From the NCBI GenBank assembly GCA_026708085.1, contig JAPOVP010000189.1, positions 13,834-77,833 of the forward strand: a DNA stretch of 64,000 nucleotides, written 5' to 3'. A program made the translations under genes and the position numbers. The notes below the pieces were generated by a model. That model had not been told where the DNA came from and made no database searches. It worked only from the letters and a program-made list of their open reading frames with translations. Source of the stretch: Caldilineaceae bacterium. Lineage in GTDB: Bacteria > Chloroflexota > Anaerolineae > Caldilineales > Caldilineaceae. Positions 1 through 64,000 of the stretch are shown here, piece by piece. Each line of letters opens with the position of its first letter. Positions within the stretch are counted from its first letter, which is position 1.

Positions 1-1634
<1,634 letters not shown>

Positions 1635-1817
1635 TAGCCTTGTGAAAGCCTGCTCAGGGGAGTCATCTCTGCACGTCATAGAGTCTTGTAGTTCACAACG
1701 CGCCACATTTGAATCACAAGACCAGTTGTGTTCAATAGATGAATCTCAGAGCGCTTTCCGCCCTGCGGCGATGTTGAGCGACTCTGGAAAGGCCAGCCAG
1801 GATGCGCTGGCTCTCCC

Positions 1818-2519
1818 TCAGATATCCAAATCGAGCAGCTCAGGGATTTCATCGACGGCCAGCCCGGTCCACGTCTCCACTTCGGGTCTATGGCTGTCGT
1901 AAACATCACTGAGGTCTGTCCGCTTCAATACCGGCAGCATTCCGAGCGCAGCTGCGCCGGTCAGCTCCTGGTTGCTGCCGTCGCCGACATAGATGCAGAA
2001 CTCTGGCTCCGTTTTCAGCCGCTGGCAAGTGCGTTGATAGATCGCGTCAGCAGGCTTGGCCATGCGTTCGTCGCAGGAATAGACCGGGATGTCGATGCCA
2101 CGGGCCAAAGGAGAACGGGAAAAGAGCTGCGACACTACAGGGCCGCAGTTGCTGATGAGTCCAGTCCTGAAGCCCCTTCGCTTCGGTTCGTCCAAGGTTT
2201 CCATGACCTCCGGTCCTGGCACGAGCGCGTTCGCCATGAATTGGCGGTTGAGCTCAGCGGCCTGCGCGATGCCGCTTGTCTTCGCCGTAACGCCTGTACG
2301 CCGGCAGATATACCACAAGAGATCTTCATAGGTATCGTAGCGTCCCAGGCATCTGTCTTGATAGGTCTCTCCCATCAGCTGCCAGAAGTCTGCATAGGGG
2401 ACACCGACCTCGGCGGCCATCTTTGCATTCACCTGATCGTGCTCGCGGCGCGTGAGACTGCCAACCAGTGTACCGAAGAGATCGAAGAGGACGGCCCTAT
2501 AGCGCACAACATCTTTCAT
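1818..2519 (-). CDS. HAD-superfamily hydrolase (haloacid-dehalogenase-like)
   Basis: 233-aa ORF with motif I-like [10 protein letters not shown] near the N-terminus and [11 protein letters not shown] near the C-terminus. Confidence 0.75.
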
Positions 2520-2561
2520 TTGCGGTCTACAGCGTAAATGGAAATCCAGCTCTCTGCGCGG

Positions 2562-2645
2562 TCAGCCCCTGATGCCGGTCAGCGCGATGCCTTTGACGAG
2601 CTTGCGCCGGAAGATGAAGTAGACGATGAGCGGCGGGATGAGGGC
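2562..2645 (-). pseudogene. 3' stub of a carbohydrate-type ABC transporter permease gene (last 27 codons only)
   Basis: Reverse translation gives ALIPPLIVYFIFRRKLVKGIALTGIRG*, the characteristic C-terminus of MalF/MalG-type permeases. No upstream remainder is present; the frame breaks at 2645/2646. Confidence 0.6.
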
Positions 2646-3005
2646 TCAATTCCCATCTGATGTCAGAAGTCGTTGAAGACGGCGACGGCATTTCCGGTGT
2701 TGATTGATTCCCAGGCGGCGATATCCGCCCGGCGCTTTGTTATGTCCGCGCACACCCTGCATAAGGACTTCATGTGTTTGCCGGAGGAGCCTCTGAAACG
2801 GGGGGATTTCCTTCAAGATGTCGATTGCGACATGGAGGGCGAATCGAAAACTCAGTGCCTCGTGAATGTCGACTATCTCCGGAGTGCTCTCATCCGAAAG
2901 GTTTCTTTCCGCCTCGAACGTCAGTAATTCGGTCAGCGTCGTTCGCGTGCCTTCTATACGGCTGGACAGGACAGCCTCTAGCGACGTGAAGGGAGACAGA
3001 ATCAC
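2646..3005 (-). pseudogene. Fic-family protein fragment (N- and C-terminally truncated or frameshifted)
   Basis: The ORF contains LEAVLSSRIEGTRTTL and HEVLMQGVRGHNKAPGGYR, both typical of the region before the Fic core. No HPFxxGNG motif follows, and the tail is arginine-rich out-of-frame sequence. Confidence 0.5.
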
Positions 3006-3038
3006 ATCGTCAGACGTCGGCTTTGCTGAAGGCGGCCG

Positions 3039-4172
3039 TCAGGACGACGGCTCTCTATTCGCGATGATTGCCTTGATGCGGGCGTTCCGCAAATTCCAGC
3101 GCTGGCCGACCCGTTCAAGGTCGCCCTCGGCGATAACCGTCGCCTGTTCAGCGTGGGCTTTGATGGCGCGCGCGTATTCCGACTGCTCGAGAACGGCATT
3201 CACGGACTGCATCTGTCCGTCGATCTCCGCCTTCAGCCAGATCTTCCCTTCCTCCTGGTCCTCGGTGCGGTTCAGGATATTCACGAAGCCAACCAGGCTC
3301 TCATCGTGCCGTGGACCCCGTTGTCGAAAAGCGCGCGCCGCCTCCCGCAATATGGGCGCATCGTCGTTGGAAAAACGGATGACCTCCCGCGCCCTTACCA
3401 CAGGCCGCGTGCGCGCCCACACAAAGCTGACGTCCGTCGTTGAGAAGGGCATGATCATCGTGTCGAGGGCCTCGCACAGGTTGGCGCTTACACCTTTCTC
3501 CACAACTTCTGCAAAAGCGTCCGCTTCCCCGCCGACTGTGCCTTCGATGGCCTGGCGGACGGCGCTCAGAGAGCTGGCCAGGTGTCTGGTTATCCTGCGT
3601 TCAACCGCGTCGTCCGGCAGCTCTTCTGGACTGAGATCAAATGTCAGCTGCATCGGCGGAGGCACGACCGGGGACAATAGCGTGACAACGAAGCTGCCCT
3701 GTTCGGTCTGCCCCAGGCGCATCTGGCGCAGATATACCCGCGCCTCCCGGTTCGCCCCCGCGCGAAAGAGAGGTTGTGGATTGTAAAAGGAGCAGGCGGC
3801 AGCCAGGATCACGTCGCTCGCGCCGCGCACGAAGTCGACTCCCTCGTCCATGGCAACCGTCCCGTCGTCGCTCTCCGATGCCCGCATCCTGATGACGTCC
3901 CGGTCGGCGTTAACCAGGTCCCGGTAGAGCGCGAGCTCGTCCACACCGGCCGTGCGCGCGAAGATCCCGAGCACTGTTGACACCACGTTGGCATAGTCGC
4001 CGAGATGCTCCGTCCGCGGCAGGATGATCTCCGGCAATCCATCGGCCGCGTACACGTCGGAGTAGTCGCCATACGGCTCCGCCTTGGCCCAGCCCTCCGA
4101 TCGGGCGTACGCCGAAAGCGCCACAGGCGACACCGCCAGCAACGCGTCTCTGTCCTCTATGTTGGCTTTCAT
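3039..4172 (-). CDS. Hypothetical protein (377 aa), translationally coupled to the upstream DUF4365 gene
   Basis: Long clean ORF. Its ATG overlaps the stop of 4169..4669 as ATGA. I recognise no motif. Confidence 0.6.
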   Translation of the reverse strand: MKANIEDRDALLAVSPVALSAYARSEGWAKAEPYGDYSDVYAADGLPEIILPRTEHLGDYANVVSTVLGIFARTAGVDELALYRDLVNADRDVIRMRASESDDGTVAMDEGVDFVRGASDVILAAACSFYNPQPLFRAGANREARVYLRQMRLGQTEQGSFVVTLLSPVVPPPMQLTFDLSPEELPDDAVERRITRHLASSLSAVRQAIEGTVGGEADAFAEVVEKGVSANLCEALDTMIMPFSTTDVSFVWARTRPVVRAREVIRFSNDDAPILREAARAFRQRGPRHDESLVGFVNILNRTEDQEEGKIWLKAEIDGQMQSVNAVLEQSEYARAIKAHAEQATVIAEGDLERVGQRWNLRNARIKAIIANREPSS

Positions 4173-4669
4173 TCGATCCTCCCCTCCCGAGACTGTTCCA
4201 TCAACGTCTGCAGGTTGTCAACGTTGAACAGATTCTGTTCAGGGATAAGGACGGTGACGGACGACCTGTTCTCGGTCCCGTCATGGCCCGTAAGACTAAG
4301 CCAATAGGCGCTGCGCCGCAAGACAAGCGCATCCGGCGTAACTGTCAGCCACTGCGCCTGATCTCTCGGCAGATTGAGCACCACCAGCAAGCGCGGCGTC
4401 TGCGTCGGCTCGCACAGAAGATTGTAATTCTTGGCCCTGAGCCGGTAATGAAAGAAACCTTCAGAAGGTTTGCCCAGGTTGATCGTTGCCTTCAGCTGCA
4501 ATGCGATGGCCGGGCGCATCATTCCACCGGCCTGGATGAGGATATCAACGCCATCTCTGTCCAGCGAATAGTCAGCGGTACTGTACCCGGCGCGAGCCGC
4601 CACGGCCTGGACGTAGACGCGAGAGAGCGCCTCTTCTATGTCGTTGTCGGTAAACAACCCATCGGTCAT
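4169..4669 (-). CDS. DUF4365-like (PD-(D/E)xK nuclease-fold) protein
   Basis: 166 aa. The pattern EEALSRVYVQAVAARAGY...DRDGVDILIQ...ALQLKAT resembles the DUF4365 core (acidic residues, then a QxK strand). Confidence 0.6.
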   Translation of the reverse strand: MTDGLFTDNDIEEALSRVYVQAVAARAGYSTADYSLDRDGVDILIQAGGMMRPAIALQLKATINLGKPSEGFFHYRLRAKNYNLLCEPTQTPRLLVVLNLPRDQAQWLTVTPDALVLRRSAYWLSLTGHDGTENRSSVTVLIPEQNLFNVDNLQTLMEQSREGRIE

Positions 4670-4711
4670 ACAGATTTGCTCTGGCGAAGGCCAAGACGAC
4701 TGCGAAAGGTC

Positions 4712-5533
4712 TTACTCTCCTTCCCTTGTCCTCTCGTAGAAAATCTCAAGAGTCGCCTGATGCGTGATGAAATCAACGAGCGTTAGAGGCTGAACAGTAT
4801 GGCTGACCACCAACCTGCCATGCGACGGGATGAAATTCAACGAAGTATCACCAGGTCCTCTGCCCATGCAGAGCTCATCAAGACGATTTCGAATCTTCAT
4901 TCGGTTTTCTGACTCTTTTCCTTGCCAGTCGATTCCGCCAAGATCGCTAAACACATGGGGCTCCGCCTTAAAGCATGTCTGGCAGAGTTTTATCTTGACT
5001 GCCGGAATGGTGTATGAGCACTGGTGGGGAGGCGGAGACAGTGGCAGCAGATTGGATTGCATTGCGTCCGGTTCATCCCAGTAGTGCTTCATCCCCTCCT
5101 GTCGAAGATCCTCATACTCGATCTCGTTAAACTGAAAGCGCGGATCTCCCGAAAACCTCAGTCCTCTATCTCTGCTGTTTTCCTTGGCCCCACCAGCGTA
5201 AAGATGCGCGGGCTGAACACAACATCGACGATGACACATATGGAGAATATGTTTTCCTATTGTTTCACCCCTCGTCATACTGTATGCCGCGCGATGGGCA
5301 AGATTCGATCCGATCACTCCATAGCCATCCTCATTCAACCCTCTTCTCCAAATGAGACACGGGCCGGCAATCGATATCTGACTGTTTTGCGGAGGGGTAT
5401 AGACGGCGGCGTAATCGGAACTGCTTATTGTTCTTGACGTGCGCCTTTGCCTGGGAAGGACATTCGATCCTCCAATCCACAGCAAAAAATTTCGTTCTTC
5501 ATGGTGCCGATTTGCATTCGGAGATTCCAACAT
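4712..5533 (-). CDS. HNH endonuclease-domain protein
   Basis: CLIWRRGLNEDGYGVIGSNLAHRAAY...HILHMCHRRCCVQPAHLYAGGAKENSRD is an HNH_3-like signature. Confidence 0.7.
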   Translation of the reverse strand: MLESPNANRHHEERNFLLWIGGSNVLPRQRRTSRTISSSDYAAVYTPPQNSQISIAGPCLIWRRGLNEDGYGVIGSNLAHRAAYSMTRGETIGKHILHMCHRRCCVQPAHLYAGGAKENSRDRGLRFSGDPRFQFNEIEYEDLRQEGMKHYWDEPDAMQSNLLPLSPPPHQCSYTIPAVKIKLCQTCFKAEPHVFSDLGGIDWQGKESENRMKIRNRLDELCMGRGPGDTSLNFIPSHGRLVVSHTVQPLTLVDFITHQATLEIFYERTREGE

Positions 5534-5874
5534 TTAACAGCTCCTTGAAGTGGGCCCCGATGCCTGGACCTCAAGCAAAAGCGAATAGTGGAGCAAGCTA
5601 CCCGTATGTGGAGGGCCGGCAGAACTTGAAGCAATCGCGCCACCAGCGCTACCCTCGTCTTTGCCTTGCACGGACAGAGCTTGACTAGCATGCCAGGGCG
5701 ATCCATGTCTCGATTGTAGTTCTGCCTTTCGTCAATTTGGGTTGGCCTGAGCACACTGAACTGCGAACTCCTCGTCGGGAGGTCCTGATAAAGGAAAAAG
5801 TCAGACACCCCGGACAGTCTCATACCAACCTCCAGCCTGCAACATGGTGGCTCTTCCATAAGACGATTCCGAGA

Positions 5875-6582
5875 CTATCCATTCATCCGGTCGTCTATTA
5901 CATCCAAGCAATTCGCCCATGTGAGGTAATGCGTAACCGGCACCTCGTGTAGTCCGTCTGCAGGGTTTTTCCTAACTGTGATGAGCACCCCTCTTCCCCT
6001 TGGGTCTTTCCGATCGGTCACGACAACTATAATCAGGCGGTCCGGGTCAGGTTCTGCGGGCAGGATAGACTCGGCCATACGAACAACCGCGTCCTGGTAT
6101 GGTGGCTGTTCACTGAAGCTCCTCTCTCTGGTTGCTGCTCTCTCTTCCCATCGCCTTAGGCTCTCGGCGTACCTGACGTTGGGGGACTTGCTCGCTCGCT
6201 TCTCCACCTCTCCAAGCAACCCGAAATCAGAGCAGTATGCGCTGCTCAATTCGTCCTCTGACCCGTGGCAATCACAGCCGTCTGCCATGGTCTCACACCA
6301 TGGGTAAGGATCCCCAACCAATCTGAACTCATGCCGATCCCAGCCCGGAGGGAAGGAATCTTTGACAGAATCCCAGTTGGCAATCCTTTCAATGCACTCG
6401 GAAAGCATGGTTGGTTTGTCGAAAGTGCGGTATGGGTATACGGGGACAAGAGGGTTGGGGTCTTGGCCGCCGAAGCGAATGCCGAAGTACGCTATCGCCT
6501 GTTCCATCGACACACATGGAGCCTGAATCTTCACCCACATTTGAGAACTTTCCAACACGATTTCGTAGAGATGGTAGCTCAT
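5875..6582 (-). CDS. Hypothetical protein (235 aa)
   Basis: Clean ORF starting 17 bp downstream of the DUF2971-like gene. No recognised motif. Confidence 0.5.
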   Translation of the reverse strand: MSYHLYEIVLESSQMWVKIQAPCVSMEQAIAYFGIRFGGQDPNPLVPVYPYRTFDKPTMLSECIERIANWDSVKDSFPPGWDRHEFRLVGDPYPWCETMADGCDCHGSEDELSSAYCSDFGLLGEVEKRASKSPNVRYAESLRRWEERAATRERSFSEQPPYQDAVVRMAESILPAEPDPDRLIIVVVTDRKDPRGRGVLITVRKNPADGLHEVPVTHYLTWANCLDVIDDRMNG

Positions 6583-6599
6583 GCGACGTACCTATTGCG

Positions 6600-7751
6600 T
6601 CAGTGACGCGACCCCCCGGTGTTCTGTATCCTGAAGTTGCGGAAACTCGTTCTTCTTTCATACAACCCCTTTACGTTCTCGCCGCGAGCTTCTTTGATTG
6701 CTCGCTCCAAGTCTGCCCTCGAGGTGCGCGGCCCTCGGTAGATTTCCCTGATTGCCTCTGGGGGTATGTCAATGACCTTGACGGGTAGGTTGAATTCGTC
6801 GGTCACCTTGGTATCCCGCGTCCGCTGTAGATCCACTAACAGTCTGACCTCCTGCTCATACGCCCACCCTATCCCCTTCACGAACAACAGCCGTGCCAGG
6901 GACCTCCAGTCCGGGGAGAAGGTTGTAAGATTAACGCTGCACAAGATAGGGCGTCCCAGCACAACCTTGCCTTCCGCGGCGTCACGCTCCATGCTCTCAT
7001 GGTCAACGAAGGCTGCCCGGATCACGTCGTCCCTCGTTGGCACGTACTCAGGAGCTATTTCCAGGTAAGTCACTGTCCTGAGGTCAAAGCCCAACTTAGT
7101 CAAAGCCTCTGTGTCGTAGCCTACGACCACGCCACTGTTTTGAGCGTAATGCGCCCACATCGTTGGAACGAGCGCGTTTCTGCTCAACGAGACCACCCCC
7201 GCCCGAGAGTCCAGGTGCTCCCTGATATAGCCTGCCAGCTCCATATCCCCGTTACTGGTCACCCACAGCTTCGCGAGTTCTCCCTTAGACATGGTGATTC
7301 CCAGGCACTCCTGCAGCTTTACACCCATTGCAGCGCGATAACGGCTGGCGTCATTCTCTCTCCCTCTCATTGGCCCGATACTGCACTCCATAACATCGTT
7401 AAGGGCTGACGGTTGCGTCGCTCTCAAACTCCCCGGCGCCCCCTTGCCGATACGACTCATGGGAATGTACTTGTAAAGGACGCTGGGTATGCCGGTCTTG
7501 CCTTCTACCAACTTGGCCGCGCACTCTCTAGATTGAATCGAGCGAAGCTGCCACGCTGCCACGCTGGGCATTTGCAGCGGTATCGCCCGATGCTCCCTCT
7601 CGTTTAAGGTGAGTATCTCCGCGCACAGCCTCTCAATGTACAGTTCGGCCTCTCGCCTTGCTTGGTCACTATATGCGTGGTGATAACCTTCGACTTGGCA
7701 GTGAAACCCCCTCTTTGCAATTGCCTCAACCATGTCGGCGGGTTTTGTCAT
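6600..7751 (-). CDS. DUF2971-like protein
   Basis: 383 aa with LRATQPSALNDVMEC (the FNDPxE-type motif) and GWAYEQEVRLLV (the ExE-R motif). Confidence 0.55.
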   Translation of the reverse strand: MTKPADMVEAIAKRGFHCQVEGYHHAYSDQARREAELYIERLCAEILTLNEREHRAIPLQMPSVAAWQLRSIQSRECAAKLVEGKTGIPSVLYKYIPMSRIGKGAPGSLRATQPSALNDVMECSIGPMRGRENDASRYRAAMGVKLQECLGITMSKGELAKLWVTSNGDMELAGYIREHLDSRAGVVSLSRNALVPTMWAHYAQNSGVVVGYDTEALTKLGFDLRTVTYLEIAPEYVPTRDDVIRAAFVDHESMERDAAEGKVVLGRPILCSVNLTTFSPDWRSLARLLFVKGIGWAYEQEVRLLVDLQRTRDTKVTDEFNLPVKVIDIPPEAIREIYRGPRTSRADLERAIKEARGENVKGLYERRTSFRNFRIQNTGGSRH

Positions 7752-8087
7752 GGTTATGCCCTGCTACTCCTGTTCCAATCGGTTTCGTTCGCTTACCACA
7801 AACGGCCACATTCATTCGTAGCGTAATACAGAATCTCCGTGTGGTCGGCCCCAATCTTTGGACCACGAAATGGGAAGAATAAGGTGCATCCAGACAGATG
7901 GGGCCGGCCATTGTGTTGCACGGCTGCTTCCCGCCCGCCGAACCTCCCCCCACTCGCTGGGTAAACCGCTCCATCGTGCATCTCAACGCGTGGCCCAAAA
8001 CGTTAACAATTTCAAAACTGATTGTGAACACAAAACTCGCTAACGGAGGGACACCCCTTGTGCGTACCCCTGATCCGGAAATCGTCA

Positions 8088-8600
8088 TCACTTCACCCAG
8101 TCCCAAACGCTGATCACTTCAAGGAAAATTATGGCTGCCAGAATCGCATGCAAAACAGCGAACACAACGGGTATCCACAGTTCCTTGCTCGTCACCGCCC
8201 TGTAAACCTTGCCCTTCCCTTCCTCTGCCAATTGCCACTCATACTCGTACATCGCCGCCGGTAAATGCTGCTCGAACTCGTGAATTATGTCGAACTTGAC
8301 GCTGTTCAGATCAGCGTGCGACCTGATAATCGAACGCCATAGCAGGGAAACGGCAATCCCAATCAGGGGAACGGACAGCGCCCAGAGATTCTCGCCGAAT
8401 CCTGCGGATCGAAATCCGTACAACGCGACAAGAGCCGTGTTCAAAGTCAAAAGGTAGTTGCTGGAAGCGACCCGCCGTGCACTCACGTTCTCAGCGGACT
8501 GCACGTAGAGTTTGTACTGCTCTAAAAGATCCTTACCAAAGGTCTCTCCATAAGCCTCTTTCTCCAAATGGATCAGGCGCCGGCCCGGCTGATCAGCCAC
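8088..8600 (-). CDS. Small two-TM membrane protein (effector-like)
   Basis: 170 aa. A soluble N-terminal helix (YKLYVQSAENVSARRVASSNYLLTLN) is followed by hydrophobic helices (ALVALYGF..., LWALSVPLIGIAVSLLW) and a C-terminal TM (LWIPVVFAVLHAILAAIIFL). The start lies 3 nt after the TIR-like gene's stop. Confidence 0.65.
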   Translation of the reverse strand: MADQPGRRLIHLEKEAYGETFGKDLLEQYKLYVQSAENVSARRVASSNYLLTLNTALVALYGFRSAGFGENLWALSVPLIGIAVSLLWRSIIRSHADLNSVKFDIIHEFEQHLPAAMYEYEWQLAEEGKGKVYRAVTSKELWIPVVFAVLHAILAAIIFLEVISVWDWVK

Positions 8601-8603
8601 AAT

Positions 8604-9047
8604 TTATCTTGCCCCTGCGATAAGTTGCTTCAAGTTTTCCCAAGTCCACTTGTATATCTTATCCGTTGATAGTATATTTCGTGGCTTGTTACATGCTTTC
8701 TTTGGGCGACCCCAAAGCAAGAAGTAGGGCTTGTTCTCCTCTCGTGTAATAGCTACTTCCGCGGCAACACCGCTCGCAGTATGGGTGTATTCACCACAGA
8801 TCACGATAGTCAAGTCAGTTCTTCGGATACGATCGCGGACCCTTGCTCTCCAATTGCTGTCGAACGGCTCATGTACCGACCAATCTGCAATATTGAAGGG
8901 TGAGTCTGGATTCTTAGCCTGACCAATCAACGCATTCCGAAGTTCTTCGTCGTGGTCAAAGTCAAAGCTGATGAACGCTCTCTTCATGGCAAACGTCAGA
9001 CGCCTCCTCGAAGTGCTAGTATCGATTTCCACTCGCTGCAGTGACAT
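8604..9047 (-). CDS. TIR-like (DUF1863/MTH538-type) domain protein
   Basis: KRAFISFDFDHDEE...VICGEYTHTASGVAAEVAITREENKPYFLLWG is typical of ThsB-like TIR/DUF1863 proteins. The true start may be the internal ATG at 8987 (MKRAFISF). Confidence 0.7.
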   Translation of the reverse strand: MSLQRVEIDTSTSRRRLTFAMKRAFISFDFDHDEELRNALIGQAKNPDSPFNIADWSVHEPFDSNWRARVRDRIRRTDLTIVICGEYTHTASGVAAEVAITREENKPYFLLWGRPKKACNKPRNILSTDKIYKWTWENLKQLIAGAR

Positions 9048-9086
9048 AACTACTGGTATTTGTCGAAATTGTAGTCCTGTGTCCTC

Positions 9087-10355
9087 TTACCCGGGAGCCC
9101 ATGGTATTAGCACAATCGACTCTTCGTTTTCGCAAATGTTCGCCAAACGATTCACATAGCGCCCTTGATGACCCAGCCTGCTCAGCAACATCAATTCGAA
9201 GTACCATTGACCGAGCTCCCAAGCTTCCAGATAGGCCTTATTGGAAACGTCGCCCAAATCCTTCCGGGGATGAATCAAATTGTTACGAATATCTACAAGT
9301 GTATGTGGGCCAGTATCCCACTTCTTCATAGATTTCAGTTCCTGACAGTTCTTAGGCAGGTCCAGAGGTATCCGCAGTTTACTCAATGCACTGCCGATGA
9401 ATTCCCCGGTACGTTCTCCCTTCTTCCTTTCACGACTAAGCATCAAATAGGCAAACCCTTCCAGAGCCGCCAAGGTCAGAATAGTTCCTATGTATGGGGC
9501 GCTTACGTTACTTTGCAAATACCAATCCAATGCTCGCAGTGTAGAGCCCTTTCTGTTTTCTTGATCCATGAATAGTATCCAGAACTCTGGAAACAGATCA
9601 GGAAGAATTTCATTGTGCCCTCGGGGAAACGCTGAATGGTAGTCCAACCAAGGTTCTGAGTTGTGTGCTCCCCACCTCACCCAAGAAACCTGACTCATTT
9701 CATCTTTACCCCTTACCAAAGCCAAGCTACAGGCCGCCCCGCGGGCAATCGACAGAAAGAATCGTAGGGCTTCAAGAAGCGGCTCGACATTTCTTACGAA
9801 GAAGGTGGTTCCATCCGAGCGAGTGATCGAACCAGTGTACGTGATGCCGTGCCCTCTGGTTCGCCGTAGGGTCTTTACTGCTTCCCCTATATTTCGTACC
9901 CCTGTAATATCTATCGACCAATCTGACGTCTTCAGTATTTCATGAGGGATCCGAACCCATTGCCCGGCATCGCTGATCATTTTGTCCTGCTGTCCATAGA
10001 ACTCCGGCAAGTTGAGGATGGCAAAGGACACTTCTTTAAGCGGCGAACCCTTGTCGATAACGCTTACGGGTTGACTAACAGGAATAAGTATCAGTCTATC
10101 TGGATCAAAATATGGAGCCCCCAAGACGACTTCCAGCTTAGCGCCACTGCGAAGCTCTATCCTCTTGTGACGCTCCCTGCGAGTCAGTTCCGCAAGAGTA
10201 TCGGACTCAAAAACAACCCTTGGAGAAGGGTGGAGTTGGAAAACGACGCTTACAGGAATGTCTTCTCTTTGACCATCAATGTCGATGATCTGTGTTTCCG
10301 CTAGAGTAATCGGCAAGTTTGGCTCAAACTTAGCCGGCCTAATCTGGTCTGTCAT
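9087..10355 (-). CDS. HEPN-motif protein (ApeA-like architecture)
   Basis: 422 aa. The C-terminal region has HTLVDIRNNLIHPRK, an Rx4H HEPN catalytic motif. The large N-terminal domain is unrecognised. Confidence 0.55.
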   Translation of the reverse strand: MTDQIRPAKFEPNLPITLAETQIIDIDGQREDIPVSVVFQLHPSPRVVFESDTLAELTRRERHKRIELRSGAKLEVVLGAPYFDPDRLILIPVSQPVSVIDKGSPLKEVSFAILNLPEFYGQQDKMISDAGQWVRIPHEILKTSDWSIDITGVRNIGEAVKTLRRTRGHGITYTGSITRSDGTTFFVRNVEPLLEALRFFLSIARGAACSLALVRGKDEMSQVSWVRWGAHNSEPWLDYHSAFPRGHNEILPDLFPEFWILFMDQENRKGSTLRALDWYLQSNVSAPYIGTILTLAALEGFAYLMLSRERKKGERTGEFIGSALSKLRIPLDLPKNCQELKSMKKWDTGPHTLVDIRNNLIHPRKDLGDVSNKAYLEAWELGQWYFELMLLSRLGHQGRYVNRLANICENEESIVLIPWAPG

Positions 10356-10522
10356 TGCTATCCTCGTATCGATTTCGTGCTCGCAACTCGCCGAAAATGA
10401 GCTTCGGTGAGGGTAGTCATTGTAGATCTGGGCAATAACTTACAAGAGTCGGCTTTTGTGACTCATCTTGTAGGTCTACAGTAGGGGCAGCATCGCCGAT
10501 ATCTTGCAAGCCCCGGCGACCC

Positions 10523-11668
10523 TCAACTCATTCCTACCAGATCGGCAACAGCTTCGCCCTTGAACCATTGAATGTCTCCATCACATCCCTTAGCGTGCGG
10601 AAGCCGAAATAGAATGTTAGGCAAGGCTGAATCGCTGTGTTTATTCGGATTAAGATAGAGACAGACGGAAGCGTTCTGGAGGTTCCCTAGGTCGACTTTT
10701 TGGAAAATCATGACAGCATCAATCTTACTGTGGCGAGGCCAGACTCCGTCTGGCTCACGGACTATCTCCGGAGGCAGATCCGGTTTTACCACGGAATACA
10801 GAAGCTGCTCTTTGCCGAACAACACGTCCATATCATTGTCGCGGCCGTTGTAGAAAACATCTCGGCAGTTTACTGCCACGACAAAAGGCAAATTCAAGTT
10901 ACCATAGTGGCTAGCCTTTTTCTTCAGCACTCTTCTTACTGGCGTCACGCTGTCTGTCCAAGTAGCGCGATAGGGCTCGATCACGATATCTTGACGCCTG
11001 TTACCCTTCTCTCGACTCTCTGGAGATATAGGATATAGCCAACCCTCTAAACTCCAGTCCCCGCACTCAATCCTTTCAGAAGGAGTTGAATACATCCCTT
11101 TCTCTTCAAACAGCCGCTGAACGTCGACCGGATCGTGAGCCACCAGCAGGTTCTCAAACGGACGGGTCACATCCTTTCCACGCAACGTTGTTTTCAGTTC
11201 ACCCTCCATATGCACGCCAATATAGAAGTAAGGAGAGCAGAGCGTGTTCAAACTATCTATCACGTTTTGTTCATTTGGACTACGAGTAAACGGCCCTGAT
11301 CTTTGGCCCACCATAGTGGCTTCAAGGTACAAGCTCCTCCCTTCGTGACATATCAGAAAATCGGGATGGGTTTTAACACCAGCGATAACCGGATGCGCAC
11401 TTGTTGCAAACCCTAACCGCGTGATCAGTTCATGCAAAAACAGCTCGAAGAAGGCTCCTTCATGCTGCTGATTGCTGTCAGATCGGAACTTCCCCCGTAG
11501 ATCCTTTTGTTCTGAGGCGGGAAATCTCTTGAACCACGTTTCAAGATTGCGCCGGAGGCGAACTCCGTCAGGCCAATCAAATTGATTTAGACATTGAAAC
11601 GACGACTCCGGCATATTTTCAAAACACAGTGGACTCCGCTTGATATTATCAAAAAGGAATTTTGTCAT
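10523..11668 (-). CDS. Hypothetical protein (381 aa), possibly PD-(D/E)xK-like
   Basis: Clean ORF 12 bp downstream of the DUF4238 gene. HEGAFFELFLHELI...HPDFLICHEGRSLYLEATMV resembles a D...ExK-type nuclease core. This is a weak call. Confidence 0.5.
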   Translation of the reverse strand: MTKFLFDNIKRSPLCFENMPESSFQCLNQFDWPDGVRLRRNLETWFKRFPASEQKDLRGKFRSDSNQQHEGAFFELFLHELITRLGFATSAHPVIAGVKTHPDFLICHEGRSLYLEATMVGQRSGPFTRSPNEQNVIDSLNTLCSPYFYIGVHMEGELKTTLRGKDVTRPFENLLVAHDPVDVQRLFEEKGMYSTPSERIECGDWSLEGWLYPISPESREKGNRRQDIVIEPYRATWTDSVTPVRRVLKKKASHYGNLNLPFVVAVNCRDVFYNGRDNDMDVLFGKEQLLYSVVKPDLPPEIVREPDGVWPRHSKIDAVMIFQKVDLGNLQNASVCLYLNPNKHSDSALPNILFRLPHAKGCDGDIQWFKGEAVADLVGMS

Positions 11669-11680
11669 ACCTCTTACTCC

Positions 11681-12559
11681 TTACTTCTCTCCTGTTGCCC
11701 GGAAGTTCCTCGTTTCTTCAGCCAACAGCGACTCGATTAGATCTCGTGAACATCCAGCTATCACCGTGCTCTGCTCGAATACGCTCCTGTTGATTGCCCG
11801 GATGTGTCTGTCGTTTAAGGAAACTATCTTGTCAATCTCTCCAGGACAAGGGGAAACGGCCACGTCGCGAGCGAGCGGTAACCAGAGTTCCACTGTAGGA
11901 TCAGCCAAGTGAGACCGTTCAGGATGCGACATCTTCACGACAGGGTTGCTTCCAATAATGACACCTCGCTTTGGTTTCGGCTTCCGGATTACGGCAACGC
12001 CAATCCGTTTCTCCAAGAAGATTTCAACCCCCTCTTTAGAAAGCGGCTTTTGTACACTCTGGATGCTGATGTTCCTCCAGAGCCTTTCCATCTTTTCTTC
12101 ATCGTGCAGTACTGACAGTTCATGATCAGCAAATGGTCGGAAATGTCCTATGAAATCGATCTCTCTGCGTATTTCTTGAAAAATCTCTTCCTTATGCTTC
12201 TCCCGCATCTCCGGCACGCGTTTGAATTGAACGTAGAGGAATGCCACCCAGATGTCCCTTTCAGCCGGCAACAAGCTGGGAGGGCCTCCCCGCCTGGCAG
12301 TACTCACAATCTTTTCGATCACTGGACTTGCATCGCTCTCAAGACGCGAGAGGAACTCTGTCTCCACGGACGCGTCCCGTGTTCCATCCTCTTCCATCTG
12401 GGTGTAAAGATGTCGCTTAAAGAATAGGTTTTTCGGAGCCCTTTTGCGAATACCTCTGCTTGGATGGCTCTTATCATAGGCGTATAAATTGCCCTCTTCA
12501 TCCGTGAATCGTTTCAACAGCATCCGAGGAATGTAGTGTTGGTCTTTGGGTACACTCAT
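11681..12559 (-). CDS. DUF4238 domain protein
   Basis: The N-terminus, KDQHYIPRMLLKRFTDEEG, matches the HY(I/V)PxxxLxxF start of DUF4238. Confidence 0.7.
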   Translation of the reverse strand: MSVPKDQHYIPRMLLKRFTDEEGNLYAYDKSHPSRGIRKRAPKNLFFKRHLYTQMEEDGTRDASVETEFLSRLESDASPVIEKIVSTARRGGPPSLLPAERDIWVAFLYVQFKRVPEMREKHKEEIFQEIRREIDFIGHFRPFADHELSVLHDEEKMERLWRNISIQSVQKPLSKEGVEIFLEKRIGVAVIRKPKPKRGVIIGSNPVVKMSHPERSHLADPTVELWLPLARDVAVSPCPGEIDKIVSLNDRHIRAINRSVFEQSTVIAGCSRDLIESLLAEETRNFRATGEK

Positions 12560-12729
12560 GGTTTGTTCTCGATTGCTTCACCATCAGTCGATCTCTTGTC
12601 TGCGTTCCACTTCTCTGTCCGCAACTCACCGGGAAGAGGGTTCGGCCGAATAGCGACACTCCAACCGAGGCCCTCTAGCCTACCGAGCGCGGCCTGCTCG
12701 ACATCAGCTTCGATGATAGTCTCTGTCAC
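12556..12729 (-). pseudogene. 5' stub of a second hsdR gene (~40 authentic codons)
   Basis: A GTG overlaps the SIR2 stop (GTGA). It translates as VTETIIEADVEQAALGRLEGLGWSVA...PGELRTE, parallel to the N-terminus of the 1..1634 HsdR ([22 protein letters not shown]). The frame then degenerates and stops on the DUF4238 ATG (ATGA). Confidence 0.6.
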
Positions 12730-14516
12730 CAGTAAATCCTCATGGATTGAGCAGCTCCAACAACAAACTCCCTGAACTGTTGAACCGCCACCGCGCACTC
12801 CTCAGGAGTTTCGCCAAAAAGATCACTTGTTACGTAAAGCGACTCATGTTGGTGCGTGGAAATAGATTCTTCAATCTCTCGTAGAATCCGTTCCTTGGTT
12901 TGGAATCGCCAGACATATCGGCCAAGAGGTGTCCAATACCTATACCATGGTTCCGCCTTCTTATCGTCGTGGTATGCATAGCTCAATGCCATCAGGATTT
13001 CCAGTTTATCGAACAACGAATCAAATTGTTCGCTGTTATACGCTGTGTTGCCAATGTGCTGTCGCATAGCCTCGTGTATCCAATCACTAAGCGGTGTATG
13101 CCGATCCTTCATTCCCTCTAGTATTTGCATCACCTCTCGTGGACTATTGAAAACTAGATGAAAGCCTTTAAATACTCCATTTGGTGTAAGAAGATGTGAG
13201 ACGGCTTTTGTTTCGTCATTCGTTTGAATTTCAGTAGAAAGTATGTGACCCAGGAAGTGAAGCCGATCGGTGGAGAGCGCCCCCAAGCCTAGCGCATAAA
13301 GTACCAGTGTCGCTGGATATCGTTGCAGCCCAAGCCACATTAACTGGCCGTCCAGATGAGGCACTGTGGCCAGCCTTTCTAAAATACGTCGCCAGTTGTC
13401 GTAATGGGCCTCCTTGGCCCACCGACCTCCAGTCGCTGCCATAGCGAGGAGCGTCGAGCAGGCCGCCTCGTAAGCCCGAACGCGCTCTGTTACTGTCTCT
13501 GTATTTGGCTCAGGACTGTTCACGTCAAAAAATGGCGTGGATACTGACTCAACCACTCTCGTGACAGATTCTTCAATCAAATCCGAAAGACGTATTTCGT
13601 AACGCGGCTCAGGAAGGTAACGCTTCAAACTCGCGACTGCAGCCTGGGTCGACAGCGGATGAGGCTGCGAGAACTGTTCGATGGACTCGACCTTCTCCTG
13701 CACATTCTGAAAGAACCTGTCAGCATCCTGAATGTCAATCACCTGGGCTTGACGATGACTTATGAGCCGCTGAGCTTCACCTCTAGGCTGCCCATATGCT
13801 GCCCAGTAGGTAGTAAAACGCCGGGATGGAGCCCGAAACATGGCGTCGCGCAGGGCGGCATCCCATTCCGCTGACCAACCGCACACAATAAGCCCGAACT
13901 CATCGAAGATCCTGTCAAGAAGCTGGTTGAATTCATCCGGGTATTCGCTCAGTTCGGAGGGCGTGTTGCGAATACGAGGATCAAGGTAATCGCCGTGCAG
14001 CTTGATCAAACAATGCTGCGTGTGAACAAGAGGAACCATGCCTTGGATTTGGTCTTCAGAACTTATCACAACTGGCTCAACGCCTGTTTCTTCCAGAGCC
14101 TTCTCTATCAGTCGGTCAAAATTCGTTGTAATGATTACCCTGACGAAACCCTGAGCAACCAGCCACGCAATCGCCTTGTGGGCCGCCGTGGGTTGTTTGA
14201 TGCCTTCTCCACGCTCTTGGTCATTCGGTTCGATGTACGGGTGCAACAGCTTTTGCCGTTCAGCCCGAGCCTTGGCAAGGGTGCCGACGAGCTTCGAGTA
14301 GTCCGGGTCTTCTTCGTACTTCTCACGGTACCACTCCTCTGGGTCAGGTTCAGCTGACTCACCTGCCGCAGCTGCTAACTTACGAATCAGGTCAAGCGTT
14401 ATGTCCCAACCCGTCGGAATCTGAGCAGATCTGGATACACCTGAGCCGATAAGTAGCGCGTATACGCCGCGATTAGCCTGAATCGAAAACGCCAGGGAAT
14501 CGATAGGATCAATCAT
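12726..14516 (-). CDS. SIR2-family (SIR2_2-type) protein
   Basis: 596 aa with ALLIGSGVSRSAQIPTGWDITLDL, VIITTNFDRLIEKALEE and LIKLHGDY. It overlaps the hsdS stop by 8 nt. Confidence 0.8.
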   Translation of the reverse strand: MIDPIDSLAFSIQANRGVYALLIGSGVSRSAQIPTGWDITLDLIRKLAAAAGESAEPDPEEWYREKYEEDPDYSKLVGTLAKARAERQKLLHPYIEPNDQERGEGIKQPTAAHKAIAWLVAQGFVRVIITTNFDRLIEKALEETGVEPVVISSEDQIQGMVPLVHTQHCLIKLHGDYLDPRIRNTPSELSEYPDEFNQLLDRIFDEFGLIVCGWSAEWDAALRDAMFRAPSRRFTTYWAAYGQPRGEAQRLISHRQAQVIDIQDADRFFQNVQEKVESIEQFSQPHPLSTQAAVASLKRYLPEPRYEIRLSDLIEESVTRVVESVSTPFFDVNSPEPNTETVTERVRAYEAACSTLLAMAATGGRWAKEAHYDNWRRILERLATVPHLDGQLMWLGLQRYPATLVLYALGLGALSTDRLHFLGHILSTEIQTNDETKAVSHLLTPNGVFKGFHLVFNSPREVMQILEGMKDRHTPLSDWIHEAMRQHIGNTAYNSEQFDSLFDKLEILMALSYAYHDDKKAEPWYRYWTPLGRYVWRFQTKERILREIEESISTHQHESLYVTSDLFGETPEECAVAVQQFREFVVGAAQSMRIYW

Positions 14517-15828
14517 GCTGACGCTGTCTCCGTGGCGTTACTTGCAGTTTTCCACTGATAAGCATCGGCAGCAGTAAATTGCGCTGGGCAGCTAGAGTTA
14601 TATTGTCGTTTCGTGCCCGCAACAGAATAATTGGCTCAATGACTTCGGTGAATCTGTCCAACAATTCATCTCCCGGCCAAGTGATACTCTCTTCTTGTAA
14701 GAATTGTTTAGTCTGGAAATTCGCGATACCCGTACTTTGCAGTTGGTAGTACCACATCTTTCCTATCGAGTATATGAAATCAAGATGCCCTGACGCAATC
14801 AGCGCTTCCCTCCAACTATGCGGTCTAAACCTCCTGCAAAAGCTAGCACATACGACAGTCCCTTGGAACCTTTCGAGCACGTCCTGTGTAATGAGCACAG
14901 AACGACCTGTTGACTGAGTTGGACTACCTCCAGAGACTTCAATAACAATATCTCCATTTCTGAGCCTTCGTCTCTCTGCTTTTTTCTTCGTTGTGTGTCT
15001 TAGTGGTACTGACCCCGTCCCACCGTTGGAGAGAGAGGACAGATCAGTCCCACGGACAATCGAAACCGGCTCGGTATGTACTCCGTCCGGGGCTTCCTTG
15101 CCCCAGTCACCTCCTATGACATCTTCAAGCAAACTTCCGAATTCCTTCACCTCCCACCCCGCCGGAATCTTCCCCAACTCCGAATCGACCATCCTATCGG
15201 GGAACAACTCGTACAACTCCGCCGGCATCCCCGGCAGCGACTCCCCCCTGCGCCAGCGCCCCTCCATCTTCGCCCGCACCGGCCCGAAATCCACGAACCA
15301 GCACTTGAACAGCGCCCGCGCCATCTCCTCCAGCGTCTCGTTCATCCGCCGGTTCAACTCAATCTTGTCATCAAGCGTGCCGAGGATGTGCGCGATGATG
15401 CGTTGTTCGTGGAGGGGAGGAACGTCAACCAAAGCCTGGTGCAAATGATTGCGGTTCAGGCCCGGAACCGCTGCCTTGTCCGAGTATGCGGAAAAATCAA
15501 TGCTACTTAGAAAATAGGCAATGAAACGGGGATCGTTTCCCTTAAAGTCTCGGACATACAGAGTTGTATTGAGCGGCCAGAAATCCTCCGGCACATAGAA
15601 AACCTTACCCAGCGTCCCGTATCTTCCGGTTACGACTCCCGGCCCTCTGGCCTTAGCCTCTGCGTGAGAATCAGTGATACCAGACGACGAAATCAGAGGA
15701 ATCAAACCCTTGACCCGCTCACGCCGCGGCAGGTCGTACCCTCTCTTTAGTTCTACCACTTCCCCCAAAGTGGCTCGACGCCATTGAACTGTCCCTTCAT
15801 CTCCGTCTGAACCTACTCCTCTTTCCAT
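14509..15828 (-). CDS. hsdS: Type I R-M specificity subunit (HsdS)
   Basis: 439 aa with two target-recognition halves. Typical segments are LGEVVELKRGYDLP and the conserved central/C-terminal helices (LHEQRIIAHILGTLDDKIELNRRMNETLEEMARALFK; AAQRNLLLPMLISGKL). Confidence 0.85.
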   Translation of the reverse strand: MERGVGSDGDEGTVQWRRATLGEVVELKRGYDLPRRERVKGLIPLISSSGITDSHAEAKARGPGVVTGRYGTLGKVFYVPEDFWPLNTTLYVRDFKGNDPRFIAYFLSSIDFSAYSDKAAVPGLNRNHLHQALVDVPPLHEQRIIAHILGTLDDKIELNRRMNETLEEMARALFKCWFVDFGPVRAKMEGRWRRGESLPGMPAELYELFPDRMVDSELGKIPAGWEVKEFGSLLEDVIGGDWGKEAPDGVHTEPVSIVRGTDLSSLSNGGTGSVPLRHTTKKKAERRRLRNGDIVIEVSGGSPTQSTGRSVLITQDVLERFQGTVVCASFCRRFRPHSWREALIASGHLDFIYSIGKMWYYQLQSTGIANFQTKQFLQEESITWPGDELLDRFTEVIEPIILLRARNDNITLAAQRNLLLPMLISGKLQVTPRRQRQHD

Positions 15829-15982
15829 GGCTAAATGGCCTCGCCCTTGCTCCCCTCTACAAATTATCTGGATGGAATAGCACGGTCATCTCAGCTTGGC
15901 CCCGATAACCAGACCACGAGCTAAAGTGAATAATGGAACTACTGACCCAGCATGGGTATCACTGTAGACAGGTTTGCAAATG

Positions 15983-17428
15983 TCAAAAAGCTAGTATTTC
16001 CTCCTTGCGGATGTCTGCATGTTCAGGGGAAAAATAGGCCTGGAAAAACTGGAAGTCAGAACGCTCATTCGCTTGACATTTCCTTTGGATGACATCAATT
16101 ATGTTCAGCTTATCCTGATCGGACGTTCTGATTCCAAAGATGATTCCTTTCAAAGAGTCGAACTTATAGGTCAAGGCGCGACGACATTCGTCCAATGATG
16201 AGTCCAACAGTCCATGTAGGATGAGGCGACATTCCTGTTCATATTCCCAGTCTTTATTCTTGATGGAAATATCGCGCTGGAAGTCTTTCCAATGTTCTCC
16301 CCGCCAAGATTCTTCCTCTTTGCCAGAGGTAAAGTGAGTCGCACAGTCCGAAATATGGCCTTTCGCATCCGTATACCAAAGCTTCATGAGTGCGGGAACC
16401 GGCAAGACGCCCATATTACGAAGGAAGTCAATGGTGGCTGGTCTTTCAGAGTAGCTGACATCTTGAAAATACATTGGGGCATAGCTCCAGTGCTCTTTGT
16501 AATCGCCCTTTGCGTTGAACTGCCGACCCGTTAATCGTTTCAATTCCAAGCTACTTCCGTCGGCAGATTCGACGGCCTCAAAGATCAAGCATACCCCTGC
16601 GTGTCCATCGCCGTAATGTGCCCATACGGAGGGATTGTGATAACTCTTCGCAAAACATGCAGCATACCACTCGGGCCAAAGCAGTTTGTCAAGCTGGTTG
16701 ACATAGATGCTGGGAAAATCCAGTAGCAATAGCTGTTGGTTTTTCGTCACCGGATTTGAAAAGGCATCGCGGAAAATGTATTTGTGCTTTAGTCGTTGCC
16801 CCTCTATCAATCGGTACAGAGCTGAAAACATCACATCAGTGCGGTTACCAAGCTCTGCTTCGACCTGCAAAACAAGCTCGACGACACTATTGACTGCCGG
16901 TTTGAATTTACGAAATGTACTTTCAAGTTGGGATAGCTCTTCTTCAGGCGCGAGCCCTTTGTCAGCCCATGCTCTCTGGATTATCGATATGACCTCCAGA
17001 TGGATCAATCTGAGGTAGAACAAGAGTTCATCGCGTCTTACCTCTCGCTTCACAGTAGCAAGCTTCCCGCTCAGCTCTGAAAGGCCTAGCTCCTCGTGGG
17101 TTCTCTTCCATATGTCATCGAAGAGTTCCCCCATTTGGGGAGTTGTCGGCTCGTCCCACCGACCCAATATCGGAATGTGACCGGCTCTTAGCTCTTCCTC
17201 ACTGCCAAGAATTTTGAAAATAACGTAGCTCTGGTGCAGACAAAATACATAATGCTTAAAAAAGTTCGTCCATACAATTTCATCTCCGCGCCACACTAGA
17301 TCCCGAAGACCCTCCATGGGGTCATTAAGCTGCTCCGGGCTGGCAAAGAAGATTGTCTGTCGTTCTAGCTCGCTGGTATCTCCACATATTAGCCGCCTCG
17401 TGCTCCTGAACCTGTAGACCTCTGTCAT
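15983..17428 (-). CDS. DUF2971 domain protein
   Basis: 481 aa with IFFASPEQLNDPMEG and WEYEQECRLIL. Its ATG overlaps the stop of the truncated HepT frame. Confidence 0.7.
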   Translation of the reverse strand: MTEVYRFRSTRRLICGDTSELERQTIFFASPEQLNDPMEGLRDLVWRGDEIVWTNFFKHYVFCLHQSYVIFKILGSEEELRAGHIPILGRWDEPTTPQMGELFDDIWKRTHEELGLSELSGKLATVKREVRRDELLFYLRLIHLEVISIIQRAWADKGLAPEEELSQLESTFRKFKPAVNSVVELVLQVEAELGNRTDVMFSALYRLIEGQRLKHKYIFRDAFSNPVTKNQQLLLLDFPSIYVNQLDKLLWPEWYAACFAKSYHNPSVWAHYGDGHAGVCLIFEAVESADGSSLELKRLTGRQFNAKGDYKEHWSYAPMYFQDVSYSERPATIDFLRNMGVLPVPALMKLWYTDAKGHISDCATHFTSGKEEESWRGEHWKDFQRDISIKNKDWEYEQECRLILHGLLDSSLDECRRALTYKFDSLKGIIFGIRTSDQDKLNIIDVIQRKCQANERSDFQFFQAYFSPEHADIRKEEILAF

Positions 17429-17574
17429 GCTCGTCCGACTCCTTGCTCTTGACCTGCGGTCCTCAGCATCGCGGCCCGCCGATAATTTTCGAACGTCTTT
17501 CCCGCGAGGAACACAACCAGCAGAACCGCCGCCAGCCGAATGTCATAAAGATATTTCAGCGCTTCAATCCGCAT
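17425..17574 (-). pseudogene. HepT (DUF86 HEPN toxin) 5' fragment, truncated
   Basis: MRIEALKYLYDIRLAAVLLVVFLAGKTFENY resembles the first ~35 aa of DUF86. There is no Rx4H region, and the frame ends at the DUF2971 start codon. Confidence 0.45.
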
Positions 17575-17905
17575 AAAGCTGCGTCCTGCTCTCCTCAACG
17601 CGTTGGCGGAAGTAAGGGTTCCGGATCGCCGAATCGACAATCAAGGCAACAGGGCCGCCGAAGAGCGTATCCAGACCCTCCAGCAGCCCGAAATAGGCAT
17701 CGTTATTGGCTCCCGCCGGCAAGGGCCAGAACTCCACCAGGAAATCCAGATCGCTGGCCCCCTCTCGATGATCGCCCGAAACGCCTGAGCCAAACAGGTC
17801 CAGCCGCCGAACATGGAACAGGACGCAAAGTTCCTCCAATTCGGCGGCTCGCTCGGAGATGGCCGTAACTGTAACCTTCTCTCCTTCAGGCTGTTTGCAG
17901 CTCAA
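17564..17905 (-). CDS. MNT-type nucleotidyltransferase (antitoxin of a HEPN/MNT pair)
   Basis: VRRLDLFGSGVSGDHREGASDLDFLVEF is the GS(x)n D-x-D nucleotidyltransferase motif. Confidence 0.75.
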   Translation of the reverse strand: MSCKQPEGEKVTVTAISERAAELEELCVLFHVRRLDLFGSGVSGDHREGASDLDFLVEFWPLPAGANNDAYFGLLEGLDTLFGGPVALIVDSAIRNPYFRQRVEESRTQLYAD

Positions 17906-19100
17906 ACTGCACTCTCACCTTGCCGCTGCCGACCAGCTGCGACAGCAGCCGGTAGTTCCCCCGCTCGTGGCGCACGCGGCCGGCCACCACCGCCGGATGC
18001 ACGCCGGCTTCCCGGGCGAGGTCGTAGACCGCCAGTATCGTCGCTCTCTCCTGCACCGGGCTGAACGCCCATACCTCCGGCGGGATCAGCGCGTCCCGCG
18101 CCGTTCTGTCAGCCTCCTCCTCAAGCGGGTCCTCTCCGGTCAACGAGAGATCGTCGATGAAAAGCTCGTTCTCATCGCAGTCGAGATGGCGGCCCACGTG
18201 GGCCAGCTCGTGCATCAGGCTGAACCAGAAATTGTCGATGCGGTCGTAGCGCAGCGTCAGGCCGATGACCGGGCGGCCATTCTGGAGACACAGCGCCGCG
18301 CCGTCCAGATGCGTGCGCGGCAGATGGCGCTCGATCACAAGGGCGATGCCATGGTCGGCTAGGCGCGCCTGCGCGCGCCGCGGGCCGTCTTCGTAGACGC
18401 TCAATTGAGCGACCTCTCGCATGAACGCGTCCGTAACAGTGCCCGGCTTGTAGGGGCGCCCCTTGTGGGCGCCCGCGTTGGCGAGTCCCAGAACCCGCCA
18501 GCACCAGGCCCGCAGCGCGTAGGGGTTGGTCTTCGCGTTGATGCGGCGCTGGCCGTTCTTGCGGTAAAGAGGAATGGCGGTGACCTGCGTTCCCCCGGCT
18601 TGCTCAATCAGAGCGCGCAGCAACTTTTCCCCGTGCTCGCTCAGATTTCGACGTTTGGGAATCCAGCCGCGCTTCGCCATCTCCTTCAATGGAAAGCGGC
18701 GCGGGTCGATTTCGTCAGAGGTGAGATCGATCTCCGCGCCGGATCTCTGAAGAAGCACGTCCGCAGGGATGCCAAGATGCTCGTGCAAGGCGCGCGCCAT
18801 CGACATGGTGAGATCACGCTTTCCGGAAAGGACCTCCGCGACCTTGGCGCTACTGCCAATATAAGGGATGAGATCCCTCTGACTCAGGTTGGCCTGGTCC
18901 ATTCGGAACTCGATAGCAGAGATAGGATCGGGCAACCCAATCGGGTAGTGTTTGTCCTCGTAAGACTCGACAAGGTCAGCCAGTTCGTCCAGCTCTTCCC
19001 CTTCGGCAGTGCCCTTTTCCGCGCCAAATATTTCGTCGATTCGCGCCAGAGCCGCTTCGTATTCCTCCTCTGTTCTGATTGATCTGAATTCTAGACTCAT
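17886..19100 (-). CDS. higA: HigA-like HTH antitoxin fused to an ImmA/IrrE zinc metallopeptidase domain
   Basis: The N-terminus (MSLEFRSIRTEEEYEAALARIDEIF...LSQRDLIPYIGSSAKVAEVLSGKRDLT) is HigA/XRE-like. The C-terminal part has HELAHV (HExxH). The start is chosen at 19100, where GGGGG lies 5 nt upstream; 19112 is also possible. Confidence 0.8.
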   Translation of the reverse strand: MSLEFRSIRTEEEYEAALARIDEIFGAEKGTAEGEELDELADLVESYEDKHYPIGLPDPISAIEFRMDQANLSQRDLIPYIGSSAKVAEVLSGKRDLTMSMARALHEHLGIPADVLLQRSGAEIDLTSDEIDPRRFPLKEMAKRGWIPKRRNLSEHGEKLLRALIEQAGGTQVTAIPLYRKNGQRRINAKTNPYALRAWCWRVLGLANAGAHKGRPYKPGTVTDAFMREVAQLSVYEDGPRRAQARLADHGIALVIERHLPRTHLDGAALCLQNGRPVIGLTLRYDRIDNFWFSLMHELAHVGRHLDCDENELFIDDLSLTGEDPLEEEADRTARDALIPPEVWAFSPVQERATILAVYDLAREAGVHPAVVAGRVRHERGNYRLLSQLVGSGKVRVQFELQTA

Positions 19101-19242
19101 CGTTTCCCCCATTTCTCCTCTCTTGCGTGCTGACCGTGGTGAGACCAGCAGGTTGTCTGCACGCAAAAACGGGACGCTCCTCCTCTCGCTTCCTCTAATG
19201 ACCCCATTTCCCCGGGAACCCATATGTCACATGCAGCCTGAA

Positions 19243-19536
19243 TTACACCTCCTTTGCGTCGATCAGGTCGTACTCTGGATGGGTTCCGATGAATCGAATG
19301 TAGACCTGGTGGTACTGGTAGTTAACCCTCACGATCAGTCGAAACTGATTGTTTCCAATATCAAAGACTACCCGACTGTCGCCAACAAAGCTGGCCTTCT
19401 GATATCTTGCTTTCAAATCGTGTGGCGTATCCCAAACTTCCTGTTTAACCTCCCTATACCAGGTCTCCAACGGGCGCTTGGCGTCAGGGTGCCGCTCCCA
19501 AAATTCCCTCAATGTTTTCTTGGCAATTATCCTCAT
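19243..19536 (-). CDS. higB: HigB-family mRNA interferase toxin
   Basis: MRIIAKKTLREFWERHPDAK...FDIGNNQFRLIVRVNYQYHQVYIRFIGTHPEYD is a classic HigB sequence pattern. Confidence 0.85.
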   Translation of the reverse strand: MRIIAKKTLREFWERHPDAKRPLETWYREVKQEVWDTPHDLKARYQKASFVGDSRVVFDIGNNQFRLIVRVNYQYHQVYIRFIGTHPEYDLIDAKEV

Positions 19537-19797
19537 TTTGAATAAAAAATCTCCCGTAACAGTAACTTAATAATACAATGCAAAAAAACATCTTGATAAT
19601 ACGCTCCCAATAATAACAGTTTATTAAACGCTCGTCAAATTGATTCGTTGGTGGGGTGAAGATAAAAGGGAGGGGGTTGGGGCAAACTTCTGGTCACGAC
19701 ACGGGCTGCGGGCGAGACGCCCGCGATCCCAGGAGGTTCTCCCCAGTTCTGGGCTATGCCCATTGGGGATTGCTCTGACTACCCCGGAATTCAGATG

Positions 19798-21408
19798 TTA
19801 GAAGCCAAGTGCCTTGAGATTATCCGCGATCGCGTCATCCAGCCGGCGCGCCTCCTCCAGCTGCGCCCGCCACTGCGCGGCCAGCTGCCCCATCTTCTCT
19901 TCAAAGGGGATACCGTCGTCCTCCTGCGGCGCTGCGCCTACATACCGGCCCGGCGTCAGCACGTGGCCGTGCTTGCGGATCTCCTCCAGGCCGGCGCTCC
20001 TGCAGAAGCCGGGCACGTCCGCGTACTCGCCCCGCCCCTCCTTGCCCCGCCACGCGTGGTACGTGTCGGCCACGCGGCCGATATCCTCCGCCGACAGGTC
20101 GCGGTGCGCCCGGTCCACCATCTCTCCCAGCTTGCGCGCGTCGATAAACAGCGTCTCCCCGCGCCGCGGCCGTTGCTCCCCGTTGCCGCGGCCGCGCGCA
20201 AGAAACCACAGGCAGGCCGGTATCTGCGTCGAGCGGAACAGCTGGCCCGGCAGCGCAATGATACAGTCCACCAGGTCGGCCTCGATGATCTTCCTGCGTA
20301 TCTCCCCTTCGCTGGACTGGCTCGACGACATCGAGCCGTTCGCCAGCACAAAACCCGCCGTCCCGCGCGGCGCCAGGTGAAACAGGAAATGCTGCACCCA
20401 CGCGAAGTTGGCGTTCCCCACCGGCGGCGCGCCGTACTGCCACCGTTTGTCCTCGCGCAGCCGCTCGCCGCCCCAGTCGGAAACGTTGAACGGCGGATTG
20501 GCCAGAATATAGTCGGCGCGCAGATCGGGGTGGCGGTCGTTGTGGAAGCTGTCGCCGTGCTCGATCAGGCCTTCGATACCCCGTATAGCCAGGTTCATCC
20601 GCGCCATACGCCACGTCGTGTAGTTCGACTCCTGCCCGTAGATCGAGATGTCGCCCCTGGCGCGGCCCCCGTTGCCGTTCCCGCTGGCGTGGGCGCGGAT
20701 GAATGCCAGCGACTGCACGAACATGCCGGCGGAGCCGCAGCACGGGTCGTACACGCGCCCCGTGTAAGGCTCCAGCATCTCCACCAGCAGCTGCACGACG
20801 CTGCGCGGCGTGTAGAATTCGCCCCCCTTCCTGCCCTCGGCCAGGGCGAACTGCTCCAGGAAATACTCATAAACGTGGCCCAGCACGTCGGTCGCCCGCG
20901 CGGCCGCGCCGCCCACCCTGATGTTGCTCACCAGGTCAACCACCTGCCCCAGCCGGTTCTTGTCCAGCGCGGGGCGGGCGTACTCCTTGGGCAGCACGTC
21001 CTTCAGCGCCGCGTTGTCCCGCTCGATCGCGCCCATGGCGTCGTCTATCGCCTGGCCGATCGTGGGTTGCCGCGCCTGCAGCGCCGGCCAGCGCGCCTCC
21101 GGCGGCACCCAGAAGATATTCTGGCCCCGGTACTCGTCCGGGTCCTCGGGGTCCGCGCCCTCGTTTCGCTCCGCCTCCAGCTGCGCGTGGGCCTCCTCGA
21201 ACGCGTCCGAGATGTACTTGAGAAAGATCAGGCCGAGAACCACGTGCTTGTACTCGGCCGCGTCCATGCTCCCCCGTAGCGCGTCAGCCATCCGCCACAG
21301 CTCGGCCCTATAGTCGGCGACGTTCAGGTCGCCCATCGCGCCGGAATCCGGGCTGGCGTCTGTACCTCTCCCCCGCGCCGCCGGCGTCTGATGTCGAGTT
21401 GAAGCCAT
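19798..21408 (-). CDS. hsdM: Type I R-M DNA methyltransferase subunit (HsdM)
   Basis: [32 protein letters not shown] (HsdM N-terminal domain), [12 protein letters not shown] (SAM motif I) and LANPPFN (motif IV). The start is uncertain (21408 or 21333). Confidence 0.9.
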
Positions 21409-21806
21409 AACCGCCTGCCTCCTGCTAACCGTAGTTCGATAGCCTAAAGAGCCACCCAAGAATATTCCCCTTGCCCTGGATGGTCAATTCCTGACTGCTT
21501 ACTGGCTTGCGTGGCTTCTCTGGCGGGCGTGAGAGCGGCAGGACGAGCGTCGAGGGCTGGAATGATCCGGATTTCTGAAGCGCTTAAAAAGCGCGCAGAA
21601 AGGCTGTGGGCGACACTTGAGAGTGCGAGATTGGAGTCTCAACGATCGCGCACCGGCTAAAGGCGCTTCGTGCTCTGTTCAGAACCGACCTCATTCTCCC
21701 AAATGCGCATTATCTTTCCCATTTCGTGGTCTGACGATTGGGGCCAGCCATAGACGTCTGTTTTCTCCTGGCTTCAATCGCTCGCTCATCGTCGTTCTCC
21801 TCTTAT

Positions 21807-21858
21807 GGTGAAATATGGAGGGTGAAGTAGGTGAAGTAGGTGAAGTAGGTGAAGTAGG
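21807..21858 (+). repeat. 9-bp tandem iterons GGTGAAGTA x4.2, plus one degenerate copy
   Basis: Perfect copies lie at 21821-21858, preceded by GGTGAAATA at 21807-21815. A T6 run and an AT-rich stretch follow. Confidence 0.9.
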
Positions 21859-21968
21859 TTTTTTCACATCCAGTTGCATAACGCGCATAATTGCCTGTTT
21901 ATTCGATGTTTATGCGAAATAACTTAATGTAGACACACATATTTCTTAGGGATCGAAGTGCCAATGTC

Positions 21969-21994
21969 TACTTCACCTACGTCACCTACGTCAC
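21969..21994 (-). repeat. Three inverted copies of the same iteron (GGTGAAGTA/GGTGACGTA)
   Basis: TACTTCACC TACGTCACC TACGTCAC is the reverse complement of the 21821 iterons. It overlaps the primase stop codon. Confidence 0.85.
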
Positions 21995-24252
21995 TCTCGA
22001 AGGCTGACGCCCGCGAAGTATGCTGGGACATTGGCCTTGCCGCCGCCCTTGCTCTCATGGCAACCTCGCGCCCGCAGTTCCCGATAGACGGCATTGCGAT
22101 CGGCGTTGGAAACCTTTACGCCCTCCGCTTCCGCCCATGCGAAGAGACGCTCAGTGAGCGCTCCTTTCTCCAGACGTTGCCCCTGCACAAAGGCAACTTG
22201 CTCAGACACGAATCGCTCTGCCACGGTAGTAGCGTCCGCGATTAGCGCCGCCATCTCCTCCACATGGCTTGCGGGTAAGGTATACCCGCGCTTTCGGGTC
22301 TGCAGGAAGTGATAGACCAGAACAGCCGCAATGTCCGGCCCTTCCTTTGCGTACAGTGCCGCATCTAGACCCTCAATGCGTTTGTCTGCCTTTATCTCAT
22401 GCGGAAATCGGCAAATGAGCATTCTTTCCTTCCATGCGCCCGCATCAGCGCCGGAAGTCAGGAACTGCGGAGGATGATTGGTGGCAGCAACGAAAGACAC
22501 CGGCAGAAGGGCAGCGAACGCGTTCTTGCGCTTTTCCTCAATTGTGACCGCGTCCTCGCCGGTTATCGCCTTCACTACCGCCGCCCCTTCCAGGAACGCG
22601 TCGCGGCGGTCGCGCCCCCTAGGTTGTTCGGCAAGATCGCCGATCGTGGCCAGAGACTTTCCGGTCATCCTTGCCGTCTGAAAACGACCGCCAAGCTCGG
22701 ACAGCTTGCTGTATGCAGTAAACTGCTCCGGGCCTACAAGGTTTTGCAGTAGCCGGATGTAAGTTCCTTTTCCGCTCCTGCCAGGCCCTTTCAAGACAAG
22801 CATCTTCTGATCGCTGGTGTACTGCATCAGCACGCGCCCACCGAACTCCAGAAGCAGCCATTTCTCGGCTTCCAGCTTCCCAAAAGAGACATTTAGAAAA
22901 CGCCAAAACTCCTTGGCCTGATTCAGCCAGGATTCGCTGGCCCCGATTTCCGGCAAGCGGAATGGCTTGCGGCTGATGACAAAGTCCTCCTTTTCGACCG
23001 GTCGGCGCATCAGCTGATCGCCCTCGATCCATACAACCTCATCGTCAAAGACTGTGCCGTTCAACGGCTTCCCCGTGTCCAGCCGCACATTGCGCCACCG
23101 GTCTTCACGTCTGATCATCCCTTGCTTGTCTGCTCTAGGACGCGTCAGCCACTCGAATCGCAGCAATGCTTCCCTCTCGACGGGGCTGTGCATAGTCACG
23201 CAATGAGTCGCCACGGCCGCGTCCTGCAGCGCCTGGCGCACCAAGTATTCGTCCACTTCCTGCCACGCCCCGTCGTAGCGCCACAGACGGTCGTACAGCG
23301 CCATGAACCGCCCTTCCTTTTCAACGGTCGCAGCCGCTTTTCTCAACACCTCATCCCGCGCCGGCGTTTTCATGGGCAGTGTCGTCGCGACTTCCGGCGC
23401 GTCCGGCTCCCAGTCGGTCAGCTGAGTCAATCGTTCTTTGATGGCGTCGGGTTTGAGATTGGCTGCATCTCCCTTCTCCGGCAAGTCGTCTACTGCCAGC
23501 ATCCGCACTTCCGCCGCCCCGGCCGCAGCCGACATGTTCCCAGCCGTCTGCATAGCCGTCAGGCCCTCTCCGTCGTTGTCAGGCCAGAGAAGCACCTTGC
23601 GTCCCTTGCATAGACTGAAGTTCGCCCTATCCACCGATTTCGCGCCGTTGCGCCACGTAACCGCGATATAGCCGTCGATTCCCGCGCGCTGGAATGCCTC
23701 CGCCGCCTTCTCCCCTTCTACAAGAACCACCGTTTTCTCGGGCGCGTCCTCTCCCCAGGGCAGCAGACGGCAGCCGTCCGCCTTCCCCTTTCCCCAAATC
23801 TTCTTCTTGCCATTGCCTATGTCCCGCCGGTACACATGCCTGTCTTGGCCGTCAGGGTGTCCGTAGGACGCGACGTAGTGCCTTCCATAGCCGCGCTTCG
23901 GCAGGCCCAGCGCGTCCATAATGTCCGCCCACTTGCAGCCCTTCGAATGGCATTTCGCCACAAAGCCGCCGTCATCACCAACCGCAAGATAGCAGTTAGG
24001 GTCCTCCCCCTTATGCACGGGACAGGGGATTTTCCAGCCCGATCCGCTTCGCCTTGCATTGGGAAAGAGTCCGGCTATGTCCTCGATATGGTTTTGGGCG
24101 TCGATCGCTCCGGATGCTTGCAGCGAACGGGAGTTCTCATTTTGGGCTTTGGAGAAAGGAGGGGCGAAGTTCAGCGCATTGTTGCTAGGCAGTCCCTTCT
24201 CCGTCTCAGACTTGCCCTGATAGCGCTTATCCTCTTCCTGTGGTATATTCAT
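21991..24252 (-). CDS. Toprim primase / P4-D5-type SF3 helicase (mobile-element replication protein)
   Basis: Zn-binding CPVHKGEDPNCYL...CHSKGC, Toprim VVLVEGEKAAEA...LWPDNDGEG, and Walker A VLKGPGRSGKGTY. The start at 24252 has GGAG 8 nt upstream. Confidence 0.85.
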   Translation of the reverse strand: MNIPQEEDKRYQGKSETEKGLPSNNALNFAPPFSKAQNENSRSLQASGAIDAQNHIEDIAGLFPNARRSGSGWKIPCPVHKGEDPNCYLAVGDDGGFVAKCHSKGCKWADIMDALGLPKRGYGRHYVASYGHPDGQDRHVYRRDIGNGKKKIWGKGKADGCRLLPWGEDAPEKTVVLVEGEKAAEAFQRAGIDGYIAVTWRNGAKSVDRANFSLCKGRKVLLWPDNDGEGLTAMQTAGNMSAAAGAAEVRMLAVDDLPEKGDAANLKPDAIKERLTQLTDWEPDAPEVATTLPMKTPARDEVLRKAAATVEKEGRFMALYDRLWRYDGAWQEVDEYLVRQALQDAAVATHCVTMHSPVEREALLRFEWLTRPRADKQGMIRREDRWRNVRLDTGKPLNGTVFDDEVVWIEGDQLMRRPVEKEDFVISRKPFRLPEIGASESWLNQAKEFWRFLNVSFGKLEAEKWLLLEFGGRVLMQYTSDQKMLVLKGPGRSGKGTYIRLLQNLVGPEQFTAYSKLSELGGRFQTARMTGKSLATIGDLAEQPRGRDRRDAFLEGAAVVKAITGEDAVTIEEKRKNAFAALLPVSFVAATNHPPQFLTSGADAGAWKERMLICRFPHEIKADKRIEGLDAALYAKEGPDIAAVLVYHFLQTRKRGYTLPASHVEEMAALIADATTVAERFVSEQVAFVQGQRLEKGALTERLFAWAEAEGVKVSNADRNAVYRELRARGCHESKGGGKANVPAYFAGVSLRE

Positions 24253-24483
24253 TTCCCTTTCTCCAAGCAAGGAAGGACCGGACCGCGTAACTGTGAGGGC
24301 AGCTGCGCGGTTCACTCTTTAAGAGAGTGACGGCAAAAAATACGCCAGCGAGCGCAAAGATAAGACCTCTCGAACACCATTTCATACCTCTTCTGCGTTT
24401 TGTGGCTCTCCCGCGCCGGCAGCATGGGATTGATCGGCCCCCGAACTGACAATGACGTCGCTTCCCCCTATGCAATCACGGCA

Positions 24484-24765
24484 TCAGGTTTCGCTCTTGC
24501 CGAAAACACGGTCCCACTCCTCAGGATCGTACAATGAGTCAAACCCGGATAGATCATGGCGGGTAAGCACAAGCGAAATGTTAATGCGCGTCATGCCCGG
24601 TTCTTTCGTCGTCAGAATCGGATTTTCATATGACGACGTTGCCAGTTGCATCAGCGACCGAATCAGCGACGACATTGTCATCCTGTGGTCGTCCGCCAAC
24701 GTCTTAAAGCGTTCTTTCAATTCGCGGTTAACCCGTACATTGAACACCGTCTCCTTGCTTGACAT
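24484..24765 (-). CDS. Ribbon-helix-helix (CopG/Arc-like) protein
   Basis: From the internal ATG: MSSKETVFNVRVNRELKERFKTLADDHRMTMSSLIRSLM, a beta-strand plus two-helix RHH pattern. Confidence 0.55.
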   Translation of the reverse strand: MSSKETVFNVRVNRELKERFKTLADDHRMTMSSLIRSLMQLATSSYENPILTTKEPGMTRINISLVLTRHDLSGFDSLYDPEEWDRVFGKSET

Positions 24766-25155
24766 GTCCGCCCTCCTAATGGTGAAAATTTGTGCGTGAT
24801 CAAGGTAGAGCAATGTGTATACAAATCACATGATACCTCAAGGCTGCATCTGGGGCAAAAGTGAACAGCTGACGAATCAAGTGGCCCGCTTCCCGGCAGG
24901 AATAACGCAAACTGGACAACGCGCGCACGTGTTGAACAAGCCTTTCGAACTCACATGCAATGTAAAAACGCCGGCCACCCAACCGCGCGCCGAACTTGCC
25001 CGCCGCCAACGCGGAGCGCTGCGCTGGGAGTAGCGACCTTGTCGAAATCCGGGGAGGTCGACGGTCAGGCCGTTATTGCCATGAAATGGGAGGAGAAAAG
25101 CTTTTGACGCGGCGCAATTGGGGCTAAGGGGATAGGCTCTTGACCACTGTGTCTA

Positions 25156-25990
25156 GGACTCGATGACATTTCGTCAAAGCCATATGAGAGTAGCGGCAAA
25201 GTGCAGAAAGGCCATGAAGCGTCGAGCAAGTTTTTCATAGCGGGTGAAAATGCGTCGATACCACTTGGTTCTGTTGATGAAGCGTTCGACAATGTTGCTT
25301 TCTCGGTAGCGGATTCGGTCATGGTCCCGTGGTTGCTTGCAATAGCGGCGAGAAGGGATGACGACCGCGACCTGTTGGGCTGTGAGCAGTACTCCTAGCG
25401 GGTCAGAATCGCATCCTTTAGCGGCAATGACAGCGTCAAATTGGAAAGGTGCGAGCAACGTTTCAGCCTGGGAAAAGTCATGGCGCTCGCCGCCACTCAA
25501 GATGAACTGTAAGGGGAAGCCAAGCGCATCGACGAGGAGATGGGTCCTGCTGCTGAAGCCACCCCGGCTCCGTCCTAGGCACTGTTCGTTCTGACGCCCC
25601 CTTTTTTGGAACCGCCCGCGGCGCGCATATGGGCGCGTACAGCTGTACTGTCCGGCATGACCGCTGCCACGTCGGGGTCTTGGGCGAACTGTTTGAACAT
25701 GTCGGCCCAAACACCGTTCTCTTCCCAGCATGCGTAGCGCTTGAATACACTGTTCCACTTGCCAAGGTCGGCTGGCAGTTCACGCCACTGTGCTCCGGTG
25801 CGCCGAATCCAGTAAACTGCTTCGACGAAACGGCGACACTTTTCCTCTTGTTTCCTCTTGCCCGGCATAGGCACGTGGGTGTCCTTGCAGAAATGCGTAC
25901 AGCTTCTGCCACTGAAGATCGGCAAGCTTATAGGTAGACATCCTACTATTGTCGCCAATGTGACAAAACCCTTCAAACGTCAACGAGACC
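25156..25990 (-). mobile_element. IS5-family (IS427-group-like) insertion sequence, ~835 bp, transposase disrupted
   Basis: Imperfect terminal inverted repeats GGACTCGATGACATTTC (25156) and GGTCTCGTTGACGTTTG (reverse complement at 25990). OrfA has [21 protein letters not shown]. OrfB has the DDE region LLVDALGFPLQF...RYRESNIVERFINRTKWYRRIFTRYEK. An A6G run at 25602-25608 sits in the orfA/orfB overlap. Confidence 0.75.
25174..25941 (-). pseudogene. IS5-family transposase (orfAB) with a 10-bp tandem duplication that frameshifts the N-terminus
   Basis: TTTCCTCTTG occurs twice in tandem (25841-25860). Removing one copy joins [30 protein letters not shown] to [11 protein letters not shown]... in frame. 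Confidence 0.7.
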
Positions 25991-26082
25991 TGGAAACCCA
26001 GGCCCTCATGCCTGCCGACCCTGTCCCCGTGCTTGCGGGGCTAAACATAACGGGTAGTACAAGCATCGGGGGCAGGTCACCA

Positions 26083-26613
26083 TCACCCGAACCCCAGCAG
26101 CCAACCCACGGATGCAGCGCCAAGATACAGGCCAACCGACATAATCCCAAAGCCGGGCAAGCCCAGCACAAACGCCGCCGCCCTTCCAACAAATCGAGAA
26201 TCTTCCTTCATGCGATCACGCGCCGAACGCATACGCCACAGCAGCCACCCACCCACCACAAGAACCGGAGCCAATGCAGCAGCGGACGCATTCTCAAAAG
26301 TAGACACCGACCACCCCCCGCCCCACAAGATCCCAATGATCCCTGTCAAACCATAATAGCTTACAAACATCAACCAGAAGCCTGCCAACGCCATCAGCCA
26401 AAGCAGCGAGAGCACCCACCACCTGCTATCGGCATTCGGATGAATTGCCAAACCCCGGCCCACCCAGAAGGCCAGGCCGCCGAACACGAATGAGAAAGAG
26501 TTCACCCCAAAGCCCATCCAAACAGAAAACGCGCCGTCCCAACCCCACGCCTCCCCCGCAAGCCCCACCACCACAGCCCCCTTAGAAAAGCAGCTCCAGG
26601 ACGTAGAATACAT
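26083..26613 (-). CDS. Multi-TM membrane protein, paralogue family member 3
   Basis: Hydrophobic throughout. It contains the shared motif GGWLLWRMRSARDRM. The start is uncertain. Confidence 0.45.
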   Translation of the reverse strand: MYSTSWSCFSKGAVVVGLAGEAWGWDGAFSVWMGFGVNSFSFVFGGLAFWVGRGLAIHPNADSRWWVLSLLWLMALAGFWLMFVSYYGLTGIIGILWGGGWSVSTFENASAAALAPVLVVGGWLLWRMRSARDRMKEDSRFVGRAAAFVLGLPGFGIMSVGLYLGAASVGWLLGFG

Positions 26614-26839
26614 CTTCAAGAGCCGGCCAAGCCGCCAACACCGAAAAGAGCCATAGAGAGCCGCCGGCAGCAACGCCCAGCCACGTCGCCAGACGCCCCA
26701 AGTAGCCGTACCTGGTCCGCAGGCCCTCAGAGGCGGACCGCATCCTTCCGACCAGCCAGCCCCCAAGACAAAACACGCCTACCCACAGAGCCAACTCTGT
26801 CAGCTGGACAACCAGCTCTACCAACAGTCCAACACTCAT
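26582..26839 (-). CDS. Small membrane protein, paralogue family member 2
   Basis: MSVGLLVELVVQLTELALWVGVFCLGGWLVGRMRSASEGL..., with the same motif. The start is uncertain. Confidence 0.45.
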   Translation of the reverse strand: MSVGLLVELVVQLTELALWVGVFCLGGWLVGRMRSASEGLRTRYGYLGRLATWLGVAAGGSLWLFSVLAAWPALEDVFYVLELLF

Positions 26840-26945
26840 AGCGCCCTTCCCAGACACCAGCCCGGCCCGGCTAGTCCCGAACCGTGACAAACGGCGCGAC
26901 GGTCTTGGGGCCAATCCCCGGCACCCGCTCCAACTCTTCCACGTC

Positions 26946-27362
26946 TCAGTACCCCAACATTACCAGCGCCAGTTCAGCGGCGGCCCATAGGGAATAACAT
27001 ACGGCCAGAACCGCGACCCACAGAAGAACGAACCCCATCCCTTTGCCCAGGGGGCCGCCCAGCGCAGCCAGGCGCTCCCGCGCCGCACGCATAGACCACA
27101 GCAGCCAGCCACAGCCAGCCACAACAAGAAACGTGGCCAAATCTACCAGGGAAACCCAGAGATCGCCCCATATTTCGAAAGCCGTACTACCTACGCCAAA
27201 AAAGATGACAACGACGCCCATATACGCCATAAGCAGGAGAAAACCGACGCCCATACAGCCCTGTGCTCGTACGGCATAGAAACGCCCCACGAAAAGAAGC
27301 ATGACCCCTACTGCGAGCATGAACGCGGTGTAAATAAACTCAAACCAAATCATCAGCGGCAC
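26946..27362 (-). CDS. Small membrane protein, paralogue family member 1
   Basis: 138 aa with about 4 TM segments and the motif GCGWLLWSMRAARERL. Confidence 0.55.
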   Translation of the reverse strand: MPLMIWFEFIYTAFMLAVGVMLLFVGRFYAVRAQGCMGVGFLLLMAYMGVVVIFFGVGSTAFEIWGDLWVSLVDLATFLVVAGCGWLLWSMRAARERLAALGGPLGKGMGFVLLWVAVLAVCYSLWAAAELALVMLGY

Positions 27363-27411
27363 CTCTTAGAAAGCCGAAAGCAAGCGTCGATAGCCGGCCG
27401 CCTTCCGTGGA

Positions 27412-27813
27412 CTAGAACGGCATATCCTCCTCTTCGCCCCTTTCTCCCGGCTGCTCCGGGCCCGGTGCAACTTCCTGGGCCTCCGCACGTGTACTGAGAA
27501 ACTCTACGTGACGCGCCCGCACCTCGAGCGAAGCGCGCGTGCCGCCCTCCCGGTCGGTCCACGTGCTCGGCTCCTCCAGCTCGCCGACAACCAGCACACG
27601 CTGCCCTTTTGTCAAAAACTGGTTGCACGTCTCCGCCAGCCTGCGCCACGCCGTAACACTGAACCAGACCGTCTTCTCTTGCGTCGTCCCGTCCTGGGCC
27701 CGCCAGCGGCGGTTTGTCGCCACCCTGAATGAAGTCGCCGCCGTCCCGTCCGGCGTGTAACGCATCGTCGGGTCCCCGCCCAAGTGGCCGACTAACGTGA
27801 TCTGCTGGTACAT
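27412..27813 (-). CDS. ssb: Single-stranded DNA-binding protein
   Basis: MYQQITLVGHLGGDPTMRYTPDGTAATSFRVATNRRW... is an OB fold, followed by an acidic tail ending in DMPF. Confidence 0.9.
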   Translation of the reverse strand: MYQQITLVGHLGGDPTMRYTPDGTAATSFRVATNRRWRAQDGTTQEKTVWFSVTAWRRLAETCNQFLTKGQRVLVVGELEEPSTWTDREGGTRASLEVRARHVEFLSTRAEAQEVAPGPEQPGERGEEEDMPF

Positions 27814-27871
27814 CCGAATCCTCCTGTGTCTGCTGACTAAAGGGTTGGGAAGGCAAGCGACGCCCAACTTC

Positions 27872-30370
27872 CTATTCCGGCAGTTCCCCCTGCCGCCGCA
27901 AATGAATCCATACCATCTTGATCTCATAGTAGGAGTACTCTTCGCCAAGCAATCCCTTGACCGACGACAGGAGCGTGCCGCCCGTCTCTTCAAACGCCCT
28001 CCTGATCGCCTCGACCTTCTCCGCCGGGGGCAACAGCGGCCTGAGATCAATCTCCTGTCCCGCCTCCATCAGAGGCTCCAAATGACCGGCTATGGTACTC
28101 ATTTCCAGCCCCCGCTTCTCCGCTATCTCTTCAATGGACAGGCCCTGTTCCCACAGTTGTCTGGTTCTTTCGTGGGTAGCGCCTACACGTCCTGCTCTCT
28201 TCCTTCTGCCTCTGCGCGCGGCAGGGGCATCAGCTTGGTCTTCGCCCTCAATGTTTCCTTGCACAGGAGGTCTTGGTGCAGGCCTGTCTGCAGCCCGCCC
28301 GCCCTGGTGGCCGGTCACGGTATGCCGGCCGCTCTGTTTTGTGCGGTCCTGCTGTTGCAGATAGAGGTGCACCACCCTGCTCTCCTCGTAGGAGTAGTCG
28401 TCGCCAAGAATGTCCTTGACCGGTGATATGTGAGTTCCGCCCGTTTGTCTGAAAGCGGCTCGGATCTTCTCAAAACGATCAGGGGGCAACAGGGGGCGCA
28501 GGTCGATGTCATCCCTCTCCTGAAGCAGGCGCTCCAGATGGGCGACTATCGTGCTCTTCGACCGGCCCCGCTGTCGGGCCACTTCTTCAAGGGGCAGACC
28601 TTGTTGCAAAAGTTGCCTGGTCTGTTCGTAGATCGAATTCGTGGTTACGTCCTTGACACCGCTAACCTCTCTCGACCGGGGTAGAGTTGCCTGCTCGAGG
28701 CGCCACTCCTTCTTCAGAACATCGATCAGCTTTCTTTGGCGTCTCTCGAGAACCTCGGGCGTCCATTCGCTCTCATCCCGCACCGACGCGGTCAGAACGA
28801 AGGCCGCCGCGCCCCCTTTCTGAAAATATTCTCCCTTCTTGTAGTCAAATTCGTAGTTGCTTGCCCCGCTATTCTTTATGCGTGACAGGAGAACAAGGTT
28901 CGCCAGCCGGTGGGTCCATTCCGTTCTCTCTTCCTCGTCGGGGAAATCTCTGTACCACTGCGACCCCCGCTTGGGATTCTGAGGCAGTACGTGCTCAATC
29001 GAAACGGTTCTATGCTCGTAGCTGGCGCCCGCCTCTGCCAGCAGCGCGTCGAGACGCAGCAGCAGTACCCTCGGCACTCGACGCCGCGTGTAAATGGGAC
29101 CGTCCAACACGCGTAAGAGCTCCGCCTTTTCTCCCGCATCAAGCTGAAGAGGCGAATGCGCGGCAGACAGGTCCTCCCGCCGTTGTATGCTGTGAAGGAC
29201 GGAGCGGTATCTCGGTATGCGCCGGTTGATGTTCTCCCGCAAGATGAACATCTTATAGGCCAGGCGTTCCAGGTCCCGGACGAAGCGAAAGATCGCGTCA
29301 GGGTCACTCTCATGCCGTCGGAAGAACGCCATCGCCGGCGGAATCCAATCGAAGTTGTCGAGCCGGTTCAGGAAGCGCAGGTACCCGTTGACCTCCCCGG
29401 AGCCGCCCGCGCGCTGGTAGGACGCGCCGGTCACGGTGACATACGCCTCGGCGTACGGTTCCAGGACCTTCTCGATGAACGCCTCCCTGTCCACCTCTTT
29501 GAGAACATGCTCCTGAAACTCCTGCTGCAGCGTCCCCTGCGCCCTGCTCTTCATGCTGATCATGCGAATGTGGGCGAAGAGATCTCGGAACCGCTCACGG
29601 CCGAGGTCCTCCTCGACCTCCTCCCAGACCGCCGTGTTGCGCGCGCGGCTGTCCTTCGGCAGCGACCCGATGATCTCCGCTTTCAGAATGTCGGTCGGCG
29701 ACAGGTCCAACCCCCTGTCGTTCAGAACGGAGAAGATACGGTAAGCCGAGTTCCGGTCCGACGTAGAGACCACGACGAGGTAGCAGCGCTGCACGAGAAA
29801 CTGCATGAGCGTGTCCCGCCGCCTCTCGTCAAGCTTGGCCAGCTCCTCCATCAAGTAACCTGCATTCTGAACCATTCCTCTCTGGCTGTCGGGCAGCCCG
29901 TTTAGAGGGCGCTTGACGGCGGCGGAGAGCTTGCCCCTTTCCTGGATGTTGTCCCGGAAGAAACTGTTGTCGCGCCCGCGAACCGCGAGACGGAAATGTC
30001 CCTGGATTCCGGCGAACTTGTCGCCGGGCTCATAGACGTAGCGGTCTATGCTGCTCTTGTCGCTTTCGGCGGCGAGCTCACGCAGGACGCAGAAGAGGAT
30101 CGTCAGCGTCGCGATGCGTTGTTGTCCGTCGACGATCTGCGCCTGGGGCCGGAGGCCCTTCTTGATGATGACGATGCTGCCCAGGAAGTAAGGCGGCGCG
30201 TCGTGCACCTCCTCGACCTCGCCCATTGCGCGCAGAATGTCGTCGAGCAGCTCGCCCGTCTGCTCCGTCGTCCAGGCATACGGGCGCTGGTATTCGGGGA
30301 CTTCGAAACGGTAGTTGTCGTCAAAGATGCTGACCAGCTGCAGCTCTTTGGCTGCGATGCTTTCAGACAT
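27872..30370 (-). CDS. GmrSD-type nuclease (DUF262 + DUF1524) with two C-terminal HTH repeats
   Basis: DUF262: FEVPEYQRPYAWTTEQTGELLDDI. DUF1524: VSIEHVLPQNP...HRLANLVLLSRIKN. The C-terminus holds a ~95-aa unit twice (see findings). Confidence 0.85.
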   Translation of the reverse strand: MSESIAAKELQLVSIFDDNYRFEVPEYQRPYAWTTEQTGELLDDILRAMGEVEEVHDAPPYFLGSIVIIKKGLRPQAQIVDGQQRIATLTILFCVLRELAAESDKSSIDRYVYEPGDKFAGIQGHFRLAVRGRDNSFFRDNIQERGKLSAAVKRPLNGLPDSQRGMVQNAGYLMEELAKLDERRRDTLMQFLVQRCYLVVVSTSDRNSAYRIFSVLNDRGLDLSPTDILKAEIIGSLPKDSRARNTAVWEEVEEDLGRERFRDLFAHIRMISMKSRAQGTLQQEFQEHVLKEVDREAFIEKVLEPYAEAYVTVTGASYQRAGGSGEVNGYLRFLNRLDNFDWIPPAMAFFRRHESDPDAIFRFVRDLERLAYKMFILRENINRRIPRYRSVLHSIQRREDLSAAHSPLQLDAGEKAELLRVLDGPIYTRRRVPRVLLLRLDALLAEAGASYEHRTVSIEHVLPQNPKRGSQWYRDFPDEEERTEWTHRLANLVLLSRIKNSGASNYEFDYKKGEYFQKGGAAAFVLTASVRDESEWTPEVLERRQRKLIDVLKKEWRLEQATLPRSREVSGVKDVTTNSIYEQTRQLLQQGLPLEEVARQRGRSKSTIVAHLERLLQERDDIDLRPLLPPDRFEKIRAAFRQTGGTHISPVKDILGDDYSYEESRVVHLYLQQQDRTKQSGRHTVTGHQGGRAADRPAPRPPVQGNIEGEDQADAPAARRGRRKRAGRVGATHERTRQLWEQGLSIEEIAEKRGLEMSTIAGHLEPLMEAGQEIDLRPLLPPAEKVEAIRRAFEETGGTLLSSVKGLLGEEYSYYEIKMVWIHLRRQGELPE

Positions 30371-30983
30371 TCCCGGCCTCCAGTTGCTGGCGCGAGGAAC
30401 CGCTCGAGCTGTTGACGCGCGCGTTCAGGGCCGTCAACAGTTCAGAGAGACCTTAGAGCGTGGTTATGGGTTGAACTTGAGGCTGTCACTCACCGACCGC
30501 GAAGAGGAGAACAACAACTGTGTCCGCGCGGTCATTCTGTATCCGAGGCTCATTGCGGTGCCCCCTTTCTGAAGACAGATGAATGGCTGCCACCACAGCG
30601 AACCGTTCGACCTGGTATCCATCCAGGGGGCGCAATGCGCCCACTCATCCGCGATCAGCGGATACCCGGTCTTGAACTCGATTCGCTGTGGTGAGCCCAT
30701 TCTACTACAAAATCGGGGCAGGGAACACTGGGGACGGCAAGGTGTTGTTGCTCTGATAGAGAATGCGGTTTCAGCAGCCGGAACTATACCGGACGTCCTC
30801 TCGGATCGACTTTCCACAGTCTGGTAAATCCGAGAGGGCCGGCAAGTTGCGGGGTCACCCATCAAGACCAGAAACGTGATGCAAGACATTGAGAACCTAC
30901 TGAGAAGAACGGAGACGGAGTCGCAGCTACGCATGGCAGGCTGTGGGCATGAACGCTGCCTCACTACACGCGCCAAACAAATA

Positions 30984-31095
30984 ACGCCACAGGAACCGTT
31001 CTAAGCGCCGTCTTCAGGGTTTCAGGTATTAGGAGGCCTTGTCGCGCGCAGCGCCAGCCACGCCCGCCCCAGCTGGCGAAGGAGAGGAATCAAAT
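30984..31095 (+). repeat. ~112-bp repeat element, copy E1
   Basis: ACGCCACAGGAACCGTTCTAAGCGCC...GCCAGCCACGCCCGCCCCAG...GGAGAGGAATCAAAT aligns with 45501-45612 in the same orientation, without indels and with blocks of identity. Confidence 0.75.
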
Positions 31096-31274
31096 ATCGC
31101 CGTCAAGTCAAAACGCCGGCGGAAGGGTTTGTCAGACAAGTATCAAAGCCACTTCGGCAGGGCAATAGCGCTCACACCCATGACTCTGTCGTTCTGCACA
31201 TAATCCACCTTCAGCGATCTCTCTGTTGAGCCGTCTGCTGAATCGTTGGCAAAGGGCAATAGGGCGATACGGTA

Positions 31275-32928
31275 GCTTCAATGGAGCCCCTGGCCTCCCA
31301 ACCATGGATACGCTGCGAAGCGTTTGAAATCGACCTGGCCTATGACATGCTTCAATGGAGCCACGGCCTCCCAGCCATGGATACACGGGATGTGGTGCAG
31401 CGGTCAGCACACTTGCCTGTGCTTCAATGGAGCCATGGCCTCCCAGCCATGGATACGACTACACCGCGATCAACTCTCATTTCCTGAGCCAGCAGCTTCA
31501 ATGGAGCCATGACCTCCCAGCCATGGATACGTCTCCGTCGTTGCCGTCCTCGTCCTGGTCCATCTTGCTTCAATGGAGCCATGGCCTCCCAGCCATGGAT
31601 ACTTAGAAGAATAACCTCTGAGACGCAGCTACCGATCATGCTTCAATGGAGCCATGGCCTCCCAGCCATGGATACTCGCTGCCGCCGCTGCCCTCATCAG
31701 GCCCGTCCGTCTTGAAGCTTCAATGGAGCCATGGCCTCCCAGCCATGGATACTTGACTATCCACACTGTGAGCAATTGTGCGCAGTGTATCGCTTCAATG
31801 GAGCCATGGCCTCCCAGCCATGGATACGGCGGCCCGCCGCCGTCCGACGACAATCCGGTAGCGGTGCTTCAATGGAGCCATGGCCTCCCAGCCATGGATA
31901 CCGCCGCAGAAGCGTATCGAGCTGAGGGAGCCGCCGACGCTTCAATGGAGCCATGGCCTCCCAGCCATGGATACAAGGACTGGGCAAATCGTCATGTAAG
32001 GGAACGCTGACGCTTCAATGGAGCCATGGCCTCCCAGCCATGGATACGTCAAGGCAACTCAACCCAGCGGTTCGACAATCTCCACGCTTCAATGGAGCCA
32101 TGGCCTCCCAGCCATGGATACCGGCGAAGCTGCCCAAACCGAGCTTCTCCGCCTCCGCGCTTCAATGGAGCCATGGCCTCCCAGCCATGGATACGAACAC
32201 GGAGGATGCCGCATGATCCACTCCCTGACACTCGCTTCAATGGAGCCATGGCCTCCCAGCCATGGATACTGGGCAGCTGTGACGGGACGCCGATACCGTT
32301 GCTGCATGCTTCAATGGAGCCATGGCCTCCCAGCCATGGATACCACGGGCCGGCATGACGGCTTTTTCCATTTCCTGATGCTTCAATGGAGCCATGGCCT
32401 CCCAGCCATGGATACAAGCGCCCTCCGCATTCTGCGCCCGCCACTTCTGCACGCTTCAATGGAGCCATGGCCTCCCAGCCATGGATACCGGGCAGGAGCG
32501 TTTCGAGTTCGGTTAGTTCCTGGTAGCTTCAATGGAGCCATGGCCTCCCAGCCATGGATACCGTGCGCGGTGAAAATGCCGAGCGGCTGGTTCGATCCCG
32601 CTTCAATGGAGCCATGGCCTCCCAGCCATGGATACTCGTTCCTTTGGGCAGCGTGCCCTTATCCTCCTCAAGCGCTTCAATGGAGCCATGGCCTCCCAGC
32701 CATGGATACCCGGCCCCCTCCCATCCCATCGGCTGCCCCGCTTTCGCGCTTCAATGGAGCCATGGCCTCCCAGCCATGGATACTCTGTTGGGGCTGCTAC
32801 CGCGCTAACCTGCGAGCTAAGCTTCAATGGAGCCATGGCCTCCCAGCCATGGATACTTGCGCTGCCGCGCCCACCCGTCTCCGGACTGAAACGCTTCAAT
32901 GGAGCCATGGCCTCCCAGCCATGGATAC
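31275..32928 (-). CRISPR. CRISPR array 1: 23 repeats of 36 nt and 22 spacers (36-41 nt)
   Basis: Repeat on the + strand: GCTTCAATGGAGCCATGGCCTCCCAGCCATGGATAC. In the transcribed (minus) orientation it is GTATCCATGGCTGGGAGGCCATGGCTCCATTGAAGC, a 7-bp stem with an ATTGAAGC 3' end. Degenerate repeats lie at the low-coordinate end (31275, 31349) and perfect ones next to cas2. Confidence 0.97.
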
Positions 32929-33151
32929 GGCGGAATTACAGGGATTATAGCCCAAATTTGCCCCGTCCGTACTGCAATCTCAGGATGCAAAGCCCCTTTC
33001 ACCATCCAATCGCTGCACCTGTCTTGGTATTCCCCTCCTTCCGAGCAAATAACCTGCGAGCGCTTTCCCTTCAAAGCGCGCAGCACCGGACCTCTCGCAT
33101 TCACACGACAGCCGCAAGACTCCCTCCCCGGCGAAGCTTGTAGAAGAGCGC
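32929..33151 (-). promoter_or_regulatory. Leader of array 1 with a candidate -10 box
   Basis: Lies between the cas2 stop and the first (perfect) repeat. A perfect TATAAT on the minus strand (32949-32944) sits 15 nt upstream of the first repeat. I see no good -35 box. Confidence 0.45.
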
Positions 33152-33442
33152 TCAAACGACCAAAGCCTCCCTCTGCTTAGGCTTGACTTGGCGGCCCAAT
33201 GTTCTGACCATGCCGGCGGCCCGCCCCTCGACGGGACCGATGTCGATGATGAGCACACGGTCCTCCTTCACGTCAATGATAGCGCTCAACGCCTCCTCCA
33301 AAAGGACGCGTTCCTTTGCCGAAAGATCGCAGGCGAATACCGAATACTGCAGCGCGTCGCCGAACCCGTTCATCTTCTTGAAAACCCTGCGCAGCCGCCC
33401 GCCGTCGCTCACGTCGTAGGCCACGATGTATCGATTGCGCAT
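33152..33442 (-). CDS. cas2: Cas2
   Basis: 96 aa. MRNRYIVAYDVSDGGRLRRVFKKMNGFGDALQYSVF is the Cas2 ferredoxin-fold N-terminus. Confidence 0.9.
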   Translation of the reverse strand: MRNRYIVAYDVSDGGRLRRVFKKMNGFGDALQYSVFACDLSAKERVLLEEALSAIIDVKEDRVLIIDIGPVEGRAAGMVRTLGRQVKPKQREALVV

Positions 33443-33445
33443 CCG

Positions 33446-35155
33446 TCACCTTGTCGTAAACGCGGGGTATTTCTTCAACTCGCCCTGCAGGTAGCGCCCC
33501 AACAGCCGCGCCTGCACCTCCATCACCCGGCGGTAGCTTATCGAGTACTTGAACAGAGGGTGCGTTATCAACCCGTCCATCCTGCGCTCGAACGCCCCGA
33601 TTACCGCCTTGCGCCCCGCCTGGGTCAGCGACACCGCCCCGCCCCTCTCGATGAAATCCTTCTCCTTCAGCTCCGCGTTGTTGAACAGCGTCAGTGTCGC
33701 CGAGTCCGCGATCAGGGGGCGGTACTCCTCGGCAAGGTCCAGCGCCAGCGCCGGCCGTCCATACTTGGGCTGATGGTAAAACCCCAGGTACGGGTCGAAG
33801 CCAACCGCCATCGCCGATACCATCGCCTGCCGCATCAACATCGAATACACGAAGGAGAGGACCGCATTCACCGGGTCCCTGGGCGGCCTCCGGTTGCGTC
33901 CCCGGAAGTCGAACGCCGGACGCCCCGACTTGAGCATCCCCCCGAAATGGGCGAAGTAGACCCGCGCGGCCGCGCCCTCGATGCCCAGCAGCGTGCCGAA
34001 TGAATCGGCCGCCTCCACCTTGCCCGTCAAACGCTTCATCTCCTCCACCGCCGCGGCCGGTGCCTGCGGATGGTTGCGCCGCAGCATCACCCGGCTGTTG
34101 CGCACCTTGGCCCGCACGATCTCCTTAGCGATCGCCAGCGATGCCGTCGGATCGCCCGCCGTCCGGTACTGGTTCATGCGCAGCTCGACGTTCTTGTGCG
34201 CCATGCCCCAGGTCACCCCCTTCAGCCAGCCCCCGTAGCTGAAATGGCAAATCGGGATGCCCCGTTCCAGGAGTTCGCGCGTCGCCTGTGCCGTCACCTG
34301 CACGTTGCCGAAGAGCGAAAGGCTGGAAACATCCAGCAGCCTCGCTTTGGCCGCGGTCTTGCCCTTCACTCTGACGGACAGGGTTTCGCCCGACTTCCCC
34401 ACAACGCCGCCCTGCGCGACGACGTACATCGGCAGCGCGTCGTCCCGCGCCGGCATCAGCCGCCGCACGTCGTCCGGCCGCACAACGTAGCGGCTGCCCT
34501 TCAGAAAGCTCACCTCGTCCGGAAGGCAGATGCCCACCAGCGAGCAGCGCGGACACTTCGGGCTGTCCTCCAGCGGCGGCGGCATCTCGCCGGCCGCCGC
34601 CATCTCCCGCGCCGCGCCCAGCAGCTCCAGCGTCTGCTCCACCAGTCCGTCGTCGAAGGGCACCGGCACGCGGCGCTTCGAACCGGCGTAGTAGATCACG
34701 CCCTCCCCGCACTCGTAGCCGTTGGCCCGCAACAGCAGCCCCTGCAGGCACAGCTGCACCCGCTCCGGGTCATACACGTGGCCCGGAATGTCGGGCACCT
34801 GCCCGCGCTTGTAGTCGACCGGCGTGGCGCGGTCCCCCTCCGCCTCCACCAGGTCGATGCGCGCGATCGCGCCCAGCCCCTCGTCCCCAAGCGTAACCGA
34901 ACGTGCATGGACCCTCTCTGGCTGCCCGCCGCCCTCTTCCGTCCCACCCCCCTTCCCGTCCCGCGCCGGAAGATCCCCGGAGGGCTGATCGACCCGCCTG
35001 TGCTGGAACCGCCCGTCCAGCGTGTCCGCGCTGTGCGCGAACTCCCCTTGCACCCACTCCATGTAACACAGCCTGGGGCAATAAGTGTACTCGTTCAGCA
35101 TCCGCGCCGGTATCAGGTCCGGCGCGCCGGCGAGATGGGCCAGGTCCGATGTCAT
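33446..35155 (-). CDS. cas1: Cas4-Cas1 fusion protein
   Basis: The N-terminal Cas4 part has YCPRLCYMEW and CPRCSLVGIC (Fe-S cysteines). The C-terminal Cas1 part has NAVLSFVYSML...GFDPYLGFYHQPKYGRPALALDLAEEYRP. The start is chosen at MTSDLAHL (35155). Confidence 0.9.
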   Translation of the reverse strand: MTSDLAHLAGAPDLIPARMLNEYTYCPRLCYMEWVQGEFAHSADTLDGRFQHRRVDQPSGDLPARDGKGGGTEEGGGQPERVHARSVTLGDEGLGAIARIDLVEAEGDRATPVDYKRGQVPDIPGHVYDPERVQLCLQGLLLRANGYECGEGVIYYAGSKRRVPVPFDDGLVEQTLELLGAAREMAAAGEMPPPLEDSPKCPRCSLVGICLPDEVSFLKGSRYVVRPDDVRRLMPARDDALPMYVVAQGGVVGKSGETLSVRVKGKTAAKARLLDVSSLSLFGNVQVTAQATRELLERGIPICHFSYGGWLKGVTWGMAHKNVELRMNQYRTAGDPTASLAIAKEIVRAKVRNSRVMLRRNHPQAPAAAVEEMKRLTGKVEAADSFGTLLGIEGAAARVYFAHFGGMLKSGRPAFDFRGRNRRPPRDPVNAVLSFVYSMLMRQAMVSAMAVGFDPYLGFYHQPKYGRPALALDLAEEYRPLIADSATLTLFNNAELKEKDFIERGGAVSLTQAGRKAVIGAFERRMDGLITHPLFKYSISYRRVMEVQARLLGRYLQGELKKYPAFTTR

Positions 35156-35469
35156 AGCGCCTCCAACCTCACTTTCCCGGAACGAGGATACCCAGCCCAT
35201 AGAGCTAGGCAACGTCGAGAGAAGGAGATCCGCAAAGCTCACTCCCGAACTCTATATGAAAGCTGGAGACCCCGCCAGCGTGCGAACCTCTCTGCCTGTA
35301 CCTGAAAAAGTCGAAGGCTCGTACGCCGTCGGAGCGCCCCTTCTGCATCGACTTGAGGCCTTCTTGATGCGCCGCGTTTCCTACGCATGTTAAGGCAGGA
35401 GCATCCCCATATCGCAGGCGAAGCTGCCGTCGAACCTGATCCCCCGAGCCGCCTACCATCCTCTTCCGA

Positions 35470-36309
35470 GTTTCAATGGATCCGTGGTCTCTCAGCCACG
35501 GATCATCCGGCCTACGACGAGATGGCGGAGTGGGGCTTCAAGCTTCAATGGAGCCATAGCCTCCCAGCCATGGATATTTGGTCAGGCTCTTCTTCTTCGT
35601 CCTCATCCTCGAACATCCTTCAATGGAGCCATGGCCTCCCAGCCATGGATACAAGTGCCACTCGCCCTCGTACAGATGCCGATATTCGTACCTTCAATGG
35701 AGCCATGACCTCCCAGCCATGGATACGGCGTATCTCGATGCTTTCCTTGCGCACCGCGAGGCGCTTCAATGGAGCCATGGCCTCCCAGCCATGGATACAT
35801 GACCCGCGCCGGCGAGATGTTCGTGACCCTGCACCCGCTTCAATGGAGCCATGGCTTCCCAGCCATGGATACGTGGGATTTGCCGCCCGCCCGGCCGCCG
35901 TGCGCGACCTTGCTTCAATGGAGCCATGGCCTCCCAGCCATGGATACTCGCCGAGTTCGTCATCCCGATCCGCCCGCGCATCCTGCTTCAATGGAGCCAT
36001 GGCCTTTCAGCCATGGATACGTGCGTGCGCGGTGGGCAGGAACCAACCGCCAAAAAGGCTTCAATGGAGCCATGGCCTTTCAGCCATGGATACGAGGGTA
36101 CTGGTCATCTGCCCGGCTTCGCTACGCCTGCTTCAATGGAGCCATGGCCTTTCAGCCATGGATACGGCGTGTACAGGAAGATAGCGTCGCCGTTCGTGTC
36201 CCTTTAATGGAGCCATGACCTTTCAGCCATGGATACAAGATCCCACCGCGGCCGCCGACGCCATCGTGACACTGCTTCAATGAAGCCATAGATTCCGCCA
36301 GAACAAATC
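35470..36309 (-). CRISPR. CRISPR array 2: 12 repeats (both terminal ones degenerate) and 11 spacers (35-39 nt)
   Basis: Same repeat family and orientation as array 1. It sits between the cas8-like gene and cas4/cas1. Variant repeats are listed in the findings. Confidence 0.93.
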
Positions 36310-36362
36310 TACGGGAACAAAGATATCCAGCCCGTAGTGACAAGCGATACCGCGGTACAACG

Positions 36363-37286
36363 CTAGACCGGTTGGGCAGGCAGAAAGTTGCTGTAGTACT
36401 GATTCTGCTGGATGCGTTGACTGCGGAAGACTTCTGCAATCCCTCTCATCCCCAAAGACTCGTAGTCTATCGGTTCACGCGTCAGGTCGGGCAGCGCAAG
36501 TAGAGACCGCACGGTTTCCGGTTCCAACTCAGGCGTCCATATCGGCCACACGAAGTAGATCTCTCGCCGACCAGCTCGTTGAAATCCAGTAGTCACCGCT
36601 TGGCGTCCCACCGGCATAGTCGGGAACCACCGCAACGCCTCTACCGCCAGACAGTCTGCCCCGAGCATCATGCCCGGGCCGTCAGCAAGTTTGGACTTGC
36701 TCGGATCGCGCCAGCGCAGCGCGTATCGTTGGTCTCCTATCGGGTCCCAGCGGAGACTGTAGCCTTCGTCCCGGTAATCCCAAGCTCCAAAAATAGACAG
36801 GTGCAAACGGTCAAGAGTCAGAGCTTCGAGGTTGGCTTTGGCATAATATGGCAATCCCTGCCCCGCGGCATCTCCGCTGCGCACCATGCGAAACTTTGAA
36901 TCCTGAAACTGACCGCTCCTCGTGTCAGGATATAGCTCGGTCCCCATGCCAGCCAGCAGATCAGTATCCCTCCGTCCATCAATCGACGAGGAATCCTGCG
37001 CCTCCTTGAGTGCTTCGCTGAACTTGCCGACGTCATACGGCATCTTGTTATCGACATCAAAGACAGTTACGGGCGCACGCTGCAGCATATCCAGGATTCG
37101 TTCCGAGAACTCTCTTTCGTCACAACCGCATCCCAGAAATAAGGGGCTCCACCCTCGACCTGTCTGTCTCCAACCGAATCGTAACCCCGCGCAAGATTCC
37201 GCCGCCACAACCGCTGCGCCAATAGCCGCCAGAAATCCGAGCGGATTGCTCCCTCCCAGGCCTCGCAACAGGAGGCCGGTCTCCAT
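36363..37286 (-). CDS. Putative type I-G large subunit (Cas8g/Csb3-like)
   Basis: Assigned mainly by position directly after cas3. The N-terminus from the ATG at 37286 is METGLLLRGLGGSNPLGFLAAIGA. The ORF-track extension to 37532 overlaps cas3 and is probably not translated. Confidence 0.5.
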   Translation of the reverse strand: METGLLLRGLGGSNPLGFLAAIGAAVVAAESCAGLRFGWRQTGRGWSPLFLGCGCDEREFSERILDMLQRAPVTVFDVDNKMPYDVGKFSEALKEAQDSSSIDGRRDTDLLAGMGTELYPDTRSGQFQDSKFRMVRSGDAAGQGLPYYAKANLEALTLDRLHLSIFGAWDYRDEGYSLRWDPIGDQRYALRWRDPSKSKLADGPGMMLGADCLAVEALRWFPTMPVGRQAVTTGFQRAGRREIYFVWPIWTPELEPETVRSLLALPDLTREPIDYESLGMRGIAEVFRSQRIQQNQYYSNFLPAQPV

Positions 37287-37297
37287 TTCACCTGTGC

Positions 37298-40200
37298 TCA
37301 CTGCCTTTCCTCCCATTCGCTTCGCCGCCAGTCCGCCAGACGCAGCAGCGCCTCCAGCCATGCCAGACCCCACCATCCGTAACGCCGCACGAGACGCCAA
37401 TAACGCTCTGCAACGCCCGAGTCGAGACGCTCCAGACCCGTGGAACCGGACCATTGCATCCGCGCGCCGTCCATTGCAAACTCGGAATCCACGCTCGCTG
37501 CATCCTGCACCACCGGCGCAAACGGGCGGCAATAGCCGTGATGACTGGCGATCAGGTGGAGCGTCAAGTCACACAGTTCCGGCTTATTGGGCAACAGACT
37601 GGCGGCGCTCTCTGCCAGTCGAACAGACAGCAGCTCGTGGCGGCCGCCCCTTGGATATTCTGCCTTTTTCTGGCCCCTGCCAAACGCTTGCCCTTTCGGC
37701 ATTTGGCCGGACTTTGCCAGATGCGCGCCACCCATCCAGAGGTGGCTGCCTTGCAACAGCGCCTGAAAGCGCGGGTCCGCCTTCCCTACGTCGTGAAGAA
37801 GACCGGCACGCGCCACGGCATCGGCCAGATCGTCCGTCAGCCCGCACCCTTCTGCATAACGCCGCACGAACGATTCCACCCCGCGCAGATGGTCTTCCAA
37901 CCGGATGGGGCGCCCGTCGCTATCGGATATGCTCGATGCGCTGGCGTCATCCTCATCCGAAAATGTATCGGCATCCCCCATGAGCTCGGGTATGCGGCGG
38001 TTTCCGGCAATGACGAGATGGCTGTCACCCACAATTCGATACGCCCGCCGCAGTTTGGCCCCGCTATATTCTGTCCTAAGTTCCCCTGCCGCTTCACCCA
38101 GCCAGCTATCTTCGGGCGCATGCACGATGAGGGTGTCCAGAATCCCTCTGAGCGTGTCAGCAACTTCAGCTTCGTCAGGATCCTGCTCGTGCTTCTGGGT
38201 TATCTCCTTCAGCAGGTCGCAAGTCTTCTCCTTGACGGCGTCTAGCTCCAGAGGCCATGCCTTTACCAGCTTCTTGTGCAGACGCAGCAACGGCCTTGCG
38301 CGCGCCAAACGGTGGGCCTGATCGCCCACATCAAGCATGTCATCCGACCCGCTGGCCTGTGGGGGAAAGTCGCCAATCTGATCGAATGAGCCTGGATGGC
38401 TTGTAGGCACTACAATGACGTCTCCGGGACGAACTTCCCTTGGGTCGGCCGTTATCTCCTTCTTCCCCGTATCTCTTACCCCCCGCCACCTGATTACTTT
38501 GTAGGCCTCATCAAGCGTCCCTTCACCGATCTGCGTATTGTCCCGCTCCCTGCCCTCCACGTCACTGCTGTCGTCATCGGCCTCTTCAGCGCGCAACCAC
38601 CTCCTGAATACGCCAATAGGAACAGGAAGCGTTTCGCTGCTGCTTGGGGGGCAGAGCTTCAAGACCTCAAGCGCGGTCGCCCTGCCATCCGGGTTCGTCA
38701 AGTCAATATCAGCGCGCCAGCAAACCTGTACGTCTGGGGCACCTTCGCGCGGCCCGTGTAGGAAAAGAGCCACGTCAGGGGAAGGGCGAGGTTTCGGCGC
38801 AGTCTGCGCCCAGCAGTCGACATGGGCCGGCAGCATGACCGGAGCGTCCAGGGACGGGGCATTCAGCGTGTCCAGGGATTCAATCGTTGACAGTGTGCGA
38901 TCCAGAGATGCTATCCCGAAATCCACCTCGCCGTTCCCGTCACTGATCTCCTGCAGCCAAGCCCACGTGGCGGTGAGCGCCGTTCCATAGACCGGGTCGC
39001 CCTCGTCCCCCTTCTTGAACTCGGCCTGGTCCTCGCGTACCAGGATGACTGCGCGCGAGTCGATCTCCCTTCCCATACGATTCAACCGTCCGAACCGCTG
39101 GCGCAGAGCGTCGAGACTGGCGCATTCGGTAACCAGGCCATCGAAGTCGAGGTCAGCGCCGACCTCCAGCGTCTGCGTTGCAACGACGATCATCGGCCTC
39201 TCGAGCGCACGCTGCTCAGAATGGTCGGACTGAAGCTTGTTAAGACGCTCTTCGACTACAAAATTCTTGTCGATGGGGCGCATGCGCCCTGTCAGCAGGA
39301 CAACATCAAACTCCTCCATTGCAGTCAGCAACTTGTAAGTTGCCCTGGCGGTCACAACGCGGTTGACGAATACCACTACCGCGCGCAGTTGCTCGCTCAC
39401 GAGCGCCACCGCGGCTTCAGCCAAGGCCTTGGCCAGGACATCCGTCGCACGCCTCCCCTTGGCTCCGCCAACCCTCTTCAAAATTGCTGGCTTACGCGCC
39501 AGCTGACGTATTCCAAGAGGATGGTCGGGGTCAATTCGTTCGTCAGATCTGTCTTCGAACCTGCTGCTCAGTTCCGGCGGCGGGGTCGCCGACATGACAA
39601 CAGGCTGAAAGGCGCGCGCCAGAGGAGCGTCTGCCCACTCTCTGTAGCGGCGGACAGCCTGCAGGGTCTGCAGAAACGGCTGCGCACAGTGCGCCTCATC
39701 CAGGAAGATCAGGCTGTCGTTGGCAACCAGCGCGGCGTAAACGGGCCATACGCCGGAACCGCGGCCGTACCCGCGGAACAAGAGCCGCGACCCCACCTGG
39801 TCCACCGTCGATGCAACGACGGTGGGCTGGAGAGGGTCGCGCGCCCAGGCCTCGGAACGGTACATGCCGCCCCGCAATGCGTAGGCCCGCAGCGGAGTCT
39901 CGCCTTCATACCCCGATGTCGCGCCGAAGGCGATCTGCCGCAAGTTGTCCGCTACTACCTTGAGGACCCCGTCCTCTGCTCTGCAAAGCTTCTCTGCTAC
40001 TTCTCGCGCTCTTTCGTACGCCTGGTCTACGATCACGCGGCGGTCCACGACGAAGAAAATGCGGCGCGGCGCGGTGATGACTTCGCCTCTGGCAATATGC
40101 GAAGCCTGGTTTGCCAGGGCAAACACCGCAATATCCACGCACGCAGTCTTGCCCGAAGCCGTAGGCAACGCGATCGCCTCCGGCCATTCAGCGCCGCCCG

Positions 40201-40312
40201 CGTTCCCGGACACGCTTTCCGCCAGCGCCCGCTGCCAGGCAAACGGCTCCTTGTCCCACAACGCCTGGAAAAACTGAACAAAGTCTATCGAATCGGAGCT
40301 TTTCACGTCCAT
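37298..40312 (-). CDS. cas3: Cas3 helicase with a C-terminal HD nuclease (type I-G arrangement)
   Basis: Walker A LPTASGKTA, DEAH box FLDEAHCAQ, and a C-terminal HD domain (LLHDVGKADPRFQ ... IASHHGYCRP). Start candidates are 40312, 40345 and 40369. Confidence 0.9.
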   Translation of the reverse strand: MDVKSSDSIDFVQFFQALWDKEPFAWQRALAESVSGNAGGAEWPEAIALPTASGKTACVDIAVFALANQASHIARGEVITAPRRIFFVVDRRVIVDQAYERAREVAEKLCRAEDGVLKVVADNLRQIAFGATSGYEGETPLRAYALRGGMYRSEAWARDPLQPTVVASTVDQVGSRLLFRGYGRGSGVWPVYAALVANDSLIFLDEAHCAQPFLQTLQAVRRYREWADAPLARAFQPVVMSATPPPELSSRFEDRSDERIDPDHPLGIRQLARKPAILKRVGGAKGRRATDVLAKALAEAAVALVSEQLRAVVVFVNRVVTARATYKLLTAMEEFDVVLLTGRMRPIDKNFVVEERLNKLQSDHSEQRALERPMIVVATQTLEVGADLDFDGLVTECASLDALRQRFGRLNRMGREIDSRAVILVREDQAEFKKGDEGDPVYGTALTATWAWLQEISDGNGEVDFGIASLDRTLSTIESLDTLNAPSLDAPVMLPAHVDCWAQTAPKPRPSPDVALFLHGPREGAPDVQVCWRADIDLTNPDGRATALEVLKLCPPSSSETLPVPIGVFRRWLRAEEADDDSSDVEGRERDNTQIGEGTLDEAYKVIRWRGVRDTGKKEITADPREVRPGDVIVVPTSHPGSFDQIGDFPPQASGSDDMLDVGDQAHRLARARPLLRLHKKLVKAWPLELDAVKEKTCDLLKEITQKHEQDPDEAEVADTLRGILDTLIVHAPEDSWLGEAAGELRTEYSGAKLRRAYRIVGDSHLVIAGNRRIPELMGDADTFSDEDDASASSISDSDGRPIRLEDHLRGVESFVRRYAEGCGLTDDLADAVARAGLLHDVGKADPRFQALLQGSHLWMGGAHLAKSGQMPKGQAFGRGQKKAEYPRGGRHELLSVRLAESAASLLPNKPELCDLTLHLIASHHGYCRPFAPVVQDAASVDSEFAMDGARMQWSGSTGLERLDSGVAERYWRLVRRYGWWGLAWLEALLRLADWRRSEWEERQ

Positions 40313-40316
40313 CTCC

Positions 40317-41903
40317 TCAACTCTCCATTGGCCGGCACAGCCCATAGCCCCGAAACCGTCCCGCCCCAACAGTGACCGGTCCCCGCACCGGCTTCTCGAA
40401 GACCAGTACGGCGTGGCTGTGGCTCTGGCGTCCGCCGTCGCTCTTGCGAGTCATCTGAGGGAAATCCCTCGCATGTGGCACGCCTTCGACCATCGACACC
40501 GGGTGCAGCAACACCTCGCGCGGGCGCGGCAGACCGATGTGCCCGCAGGCATCCTTCACGCTCTCTGCCGCCTGCTGCCACCTGTCCTTGCCCTTGAAAT
40601 GTCGGTTGAGGACAATCGGAGTGACGCTGGCCCAGACACGCGACGCCCGCGTCCATGTAGCGACGTCAAGATTCTTGGGCGAGCGTTCTCGGCTCTCCAG
40701 TTCGAGCTGGCATTCGAACCACTGTCCGTCAAACAGACGATGCTCGCGCGGCAGTCCCGTATCAACGCTCAGCAAAAACGTTTCCAGACAGCGTCGGGCC
40801 TCTTCCGGGTTCAACGTCTGCGGCAACGCCAGCGCCAACCCCATTACGCGGCCGTCGGCATACCGATCTCCCACAAAGGGAAGCGGCAGCAGTGCCATAT
40901 GCGGTCTGGTCGTCGGTGAACCACTCGCTTTGTGCCCGCTGAACCACTCTGGAGGCGGCTGCTCCGGGCAACAGCCCATCAAGACCCCGCGCAGTGCCTG
41001 TGTAAGTTTCAGCGTCGTCGGCAGCGGAACGCGCCGGCCCCCGATTGCAAGCACAACCATGTTCGGGTCGAAGACCGAGCCAGGAAGGCCGGGAGAGTCG
41101 GGCTTCGTCGGTTTCCCATAGCCCTGCCAGCGTGTCGGCACAGGCCGCAGGCTCACGGGCGTATGCGTACCGAATCGCTCGGCAATAACGCTGTCCAGCC
41201 GCTTCTTTTCTTCTCGCATCCTTCGATCCCGTGTTCCTTTGAGCGCGTCGGAACGCGCCTTCAACTCCTCATGTTCCACGACTTGCGCTCTGTTGTAGGC
41301 CTGAGTGAGATCTGCGAGACGGCCGGACGAGAAAACCCGAAGACGGTGTACGGCGACGCCTTCAGTCGGTTCCCAGGTGGGAACAATGTCGCTATCCTCC
41401 GTTACCCATGCCTGAACGAACGACGCCGAATGCCCCACATAAGTCATCTTGGCGGCCAGTCGCTCCAGGCCGACGCGATGTCTTTCCAGTTCGCCCTCTT
41501 GCCAGACCAGATACACTTCCGGGTCATGGGGAATCGCGATGGGGAAACCTCGCGCCTGGCGGGACCGATGCTCCGGCAGCACACCCAGTCCAGCGTCTCT
41601 TAACTTTCGCAGTTCCCCGCTTTTGGGGATCCTGCGGCCGACCCTACTGTCGTTGACGGGAACATAGCTGACTACCGCTGTTCGAGTTGCGTAGCCCGAC
41701 GCGGCGATGGCGGGGGGAGGAAGCGTTTCCAACCAGCGCAACGCTCTGCCCTCTTCAGCGTCTTCACCCGTCTCGAAAAACGCGGCAGCCAGCGCCATGA
41801 AAATGCGGTCCGGATGGGGAGGCCATTCGGCCTGTTCCTTTCTCGCCCCATCCGCCGCGGCCATCGCCCAACCGTTAAGGTAACGGATTCCAAGCCCGAA
41901 CAT
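40317..41903 (-). CDS. csb2: Csb2 (Cas5-Cas6 fusion of type I-G)
   Basis: MFGLGIRYLNGWAMAAADGARKEQAEWPPHPDRIFMALAAAF is the characteristic Csb2 N-terminus. 528 aa. Confidence 0.8.
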   Translation of the reverse strand: MFGLGIRYLNGWAMAAADGARKEQAEWPPHPDRIFMALAAAFFETGEDAEEGRALRWLETLPPPAIAASGYATRTAVVSYVPVNDSRVGRRIPKSGELRKLRDAGLGVLPEHRSRQARGFPIAIPHDPEVYLVWQEGELERHRVGLERLAAKMTYVGHSASFVQAWVTEDSDIVPTWEPTEGVAVHRLRVFSSGRLADLTQAYNRAQVVEHEELKARSDALKGTRDRRMREEKKRLDSVIAERFGTHTPVSLRPVPTRWQGYGKPTKPDSPGLPGSVFDPNMVVLAIGGRRVPLPTTLKLTQALRGVLMGCCPEQPPPEWFSGHKASGSPTTRPHMALLPLPFVGDRYADGRVMGLALALPQTLNPEEARRCLETFLLSVDTGLPREHRLFDGQWFECQLELESRERSPKNLDVATWTRASRVWASVTPIVLNRHFKGKDRWQQAAESVKDACGHIGLPRPREVLLHPVSMVEGVPHARDFPQMTRKSDGGRQSHSHAVLVFEKPVRGPVTVGAGRFRGYGLCRPMES

Positions 41904-43105
41904 CAGGCCTCCTCCTCGGTCGACGCGGTCGCCAGCTCCTGGCTGCGTCTGACCAGCTCGACCAGCTCCGGCGATGGCGTCAACGCGATCTCACCTTCCC
42001 AGGGCAGTCCCTTCCCTCTTGCCTCCGTGATCGCCTCCCCCAGTATCGCGAGAGCTGTTTCGGAATCGCACTCGAACTGCTTAGGGCTCTCTCCCGGGCG
42101 GTCAAGCAACTCCCACACCGGCGCCTGCAGCGCGAAGAGCTGGCAGCGCGAGCGCAGATCCCCGTCGTTGCGCGCCAGCGCGCCGGCGGCAAGCCCCAAC
42201 GCGGCCAGCGTCGTGCGCGCGGCAACGTCGATGTCCGGCCCTGAATCAACTGCCCCGTCGAGGGGAAAGCGAAGCCGGCGCAAGGTGGACAGCGACAGCA
42301 CGGTGGTCTGCGTGGCCTTCGAAATCGTAAACCCACCACTCTCAATGCCAGGAGTGACGTTTCCATGATTCGCTTCCGACGGCTTCCCGTCCCTCCCAAG
42401 CTTCTTGCTTCCGTGATTCTGACGCAGGGTCCAATGCGGGGCGTCATCACTTTCGGATCCGTTTTCATAAAGCGGCCCTGCCCCCAAACGAATTTGCGCA
42501 GGATCAACCCGGCTGGACGTCCTTGCCCCTTCCACGGCGTCGTACCCGATAATTTCCGACACGATTGCCCGCTGGAACTTGGCTCCCATCCCTCCACGCG
42601 GCCCGGTGGAGTCCCACAAACCAAATAGGAGGGCCGTCGGACAAAGGCCGAAAAGACCAGCAGCATTTCGAATGTCTGCTGTGTCAAGGACAGCGCCCTT
42701 TGCCGACCTGCGAAAAATCATGCCGTCGATAAGGCTGTCACGGAAAAGGGCATCCGCGACCCGGTGTGGTGCTTCCAAACTGGTCACGGCAAACCGCTTG
42801 AGCAACGTATCCTGGTCGAAGCGGGTTACCAGCAACGGAAGCTGCACTCGATTGGCCCTGTGCGCTTCCAACAAGGCCAATTCCATGCGGTTTGCTTGTG
42901 ACTGTACTGAGTCCAGCAGCACGCACTGTCGCTTCTCGCCCGTATCCGGATCAATGCGTTCCTCGGTTGCGTACCTCCCGCCTTCGTAGGTTGGAGGAAA
43001 CACCTTGTCCCCCGGTCCACCGGCAGGCTGATAGTCCGTCACACACCGAAACGCGGCGGCCGTGCCACCGACGGCATCTTGCAAGGCCTGAAAGTCGATT
43101 TTCAC
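41903..43105 (-). CDS. csb1: Csb1 / Cas7 of type I-G
   Basis: QPAGGPGDKVFPPTYEGGRYATEER...VLLDSVQSQANRMELALL is the Csb1 signature. GTG start at 43105 with AAGGAGAT 7 nt upstream. Confidence 0.85.
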   Translation of the reverse strand: MKIDFQALQDAVGGTAAAFRCVTDYQPAGGPGDKVFPPTYEGGRYATEERIDPDTGEKRQCVLLDSVQSQANRMELALLEAHRANRVQLPLLVTRFDQDTLLKRFAVTSLEAPHRVADALFRDSLIDGMIFRRSAKGAVLDTADIRNAAGLFGLCPTALLFGLWDSTGPRGGMGAKFQRAIVSEIIGYDAVEGARTSSRVDPAQIRLGAGPLYENGSESDDAPHWTLRQNHGSKKLGRDGKPSEANHGNVTPGIESGGFTISKATQTTVLSLSTLRRLRFPLDGAVDSGPDIDVAARTTLAALGLAAGALARNDGDLRSRCQLFALQAPVWELLDRPGESPKQFECDSETALAILGEAITEARGKGLPWEGEIALTPSPELVELVRRSQELATASTEEEA

Positions 43106-43607
43106 TGTTCATATCTCCTTTGGATATGTGCTACACTTCGAGCAGCGAATGCAGTACTTATATCGGTCCAAACGCACTGCCGGCCCGGTGTCAGTGCTTC
43201 TTGTATTGCCTCAACCTCCCGAGCCGACGACGCGATCAAAACTGAGTCCTGGTCACAGTGCTTGTTGAGAGCCAGACGTAGAGAGCGCAATGACAAAAGG
43301 GGATTCACAACTGGCATGCTGATTGTCCTTAGGCAAGGGCCAAATCGACGACCGAAAATTGCCGGAATCTAACGGGTTCTGTCGATGTAAGCCTCTATTC
43401 GTGCGACTCTTGGCGTTATTCTCCGCCCTGAAGCCGAATCAACCAGCGCTCTGCGGAACCATGACCGTATTCGATGCGTGTACCTTGCCTGATCCGACTC
43501 GCAAACAGCCAGACAAACCGCTACGGCGAGGTTGATGGTCAACGCCCGCTGTTGAAACGTGCGTATCATGGCGAGTAAAAACTAATCTTATAACACATAT
43601 GAAAAAT

Positions 43608-43636
43608 AGAATAGCACACGGCTTGGGCCTTGTCAA
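43608..43636 (-). promoter_or_regulatory. Strong sigma70-like promoter reading toward the small ORFs and the cas operon
   Basis: On the minus strand: TTGACA (43636-43631), a 17-nt spacer, then TATTCT (43613-43608). It lies in the only AT-rich stretch upstream of csb1. Confidence 0.55.
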
Positions 43637-43685
43637 TACCCAAATCAAGGCAATTTCATTTTTTCTTGAACTTTCTAACTTTCAT

Positions 43686-43791
43686 GCGCCATTGAATATG
43701 CCGATCGGACTCCATTGAAGAATATGAGCTATCAGATTCTGTCGGCAAGCATCCTTCTACTCCGGGCCGCAAGGCCCGGCCCCTTTGAAAG
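43686..43791 (+). ncRNA. Degenerate mini-CRISPR (creA/CreR-like): psiR1, 36-nt psi-spacer, psiR2
   Basis: psiR1 tail at 43710-43721, CTCCATTGAAGA, matches the repeat tail at 11/12. The psi-spacer is 43722-43757. psiR2 at 43758-43791 has a perfect 7-bp stem (CCGGGCC-GCAA-GGCCCGG) at the repeat-stem position, then CCCCTTTGAAAG (8/12 to the repeat tail). Confidence 0.6.
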
Positions 43792-44088
43792 GCCGTAGAT
43801 CATCCGCGTCTCACCGGCTTCCTGCCGTGCGCGGGGCCGAGTGGTGACCGAGATTGGCGCGACGGTGGGATCAGTCGGCTCAGCTGCCGTACCGGGCCGC
43901 CTTCGAATTCAAGCTTGGAACTGGTCGGGGAGTGCCCCCCTGTTAGAAAACGCCCTGTACGCTTCTCATCCTATCAGCGCGCCGTCAGTGCTCATCCGCT
44001 TGGGCAACGCCAACGCCCAGGCCCCACAATGCCGGCCCTCTATGAAAAATTGGAGGCCGCCACCGTGGTCCAAAACGATCCCATTTTC

Positions 44089-44390
44089 AAAAAAAATTCG
44101 TTCAGCGCCGACGCATGACGGCGCTACCACCAATGCCGCAACGCGCATCCATTTTCAAAGGACCACACAAACGCACATCCCCCTACAGCCGCCAACCCAC
44201 ACCAAGCAGCGAAAGAACAGCCGTCACCGAGACGATGCGGCCTGCACCGCGGCACTGAACTGTCACGGCCGGTACGGCTGCCACTCGGAGAGACGCTCCT
44301 GCTGCACTGCCGGTGAATGACGACATATCGGTTCGAGTCAGGAGCACCGATGTAACCCGGTACCCGACCGGCACTGGATATGTGTTCTGA
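44089..44390 (-). repeat. Non-coding paralogous element, copy C1
   Basis: Shares blocks with 49826-50090: AAAAAAAATTC..TCAGCGCCGAC, AATGCCGC, CGGTTCGA, GTACCCGACCGGCA. On the minus strand it ends in a T8 run. Confidence 0.6.
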
Positions 44391-44664
44391 TCTTAACGGT
44401 CCAGCCGGCGGCGACGTGCCTGGTGCCGGCAAGCGCCACACCGCCGCACTTCAGCCTGCTCCCTACTGTCTTCTGGACAGAGCCCGGTCTTGACTCTCTT
44501 GAAGCCGCTCAATTCGTGCCCGCCGCCGGGCGGCGAGAGATTGGCAGCTGACAAGAGATTGCAAAGGGGACGTACCGCCCGCTGATGAGACAGAAGGGTT
44601 GTGAGTCTCAGACCATCGCGCCAGGTTGCGCGTGTGCTCACTGCAAGAGTCGAAGGATAGAGCG

Positions 44665-44901
44665 ATGAACAGCAGAATTTCTATCCGCCCTGAAATATGT
44701 CACGGTCAGGCCTGCATAAGCGGGACGCGCATCCCTGTCTATCAGCTCCTTCGCATGCTTGCCTGTGGTGACTGCATCGAAGACCTGCTTAGGGAATACC
44801 CCTCTGTGACACGCGCAGATATCCTTGCCTGTTTCGACTATGCAGCCTCCCTGGCCGAAGAGCAGGTGACGCCGCTTGAGACCTTGATCGACGAGAGATG
44901 A
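44665..44901 (+). CDS. DUF433 antitoxin-like protein
   Basis: MNSRISIRPEICHGQACISGTRIPVYQLLRML...YPSVTRADILACFDYA. GAAGGA lies 7 nt upstream of the ATG. Confidence 0.75.
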   Translation: MNSRISIRPEICHGQACISGTRIPVYQLLRMLACGDCIEDLLREYPSVTRADILACFDYAASLAEEQVTPLETLIDER

Positions 44902-45248
44902 GGACCTCCGTCAACGAAAACAGCCTACTCATGACCGTCGACGCGCTTCGTGCCCTGGGGCGCGACGTCCGCGGCACGCCCAATGAAGGGTCGCGGGACG
45001 ACACGCTGTAGGAGGTGGCGCAGCGGGAAGAGCGCCTCTTGATTACCACAGACAAAGGCTTTGCCTTCTACCTCACGGGGCCGAATCATGGGGTCCGCAT
45101 CATACAGTTGCGGCAACCCACCAGACGCAGAATTCACCGGCGCATCATGCAGGCGCTGGAACGGTTTTCCGACACGGAATGGCCCGGCTTGCTGGTGGTC
45201 ATGCGCGGCACGACGCAGAGCGCCTGGCAGGGACGGGAGCGTCTGTGA
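44898..45248 (+). pseudogene. DUF5615 (PIN-like) toxin gene interrupted by an in-frame TAG
   Basis: Its ATG overlaps the DUF433 stop (ATGA). Codon 38 is TAG (45009-45011). The same frame continues EVAQREERLLITTDKGFAFYL... Confidence 0.6.
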
Positions 45249-45500
45249 ACCGGGCATTGTCAGAGGAAGGAAGACGAAATATGCGCCAATGGGGTTGTGG
45301 GAGTTCACGGCCGGGTTGCCGGCGCTTGATGAACGCTCGCATCAACAACCCTGGGAAGGCCCGTCGGTTTTCCCGCTTTGCAGCCGTGGATGGGACTGGC
45401 CGGCTTGTGCGCCGCGAACACCGGACGCAACTCCGATCCCAGCCCTAACCGGCCGAAAACCGGCAAAAGCCACATTCTCGGCGGCCGCGCCGACGCTAAG

Positions 45501-45612
45501 ACGCCGCAGGAGCCGTTCTAAGCCGCCTTTTCAGAGGCTCAGATACCGGAGGCCTTGCCGTTCCGCAGCGGCAGCCACGCCCGGCCCAGTGAGCGTGGGA
45601 GAGGAATCAGAC
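45501..45612 (+). repeat. ~112-bp repeat element, copy E2
   Basis: See 30984-31095. Confidence 0.75.
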
Positions 45613-45780
45613 CCAACCGCTAGTAAAAGACCTGCCAGAAACATATCCGCGCCGGCACCATGGCACAGACGACTGCCCTAACCTTCACTTGACGAAACCG
45701 ACATAACAGAAATCACGAAAGCGTTTCGATCCGGCTCTCCAGAACAGAAGAAGCATTTACGGGCCCAGATCGAAATTCTT

Positions 45781-46137
45781 TTGGAAAAGGAGGAGATCAG
45801 AGTCCCTCAGGTGATCTCGGACTGGAACTTTACAGTACCGGATCGTGAGTGGTTGATCCCCGATTGGCTGCCGGCTGGACGCATCGGGCTGCTTACCGGT
45901 GAAGGCGAAAAAGGCAAGAGTCTGCTGGCATTGCAACTGGCCGCGCACATGGCAGCCGGCGGTGGCCTCTGGCTGGGACGCGGCATCAAAGAGGTCATGC
46001 CTCCAGTGTCAGACGGAGTCGTCGTCATAGCCCACTGGGAAGACGAAGCGGAGGAGATCAGGCGGCGGCTCGGATGGATAGAGGCTCTAGAGAAACCCGA
46101 TGCCGCAGGGAGTCCAATAACAGAGCGCGTAAAATAG
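45781..46137 (+). pseudogene. N-terminal fragment of a RepA/AAA_25-type RecA-like ATPase
   Basis: DWLPAGRIGLLTGEGEKGKSLLALQLAAHMAAGG is a Walker A motif. The ORF stops after 118 aa, well before the usual length. Confidence 0.5.
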
Positions 46138-46852
46138 ACATATCGTAGACGCAGCTGGCAATGTAATAATGGAACGGAAGCGCCCGGCTACCCGCTGGAA
46201 GCATCCGCAAGCGGTAAGAACCGGGTGCAAGGAGCGAATCTCTCAGGCCGATAAAGTCCGCGTCCTATCGCGTGAAGAGCGCAGGCGGCTTGAGTATGGA
46301 GTTGCTGGACAGAAGAAACGCCCTCAGTTAGCAAATGAACGAAAGATGGCCGACCGGTTGCTGGCCAATCATGAGCGAACTGGACGGATTGTGATCGAAC
46401 GGAATGTCATTGACGTCCGAACCGGCAGGAAAGGCTGGCGTATACTGGAAGTGAAGCTGGTGGCCTGAGTGTATGTTCTACCCTGTGAATTTTATCTATC
46501 CTGACCAGAGAGAAAATGGCGTAGTACAGATCAACAGTAGGAACAGCAGCAACAGAGTTGCTGTTCCTACCGGCAATGCTATTGCGCTGGGGCGCAGCAT
46601 TGCCGGTAGGGACAAATGGCGAGCCGCGTATCCATTTCCAGGAGAGTGCTTGAATACGCATGCCGTATAGACCCCGCTGCTGAACAGAGCAAGCTCAACC
46701 GGCGCTGCGTATGTGTGCGGCCGAGGTCAGGCCTGCACGAAGCTGCATAGCCTCCGGACGTCCAGACAAACAAGCCGTCCCAATTCCACAGCACATTTAT
46801 GATGTGACATAATAGGTATCGTCTGCTGAAGTAGACGTACACAGTACATACA

Positions 46853-47167
46853 ATGGGGGTGCCTATGACGAGACAGACGAAAAGACCCAACCGCGTCGAG
46901 CAAGTCGAAAACCCCCTTGACCGCGTCGAGCGGATGCTGGAGCAGTTGGCGGAGCGGCAGATCCACGCCGACAACCGCCTCGACCGTTTTGAACGGGCGT
47001 TGATCGCGTCCGCACAAGCGACACAGAAAAGCATCGAGACGACACAGAAAAACATCGATCAGCTGAGCGCAAAGATCGATCGATTAAGTACGCAGACCGG
47101 CATTCTGTTGCAGGTCGTACAGGGTCATATCTCCCAGTCCACGCCCCCCGCGCACAGTTCGGACTGA
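46853..47167 (+). CDS. Hypothetical coiled-coil protein (104 aa)
   Basis: Heptad-like LDRVERMLEQLAERQIHADNRLDRFERAL...NIDQLSAKIDRLS. No recognised domain. Confidence 0.45.
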   Translation: MGVPMTRQTKRPNRVEQVENPLDRVERMLEQLAERQIHADNRLDRFERALIASAQATQKSIETTQKNIDQLSAKIDRLSTQTGILLQVVQGHISQSTPPAHSSD

Positions 47168-47291
47168 CCCCCGATTCAATCACAGATAGGCCGGACACTC
47201 TTGCCGTGTTTTTCCGTTCGTCAGGATCGCCGGCACGCTGTCAAAAACGACAAGCTGTCGTCTTTGCGGCTATCTCTGTCGCAGCTGTATT

Positions 47292-48617
47292 TTACGGCAT
47301 CTCCCAGAGCAGACGCAGCGGCACCGCGTAGAGCCCATTGTCGAAGGGCACGCTCGCCTCGCCGTCGTAGAGGACCACCCCCCCAACGAACCGGCCGCCT
47401 GCGGCGTCCCTCAGTTTCCGCAAAGCTCGGAAATCCGCTGCAGTCACCGTCGCCCCGGCCTTGACCTCCACGCCCGCCAGGGCCTGCGTTCCCCGCTCGA
47501 TAACGATGTCCACCTCGGCCCCGTCCCTGTCGCGAAAGTGAAAAAACGAAGTGGCGTCAGCCCGCCAGCTCGCCTGCCGTCTCAGCTCCTGGTAGACAAA
47601 AGTCTCAAGCAGCTGCCCCATCAGCGTCCGGTTTGCGGCCAGGCCGGCTGCGTCTATCCCCAGCAGGGCGCAGGCCAATCCGGTGTCGCCAAGGTGGAGC
47701 TTCGGCGTCTTGACGAGCCGCTTGAGGCGATTGCTGTGCCAGGGCGGCAGCTGCTCCAGCAGGAATACCCGCTCGAGCAGGGTCACATAGTCCCGGATCG
47801 TTGGCCGGCTGATCTGGAACGGGGCGGCCAGTTCGGAGAGATTGAACAGAGCGGCCGTGCGCGCCGCCGCCAGCGTCAACAACCGCGGCAGCGCATCGAG
47901 CGAACGGATGCGGGCGATTTCAGGCACATCCCGCTGTACCTGGGCCTCGAGATAGTTCCGGTACCAGTTGGCGCGCCTGCGGCCAGCCGGCCGCGCCAGA
48001 GCTGCCGGGTATCCTCCCGACACGATCCGCTCAATGAGTTCTCTTCCCAGACGCTCCGTGCGTCGACTCTCGAAACCTCCACCAAACAGCGCGTTCAGAA
48101 ACCCGGGAGACCGGTCCAGAGAGCCGGCTGCGTTCGCTCCGCCTTCCATCTCCCGCTGCGCCAGCGGGTGCAGCCTGACCGTCTCCATGCGCCCCGCGAG
48201 CGAGTCGGTCATAGCCGGAGTCTGCAGCACGTTGCTCGAACCCGTCAGCAGAAAACGGCCCGGCAAACGTCTGCGGTCCACCTCGATTTTCAAAGCGTCA
48301 AAGAGCGCAGGAACCCGCTGAACTTCATCCAGGATAACCCCTTCGGGCAGGTCGGCGACGAACCCCATCGGGTCGGCCTCGGCCCCCGCGCGCACGACCG
48401 CATCGTCGAAAGTGAAATAGGTGAACTCACTCGGTCTGCCGGATGAAAGGGTCTGCCCGCCGTCCCCCCGGGGCAGCTGCCCCGGCGCGCAGACCATGAG
48501 AGCAAGGGTAGTCTTCCCGCACTGCCTGGGCCCGTGGATCAGAACGACCGGCGAGTCTTCCAGCGCCTCGGTCAACCGCTGTGCAACCAAACGGGGATAA
48601 AGAATACGCTCAGCCAT
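47292..48617 (-). CDS. AAA ATPase with DUF4143 (AAA_14/DUF4143 family)
   Basis: From the ATG at 48617: MAERILYPRLVAQRLTEALEDSPVVLIHGPRQCGKTTL. The C-terminus has the DRDGAEVDIVIE nuclease-like DUF4143 motif. Confidence 0.8.
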   Translation of the reverse strand: MAERILYPRLVAQRLTEALEDSPVVLIHGPRQCGKTTLALMVCAPGQLPRGDGGQTLSSGRPSEFTYFTFDDAVVRAGAEADPMGFVADLPEGVILDEVQRVPALFDALKIEVDRRRLPGRFLLTGSSNVLQTPAMTDSLAGRMETVRLHPLAQREMEGGANAAGSLDRSPGFLNALFGGGFESRRTERLGRELIERIVSGGYPAALARPAGRRRANWYRNYLEAQVQRDVPEIARIRSLDALPRLLTLAAARTAALFNLSELAAPFQISRPTIRDYVTLLERVFLLEQLPPWHSNRLKRLVKTPKLHLGDTGLACALLGIDAAGLAANRTLMGQLLETFVYQELRRQASWRADATSFFHFRDRDGAEVDIVIERGTQALAGVEVKAGATVTAADFRALRKLRDAAGGRFVGGVVLYDGEASVPFDNGLYAVPLRLLWEMP

Positions 48618-48710
48618 CGGCTGATTGTAACCTTTACCTTCGGCTGATTGCAACCTTTGCCCTCGGTTGATTGAAAGGTTTAACCCCCGCTGATTGAAAC
48701 CTTTTCCCTT
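48618..48710 (-). repeat. Four tandem 23-24-bp repeats abutting the ATPase start codon
   Basis: Units (+ strand): CGGCTGATTGTAACCTTTACCTT / CGGCTGATTGCAACCTTTGCCCT / CGGTTGATTGAAAGGTTTAACCCC / CGCTGATTGAAACCTTTTCCCTT. Confidence 0.85.
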
Positions 48711-49825
48711 CGTCACCAGCCCCCGGTTGCCGGAAACTCGCCCGCCATCCTGGAACTCCTCCTACGATATGACCCCGAAAACATGCCGTTGGCAACCTTC
48801 AAGAAATACTTGCATCTCCGCCCAACCCGCGCTAAGCTATGAGCCACCACTGCCAAACCAAAAACTGCCAGCAGAACTCGGAACAGCACGACCAGGAAAG
48901 AGCCTGATCAGAGGAGGGCAACCACAGCCGAGTAACCTGATGGAACTCATGGAACTCGGGATTTCTACCTGGCGGGGCGCACGGTCACAACGCCCATAGA
49001 TCTGTCTGCCGCTTTTGTGAGAATCCATGATTTGAAAAGGGATCCGGCGTAACGCAATTGCAGGGTGAATTGAGACAGCAATCCCCGTTTTGTGCCGAAT
49101 CTATCTTGGCAAAAGCGGTCGTCTGTCGCTGCTGCGGGCGAACCATGGTTGGCGGTTCTGTAGAAGGGCAGACAACTCGAAAGCGCGCAGTGCCCTTTCT
49201 GTTCTATCTGGAATCAGGGTCGCCGATCAGGTGTCAGCATTGCGGACAGAACTTGCCATCATGGGAATAGGTAGGAGGAAGTGCGGAGAGGGTTCCTGCT
49301 CGTTATAGCGTTGGTGCTCGCAACTCTGGCTTGGCTCTCGGTCTACGCTTTCTACTCGGAGAGCGGCGAACTCATCGACCTGTCCGCGTGTCAAGGCGAG
49401 GTCAACTGTACGGGTATCAAACTGGCAATCTGGTTTTTAGTGCCCTTGTGGCTCCTTCTTTTCGGAAGTTGGCTCTTCGTCCTTTTGCGTTTCAAGAAGT
49501 GAACTACATATGGCCGGCTAGGAATACGGCAAACAGGACCAGAACGGTGAACGCGGACAGCGCGAGGAGGCGTGATCTGGGATTCATGTTGTGTTCTCGT
49601 AGTGACGCAGAATGAGCCGAGGAGCGACTATCGCACGGCCCGATTGTGCCATCTGGGAATCGGATGGCGCGGTCTGAAGTAGCGTATTACAGCTCAATCT
49701 CCCCGTCAAACACGAAAACCTGGTATCCCACCCGTTTCTTGCCCCAAACCTTGCTGCCCATTTCCTCTAATTCAGTTGGACTGCTCCCGCCGCCGCAAAT
49801 CATCACTCTCCGAACTCGGGCTTCC

Positions 49826-50090
49826 CAAAAAAAATTCTGATCAGCGCCGACACACGACGTCATTTCGACAAATGCCGCTGCGTGCTTCCATTTCCCGGCA
49901 GGCAGGGCATCTTCCAGCCGCTCGAGAGACGGCCCACCCTGCGCCGCAAGGCTGATAGACCCTGGCCTGCAAGCCGGCAACCCGGTTGGCCGCTCCCACT
50001 GACGTGCAGAAGAGAAGTGACATACCGGTTCGACTCTGGAGCGCACATGTGACCTTGTACCCGACCGGCATCGTCTCTGAGTGTTCACCA
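49826..50090 (-). repeat. Non-coding paralogous element, copy C2
   Basis: See 44089-44390. Confidence 0.6.
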
Positions 50091-50299
50091 CAGATGATGA
50101 GAGTACTTGCACAACCGATCTTGCCGGGATATACTCCATCCTACAGTGGGCCTTTACGACCCCTTCCAGGCCCACATTCTTGGCATAGCACCCCATGCTT
50201 CCCGCCAAGGAAAACCCAGCGGCAAGGGACATGGCCGTGAAATCCAGAGTGCGCCCTGGCGCTCTGGTAGGTTGATACCGACGCCCGGCAAGCGTCCGC

Positions 50300-50324
50300 A
50301 AAACCGCCTGAAAAAGGCGGTTTT
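50300..50324. terminator. Bidirectional intrinsic terminator hairpin
   Basis: AAAACCGCC-TGAAAAA-GGCGGTTTT: a 9-bp stem (5 G:C-rich pairs) flanked by an A run and a T run on both strands. Confidence 0.6.
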
Positions 50325-51145
50325 GTCGTCCCGAAAACCCGTGCTACCATTGGCCATCAACCTTTGCCGCTTGCCAGGCGGCGCCAGACGATCAGGGACA
50401 GTCCTCGTGTATCTCCGCGACACAATAGACCCGTGCTGTCTGCGCCTCTCAAGCCATGGAGACGGCTGCCTGGGAATGACGGACGATGGCACGCCGCTTC
50501 CCACACCCTTTTGAACGACCCGGCTTGTGGACCAACGCCATCTGTCCCGGCGGCGACAACAAGGAAGCCCTCGCGCTGTGGACCTGCCGCTAAATGCTGC
50601 AGGGAGCGCCAAAAACGGTCCTGGACGCCCTGATCGGCACTTTGCCCCGCAGAATGCCCAAAACAGCGCCCAGAGCCGCTCAGGGCCGGGTCAGGTCAAA
50701 AGTACGAACGCTTGCGCCGCCGAGCTGTGAGAAGCCGCACAGCCCTCTATGGCAGGACCGGCCGCCACCCATCCGACCGCACCGTGGCTGCTGGAACGCG
50801 GCCTGTGGCCCAACGCCGACGAAGCTGGCGAAAAGTCGGCCTCTGCACCGGCCCGGCGTCGGCCCCGTTACAGCAAAAAGAGCTTGAGTATGGGTGAGAA
50901 ACGCATCGGTTCAGTCGCAGCCAAACAAAGAAGAAACGGGTACCTTTACGACGAGACCAGGCTGCGGGGCCCGGGAGGATGATGAGTGGATGAACTTCAA
51001 CGACTGGTAGGAAAACTATCTGAACGCGGCCGGCGGCGGGGACTGTCAGCCGACTGACATCGCCGGCGCGATAACCGAGGCCGCGTCGTGGCTGAATGCA
51101 GCTCTGCAGGAATGCTCCGCGCGGGCCAACGCGCTGCTCCCCGTA

Positions 51146-52397
51146 ATGAACAAGGTCGACGACCAGGACACCCTGAGCGCCCTGCTGCAGGAGAGCGCAG
51201 GCGAGGACCTGGATAAGTTTTTGCTGGCGAGATGGGGCTATCGCTTCCTGCTGGAAGCCGACAATGTCTCAGAAATCTATCGGCAGCGCTACAGTGACGC
51301 CGGGCCGGACTTTCCCGACTTTCCGGACATGCTTCTCGCCGGCTTCGAGATCTTTCACCTGATCTGGCGCGAGGTCGGCAGAAACGCCGGCCTGAAACAC
51401 CCGTGGCCGCGCTTATCGACGGCTATCTGTCGCGGGTCGAACCCGATACCCGCGACACCGGTATCATGCCCGCCCCCTTGGCTGCCCACCGCCACATCGA
51501 AACAACGGCCGATACGGGGTTTCTCTTTGATGTAACCGAATACGACCGCGCGCCGCAAACCGGCGAAATCTTGACAAACGACAAGTCCGCCCATCTCCCC
51601 AGCCTTACGCCGCGGCCTTCCGGCGTCGTTCCGGCGCTGCCCATCGTGCTGTGGGATCGGGCAGTCGAGGCCAAGCCCGGCCGCGGCGCTCCCTATGGTC
51701 TGCGCCTGTGGGTAGAAGCGATTCTCTCCGTCCCCGTGAGCGAACGTTCCGGCAAGCGCACCATTTCGATCCCCTTCGGGCAAATGGTCAAATCGCTGTT
51801 CAACCGCTACCGTCGTGACCAGTTCCCCGCCCTCAGCGCCGCCTTCCGAACCGTTCACAATATGGGCATAGCGTGGGCGAAACGGGCGCGGAAAGCGTCT
51901 GGGTCCCCGTCGTGGTCCGCAATCGACCCGAACGCTGGGATGCCTACGACAGCCACGTTGTCTTCGAAGTGCAGTTGCCGCCCGGCAGCGGCTCCGGCCC
52001 GCTCGTCTACAAGCCCTATCTGAGAGAGATCGGGCGGCACAGCGCGCCGGGATATCGGGCCGCGTTGGGGCTGTGCTATCTCTGGGATCGCTACGGCGCC
52101 AACAACGGCCGCTTCATCCAAGCGACCATCCCCCGCCTGGCGCGCAACGATGACGGCGATCTGCTGGGCGTTGACGGCTCGGTTCTGCTCACAAAACAAG
52201 GTCAGCCGGTCCATCAGTACATGATCGGAAAGGGGAAAGACCGCCAGCTGCGGCCCGATGTAGTCGCGTTGGACGAGCAGGACAATCTACTTTTACGAGA
52301 ACAGGCTGCCCACCTTCTCGTAGACTTGCTAATCGGAAATATGCCGCCCGGTCCCCATCCTCACACCCAAACCTCACAAAATAAACAAAGCAACTAG
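51146..52397 (+). pseudogene. Mobile-element gene decayed into three reading frames
   Basis: ORFs 51146..51535, 51403..52023 and 51873..52397 overlap head-to-tail in three different frames with continuous protein-like sequence. Frame switches lie near 51395 and 51875. Confidence 0.5.
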
Positions 52398-52910
52398 GCC
52401 TACGACGACTGCGCCCACGGCCACCATGCCTCAATCCACCCGGATTCTCAACCGTCATCGAGCTTTTCCTTATCACTCGTCAGCAGGAAATCGACACAAA
52501 AACGGTACCAACTTAACCACAGATTTCCGATTTAGAAAGTACGAAATTGACGCGTCGCGACAAACGGCGCGTCAAGCCTAGAAAAATTTAAACGGCCGGC
52601 GAAGCTATCTAACTTGCTTCACCCGGCCGTCTTTGATTTTGTACCGTTTGGACTGCTCTTCGGGGTCCCGGGACGCTCGCTTCAAAGCCTCTCGCTCCTC
52701 AGCCGTTCGTCTCTTGGGTCTTACGCCAAACAACCGCCGCACATTGCTGCGCAGCTCCTCTACCTTGCTTTCCGCGGGGTGGAAAGTCATAGCACGCGAC
52801 CTCCGTGTGCGATTCATCGCTCGCGCTGAACGACCCGCAGTAAACCACACACCGCAGTGGTACTGACAAACCCACTCAATCGCGACCGCAAAAGCCACAT
52901 CAGTTTGCCA

Positions 52911-53192
52911 TCAACGATCCTTCATCCAATCCTGTTCTTGATAGTCCTCCATCAATTCTTCGAATCGCCGTTTGTCTTTGGTTCCGCCGTTGAATATCCC
53001 AAGTAGCCGAAATAGCAGGCAAAGGAACCAGATCAAGACAGCCACCAGACAGACCGCAATCAAAGTAAAAGAGGTCTGAACCACAAGCATGAAGAGCAGA
53101 CTCAAGCTGAAAATCCCTACGCACAGGGACATGATAGACCCGGAACACGATTCGTCGCTTCCATCTGAGGCCGTCGGCATCTTGTTGGACAT
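52911..53192 (-). CDS. Small membrane protein (93 aa)
   Basis: Internal ATG with AAGGGGG 7 nt upstream, then two hydrophobic helices (LCVGIFSLSLLFMLVV, LIAVCLVAVLIWFLCLLF). Confidence 0.45.
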   Translation of the reverse strand: MSNKMPTASDGSDESCSGSIMSLCVGIFSLSLLFMLVVQTSFTLIAVCLVAVLIWFLCLLFRLLGIFNGGTKDKRRFEELMEDYQEQDWMKDR

Positions 53193-54325
53193 AGCGGTGC
53201 CCCCTTGGTGGAGAAGGTGAGAGGTTGCCGCCACAGCGTCCAAACACACAATAGCCAACAAGGGGGCGCAGAGCGCCCACGCACCTTGCTCCACTACTTT
53301 TGTGTGTTTTTTGAAACGCTGTGGCATCTCTCATTCTAACACCGGAGGCACGCCGCGAAAACTCAAAAATCAGGGGGTTCTTACCCAAACGTCTTTGCCC
53401 TTATGCGGCACCACGTATATAGTTCCCTATAATTCCCCACAGATTTCCTCAATTACTTGCTGCACTAAACTGATAGTTCCCCAAAGTTCGGTCCGCCGCA
53501 TTTGTAACCGTTGCAATCTGAAATCCTGCCGGATTGATCAAGTGTGTCCAACCCGTACAGTGCTCGGAGCAATGTCGCCCGCAAAGATAGGGCTGGGTGG
53601 TCTCGGGAAACGGTAGAGGGGCTCATATCCTTCGGTCGATTGGCAAGCAGGTTGTTCCGATTGGCGGTATCGCGTCAAACAAGTCAACCTTGGGACCATT
53701 CTCTGTCTGGTGACGCAGTGATCCCCATAGGGTAGCGCCACACAACTCATTCCCTGTGCCTCCAAAGAAGCGTCCGAGGCGACAAGATGAAGCACACGCA
53801 GACGCCAAGCCCTGCCGGCAGCGACAAGAAGGCCAGGGGAAGCAACCAGCGAAACACCACCACTGACGTACAGCTCCGGCAAAACAGCAGAGGAACACGA
53901 ACTACATTATCAACTGCGATGATCTGAGGGATAGGGTGCGGGGCGAGCCATACACATCGGCCCGTTGAAAAACGACCTTGCCGCAGTTGCCGCGACGAAG
54001 CGACGCTTGGCCTTTCTCAGTGCTGGTGCGAACCAGCTGATAGCCGAAAAACCCCCTTTTGCGGCTGTTTTTAGCGGATGGTAAACTACTACTGAGAGGA
54101 GAAAAGTGTGCCCGGTTTGGGGAGGTTACCCCCGCCCCGGGCAATGCACGAGGGAATGGCTCATGCATCCATCGCATTTTAGCACACCCCAAAACTCATA
54201 CAAACGAAAACCACGATGCGGGCCCGCGCCCACGTCACTGCGCGTGGGTAGCCGGCGATAAGTTGTGGAAAGAGGTCCTTCCGGAATCGATCGAAGCGGC
54301 GTAATGAACTCGCTAAGGAGCAGTA

Positions 54326-54637
54326 ATGCCCATCCGCCCCGACCTCCGCAAACTCTACCCCGATAACTGGTCCGAGATCACCGACCGCATCCGCTTCGAG
54401 CGCGCCGGCGGCAACTGCGAACGCTGCGGCGCGCAACACGGTCAGCCGCACCCGGAAACCGGCAAAGTCGAGTACCTCTCCACCGCGCATCTCGACCACG
54501 ACCCGACCAACAACGCCGAAGAGAACCTGGCCGCGCTCTGCCGCATCTGCCACAACCGCAACGACAGCAAGAACCGCGCCGCAAACCGCAAACACAACGC
54601 CTACCGCGACGCTGGCCAGTTGCGACTCATGGAATGA
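54326..54637 (+). CDS. HNH endonuclease (small, phage-type)
   Basis: CERCGAQHGQPHP...STAHLDHDPTNNAEENLAALCRICHNRND. Confidence 0.8.
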   Translation: MPIRPDLRKLYPDNWSEITDRIRFERAGGNCERCGAQHGQPHPETGKVEYLSTAHLDHDPTNNAEENLAALCRICHNRNDSKNRAANRKHNAYRDAGQLRLME

Positions 54638-54641
54638 ACAG

Positions 54642-55559
54642 ATGGCCGAACAACTGATCGCGCTCTGGCAGGAAGCCGAAGAACACCTGCAGGCCTTCCA
54701 GCAATACGCCCGTCGCACCGTCGAAGAAGCCTGGCTCGCCGGCGACGCGCTCATGCGCATCAAAGAACAGCTCCCCCACGGCGGCTGGCGCTCAGGCCTC
54801 GAAGAGCGCGGCATCACCAAATCCACCGCCCACCGCTTCATCAGCCTGCGCAAAAAGTATCCCGAAATGTCCCAAGTTGGGACATTTTCCAGTGTTTCCG
54901 CCGCTCTGACGGCTAAATCCCGATACTCGAAACTCGAAACGCAAAGAGAGAACACCGAGCCGCAGGACCAACCGCCAGCACAGCCGACGCTGCTGGAAAA
55001 TGCACAGGAAGAGCTGCAGGAGCCCCCACAGCCGCAGGAGCGGCCACAGGCCGCCCAGGCCCTCGAACAGCCGTCAGCGCAGCCAGAGGCCATCGACAAG
55101 CCGCTAGAGCTGCAGGAGCAACTGCTGGCGCAGCCAGAAGCCATCGACGAGCCGCCGGCCGAGGGGCAGGAGAAGCTGCAGGTCCTCGCCCCTAGTGGCA
55201 AACGCCTACAAGGCCGGACCCTCCAGCCCCTGGGGAAACACACCCCGCCCTTCCAAAGACGACCGCCAAACTTTCGAAAATCGAAACTCGGAACTCTACA
55301 ACCAACTGCTAACCCTCCGGTACTTCGCCCAGCACCCGCCGTCCGAGTTCCGAGTTCCGGCAGTTCCGAGTTCCGGCAGTTCCAGCTGCGCCTGCGCACG
55401 CCGCGGCTCCTCCTGCCTGGCAGCCACACCACCTTCCGCCTCGGTCTCTCCTGCTTCGTCGACGTCGACGAAGCCGCAGAAAATAAGAACGCCGCCCCCG
55501 ATCAGGAGCGGCAGTCAAACAACCCCGACGCCCGAACTATACCCGGCCGCAAAGCATGA
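54642..55559 (+). CDS. DUF3102-like protein with a low-complexity Q/P/E-rich tail
   Basis: The N-terminal ~85 aa (EAWLAGDALMRIKEQLPHGGWRSGLEERGITKSTAHRFISLRK) are DUF3102-like. The rest is repetitive, so the true stop is uncertain. Confidence 0.5.
   Translation: MAEQLIALWQEAEEHLQAFQQYARRTVEEAWLAGDALMRIKEQLPHGGWRSGLEERGITKSTAHRFISLRKKYPEMSQVGTFSSVSAALTAKSRYSKLETQRENTEPQDQPPAQPTLLENAQEELQEPPQPQERPQAAQALEQPSAQPEAIDKPLELQEQLLAQPEAIDEPPAEGQEKLQVLAPSGKRLQGRTLQPLGKHTPPFQRRPPNFRKSKLGTLQPTANPPVLRPAPAVRVPSSGSSEFRQFQLRLRTPRLLLPGSHTTFRLGLSCFVDVDEAAENKNAAPDQERQSNNPDARTIPGRKA
54865..54887. repeat. 23-bp perfect palindrome, copy 1
   Basis: AAATGTCCCAA-G-TTGGGACATTT. Confidence 0.95.
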
Positions 55560-56163
55560 GTCAATCAACTCTTGTTCGTACTACCAATTAAGGTACTATC
55601 TTTCGGACACCCAATGAACGCAGCACGAATCACCTGCTGCATCTCGTAGCCGGCGTTGCCGTGTAAAGCAGCAAGGCAGCTGTCAACGTAATGTAGAGGA
55701 ATTTCGCGAGTAAAGGTGTCAGAAAAGCGCGAGGCCGGGTTTTCGCCGAACCCGGCCCCGCAAGATGTCCAGTTTCACCCTGAAACCCAGCCAAAGGACC
55801 GGCCTCGCCCGGATGAAAAGAGCGCCTCCGCGTCCCAGCCAATAGGACTCTCGCATTATAGCACACCCGCCAAAAGCGCCAAAAACGGGACCGATCCACC
55901 GGAATACTGCAGAACTGTTACGACACCCGGAACTCGAAACTCGAATCCCGCTACCCACACCCGCCACAAGATCGGCGAACGCTTCTGCCGTCTGCATATC
56001 CAATGGACACTCAGTGCCTGATGCCAACCGCAACAATCGAAGCTCTCAACGCCCATCTACTACAGCGGCCGGCCCCCAGAGCGATTGCCTCTAAATTGGG
56101 ATTGCCCTGTGCCTCAAATCCCATCCTCTTTACAAACTGTACGGTATATCGTACAATGCCTTC

Positions 56164-56460
56164 ATGTATACGATCCTGCGCAGCTCGACGTTCGACCGGT
56201 GGTTGGGCAGACTGCGGGATCGCCAGGCGGTGAACCGCATAGTCGCCAGGCTGCTGGCAGCCGAGGATGGACACCTCGGAGACGTCAGACCTGTTGGCGA
56301 TGGCGTGTCCGAGATGAGGATTCAGCACGGGCCTGGATACCGGATTTACTTCATTACGCGCGGCGCTGAGCTGATCGTCCTGCTGTGTGGCGGCGACAAG
56401 GACAGCCAACGGCGGGATATCGAGCGGGCCAAGAGAATGGCGACAGAATGGAGGATCTGA
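56164..56460 (+). CDS. Addiction-module killer protein (RelE/ParE superfamily, HigB-like)
   Basis: FDRWLGRLRDRQAVNRIVARL...GDVRPVGDGVSEMRIQHGPGYRIYFITRGAELIVLLCGGDKDSQRRDIERAK. Confidence 0.85.
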   Translation: MYTILRSSTFDRWLGRLRDRQAVNRIVARLLAAEDGHLGDVRPVGDGVSEMRIQHGPGYRIYFITRGAELIVLLCGGDKDSQRRDIERAKRMATEWRI

Positions 56461-56795
56461 TGTCTGAGGAGTATCGAAAGTTTGACCCAGCGGACTACGT
56501 AGAGAGCGAAGAGGATGTCCGGGGGCTTCTCAGGGCGGCTGCGGAGGAGGACACTGGAGACGGGGCCGTGATTCGGGCCGCGCTGAGGTACGTCGTCCGG
56601 ACGCAGAACACGAGCGCCCTCGCCCGCGACACCGGGCTAAACCGAGGCAACCTCTACGTGGCGCTGTCTGAAGACGGCAACCCCACTCTGGCAACACTGC
56701 TGAAGGTCACCAACGCCCTGGGGTTGAGGCTGCGTATTGAGTCAGTGGAGGACCGCGCAGGGGACCCGCAACCGGCTAGGCCGCAATCCTACTGA
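56460..56795 (+). CDS. Addiction-module antidote protein (HigA family HTH)
   Basis: Its ATG overlaps the toxin stop (TGATG), with GGAGGA upstream. Sequence: FDPADYVESEEDVRGLL...TSALARDTGLNRGNLYVALSEDGNPTLATLLKVTNALGLRL. Confidence 0.85.
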   Translation: MSEEYRKFDPADYVESEEDVRGLLRAAAEEDTGDGAVIRAALRYVVRTQNTSALARDTGLNRGNLYVALSEDGNPTLATLLKVTNALGLRLRIESVEDRAGDPQPARPQSY

Positions 56796-57453
56796 ACGAC
56801 AACCCCTCTTTGACAGTGTGCAAGGCGTCGGCGTTGGCCTTTGTCGCCAGGGCAATTGCATCTAATTTGGGTCAGATCATCGAAATGCTGCTGAATTCAC
56901 TTCCAGGCCGGGGTCAGGCTTTGAAAACGGTTCGAAAGATGGCACGCAGGCTATGAGTCTGACTGGTTTCGCCACCTGACGAACTCTGGTGCGGCGAATT
57001 CATGTCGTTTTTTAGCAGGCTCGCAGCGATTTCCACTTATTTTCACGTTCTTTTGCTCGGAATCTCGACAAAAATGGCTTACCCATTTAGATGCGATTAC
57101 CCTTGGTCGGCCCCGACCCTCCCTGCCCATTTCGCACACACCGTGTTATACTGAAGCTCCTGCCAAAAAAAGAGGACCCGACACTGTGGGTAGCAGTTTC
57201 GGGCCCGGCTCAACGAGAAACGAAGGTTCTCGATGCGCAAATTCCATCTTAGCATACCCCGCGACATTTCCATATCCGCCTACAGCCGCGACCAAGCACG
57301 CGGCTCACTCTCCGCGCCCGCGGCCGGCCGAAGCTCGAAAACCAACTGCTTCACCTCCGGAACTTCGTATGGCACGCGCAGTGCGGGTTTCGGCCCTTTC
57401 GCGTTACGGCAGTTCAGCCGTTCCGGCACTTTCACCCAGGAGGATCTGAACCG

Positions 57454-57945
57454 ATGTCCCAGCCCACCCTGTTCACGCTAGCGGCTTCGCCACCGCCGGC
57501 AACCACCACAAAGGAACCGCCCGCGGCCCTGCCGCCGCCGGCATCCGCCGCAAAGAAGCCAACCACAGTCCGCACACGGCCCCCACGCAAGCGGCAGGCC
57601 AAGACGTTTGACTACGGCCAGGGCCGCAAGATCAAGACGGTCCGCCGCGACAACGGCCGCCACAGCTTCCTCGTCCACTTCCAGGACGCCGTGCTCTACC
57701 TGTCGCCGGTCACCTTCCCCAGCGCCGCCGACGCCAGGAGCGCAGGCAAGACCTTCCTCCACAGCCTGCCCGACGACTGGCTGCAGCGCCGCCATCCCGT
57801 TGACGCGCTCGACGGCCAGTGCCACCGCTGCCTCGAACGCGGCAAAGCCGTACCCGCCGTCAACAGCGGCCGCTCTTCCCTCTGCCGCCCCTGCTGGCAA
57901 CAGCTGCACCCCGGCCAGCTCGAGAAGTGGAAAGAAGGCCGATGA
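57454..57945 (+). CDS. Hypothetical protein (163 aa) with a C-terminal Cys cluster
   Basis: Clean ORF coupled (ATGA) to the next gene. Contains CHRCLERG...CRPCW. Confidence 0.45.
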   Translation: MSQPTLFTLAASPPPATTTKEPPAALPPPASAAKKPTTVRTRPPRKRQAKTFDYGQGRKIKTVRRDNGRHSFLVHFQDAVLYLSPVTFPSAADARSAGKTFLHSLPDDWLQRRHPVDALDGQCHRCLERGKAVPAVNSGRSSLCRPCWQQLHPGQLEKWKEGR

Positions 57946-58961
57946 GCGCACACGATCAGTTCACCATCCAACTCGGCGGCGGCCTCACCTGGCTCGCCAA
58001 ACGCCACGACCTCAGCTGCACCGAAGTGCAGGTCGTCAACACGCTCATCCTACTGGACGGACCCGACGGCTGCCACCCCAGCTTCGCCACCATCGCCGAA
58101 GTCTCCGGACGGCCCTACCTGATGGTCCGCAAGGCAATCAAGTCGCTCAAGGAAAAACGTCTGATCGACACCGAGAACAGGCCCTACCGTGACGCCCGCG
58201 GCCGCGAGCTCAAAAGCAAAAGCTATACCTACGTCTTCGCCGAAGAGATCGAGCAGGCCCTCGAATTCGCCGCCGAAACGATCGATCTCAGACGCCGCAA
58301 AACACAGATGCCACTGCTGCCCGCCAATCCAGATCGCGCGCCAGAGGATCCCTATCTGGATCCAGATCGCGCGCCAGGAGATCCCTATCTGGATCCAGAT
58401 CGCGCGCCAGGAGATCCCTATCTGGATCAACCCGGGCAGCCCGCCGATCCAAATCGCGCGCCAGAGGATCCCTATCTGGATCCAGATCGCGCGCCAGGAG
58501 ATCCCTATCTGGACCAGATCGCGCGCCAGGGGATCACCAATAGGGGTAGGTTGGTAGGTAGGAAGGATCTATATCTACAAAAAATAAAGGATCCTACCTA
58601 CCTGCCTACCTACGCGACGCCGGATGAAGACGACCAACGCCTCTCGCTCACCATGATGTCCCATCCCGACATTAGCCTACCTGAAGATTTCAAGGAAGCC
58701 GTCGCGCGGAAACTCAGGCCGCAGGTGGTATTCCACGTCTGCGCCTGCTACTGCTTCGACCTCGCACGCGGCGCTGTTCAAAACACCGGTGTGCTCATGT
58801 ACCGCCTGGCCAACCTGGACCAGTCCCCGCCGCGTCGCCTGAGCGACGTCCAGGGCGAGACCATCGAGTTTTACCAACAGTTCTATATCTATGCGGAGCA
58901 GATCATGCGCGACATCAAGCAGAAGGAATACGACCAGGAGATCGCAGAGGACACGCCATGA
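57942..58961 (+). CDS. Winged-helix (Rep/DnaD-like) DNA-binding protein containing in-frame tandem repeats
   Basis: MSAHDQF...EVQVVNTLILLDGPDGCHPSFATIAEVSGRPYLMVRKAIKSLKEKRLI is a wHTH. The central part has DPDRAPGDPYL repeats. Confidence 0.6.
   Translation: MSAHDQFTIQLGGGLTWLAKRHDLSCTEVQVVNTLILLDGPDGCHPSFATIAEVSGRPYLMVRKAIKSLKEKRLIDTENRPYRDARGRELKSKSYTYVFAEEIEQALEFAAETIDLRRRKTQMPLLPANPDRAPEDPYLDPDRAPGDPYLDPDRAPGDPYLDQPGQPADPNRAPEDPYLDPDRAPGDPYLDQIARQGITNRGRLVGRKDLYLQKIKDPTYLPTYATPDEDDQRLSLTMMSHPDISLPEDFKEAVARKLRPQVVFHVCACYCFDLARGAVQNTGVLMYRLANLDQSPPRRLSDVQGETIEFYQQFYIYAEQIMRDIKQKEYDQEIAEDTP
58328..58538 (+). repeat. 33-bp tandem repeats (5 full copies plus 1 partial) inside the Rep-like gene
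   Basis: TCCAGATCGCGCGCCAG(A/G)GGATCCCTATCTGGA occurs at 58328, 58361, 58394, 58448 and 58481, with a partial copy at 58514. Confidence 0.9.
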
Positions 58962-59311
58962 TTGGACGCCAGTTCAAATGCTGTAGCCAGTGCCAGCAAT
59001 CCAAACCGCTCACCGCCTTCTATCGCAACGCCGGCACCCGAGACGGCCGCGCCGGCAAATGCAAAGAGTGCAAGCAGGTCTACAACGCCACCTACTACCG
59101 CGACAAGAACGATCCCAAAAAGGAGCCGGCCAGTCCCAGACCGCGCTGGAAGATGTGCATTCGCCGCAAACGTAAACGCCGGCCCGAACAGTTCCCGTTG
59201 CACATCCGTAACCCCGATGGTCGCACCCGCATCTGCCGCGCCTGCTTCGCCGACATCATGAAGCCGACTAGATCAACGGGAAAACAGCACCGAACGAAGG
59301 ATCTGGCATGA
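58958..59311 (+). CDS. Zinc-ribbon protein (117 aa)
   Basis: CCSQCQQSKPLTAFYRNAGTRDGRAGKCKECK and a second CRAC pair. Coupled to the upstream gene. Confidence 0.5.
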   Translation: MIGRQFKCCSQCQQSKPLTAFYRNAGTRDGRAGKCKECKQVYNATYYRDKNDPKKEPASPRPRWKMCIRRKRKRRPEQFPLHIRNPDGRTRICRACFADIMKPTRSTGKQHRTKDLA

Positions 59312-59587
59312 CAGTCGACAAATCACGGTTCGCCGCCGAACTGGAGCTGCCGCCCGAAGCCGAAGAAATGATGGCAAAGATTGCCGAGCTGGCCGGCTGC
59401 GTCGGCGTCCTGGCCGCGATCGAAACCGGAGTCGCCGGCACCTTTATCCAGCTGTGGCAGCTGGATGGGCCCGGGCCTGCGCATGAGCCCGGTTCTGAAC
59501 AGGTCAACGGGAAAGTCCACTCGTGGAAGGGGATTTCGCAGTCTGAGTTCCGGAAGTTTCGACCGTTCCGGCAGTTAAGGCCATCGC

Positions 59588-59610
59588 AAATGTCCCAACT
59601 TGGGACATTT
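59588..59610. repeat. 23-bp perfect palindrome, copy 2
   Basis: AAATGTCCCAA-C-TTGGGACATTT. Confidence 0.95.
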
Positions 59611-60050
59611 CCCAACATCTCCGCCAGGCTCCCGTGGTTTGAGTATGGAAGCGATCACTCCTCCCCTGCAGCTGTGGGGATCTCAGAGGGCTCTGACCGG
59701 TCTTCTGCGGGAAGTGCATAGCGCCTCAACCCTTGCGGGGGAAATGCCTCGCGTTGGGATGGCAGTCCTGTTCAGTCCGAATCGTTACGAAGACGAATTG
59801 CGGTCGATCCGGTTCTGGTTCAGTATGTCACTGGGATTGACGAGGCGCGTGTTGGAAATGGGGAGATGCCCAACAGGCTGATCAGCTATGGTGAAACGAC
59901 ACACCCGAGTCGATGGAAGCTGTCAATGGCTTCGCCGGCGTGTATTCGACCGTGATTGTTGGCGGTATTCTTTATGGGTTGGATAACCTACAGTTGCTCT
60001 GTGCCGCGCGAACGAATGGCCTTCTGGCAGGAAGTTGAGGAGCGACAAGC

Positions 60051-60731
60051 ATGACAACAGAGAACGTCGCCGGCACGGATTCCCTGCCCCCTAGAGGTGC
60101 GCGTTTCTATCGGTGTGCACTGCAGGTGAACCCGCATGATTATGCACAGACCTATAGGGGCCAAACTATTCAAGGAGACGCGCTCAGCCACGCACAGGAG
60201 ATCGTTGACAAGGCCGTGGCAATGGGCATCGAGGTGCTCGCCATCACGGATTACAAAAGCGTGAACGGTGTGGCGGCCTTCCGAGCCGCGTCGCGCAACA
60301 AACCGGTTCGCATCTTCCCCGATTTCGAACTGTTCTCCCGGCAACCGCTGGAAGACCTCTCCACTGGACAAAAGGCAACCGCCGTTCTCCTGCTTCTGCT
60401 CCTCGAGTCAGGCGCTCCGCTGCTCGTGGACCAGCCGGAGGACGACCTCGACAACCGTTTCATCACCGAGGGCATCGTGCCGCGCATGTGCGAGGACAAG
60501 CAGCGCAGGCAGTTCATCTTCTCGACCCACAACGCGAACATTCCCGTGCTCGGCGACGCCGAGTTGATCGTAAGGCTGTCAGCCGCCGGGGAGGCAGCTA
60601 GCGGACGGGCGCGTGTCGCGCCCGAGCACACGGGCTCAGTCGACTCCCGCCCCGTGCGCGAACTCGTGGAAGAGATTCTTGAGGGCAGCCGCGAGGCGTT
60701 CGAGACACGGCGGTGGAAGTACGGTTTCTGA
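60051..60731 (+). pseudogene. TrlF-like PHP + AAA/ABC-type ATPase with a large internal deletion
   Basis: The N-terminus (ARFYRCALQVNPHDYAQTY...AQEIVDKAVAMGIEVLAITDYKS) is the PHP start. It joins directly to the ATPase C-terminus (LSTGQKATAVLLLLL...LLVDQPEDDLDNRFI...FIFSTHNANIPVLGDAE). The Walker A motif and coiled-coil middle are missing. Confidence 0.55.
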
Positions 60732-61979
60732 GTGATGAACAAGACGGAACTGCTCCAACTCATCGCCAACCGGGAGAACTCGCGCGTCGAGCTCAAGCGC
60801 GACGACTGTCACCCGGATGATCTCGCTAAGGAGATATCCGCACTGCTGAACCTAGAGGGCGGGGTCATTCTTCTCGGAGTGGAAGACGACGGATCTGTCT
60901 CCGGTCTGACCAGAAGCCGTGGGGATGCGGAGGAGTGGGTGATGAACATCGCTCGCCAGAACCTCCAGCCCGCCATCATCCCCGTCTGGACTTGCATAAG
61001 AACTGAGGGTGTCAAAGATGTAGGAGTCATCGAGCTTTCCGCCGACAGCTCGGGAAAGCCGTACAAGGCAAGACGAGGCAGAGCCTGGGTGACCTTCATC
61101 CGGGCGGGCAGTACCTCCCGGGAGGCGACGCCCGAGGAGGAGGGACGACTCTACCAGGCTGCCCGGTTGGTCCGATATGAGGTCAAGCCGGTGCCGGGCA
61201 CCGGGCTGGAAGCTCTTGACATGGATCGAATCGAGAACTACTACCAGGACGTCTTGAAGCGCTCACTGCCGGACCGGACGGACCTCGAGAACAGGCGGCA
61301 ACTTCTGCTTAACTCGGACCTGCTGGCTGAGGCGGGCGATAACGTTGGCGCATCAGTTGCAGGGCTTCTGCTGTTCGGCGAGAACCCGAACCGCCGTCTT
61401 CCGCAGGCTGGCGTGACGGCAGTGGCGTTTCCCGGCTTTGAGAAGGAATACAACACGGTCGACGAAGAGCGGATTCGAGGACCCCTGACGCCGCGCGTCT
61501 CCAGCCGTGGCGTAGTGGTCGAAAAGGGCGTTATAGACCGCACGGTGGACTTCGTGAAGCGCAACATGGGTAGCGTAGCGTACCTCGAAGGAGGCCGCCG
61601 CCGCCACAAGAGCTCCTTCCCCCTCGACGCGGTGCGAGAGGCGATAGTGAACGCCGTTGTGCATCGTGACTACGCGCTTGAGGGGACCGACATAGAGGTT
61701 TCGCTGTACCGAGATCGCTTCGAAGTGATTTCACCGGGTCGCCTTCCAAACGGTGTCACGGTGGAGAAGGTGAGAGAAGGCGTGGTTCGTGTGGCGCGCA
61801 ACGAGATGCTCAAGGAGATTCTCCGTGACTACCGCTACATAGAACGCTACGGAATGGGAGTCCGCAACCGGATAATCAACCCGATTCGGCAGCACAATGG
61901 CACGGAGCCGGATCTGGTGGAGGAAGATGGTCGCTTCATGGTTCGGCTGTGGAAGGCGCCCCGCAATCATGATGGGTAA
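60732..61979 (+). CDS. AlbA_2 (Schlafen-like, divergent AAA_4) DNA-binding protein with a C-terminal HATPase_c_4-like domain
   Basis: ENSRVELKRDDCHPDDLAKEISALLNLEGGVILLGVEDDGSVSG is the AlbA_2 core. The C-terminus has REAIVNAVVHRDY...GMGVRNRI. Confidence 0.75.
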   Translation: MMNKTELLQLIANRENSRVELKRDDCHPDDLAKEISALLNLEGGVILLGVEDDGSVSGLTRSRGDAEEWVMNIARQNLQPAIIPVWTCIRTEGVKDVGVIELSADSSGKPYKARRGRAWVTFIRAGSTSREATPEEEGRLYQAARLVRYEVKPVPGTGLEALDMDRIENYYQDVLKRSLPDRTDLENRRQLLLNSDLLAEAGDNVGASVAGLLLFGENPNRRLPQAGVTAVAFPGFEKEYNTVDEERIRGPLTPRVSSRGVVVEKGVIDRTVDFVKRNMGSVAYLEGGRRRHKSSFPLDAVREAIVNAVVHRDYALEGTDIEVSLYRDRFEVISPGRLPNGVTVEKVREGVVRVARNEMLKEILRDYRYIERYGMGVRNRIINPIRQHNGTEPDLVEEDGRFMVRLWKAPRNHDG

Positions 61980-62584
61980 ATCTGACGGATCCTACGCCGC
62001 TGATCATTTCACAGATTCGCTCCTGACCGCCGTCAGCAACGTAGGGCGGCCCGCATGATTTGCAAGGTGGAAGGTACCCCCAAGCGTTTCTAGGCGCTCT
62101 ACGGGCCTTACAGCAGGGAAGACTTGATCTGATCGGGCTGAAAACAGGAAAGGCCCCGGATTCGGGCATTTCGCCCCGATCTGGCGCTCAGCCGGGGAAA
62201 CTGAGGACAGCGAACGCTTTCAGCGTCGACGGCATCCCTGATCGATGAGCGGATACCCGACCGGTTGCGCGGTTTTTCGATACGTTGACAAAGGGAAAGG
62301 CCGAGGAGCGGGCCGGCACATTGCATCCGTCGACGTATGCGGCAATGTCTGTAGGCGTGAAGGTGCTGATCGACATGTATGGGCAGGCTGAGAATGTGGC
62401 ATAGCCGCCCCAAAAAGCCTTGAAACTGCCAAACTGACCGCTGTGTCCCTACGGGAAAAGTGTCGGATCTCCAGAACGGCGGCGGCTCGAGTTTTGTTCT
62501 CAGTCTCTCCCACTAGTGCATTTTCCCGTTGAACGGCCGAAACTTCTGGAACTCGAACTACGGGAGGCAGGCGGAGATGTTGGG

Positions 62585-62607
62585 AAATGTCCCAACTTGG
62601 GACATTT
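62585..62607. repeat. 23-bp perfect palindrome, copy 3 (arms extend to 13 bp)
   Basis: GGAAATGTCCCAA-C-TTGGGACATTTCC. Confidence 0.95.
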
Positions 62608-64000
62608 CCGTTGGCTTTGACTGCAGGAGCGGCCGAAATTTCCGAAATTCGAACAGTGGGATTTCCTTCCACAAGTGGACTTTCCCGTTGACCTTGTCGG
62701 CTTCACATGCCTCGCAACCCTTCACGCCGAAAGAATCCTCTCAATTGGGAGATTGCCGCCGCAAAATTGGCCCTTAAAAAAAATTTAGATTCCCGCCGAC
62801 ACATGTCTCGATGTAGCCAATCCCCCGGATCCGGTCCAATCGCGCAGCCCGCAGACCATCCTCCACCCACTCAAGAAGGTGCGGCCAGGCACTAGAGAGC
62901 CTGGCCATGCCAGCAGACGTCAAGGCAGCGCCGGTCAGTCCCAACCCCGAGCCAGCGTCCAGCTCGAAGGCAGAGCCGCCATGCTCCCGGCAGGAGGCCC
63001 CCAAACGAGTAGCGGCACGTACTCCCGGCCCCCACGCCGAAGGCCGCACCGCCGGCCAACAGAGCCAGGTCCATCACCGACATCATCGAAACCGCCCCCG
63101 CCGGCGCCAGTCACGCAGACGTCCCCCGTCTACACCAGCTGAACGCCGTACCCCTGCCTGAGCCCAGTCGCGGCCCCTGTAGCCGGCCCTCGGCTCGACA
63201 TCTTGTCCCCAATCCACTCCCATTCCCTGCGCGGGCGCGGGCCTGAGCGCAGGCCTACATGCGGCCGCGGCGCGTCCGGATAACAAGGCCTCCCATGCAC
63301 CCTGCACAGTCCAACACCGAACACTGCCTTCGACAGACGCGCAAACGCCTTAGCAAGCCCGTCCGGCCCTGGGCCCGCCCGCCGCGCGCGAACGCCGGCA
63401 TCAGACGTTCGCGAACGGAACCGGCCCCGCACGCGGCATCTGCGCGGCCAGCCGCGCAGATGGTCATGTGTCTGTCGGCTTGTCGGCAGCGGCCTTGGCC
63501 GCTGTTCTGTCAGTGCGCCGGCTGACCAACTCCTTCAGACGTACATGGCGCGGGTTTCGGGCCGGTCGGTCGTTAGGCGTCTGGCCGGCCGGCGAGAGTC
63601 ACCGCCAGGGCCGTAACGCCGGCCCCAAACCGGGGAAGTCAGAATTACCGGCCCGGCAGTCGATACAGAATCGCCACAGGAACCGCTCTGAGCGCATTTC
63701 CCAGGCTTACAGGCAGCATAAGACCTCACAGTCCCAAAGCGCTTGCCCCAGCCAGCCACAGGCGCCAAGGCGTCGAGAACAGCCGCCGGCCTGGCTGCGC
63801 CCATGTGTTGCGCCTGGCAGATGTCGCCGCGGCTGTGTACCTGCATTCATGCGCCAGCGCGTGGGCCGGCCAGACGCCAGCTGCCGGCAAGGGGGTGTTC
63901 CGCACAGCCGGCAGAAAAGAAGACACCGCGCGCATTCCAGATTCAGCACGGGAGCACAGTTGCACACACAGCTACCCACCCACACAGCCTGCGCAGCTCC

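Follow-up and report, generated by a model that had tools for sequence, protein, structure and literature searches.

Organization of the locus

The window, i.e. the whole stretch of 64,000 nucleotides of Caldilineaceae DNA analysed here, carries at its beginning a type I restriction-modification (R-M) locus in which hsdM, hsdS and hsdR are interspersed with defence genes and other cargo, all the cargo genes being on the minus strand. From hsdM to hsdR, the features are as follows:

19798..21459, minus strand: hsdM, 553 aa, Pfam N6_Mtase and HsdM_N (E 1e-101), 84% identical to the HsdM of the relative G007
14509..15828, minus strand: hsdS, 439 aa, Pfam Methylase_S
12726..14516, minus strand: SIR2-family gene, Pfam SIR2_2, PADLOC PDC-S65 (E 1e-216)
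12643..12729, minus strand: hsdR-derived half of a stub, codons 1 to ~29, VTETIIEADVEQAALGRLEGLGWSVAIRP
12556..12647, minus strand: hsdS-derived half of the stub, (P)NPLPGELRTEKWNADKRSTDGEAIENKP*, its TGA overlapping the DUF4238 ATG
11681..12559, minus strand: DUF4238 gene, Pfam DUF4238 (E 2e-30), first intact gene of the right-hand part
8088..11668, minus strand: p381, p422, ThsB-like TIR and 8xMP genes (Pfam), in the order of the G007 operon
3039..7751, minus strand: DUF2971 (PDC-S31), p235, HNH-like, DUF4365 and p377 (PDC-M02A/B) genes (Pfam, PADLOC)
2646..3005, minus strand: Fic remnant, a second scar, matching positions 27-81 of the 82 of Pfam Fic_N and devoid of the Fic catalytic domain
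1818..2519, minus strand: HAD hydrolase gene, Pfam Hydrolase/HAD_2, an insertion separating the Fic remnant from the hsdR leader
1636..1810, minus strand: conserved hsdR leader of ~170 nt with the palindromic motifs TGAACACAA..TTGTGATTCA, defined by the alignment of nine loci
1..1635, minus strand: 5' half of hsdR, Pfam HSDR_N and SWI2_SNF2/ResIII, continuing past the window start

Regarding the R-M genes themselves, the hsdR that the initial annotation had placed ~11 kb downstream of the stub is present and intact, since beyond the window start it forms a full ORF of 1052 aa (contig C39:12310-15468) with IIELK, GSGKS and DEAH in its sequence. It is 82-85% identical to the full-length HsdR of relatives and, against G007, 82% over the N-terminal 545 aa and 84% over the full length. 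The type I set at the locus is complete, the domains of hsdM, hsdS and full-length hsdR all being present. The conserved central and C-terminal regions of HsdS align to those of the G007 HsdS, the central one being nearly identical and the target-recognition domains differing. As the leader in front of hsdR is kept across genomes irrespective of the upstream content, it suggests that hsdR has its own control region; scans for sigma-70 promoters and terminators around the stub and the hsdR leader gave nothing above background, and Rfam found no family in positions 1-25000. The SIR2 gene is the last intact gene of the left-hand part of the operon. Upstream, the MNT gene and a HepT stub were translated and read by eye only, and this HepT remnant reads into the ATGA of a DUF2971 gene.

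Most of the cargo proposed in the initial annotation was confirmed with Pfam and PADLOC, namely DUF4238, ThsB-TIR, 8xMP, two DUF2971, DUF4365 with its 377-aa partner, HAD and the Fic_N stub; the HNH gene drew a weak match only, and the supposed 'ABC-permease stub' had no Pfam match. In G007, the order of genes is hsdM, primase-like, hsdS, DUF4238, p381, p422, TIR, 8xMP, p247, Fic, leader and hsdR, and from the hsdS tail to hsdR the window repeats this gene order, with amino-acid identities to the G007 locus (L013) by tblastn of 61% for p381, 69% for p422, 87% for TIR and 75% for 8xMP. The cargo at 3039..7751 has no match in L013 and is partly replaced in L042, a diverged relative. Homologues of the DUF4238 gene stand directly after hsdS in G007 and, in G008, after another hsdR'-'hsdS scar. 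G007, G008 and G013 have full-length Fic genes (376-409 aa by Pfam) that separate the cargo from hsdR, and in the first two of these genomes hsdR comes next. The p377-HAD-hsdR arrangement is shared by L052. The PDC-M02B partner p377 had also been considered as preceding hsdR in G001 and G007, a reading that was rejected as the genes in question are unlike p377 and the one in G007 is Fic by Pfam. Besides, relics of IS ends occur at 7822-7888 and 21702-21768 and belong to a repeat family of ~20 copies in the genome.

A chimeric stub between the SIR2 and DUF4238 genes

Directly after the SIR2 gene, on the minus strand, comes a frame of 57 codons (12556-12729; translation VTETIIEADVEQAALGRLEGLGWSVAIRPNPLPGELRTEKWNADKRSTDGEAIENKP) that is overlapped at both ends: its GTG start (12729-12727) shares bases with the SIR2 TGA (12728-12726) as GTGA, and its TGA (12558-12556) with the DUF4238 ATG (12559-12557) as ATGA, in agreement with the earlier statement that the frame ends on the DUF4238 start codon. 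The remnant of an hsdR 5' end announced in this frame is real, and the question then raised about its significance is answered by BLASTP against the HsdR N-terminus encoded at 1-1635, where stub residues 4-33 match HsdR 8-37 with 19/30 identities (E 4e-9); the match is also recovered genome-wide by tblastn (E 1.8e-5 in the 6.2-Mb genome). At the DNA level, nucleotides 1-87 of the stub share 65/84 positions (~77%) with the 5' end of the window's own hsdR and nucleotides 22-93 share 72%, values that bracket the ~75% initially estimated by eye; the two hsdR 5' ends of the window are thus 72-77% identical, and no exact match between them is longer than 10 nt. Similarity to HsdR ceases at about codon 29-30, and of the parallel first drawn with HsdR residues ~8-45 the stretch 8-37 stands, the '..PGELRTE' part being derived from HsdS.

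The 57-aa product has no Pfam domain and is no HsdR: it holds the equivalent of HsdR 8-37 only, HSDR_N (PF04313) with its PD-(D/E)xK core is absent, and so are the motifs of the SF2 helicase/translocase (ResIII, SWI2_SNF2), the frame ending after 57 codons. A recent duplication of the resident hsdR 5' end was considered and rejected in view of the 72% identity and of the absence, upstream of the stub, of the conserved leader. To the full-length hsdR alleles of the genus, the hsdR part of the stub is only 53-72% identical, so that either its source lineage is unsampled or the sequence has strongly decayed.

The second half of the frame comes from another gene. Stub residues 27-56 correspond to the C-terminal 30 residues of the G007 HsdS (439-468 of 469; BLASTP E 8e-8), and DNA homology between the window and G007 starts 87 nt ahead of the DUF4238 ATG and continues without a break into the DUF4238 gene (E 2.6e-35). 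In G007, the 469-aa hsdS ends, in its native context, on an ATGA shared with the DUF4238 start, just as in the window; the frame thus dies on the DUF4238 start codon because the native hsdS stop sits there. In a three-way DNA alignment, the stub follows hsdR for nucleotides 1-87 and the hsdS tail for nucleotides 83-174, the switch of partner taking place at a 4-nt microhomology, GCCG (~12643-12647), with nothing else common to both sequences at that point. The stub is therefore an in-frame hsdR'-'hsdS chimera, made up of the first ~29 codons of an hsdR and the last ~28 codons of an hsdS, in which hsdR codon ~29 is joined to about codon -29 of hsdS. The joint is illegitimate and not a crossover between hsd homologies; such a short microhomology joint between otherwise unrelated sequences is what is expected of homology-facilitated illegitimate recombination.

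Authenticity, age and decay of the scar

The source genome is a sponge-metagenome MAG of 193 contigs with an estimated contamination of 7.5%, and hsd fragments are repeated within it, circumstances under which two different loci might have been falsely joined at the junction by the assembly. This reading is refuted, its likelihood being practically nil, as the junction is spanned without any difference by a source-sample contig of 10,089 nt and as X2, a sponge-metagenome contig of 2749 nt from an independent sample and study, covers 12329-14000 with zero differences; moreover, the 4 nt shared at the joint are too few to mislead an assembler, and the same junction (AIRPNPIPGELRT) is carried by the contig of L042.

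Since L042 has this junction together with a SIR2 protein that is only 76% identical (aa) to that of the window, the joining event is old. In L042, a 1-nt insertion ends the stub frame 19 nt before DUF4238, and the variant X7 has an additional A at 12579 within the stub. Between the window and L042, substitutions at the first, second and third codon positions amount to 3/6/4 in the stub, against 81/70/154 in SIR2 and 20/14/38 in DUF4238; lacking the third-position excess of its two neighbours, the stub is therefore an old relic drifting neutrally.

The overlaps at both ends of the stub (GTGA and ATGA) could also be taken to mean that selection maintains the chimeric mini-ORF as a translational bridge, on which ribosomes leaving SIR2 would reinitiate at the GTG, translate the 57 codons and stop at the ATGA, so that translation of DUF4238 would be coupled to the operon upstream. 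There is no strong Shine-Dalgarno sequence before DUF4238 and no terminator-like site between SIR2 and DUF4238, both of which would suit such a bridge, and so would a transposase fragment in G010 that likewise reads into the DUF4238 ATGA, as well as the original reading frame of both independent junctions, that of the window and that of G008 (described below). Against it, the frame is broken before the ATG not only in L042 and X7 but also by an 11-nt duplication in G008, the stub has no codon-position bias, and in G011 and L051 an IS-end relic is all that lies upstream of DUF4238. A maintained bridge is hence very unlikely, and the decayed relic remains the preferred description of the stub.

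A second chimera and other hsd remnants

In G008, an embedded gene (p641) is followed by an hsdR'-'hsdS scar and then by DUF4238. The hsdR portion of this scar, nucleotides 1-162 (codons 1 to ~54), is 86% identical to G008's own hsdR and is joined to hsdS at a shared CTGCG(C/T)GAC (LRD) motif, the frame having been broken later by a tandem duplication of 11 nt. As breakpoints and alleles both differ, the G008 scar is independent of that of the window. Initially, both joints preserved the reading frame and ran on to the ATGA of DUF4238, a coincidence with a chance of 1 in 9, which hints at selection for translational coupling at the time the joints were formed. From these two cases it may be conjectured that operon fusion through hsdR-5'/hsdS-3' microhomology is a recurrent route of defence-gene capture, in which in-frame ATGA joints are favoured and keep the cargo coupled; this generalization is rather improbable at present, yet if true, the in-frame joints of window/L042 and of G008, two independent events, would be the first evidence of such a route.

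Remnants of hsdR are otherwise of a different nature. In G026, an IS with rve-type transposase fragments interrupts hsdR, and the truncated copy exists in duplicate; the two stubs of this genome had been envisaged as a cassette array, an idea that was rejected because both were truncated by the IS and belong to a 3.5-kb duplication. Decayed relics consisting of leader plus stub follow PDC-M02 in G023, G025 and G028. The window's own genome has a further stub after vapBC on contig C38 and carries 3' fragments of hsdR on C131 and of hsdM on C18. In a class-wide survey, hsdR stubs proved common, with an HsdS-like tail in 0/8 of those inspected, and the hsdR stubs of other genera have tails unrelated to that of the window. 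Decay of hsdR is thus common, and the hsdR'-'hsdS chimera is so far confined to the window/L042 and G008 lineages.

Cargo turnover between conserved hsd genes

The cargo between hsdS and hsdR is different in every genome examined. In the window, L051 and L052, the HsdR proteins are 97% identical and the cargo differs, so that cargo turnover far outpaces hsdR divergence. Relative to L042, the window gains TIR-8xMP and has DUF2971-p235 in place of a 454-aa gene. These differences bear out the hotspot proposed in the initial annotation, in the sense of variable cargo lying between conserved hsdM, hsdS and hsdR across the related genomes compared.

The accompanying proposal, that conserved hsd gene ends mediate the replacement, fares less uniformly. 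By sliding identity, the C-terminal third of SIR2 (~12750-13300) is mosaic relative to L042: identity is 60-70% in the last third of the gene and rises to 94% exactly from the stub start. Judging from the alignment, this jump is consistent with a mosaic boundary left by homologous exchange in which the conserved relic may have served as an arm, and in that respect the observation fits the proposal; the joint itself, in contrast, is the illegitimate one at GCCG. Nor is it supported that the two hsdR 5' ends acted as the recombining homologies that had been envisaged, given their identity of 72-77%, the lack of the ~170-nt leader at the stub and the position of the joint.

Proposed origin of a composite operon

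Very probably, the stub is a dead recombination scar at the seam of two type I R-M operons that came from one family and each had their own defence genes. On the left-hand side, the parent would have contributed hsdM..hsdS-SIR2-hsdR', SIR2 originally standing between hsdS and hsdR with stop and start overlapping. The SIR2-hsdR overlap is ancestral, as indicated by G001 and G013, where SIR2 is followed by a 7-codon hsdR remnant whose first 21 nt are the same as those of the window stub, and by the MAG locus L015, with the minimal order hsdM-hsdS-SIR2-hsdR, which was the sole locus obtained from a search of genome contigs for SIR2-related loci; downstream of the nine other SIR2 homologues examined, no hsdR remnant is present. 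On the right-hand side, the parent would have contributed 'hsdS-DUF4238-p381-p422-TIR-8xMP..Fic-leader-hsdR, an operon type still intact in G007. The HsdM of the window is 84% and its HsdR 82-84% identical to the G007 counterparts, which places both parents in one family; on the strength of these similarities, the distant hsdR that remains should serve the remaining hsdM and hsdS.

The two parts would have been united by illegitimate recombination at the GCCG microhomology, a step in which one hsdM and the greater part of one hsdR and of one hsdS would have disappeared. The product would be a composite operon with one hsdM, one hsdS and one intact hsdR under its own leader, in which the cargo of both parents is pooled; further cargo, the IS-end relics, the Fic remnant with HAD and the HepT remnant would be later additions.

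The initial annotation had instead taken the locus for a single hsdM-hsdS-SIR2-hsdR operon broken by an insertion of ~11 kb of cargo, with hsdR 5' ends exchanging cassettes. Two hsdR 5' ends do lie in direct orientation, the cargo does vary between genomes and the identity to L042 does jump at the stub start, all of which would be anticipated. This account is nevertheless decidedly unlikely: the half of the stub nearer to DUF4238 stems from the 3' end of a second hsdS and the segment between it and hsdR has the gene order of a complete G007-type operon, a simple insertion would have left hsdR without its first codons whereas the downstream hsdR is complete and preceded by its own leader, and exact matches between the 72-77% identical 5' ends do not exceed 10 nt.

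A circular intermediate would be more elaborate: the cargo would excise by joining the 5' end of the downstream hsdR to the 3' end of the upstream hsdS, and would reintegrate at the 5' end of another hsdR, so that a single crossover into another type I operon would yield a stub, the cargo and a complete hsdR. It predicts exactly the architecture observed, and the two independent hsdR'-'hsdS joints (window and G008), both at short motifs common to the two ends, would fit it as well. However, no integrase or recombinase domain was found by Pfam in the cargo ORFs, the border repeats are IS-end relics only, no att-like repeats and no circle junction reads are seen, and the locus, with neither recombinase gene nor attachment-site repeats, does not have the features of a site-specific cassette system. 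Moreover, the homology available for integration is less than 100 nt at ~75% identity, and hsdR stubs elsewhere have either unrelated tails (other genera) or an IS cut (G026). The SIR2-linked start of the stub is allowed by such a circle, but equally by simple end-joining. Reintegration of a circle is accordingly regarded as highly unlikely, and the union of two operons is retained.

As to the route of this union, homology-facilitated illegitimate recombination would be favoured, with an anchor in the conserved hsdR or hsdM. This process is reportedly known from naturally transformable bacteria, in which foreign DNA is said to be anchored by homology on one side and joined at a few GC-rich bases on the other, the intervening recipient DNA being lost. 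Read from the product alone, the GCCG and CTGCGYGAC joints beside conserved hsdR/hsdM fit this process. Alternatively, a deletion may have occurred between two operons that were once adjacent, and we infer the route from a product that fits the two possibilities equally well. Parent operons in tandem were found in none of the genomes searched, and the relatives searched did not have an intact SIR2-hsdR operon with the allele of the stub, nor did a donor or an intermediate turn up among them, so that import and deletion are both compatible with the loci examined. When the N-terminus of the stub was grafted onto HsdR and searched against 5.8 billion proteins, the nearest matches belonged to the window's own hsdR clade, a query that was partly biased by its 10 borrowed residues; the stub region had no match in a plasmid collection.

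Relation to known systems

Type I R-M, BREX, DISARM and Hma systems with embedded defence genes have already been described (Payne et al., bioRxiv 10.1101/2024.01.29.577857). The window resembles these systems in its same-strand defence genes nested between hsdM, hsdS and hsdR, and three of its cargo units match PADLOC candidates of the same study, namely PDC-S65 (SIR2), PDC-S31 (DUF2971) and PDC-M02A/B (DUF4365 and p377); the same-strand extra genes, the PADLOC matches and the Pfam domains ThsB_TIR and SIR2_2 together make the locus a case of embedded defence. Systems with pseudogenes were left out of that study, where the origin of embedding is addressed just by the idea of a 'genomic sink' (Payne et al., 10.1101/2024.01.29.577857); the window differs in having a junction scar from which one particular route, operon fusion, can be read. 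Embedding in type I R-M is already published; what the locus contributes is this readable junction, and the feature is an ordinary but informative pseudogene scar and no new kind of system. It documents one route for the entry of defence genes, a splice between two same-family operons at a microhomology of 4 nt, with one hsd set retained and the cargo of both operons combined.

The interval between hsdS and hsdR has also been termed a 'potential recombination hotspot' in the case of DarTG2 in EPEC (RptR paper, PMC12255303). That locus and the window are alike in their cargo between hsdS and hsdR, which differs by genome at the same position. Unlike it, the window is without RptR-type TAGCTA repeats, its hsdR leader is a different one, with the TGAACACAA/TTGTGATTCA palindromes, and it has a gene-end scar, none being reported in PMC12255303.

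For the annotation of such loci, a short ORF labelled 'hypothetical' among embedded defence genes can turn out to be a chimera of gene ends, and an hsdR situated 11 kb away can still belong with its hsdM and hsdS. Truncated hsdR remnants are also present beside mobile elements, for example in the staphylococcal SCC regions, and in the part of the SCC literature considered here they resemble the window in that an hsdR fragment is left as a relic of rearrangement; those described there are plain truncations, whereas the window has an in-frame hsdR'-'hsdS chimera inside an operon that is still complete.

Cargo and leader of hsdR

Two loci, L051 (GCA_028819015.1 JAPPMS010000058.1) and L052 (ENA ERZ25069580), encode an HsdR that is 97% identical to the one in the window and carry different cargo upstream of it. 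The L051 order is hsdS, p769 (named, like p369 and p377, by its length in aa), an IS relic, DUF4238, an 8xMP fragment, a reverse transcriptase, a YopA-like gene and PIN. The L052 cargo upstream of hsdR consists of an IS3 transposase, p369, p377 and HAD, and an hsdR C-terminal remnant lies 1.9 kb downstream of hsdR.

Immediately before hsdR in the window lies a conserved element:

window 1636-1810, conserved hsdR leader of about 170 nt, upstream of hsdR

This leader is common to hsdR genes and hsdR stubs at nine loci, whatever gene precedes, and contains palindromic motifs (TGAACACAA n6 TTGTGATTCA, then TTGTGAAC again). It possibly serves as an operator or promoter; 1636-1810 returned no Rfam match and no sigma-70 consensus.

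Three other hsd relics are scattered over contigs of the window's own genome, and vapC, whose stop overlaps the start of one of them, also precedes hsdR in two relatives (G011 and G003):

C38:92484-92687, hsdR 5' stub, its TTG overlapping the vapC stop
C131:14562-14954, hsdR 3' fragment, 76% identical and interrupted by 2 stops
C18:39448-39594, hsdM 3' fragment

Remnants within the cargo

Gene remnants are also found inside the locus, together with an inserted gene:

window 1818-2519, HAD hydrolase gene, inserted, adjoining the Fic remnant
window 2646-3005, Fic remnant, part of the Fic_N domain only
window 17425-17640, HepT (DUF86) 5' remnant, following the MNT gene

A full Fic gene stands between cargo and hsdR in three relatives (G007, G008 and G013), and the frame at 2527-2691, which the initial annotation had called an ABC-permease stub, was without Pfam match. 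The HepT remnant, whose frame stays open as far as the ATGA at which the 481-aa DUF2971 gene begins, is a scar of the same style as the hsdR stub between SIR2 and DUF4238.

IS ends and local divergence

The block from hsdM to 8xMP is flanked by two IS-end relics, both pointing inward and sharing the core GCCCCAATC.T..GACCACGAAATGGGAA:

window 7822-7888, IS terminal inverted repeat relic
window 21702-21768, IS terminal inverted repeat relic

The same IS end bounds the rve-transposase fragments cutting hsdR in the relative G026, and about 20 copies occur in the window's own genome, 6 of them near a second type I R-M locus (contig C144). The TIR-8xMP gene pair (window 7998-9085), whose downstream boundary adjoins an IS-end relic, is missing from L042, a close relative with the same stub junction.

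Compared with L042, the SIR2 C-terminal third (window 12750-13300) shows only 60-70% identity, whereas the remaining SIR2 reaches 85-94% and the sequence from the stub onward 94%. The stub start forms the border of this third, which represents a domain that either was exchanged or evolves rapidly. The cargo also includes a homing-endonuclease-like gene, 90% identical between window and L042, a possible trigger of double-strand breaks and gene conversion in its vicinity:

window 4712-5533, HNH_3 / His-Me finger gene, homing-endonuclease-like

Surrounding defence island

The R-M locus is part of a larger defence island. Beyond the window, on the hsdR downstream side (C39:1-12300), are encoded an LRR plus GIY-YIG protein, a ThiF-family protein, an SMC-like ATPase and a pPIWI-associated nuclease domain protein. 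GmrSD and a transposase fragment occupy the opposite side, at window 25174-30370. Directly upstream of hsdM the window has a Toprim/DUF5906 primase-like gene, and in G007 another primase-like gene (BT4734-like_N, PriCT_2, D5_N; L013 4758-7529) is embedded between hsdM and hsdS.

Follow-up and report, generated by a model that had tools for sequence, protein, structure and literature searches.

We propose that the long leader of the type I-G effector operon described here is the 5′ untranslated region of an operon under CreR-type autoregulation, and that its middle, a stretch of about 430 nt, is unselected filler in which open reading frames stand open by chance. We hold this reading to be reasonably probable. 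It was reached in silico and draws on the promoter, the PAM and its target, covariation, lineage restriction, a codon content that resembles the background and near-neutral divergence. The original prediction had put forward a CreT-like toxin encoded by small ORFs in the leader and, alternatively, a long 5′ UTR that would make the system a CreR-type autoregulator. It is the alternative that agrees with our findings, namely with the covariation of guide and target and with the absence of the leader middle from congeneric loci. For the toxin reading we see no support: in the leader, AGA and AUA codons occur at the non-coding background, the ORFs are not conserved beyond a narrow lineage and one of them, ORF71, is close to neutral.

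The effector promoter and its putative guide

The window, by which we mean the whole stretch of 64,000 nucleotides that was analysed, carries a complete type I-G system on its minus strand. The genome measures 6.2 Mb, with 59.6% GC and a GC3 of 0.73 over 1658 long ORFs. The effector genes and the elements upstream of them are as follows.

41903..43105, minus strand: csb1 (cas7g), TIGR02570, GTG start, first gene of csb1-csb2-cas3g-cas8g
41903-40317, minus strand: csb2
40369-37298, minus strand: cas3g
37532-36363, minus strand: 389-aa protein, Cas3-extension according to NCBIfam and Cas8g according to PADLOC
43608..43636, minus strand: sigma-70-type promoter of the effector operon, TTGACA (43636-43631), 17-nt spacer and TG-extended TATTCT (43613-43608)
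43584..43603, minus strand: PAM TTC (43603-43601) and 17-nt partial pseudo-spacer target (43600-43584)
43686..43793, plus strand: divergent degenerate mini-CRISPR (CreR-like), psiR1 43686-43721, psiS 43722-43757, psiR2 43758-43793

On the 3′ side of the effector genes lie array 2, then cas4/cas1, cas2 and array 1. The GTG start of csb1 was fixed by homology (MKID...) to its relatives, which use ATG. The relatives that were retrieved by DNA pattern are Caldilineaceae MAGs, Chloroflexota.

The promoter is the sole site with at least 8 of 12 positions on the minus strand from 43660 to 43090, and both its TTGACA and its extended −10 box are retained in all congeneric loci. The TTC begins four bases past the −10 box and the target 8 nt past it, at the predicted transcription start, which would lie at about 43600. 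The target reads ATATGTGTTATAAGATT and the pseudo-spacer begins ATATGAGCTATCAGATT; the two match at 14 of 15 positions (positions 1-17 minus positions 6 and 12), and no pairing was found past position 17. TTN is the known type I-G PAM (PMC9638904). Within the 6.2-Mb genome the target is the unique best TTN-flanked site, the runners-up scoring 12/15. The mini-CRISPR itself lies outside the leader and is given here as context. The tail of psiR1, CTCCATTGAAGA (ending at 43721), is kept, psiR2 carries a 7-bp hairpin (CCGGGCC-GCAA-GGCCCGG), and the element is conserved across same-genus genomes.

Is this pairing a peculiarity of one genome? In eight other same-genus Caldilineaceae loci with a local target, the mini-CRISPR, the TTGACA, the extended −10 box and a TTN PAM (TTC, TTT, TTA or TTG) are all kept, and each pseudo-spacer agrees with the target of its own locus at 13-14 of 15 positions. 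Pseudo-spacer and target co-vary, that is, their sequences differ from lineage to lineage and the match persists. The original prediction had taken a Cascade-targeted promoter as its premise, and this premise stands on the promoter, the PAM, the partial target and the covariation in the eight other loci. We infer from these sequences that the effector promoter is repressed by the system's own Cascade in a CreR-type loop. In the mechanism that we propose, the divergent mini-CRISPR would guide Cascade to the PAM-flanked partial target and would in this way gate the promoter of csb1-csb2-cas3g-cas8g. A CreR-type self-repression loop with co-varying guide and target would then be conserved across Caldilineaceae type I-G loci.

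Length and content of the leader

Counted from the predicted transcription start (43600) up to the GTG of csb1 (43105), the leader measures 495 nt, close to the 500 nt or so that had been estimated. In the congeneric loci that share this gene order (L003, L004, L006, L007, L010 and L013) the leaders are only 74-225 nt long and AT-rich, with a GC of 0.32-0.42 against 0.51 for the leader here. Two parts of the leader need to be distinguished.

43150..43582, minus strand: lineage-specific leader middle (~430 nt, GC about 0.51-0.54) that no congeneric locus has
43106..43149, minus strand: ribosome-binding block before csb1, with the stem GCTGC/GTAGC, the SD AAGGAGA and ATGAA

BLAST similarity to the relatives stops at query positions 268 and 702, and the alignment concurs. 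The similarity spans the mini-CRISPR, the promoter and the target to about 43583 and restarts at about 43149, 44 nt upstream of csb1. For the middle (43582-43150) no DNA match was obtained in 36 genomes of the genus and none in plasmids or phages, and a comparison of the leader with its own genome (blastn, tblastx) revealed no second copy, paralogue or gene remnant. A DNA scan of JGI metagenomes and GTDB genomes for the psiR2 hairpin found the long leader in 0 of 23 further loci; it returned only the known short-leader types, plus unrelated GC hairpins. An origin of the insert from a mobile element was considered and rejected, because it has neither terminal repeats nor second copies.

The block before csb1 comprises the stem (43146-43142/43134-43130), the SD (43120-43114) and the ATGAA 7 nt before the start, and it is 71-80% identical to the relatives; the GCTGC/GTAGC stem is confined to the W/L003/L006/L007 subclade. 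Could the long leader tune the output of Cascade as a regulatory RNA acting in cis, for instance by attenuation, as a sensor of the riboswitch kind or as a platform for processing? Its length would suit such a role, as would the conserved block and small stem that adjoin the SD and the ability of ten nucleotides at the 5′ end of the leader to pair with 43133-43124. However, the folding of the 512-nt leader showed no excess structure compared with shuffles (z = −0.10), no match was found in Rfam or Pfam, the leader has neither an internal promoter nor a terminator, and RNAalifold gave no consensus pairs for the pre-csb1 block across seven loci. The relatives lack the leader middle, and they do not keep the 10 bp by which the 5′ end can pair with the region before the SD; we rejected this pairing as a conserved feature because they retain only ATATG/CATAT. 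The folding, Rfam and internal promoter and terminator checks thus gave no evidence of a regulatory role for the ~430-nt insert, and we consider a cis-regulatory RNA very improbable.

In the filler reading, which we prefer, the leader would have functional, conserved ends, namely the first ~20-30 nt, which overlap the target, and the last ~45 nt, with the ribosome-binding block. Between these ends, ~430 nt would have been gained in a narrow lineage and would behave as unselected filler, and the three small frames discussed below would be open in it by chance. The leader between operator and ribosome-binding site would, on this account, tolerate expansion, its length ranging from 74 to 495 nt in the loci compared.

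The small open reading frames

Three frames on the sense strand of the leader have been considered.

43566..43598, minus strand: 10-codon mini-ORF (MCYKISFYSP), ATG at target positions 3-5, TGA overlapping the ORF66 ATG
43369..43569, minus strand: ORF66, 66 codons, hydrophobic 15-mer followed by an Arg-rich tail, no SD
43102..43317, minus strand: ORF71, 71 codons, TAAGGA 8 nt upstream of the ATG

ORF66 lies wholly within the leader middle, as do the initial 56 codons of ORF71. An ATG ORF of 66 or more codons arose in 22% of dinucleotide shuffles and two on the sense strand in 1.5%, and the points that ORF count and hydrophobicity make in favour of a gene are post hoc. Conservation, which would be expected of a functional small ORF, was not seen: ORF66 has no homologue, ORF71 is restricted to a narrow lineage and both are absent from the congeneric operons. 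We infer that the small ORFs of the leader are untranslated.

The original prediction had drawn attention to rare codons. Four of the six Ile codons of ORF66 are indeed ATA and five of its Arg codons are AGA or AGG; the Arg total is 13 and not 12. The codon bias is atypical against genes only (in the 1658 long ORFs ATA makes up 10.7% of Ile and AGA+AGG 14.4% of Arg). As an intergenic proxy we used trinucleotide shares in 120 kb of DNA with a GC of 0.53, which gave 26% ATA and 34% AGR; in the leader itself the shares are 42% and 32%. The AGR content of ORF66 (5/13) does not exceed these backgrounds (p=0.47 against the proxy, p=0.39 against the leader trinucleotides), and its ATA content (4/6) is marginal against the proxy (p=0.045) and unexceptional against the leader (p=0.21). 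In GC-rich genomes, non-coding frames look rich in rare codons because they are non-coding. These results bear directly on the idea that the leader is a CreT-type RNA toxin which sequesters rare tRNA-Arg(UCU) or tRNA-Ile(CAU) via AGA/AUA codons. The counts in ORF66 and the single tRNA genes for UCU and CCU would agree with it; yet the codon frequencies equal those of non-coding DNA, no stabilising structure was found in the leader (the z of −0.10 given above), the sequence is not conserved in relatives and the leader has no unit of strong SD, start and tandem rare codons, its lone AGG-AGA pair being the csb1 SD itself. We regard this idea as scarcely credible.

Apart from the Arg total, ORF66 has the features that had been ascribed to it. 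It lies at 43569-43369, its ATG occupies positions 32-34 of the 36-nt protospacer-equivalent, it has no SD, and it contains a hydrophobic stretch (ALTINLAVAVCLAVC) and a basic tail. Its coding character is poor, with a flat GC1/2/3 of 0.55/0.55/0.56 and a codon log-likelihood of −0.16 per codon, at about the 1st-2nd percentile of gene segments. The frame is missing from a set of 5.8 billion proteins and was therefore never called by any gene caller; even in its own assembly it is uncalled as a gene. Searches with all sense and antisense ORFs in NCBIfam, Pfam, PHROGs and PADLOC gave no family match for ORF66, only sub-threshold noise, a peptide-pattern scan of IMG/VR returned nothing, and the ESM recognition value of 1520 was below threshold, with no usable match in the ESM Atlas. 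ORF66 is probably not a gene. The one feature left without explanation is the hydrophobic 15-mer: its mean Kyte-Doolittle value of 2.43 was matched in 0.4% of random ORFs and reached in 2.4% of shuffles in any sense frame, a statistic that is post hoc.

Might ORF66 nevertheless be a small membrane toxin, translated and repressed by Cascade, and thus a CreT/CreP-type guard in the cas leader? It lies directly downstream of the Cascade-targeted promoter, its hydrophobic 15-mer and basic tail are rarely equalled by random ORFs, as stated above, a lineage-specific insert is a frequent trait of toxin cassettes, and there are precedents in the 31-aa translated CreT of Citrobacter rodentium (PMC12055562) and in CreP (10.1101/2024.01.05.574328). 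The toxin would possibly be coupled to the mini-ORF by the ATGA overlap and released upon loss or inhibition of Cascade. Against this stand the missing SD, the flat GC profile and negative codon score, the low ESM value, the lack of any homologue, family or gene call, and the post hoc nature of the hydrophobicity statistic; moreover, steady-state transcription of the operon would mean constant expression of the toxin. Behind the Cascade-targeted promoter, no ribosome-binding site was found for ORF66, only the ATGA overlap with a near-leaderless mini-ORF, and ORF71 has TAAGGA at −8. We think a toxic ORF66 unlikely. We are equally doubtful about a bolder version, in which a guard cassette was captured as the ~430-nt insert and ORF66 is a Hok-like Cascade-repressed toxin translated via coupling to the mini-ORF. 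In that version ORF66 would consist of an N-terminal membrane helix and a basic tail, with the mini-ORF at the extreme 5′ end of the transcript. Were it true, a Chloroflexota lineage would have made an addiction or anti-anti-CRISPR module out of a plain autoregulator, and with a toxic ORF66 the range of CRISPR-repressed toxins would take in subtype I-G and the Chloroflexota.

The mini-ORF exists as described, at 43598-43566; the remark that it is made almost entirely of A/U-ending codons does not hold, such codons being 6 of 10. Its ATG is present only in loci whose pseudo-spacer starts with ATATG or ATCTG. It is missing in L004, L010 and L013, and in L003 the frame has 3 codons. Judged from these sequences, the mini-ORF is a by-product of the target sequence.

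ORF71 may be an orphan frame or else a gene of very recent origin. As predicted, it is present at 43317-43102. It spans the SD of csb1 (AAGGAGA, 43120-43114), and its last bases overlap the csb1 start as GTGA. The final 15 codons of the frame coincide with the conserved pre-csb1 block, which the relatives possess without such an ORF. The csb1 of every relative starts with ATGAA(A/G), so a frame in this phase stops there; the GTGA overlap is therefore automatic and no evidence of coupling. It may serve as a caution that such overlaps can arise automatically from the second codon of the next gene.

The possibility that ORF71 is a real, young orphan gene with its own SD, encoding an accessory I-G protein, deserves to be weighed, and under it translation would read through to the csb1 start. 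Besides the TAAGGA 8 nt upstream of its ATG, ORF71 has the gene-like order of GC1 and GC2 (0.61/0.46) and an ESM recognition value of 2364, above threshold. It has four close relatives and one identical copy, was called by gene callers on at least five contigs, and is indel-free and open across 58 codons in the relatives P0002-P0004. However, its GC3 is 0.48 vs 0.73 for genes, and its codon log-likelihood of −0.13 per codon corresponds to about the 1st-2nd percentile of real gene segments. A profile search of 1.84 billion representatives yielded nothing beyond the close relatives except P0126, a repetitive protein of 191 aa (E = 5e-4) which we judged to be a chance match. Peptide-pattern scans of JGI metagenomes, GTDB genomes and IMG/VR gave nothing, the ESM Atlas had no usable match, and the AF2 model (pLDDT 54) was too poor for a structure search.

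The divergence of ORF71 speaks against a gene. Over its first 58 codons it is 81% identical on the P0003 contig and 79% on the P0004 contig, where Csb1 identity is 95.8% and 94.0%, respectively (the contigs were paired by their lengths). ORF71 diverges by 19-22% vs 4-6% for Csb1, a ratio of 3.4-4.5, or 2.2 between P0003 and P0004. By the same pairing, ORF71 occurs only on contigs with a Csb1 of at least 94% identity and was undetected beside Csb1 relatives that are 92-93% identical. Neutral simulation starting from the window DNA gave 78-81% amino acid identity at a base divergence of 10-12%; at that level the omega of Csb1 would be an ordinary ~0.2. ORF71 remained open in 52-56% of the neutral runs, so its retention is not significant. 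The 23 replacements are no more conservative than chance (mean BLOSUM62 −0.87 vs −0.50 expected for random single-base changes; for example I38K, I53K, A29D and G45C), and the C-terminus is unstable, the tail being frameshifted in P0003 and P0004 ending at 59 aa. The comparison suggests that ORF71 evolves at about the neutral rate. It is also absent from all congeneric operons, and we find a real gene improbable, if somewhat less so than a toxic ORF66.

Relation to known Cas-regulating circuits

The leader shares single traits with several CRISPR-regulated toxins. As in CreTA of the haloarchaeal type I-B system (PMC8501985; Li et al. 2021), AGA and AUA codons lie downstream of a Cascade-repressed promoter. 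In contrast to CreTA, the leader lacks an SD-AUG with tandem rare codons and a hairpin after it, its share of rare codons equals the non-coding background, and the transcript runs into the cas genes. The CreT of the type I-E system of C. rodentium, which is 31 aa long, translated, located in the cas3/casA region and without homologues (PMC12055562), resembles our case in being a homologue-less small ORF that stands between a CreA target and the genes for Cascade, within ~495 bp of intergenic DNA. Its ORF, however, has a predicted strong RBS, is toxic and needs translation, whereas ORF66 has no RBS. In CrePA of the Acinetobacter baylyi ADP1 type I-F system (10.1101/2024.01.05.574328), a protein-coding frame likewise stands behind a CreA-repressed promoter in the cas locus; CreP, unlike ORF66 and ORF71, which have neither domain nor family, is a 103-aa KilAC-domain protein with 50 homologues.

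The reading preferred here places the system among the CreR circuits. Autorepression by CreR has been shown experimentally for types I-B, I-E and V-A, and creA-like elements for I-U (now I-G) are mentioned in Fig. S7 of the same study (Liu et al., 10.1101/2023.03.10.532045); I-G is also one of the subtypes for which Shmakov et al. list standalone repeats. The present system differs from these circuits in its subtype, I-G, in its host, a member of the Caldilineaceae, and in its unusually long (495 nt), lineage-specific leader. It agrees with them in having a degenerate two-repeat mini-CRISPR beside the cas operon, whose pseudo-spacer pairs partly, over 17 nt, with a site next to a PAM at the promoter of the effector genes, and in having no convincing toxin.

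The csb1 leader and the large subunit

Two features of the window's type I-G operon (csb1-csb2-cas3g-cas8g) are as follows.

43130-43146: small stem GCUGC-UCGAAGU-GUAGC, shortly before the csb1 Shine-Dalgarno sequence
36363-37532: 389-aa protein, annotated as 'Cas3-extension family' by NCBIfam and as Cas8g by PADLOC

Among the related Caldilineaceae loci with which the window was compared, the stem is retained as GCUAC/GUAGC in L003, L006 and L007, and it is not retained in L004, L010 or L013. The csb1 start codon is GTG in the window (43103-43120 region), whereas all relatives have ATG, and an out-of-frame ATGAA lies 7 nt upstream of the start in all seven loci, in two of them as TTGAA. The 389-aa protein matches the PADLOC Cas8g large-subunit model with E = 8e-72, so the operon does include a large subunit, positioned after cas3.

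Mini-CRISPRs in front of cas3 and on their own

Further copies of the mini-CRISPR, the degenerate CreR-like element, were found in other loci.

L005:1451-2110 and L008:1431-2088: mini-CRISPR, promoter and target ahead of cas3
L002:1431-1660 (G029 contig 2): orphan mini-CRISPR

In L005 and L008, from two species of the genus, a mini-CRISPR, a promoter and a target of this type stand ahead of cas3, not csb1, and the putative self-repression loop would thus serve both type I-G gene orders. The pseudo-spacers of L002 and the window are almost the same, and the one in L002 agrees with the window's target at 14 of 15 positions; we found neither a local target nor an adjoining cas gene for this copy, which adjoins two 28-nt repeats (GGTCTATTCCCGCGTGTGCGGGGGAGCC) separated by 552 nt.

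Guide-target pairing

Pairing was compared in ten loci, and a common pattern is seen in nine, namely the window (43584-43793), L003, L004, L005, L006, L007, L008, L010 and L013, the exception being the orphan L002. In these nine, pairing ends after position 17 and mismatches occur at positions 6, 12 and 18, with one extra mismatch per locus at position 3, 8, 9 or 16 (two in L005). From the sequences, this pattern looks like the design of a tuned, non-cleaving operator.

Follow-up and report, generated by a model that had tools for sequence, protein, structure and literature searches.

A degenerate mini-array lies upstream of the type I-G cas operon in the 64,000-nt stretch of Caldilineaceae DNA analyzed here (the window), and it very probably functions as a CreR-type (crRNA-like) autoregulator of the adjoining CRISPR-Cas system. 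The psiR1–psiS–psiR2 unit (43710–43791, + strand) is located 121 nt from its target in the cas promoter, on the strand opposite to both CRISPR arrays. It is a new case of a known switch type, the CreR or mini-array regulators, for which I-U/I-G members were predicted before, and it is unusually well supported.

Organization of the type I-G locus

The effector operon (36363–43105, − strand) comprises csb1/cas7g (43105–41903), csb2 (41903–40317), cas3g (40369–37298), and a cas8g-like gene (37301–36363), as identified with NCBIfam, Pfam, and PADLOC; csb1 stands first and cas8g last. The rest of the locus spans 31275–36309 on the same strand and holds array 2 (36309–35470, 12 repeats), cas4g/cas1g (35242–33446) and cas2 (33442–33152), both identified by profile matches, and array 1 (32928–31275, 23 repeats). 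NCBIfam profiles matched Csb1, Csb2 (1.6e-89), Cas3g (7e-220), Cas4g/Cas1g (7e-234), and Cas2. As assigned from these matches, the gene set is that of type I-G (formerly I-U), with Cas7g (Csb1), a Cas5–Cas6 fusion (Csb2), Cas3g, Cas8g, a Cas4–Cas1 fusion, and Cas2. The last effector gene, called cas8 in the preliminary description, encodes a 312-residue protein that PADLOC supports as Cas8g (E = 3.7e-72), whereas NCBIfam places it in the 'Cas3-extension family'; a PDB sequence search returned no matches for it. The repeat, GTATCCATGGCTGGGAGGCCATGGCTCCATTGAAGC, is 36 nt long and occurs in at least 31 copies, and its tail ends in ATTGAAGC, giving an 8-nt handle. The real repeats of related loci follow the same plan as psiR2 (see below) and share the tail CYYCATTGAAGC. 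The first unit of array 2 was considered as a second regulatory guide and rejected, as no partial target for it was found in the window.

Anatomy of the psiR1–psiS–psiR2 unit

The preliminary description placed the mini-array on the + strand, inverted relative to the real arrays, and both arrays indeed lie on the minus strand. Its coordinates and repeat identities for the two psiR elements, and the 36-nt length of the pseudo-spacer, also held when checked against the window. psiR1 (43710–43721, + strand) retains only the 12-nt post-hairpin tail of the repeat. It reads CTCCATTGAAGA, that is, CTCC followed by ATTGAAGA, and is identical to the repeat tail CTCCATTGAAGC at 11 of 12 positions; the predicted 8-nt 5' handle within it (43714–43721) agrees with the repeat handle at 7 of 8. 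Apart from the decayed termini of both arrays, psiR1 is the sole match to the 12-nt tail with at most one mismatch in the 64 kb. The pseudo-spacer psiS (43722–43757, 36 nt) follows, with its target-matching part at positions 1–17 (43722–43738) and a length in keeping with the local array units. psiR2 (43758–43791) is composed of a 4-nt flank, a 7-bp stem (43762–43768 paired with 43773–43779), a GCAA loop, and a 12-nt tail, all in the register of the local repeat. It reads TACT-CCGGGCC-GCAA-GGCCCGG-CCCCTTTGAAAG, in which the tail, CCCC followed by TTTGAAAG, matches the repeat tail at 8 of 12 positions. The hairpin folds with −16.2 kcal/mol (z = −2.8). An earlier likening of this stem to that of the repeat stands as regards its position and its own 7 bp, but the real repeat folds into an 8-bp stem with one U-G pair and a GGGA loop. 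The loops GGGA and GCAA are therefore both GNRA tetraloops. The psiR2 stem (CCGGGCC) and the stem of the local repeat (CCATGGC) differ in sequence, and the local Csb2 is therefore assumed to recognize psiR2. psiR2 was also considered as an intrinsic terminator and rejected, because a T-run is absent on both strands and the terminator scan was empty.

Csb2 cleaves 4 nt 3' of a 7-bp stem and thereby leaves an 8-nt handle (PMC9638904). This rule fits the psiR geometry exactly. Its application to psiR1 and psiR2 predicts a cut after position 43783 in psiR2 and a mature crRNA-like RNA of approximately 70 nt (43714–43783, + strand), which would consist of the 8-nt handle, the 36-nt psiS, and a 26-nt 3' hairpin handle. 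Folding revealed no hairpin abutting psiR1 in the window or in its two closest relatives, so that the 5' maturation of the predicted RNA is unexplained in the window; roughly half of the remaining loci have a 6–8-bp stem at psiR1. No sigma-70-like promoter was predicted for the + strand at the mini-array in the window. Among the relatives, no promoter on the mini-array strand is positionally conserved, and only L013 has a clear, perfect one.

The target site at the cas promoter

When both strands of the whole window were searched, this site at the cas promoter was the sole partial match to psiS. The target (protospacer-like) site, ATATGTGTTATAAGATT (43584–43600, − strand), lies on the coding strand of the cas transcript, and psiS is identical to the minus strand from 43600 to 43584 at 14 of 17 positions, with mismatches at 6, 8, and 12. 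A TTC PAM (43601–43603, − strand, read from 43603 to 43601) is positioned directly 5' of the target. The promoter itself (43608–43636, − strand) consists of the −35 element TTGACA (43636–43631), a 17-nt spacer, and the TG-extended −10 element TATTCT (43613–43608), and the target starts 7 nt past the −10. It is the sole sigma-70-like site found in 42900–44000 and lies upstream of csb1-csb2-cas3g-cas8g. The match, its mismatches, the PAM, and the promoter with its spacing to the target are all as first described. For comparison, the 33 real spacers gave eight comparable partial matches, none of which has TTN. psiS and the cas mRNA are of the same sense, and pairing of psiS is therefore possible only with the template DNA strand. 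The guide would thus pair with the template strand at the target, and RNA–RNA antisense control of the cas mRNA was ruled out.

Occurrence of the module in related loci

The psiR1–psiS–psiR2 module is found in 22 loci representing at least six phyla, where it lies antisense to csb1 and 166–1006 nt upstream of it. Its hosts are Caldilineaceae, Dehalococcoidia, Latescibacterota, Binatia, Bryobacterales, Nitrospira, and an alphaproteobacterium, and only about one in five of the 94 related loci carry it. Near-identical contigs occur in sponge-symbiont samples such as SRR10996927. The psiR1 tail YYCATTGAAGN is kept in all 22 loci and the handle is conserved throughout. The psiR2 architecture is likewise common to all loci, and its stems are lineage-specific. 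This comparison was based on per-sequence folds, not on an RNAalifold consensus, which was uninformative because MAFFT mis-registered the divergent psiR2 stems.

In the nearest strain (L101, Csb1 100% identical), psiS and the target agree at 16 of 17 positions, with a mismatch at position 12 only. In L081 and L082 (96% Csb1 identity), the mini-array and the promoter have been lost together, and in L086–88, which have the same repeat and 92% Csb1 identity, the upstream region is unrelated. The module is, judged from these genomes, dispensable. A target-first search for further loci yielded only a palindromic-repeat artefact, in L056, and a search of IMG/VR for the psiR2 motif in viruses, as possible RNA anti-CRISPRs, gave no matches. 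A metagenome match, L100, has a coding-like context without a target and was set aside as probably unrelated.

Covariation between the pseudo-spacer and the promoter

Selection maintains Cascade-type pairing between psiS and the cas promoter. The preliminary description had made its reading depend on homologous loci holding a co-varying pseudo-spacer/promoter pair, and the pair does co-vary across the 22 loci. Equivalent target sites are present in the 21 other loci, and psiS agrees with its own promoter at 13–16 of 17 positions per locus, though the psiS sequences differ between lineages. Their identity between lineages is near chance, and the 22 loci are not recent copies of one sequence. 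Agreement at each of positions 1–5, 7–11, and 13–17 is found in 16–22 of the 22 loci. At these 15 constrained pairs, 94.3% of the cells are paired, and compensatory change on both sides was observed at all 15. Cells with a double change number 105, against 28.2 ± 5.0 in shuffles, none of which reached the observed value (0/500), and slid registers are paired at only 31–42%. The window has 14 of the 15 constrained positions in agreement, the exception being a C-A mismatch at position 8 that is absent from the nearest strain.

Agreement falls to chance at position 6 (7/22) and position 12 (5/22). The 6/12 periodicity suspected from the window is therefore real, as these two positions account for 32 of the 50 mismatches within positions 1–17 across the loci (binomial P = 4e-18); in type I-G, the Cas7 backbone flips out every sixth base (PMC9638904). 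The collapse of the match beyond position 17 or 18 also recurs. The match ends at position 17 in every lineage, and only 14 of 140 cells match at positions 18–24, which is below chance, with 28.1 expected from composition (0/5000 shuffles). These patterns may reflect a selection-enforced rule of the csb1-first I-G clade across at least six phyla, in which pairing covers exactly positions 1–17 (three Cas7 segments), positions 6 and 12 are free, and pairing at positions 18–24 (the fourth segment) is actively avoided. We put forward this rule tentatively, as a proposal with a little less than an even chance of being correct.

The T-rich I-G PAM given in the preliminary description agrees with the published TTN (PMC9638904), and TTN is found in 21 of the 22 loci, with CTA in L027, although the PAM played no part in choosing the target sites. 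When a match of at least 13/17 plus TTN was required, the real psiS sequences recovered 20 loci, their reversed and complemented versions none, and twenty shuffles one in total. The TTGACA-17-TAnnnT promoter, with its perfect −35, is conserved in the relatives and reads into csb1. The target starts 3–19 nt past the −10 in 19 of 20 loci, mostly lying at +1 to +12.

Proposed mechanism of self-repression

From the position of the target at the transcription start, and by analogy with the experimental CreR systems, we infer that the module represses the cas promoter in a Cascade-dependent manner. The + strand around 43700–43800 would be transcribed, Csb2 would bind the psiR2 hairpin and cleave 4 nt beyond it, and the 5' end would be trimmed to the 8-nt handle. 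The resulting RNA of approximately 70 nt would enter Cas7g/Csb2/Cas8g(/Cas3g) as an ordinary crRNA would, and the loaded complex would read the TTC at 43603–43601. Positions 1–5, 7–11, and 13–17 of psiS would then form base pairs with the template strand where transcription from the TTGACA-17-TATTCT promoter begins. Since pairing would stop after three Cas7 segments, the R-loop would be incomplete, Cas3 would be left unlicensed, and the DNA would be held uncut. The bound complex would block RNA polymerase, and the effector would therefore repress its own operon. Repression would be expected to ease if Cascade is scarce, inhibited by an anti-CRISPR, or titrated by abundant crRNAs.

Alternative roles

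The mini-array may instead serve an addiction module of the CreTA type. CreTA modules are CRISPR-repressed toxin–antitoxin RNA pairs of type I-B haloarchaea (PMC9458426), and they resemble the present unit in guide architecture, in the proposed partial match with binding without cleavage, and in a psiR1 more decayed than psiR2. Under this alternative, which we consider improbable, the guide would mainly repress a CreT analogue (a small RNA or peptide with toxic activity) encoded in the 495-nt leader, and loss of Cascade would kill the cell. The leader between the target and csb1 (43106–43583, − strand) is indeed long and contains ORF66 (43569–43369) and ORF71 (43317–43102). It exceeds the leaders of L001, L002, L013, L034, L038, and L089/L090 by about 275–370 nt. 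Moreover, CreA and CreR can stand in for each other in Haloarcula, in which a single guide acts as repressor of creT as well as cas8. However, the start codon or frame of the two ORFs is lost in close relatives, with disrupted frames in L083, L085, and L081. The two small ORFs into which the cas transcript was first said to read are accordingly not conserved as reading frames, and they were rejected as genes, whether Cas11-like or toxin. The leader and its ORFs match no family in NCBIfam, Pfam, or Rfam, and the Rfam scans, at the gathering threshold for the whole window and by E-value for 43000–44400, returned nothing relevant. The leader is more likely a 495-nt 5' UTR. CreA is accompanied by the toxin creT under the targeted promoter, whereas no conserved toxin candidate is present here. 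In most lineages the promoter lies 100–130 nt from csb1 (the leader length in L001, L002, L013, L034, and L038), which leaves no space for a toxin, and Cas regulation is therefore the shared function; the leader of the window lineage may nonetheless encode an unrecognized RNA toxin.

We give similarly little credence to a guide that is carried by Cascade for some other main purpose, such as acting as a decoy or an assembly chaperone, or tuning a divergent mini-array promoter or leader transcription. Repression is a predicted effect, and the target position varies, lying between the −35 and −10 in L027 and just upstream of the −35 in L094. In addition, L091 retains a mini-array with no target found in its available 283 nt. 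Set against these points, the target is tied to the csb1-reading promoter in every lineage, and experimental CreR systems of the same layout repress cas promoters in types I-B, I-E, I-F1, and V-A. The least credible alternative, an unread, inert relic in which an inverted, decayed array fragment resembles the promoter by chance or past duplication, could draw on the short psiR1 without a hairpin in the window, the lack of a predicted promoter on its strand, and the close relatives without the module, but it is already contradicted by the comparative sequence data, namely the retention in 22 loci with compensatory change at every constrained position, the concentration of mismatches at 6 and 12, the recurrent TTN, and the essentially empty control searches, and duplication or gene conversion would not yield the 5+1 pattern or the fixed stop at 17.

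Relationship to known regulatory guides

The preferred reading, a CreR-type repressor of the cas operon, has precedents in several subtypes. CreR has been demonstrated experimentally in type I-B (Haloarcula hispanica, CreA on P_cas8), type I-E (Salmonella enterica), and type V-A (Moraxella bovoculi) (Liu et al., preprint 10.1101/2023.03.10.532045). As in these systems, a psiR1–psiS–psiR2 unit adjoins the effector operon, psiR1 retains the 8-nt 5' handle, and psiR2 retains the 3' hairpin handle. psiS matches the cas promoter in its PAM-proximal part only, at a cognate PAM, and the predicted target of repression is a strong promoter with no evident toxin. The present unit differs in belonging to subtype I-G, in which cleavage of the repeat falls 4 nt beyond the stem, the handle is bound by no Cas5, and Cas3 forms part of the effector itself (PMC9638904), and in being known from sequence alone. 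It also has a 17-nt match (three Cas7 segments) that is fixed across lineages and in which positions 6 and 12 are free, whereas the S. enterica example has 15 consecutive nucleotides.

Regulatory mini-arrays were also surveyed by Shmakov et al., with one I-F1 example, from Pseudomonas aeruginosa, validated (PMC10120712). They likewise consist of standalone repeat pairs in cas intergenic regions, carry spacers partly complementary to cas8 or effector promoters, and are conserved among related loci with a sporadic distribution. In the table of Shmakov et al., 4% of 235 I-G loci have a mini-array, and the paper describes no I-G case (PMC10120712), compared with about 20% in the csb1-first clade sampled here. 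In our loci the target precedes cas7g (csb1), because this I-G variant has cas8g last. The CreR interpretation of the preliminary description is thus supported by the comparative evidence, but its statement that no type I-G example was known went too far in view of this table and of the predicted I-U elements mentioned in a supplementary figure of the CreR preprint. In type II-A of Streptococcus pyogenes, the tracr-L guide represses cas9 by partly matching its own cas promoter over 11 bp, according to PMC10120712. There, too, a natural guide converts a nuclease into a repressor, but the effector is of the single-protein class, the guide is a long tracrRNA, and no mini-array is involved.

Implications for type I-G systems

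To our knowledge, type I-G is the least studied of the type I subtypes, and the mechanism of its PAM recognition is not yet settled in the field. A natural guide that would bind its own chromosome without cutting offers a test object for I-G Cascade binding versus Cas3 licensing. The answer that selection would lead one to expect can be read from the 22 natural variants, in which 15 bases pair in a 5+1 register and the following segment is left unpaired. If the 17-nt rule is true, natural selection has determined how long an R-loop can be for an effector carrying Cas3 as an integral subunit to bind without cutting, and the mini-array would be an ancestral part of the cassette, moved horizontally among sponge-associated and other uncultured bacteria. 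The module would extend RNA-guided self-regulation of cas genes to I-G systems across many uncultured phyla. When I-G systems are transferred to other hosts for genome engineering, their mini-array may throttle them, and removal of the mini-array or mutation of the TTC should increase Cas expression.

The type I-G locus and its surroundings

The minus strand of the window encodes a complete type I-G CRISPR-Cas system. The operon begins with csb1/cas7g (43105–41903), which is followed by csb2 (41903–40317), cas3g (40369–37298) and a last gene of 312 amino acids (37301–36363), whose product is called Cas8g by PADLOC (E = 3.7e-72) and 'Cas3-extension family' by NCBIfam. This product has under half of the usual Csx17/Cas8g length, and no PDB sequence match was found for it. 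Array 2 (36309–35470), cas4g/cas1g (35242–33446), cas2 (33442–33152) and array 1 (32928–31275) lie on the same strand. The repeat, GTATCCATGGCTGGGAGGCCATGGCTCCATTGAAGC, folds into 4 nt, an 8-bp stem with one U–G pair, a GGGA loop and a 12-nt tail, and the repeat variants of the window have two loops, GGGA and GAAA. The real repeats of related loci are built to a common plan: a flank, a GC-rich stem whose sequence is particular to each lineage, a loop and a CYYCATTGAAGC tail.

The opening unit of array 2 (36309–36201, minus strand) is odd, in that its first 'repeat' is reduced to the 3' 18 nt (TCTATGGCTTCATTGAAGC). The related locus L085 (8047–8160) keeps this truncated repeat together with the first spacer, AGTGTCACGATGGCGTCGGCGGCCGCGGTGGGATCTT (35/37), while the later spacers all differ. 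The unit may be a fossil frozen in place, or it may act as a second crRNA-like guide; no partial target for it was found in the window. In the related locus L083, a lone repeat-like unit (8090–8150) directly follows TTGACA upstream of cas4/cas1.

The surroundings of the CRISPR locus form a defence island: an 832-aa protein (27872–30370, minus strand) matches PADLOC Orf5/HEC-06/SspE-like models (E = 1.5e-174), and a 474-aa protein (47292–48716, minus strand) matches the candidate system PDC-S01 (E = 2.6e-157). Adjoining the PDC-S01 gene start, a 23-nt unit (TCGGCTGATTGAAACCTTTACCC) occurs in four imperfect tandem copies without spacers (48617–48709); it includes ATTGAAAC, the motif usually seen at the end of type I repeats. 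A 33-nt tandem repeat block (ATCCAGATCGCGCGCCAGGAGATCCCTATCTGG) at 58319–58535 has internally palindromic unit ends and a higher-order periodicity of 66 and 120 nt.

A mini-array whose pseudo-spacer matches the start site of the cas promoter

A decayed two-repeat CRISPR, the mini-array, is located on the plus strand upstream of csb1, where the GC content drops to 36–39% (43550–43750) compared with ~58% in the surroundings. It comprises the pseudo-repeat psiR1 (CTCCATTGAAGA, 43710–43721), a 36-nt pseudo-spacer, psiS (43722–43757), and the pseudo-repeat psiR2 (TACT-CCGGGCC-GCAA-GGCCCGG-CCCCTTTGAAAG, 43758–43791). Positions 1–17 of psiS match the target ATATGTGTTATAAGATT (43600–43584, minus strand) at 14/17, with mismatches at positions 6, 8 (C–A) and 12, and TTC directly precedes the target. 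The csb1-ward promoter, a TG-extended TTGACA-17-TATTCT (43636–43608, minus strand), is the sole sigma-70-like site within 42900–44000; no promoter is predicted in the window for the mini-array strand. On re-reading the window, the preliminary description proved correct on psiR1, psiS, psiR2, target, PAM and promoter.

With at most one mismatch, the 12-nt tail recurs in the 64 kb only at the two arrays' ends, which are decayed, and the promoter site is the only partial match of psiS on either strand of the window. The 33 genuine spacers yield eight comparable partial matches, none of them beside TTN. At −16.2 kcal/mol (z = −2.8), psiR2 forms a stable hairpin, and it shares a GNRA tetraloop with both repeat variants. 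In the window lineage its stem (CCGGGCC) is not that of the local repeat (CCATGGC), and psiR2 and local repeat also differ in the related locus L090. Positions 18–26 of psiS can pair in the window lineage with the 10 nt immediately preceding the psiR1 tail.

The module in related loci

Csb1 has many relatives across a graded identity range, and the comparison covered 80 species-representative genome loci together with contigs of the closest proteins. In the nearest strain (L101; Csb1 100%, DNA 97.6% identical), the match is 16/17, with position 12 alone off. Alignment upstream of csb1 shows that the mini-array, promoter and target are kept in L083/L084 (94% Csb1 identity) and L085 (93%). BLAST and motif scans add L089, L090, L001, L002, L023, L038, L027, L034, L043 and L061. 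A scan with the tail only (CATTGAAG-like), in which the following 17 nt had to match the csb1-sense strand at ≥13/17, adds L006, L013, L018, L031, L045, L049 and L063, and searching metagenomes for the psiR2 motif brings in an independent variant (L094/95/99). The hosts include Caldilineaceae, Dehalococcoidia, Latescibacterota, Binatia, Bryobacterales, Nitrospira and an alphaproteobacterium, and about a fifth of 94 loci carry the module. The plan of psiR2 is alike in every locus (that of L063 resembles its local repeat), and the psiR1 tail is kept in all.

In L081/L082 (96% identical Csb1), one deletion relative to window 44003–43507 takes the mini-array, the promoter and the leader start, and in L086–L088 (92% identical Csb1, same CRISPR repeat), an unrelated upstream region has its own TTGACA/TATAAT without a mini-array. 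The module is thus dispensable. The contig L091 (1–283) has a good mini-array, and no target was found in the 283 nt before the contig end. A psiR2-motif match in L100 (3980–4006), inside coding-looking sequence and without a target, is probably an unrelated hairpin.

The pseudo-spacer and its target covary

The related loci provide the decisive test, covariation of psiS and promoter, which the preliminary description had proposed and which was found. The psiS sequences are wholly unlike between lineages (ATATGAG..., ATTAGCA..., GTTGAGA..., GCTGAGA..., GTGGCCC..., GGAAGCG...), and each matches its own promoter region. Among 22 loci, positions 1–5, 7–11 and 13–17 agree in 16–22, while positions 6 (7/22) and 12 (5/22) are at chance level and positions 18–24 each agree in 1–6. 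The proposed 6/12 periodicity is thereby borne out: these two positions hold 32 of the 50 mismatches within 1–17 (binomial P = 4e-18). Since sites were chosen by total identity alone, this pattern is not a product of their selection. The PAM, which played no part in choosing sites, is TTN in 21/22 loci (TTT 7, TTA 7, TTC 6, TTG 1), the remaining one being CTA. When the same pipeline was run on altered pseudo-spacers, loci with ≥13/17 plus TTN numbered 20 for the real sequences, none for reversed or complemented ones, and one in total for 20 shuffles.

For 20 loci, psiS and the target-strand complement were written as a hairpin and pairs were counted. Pairing reaches 94.3% over the 15 constrained pairs, with changes on both sides in 15/15; 105 double-change cells were observed versus 28.2 ± 5.0 in shuffles (0/500), and slid registers reach only 31–42% pairing. 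Scoring over 24 positions shows that pairing visibly ends after position 17. At positions 18–24 (window 43739–43745), the 20 loci have 14/140 matches versus 28.1 expected from composition (0/5000 shuffles as low), or 9/105 versus 21.9 with one representative per psiS family. This deficit suggests selection against lengthening of the R-loop past position 17.

Probable autorepression of the cas operon

Of the first 20 loci, 19 have a target that starts 3–19 nt after the −10 of a csb1-ward TTGACA-17-TAnnnT promoter, a distance that places it at or just past the transcription start. The target lies between −35 and −10 in L027 and ends just before −35 in L094. The leader from target to csb1 spans 495 nt in the window versus 100–130 nt in several lineages, and its two small ORFs have lost their start or frame in close relatives. 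Antisense RNA–RNA control of the cas mRNA is ruled out, because psiS has the sense of that mRNA; the guide can pair with the template DNA strand only.

The biochemistry of type I-G agrees with these patterns: the PAM is TTN, Cas7 flips out every sixth guide base, which cannot pair, and Csb2 cuts the 36-nt repeat 4 nt 3' of its 7-bp stem, leaving an 8-nt 5' handle, and remains bound to the 3' hairpin (Shangguan et al., PMC9638904). With CTCC|ATTGAAGA provided by psiR1 and a cut in psiR2 after CCCC at 43783, a 70-nt RNA (43714–43783) is predicted.

Judged from sequence comparison, the best explanation is very probably CreR-type autorepression of the cas operon, CreR being a Cas-regulating crRNA-like RNA. 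The RNA of ~70 nt would be loaded into I-G Cascade, which would recognize TTC, form a three-segment partial R-loop at the promoter start site and block RNA polymerase; as this R-loop could not grow further, Cas3 would stay unlicensed. The observation itself holds, and the overall interpretation of the preliminary description, CreA/CreR-like repression, is supported. The window locus has all the sequence-level defining features of CreR; a toxin, the defining feature of CreTA, was not found there.

The mini-array would belong, with very strong support, to the already known CreR kind and not to a new one. CreR RNAs have been shown by experiment for I-B, I-E and V-A, and a supplementary figure of the same work predicts elements 'for I-D, I-C, I-E, I-F, and I-U subtypes' (10.1101/2023.03.10.532045). 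Shmakov et al. validated an I-F1 mini-array and counted mini-arrays in 4% of 235 I-G loci, none described individually (PMC10120712). A later viral-mimic preprint covers V-A, I-F, I-E, I-C and I-B, and I-G is absent from its list. The loci provide a clean natural 'mutational scan' of I-G target binding (5+1 register, 17-nt stop, next segment avoided), and the module is shown to accompany this I-G cassette across many phyla.

Variation among the mini-arrays

About half of the loci have a 6–8-bp stem abutting the psiR1 tail with a 20–30-nt loop, which was not found in the window or its two closest relatives. The last base of the handle (window 43721) is the canonical C in 3/20 mini-arrays (A 5, G 8, T 4); the family's real repeats always end in C. 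The non-pairing 3' half of psiS is self-complementary in L027, L034, L043, L006, L013 and L045, as in TACGCGA-TTCATT-TCGCGTA (L043). A clear promoter for the mini-array strand was found in L013 alone: a perfect TTGACA-17-TATAAT located within the cas leader, ~72–100 nt upstream of csb1. Transcription from it would run back across the target and the cas promoter, so that the two transcription units would overlap head-on.
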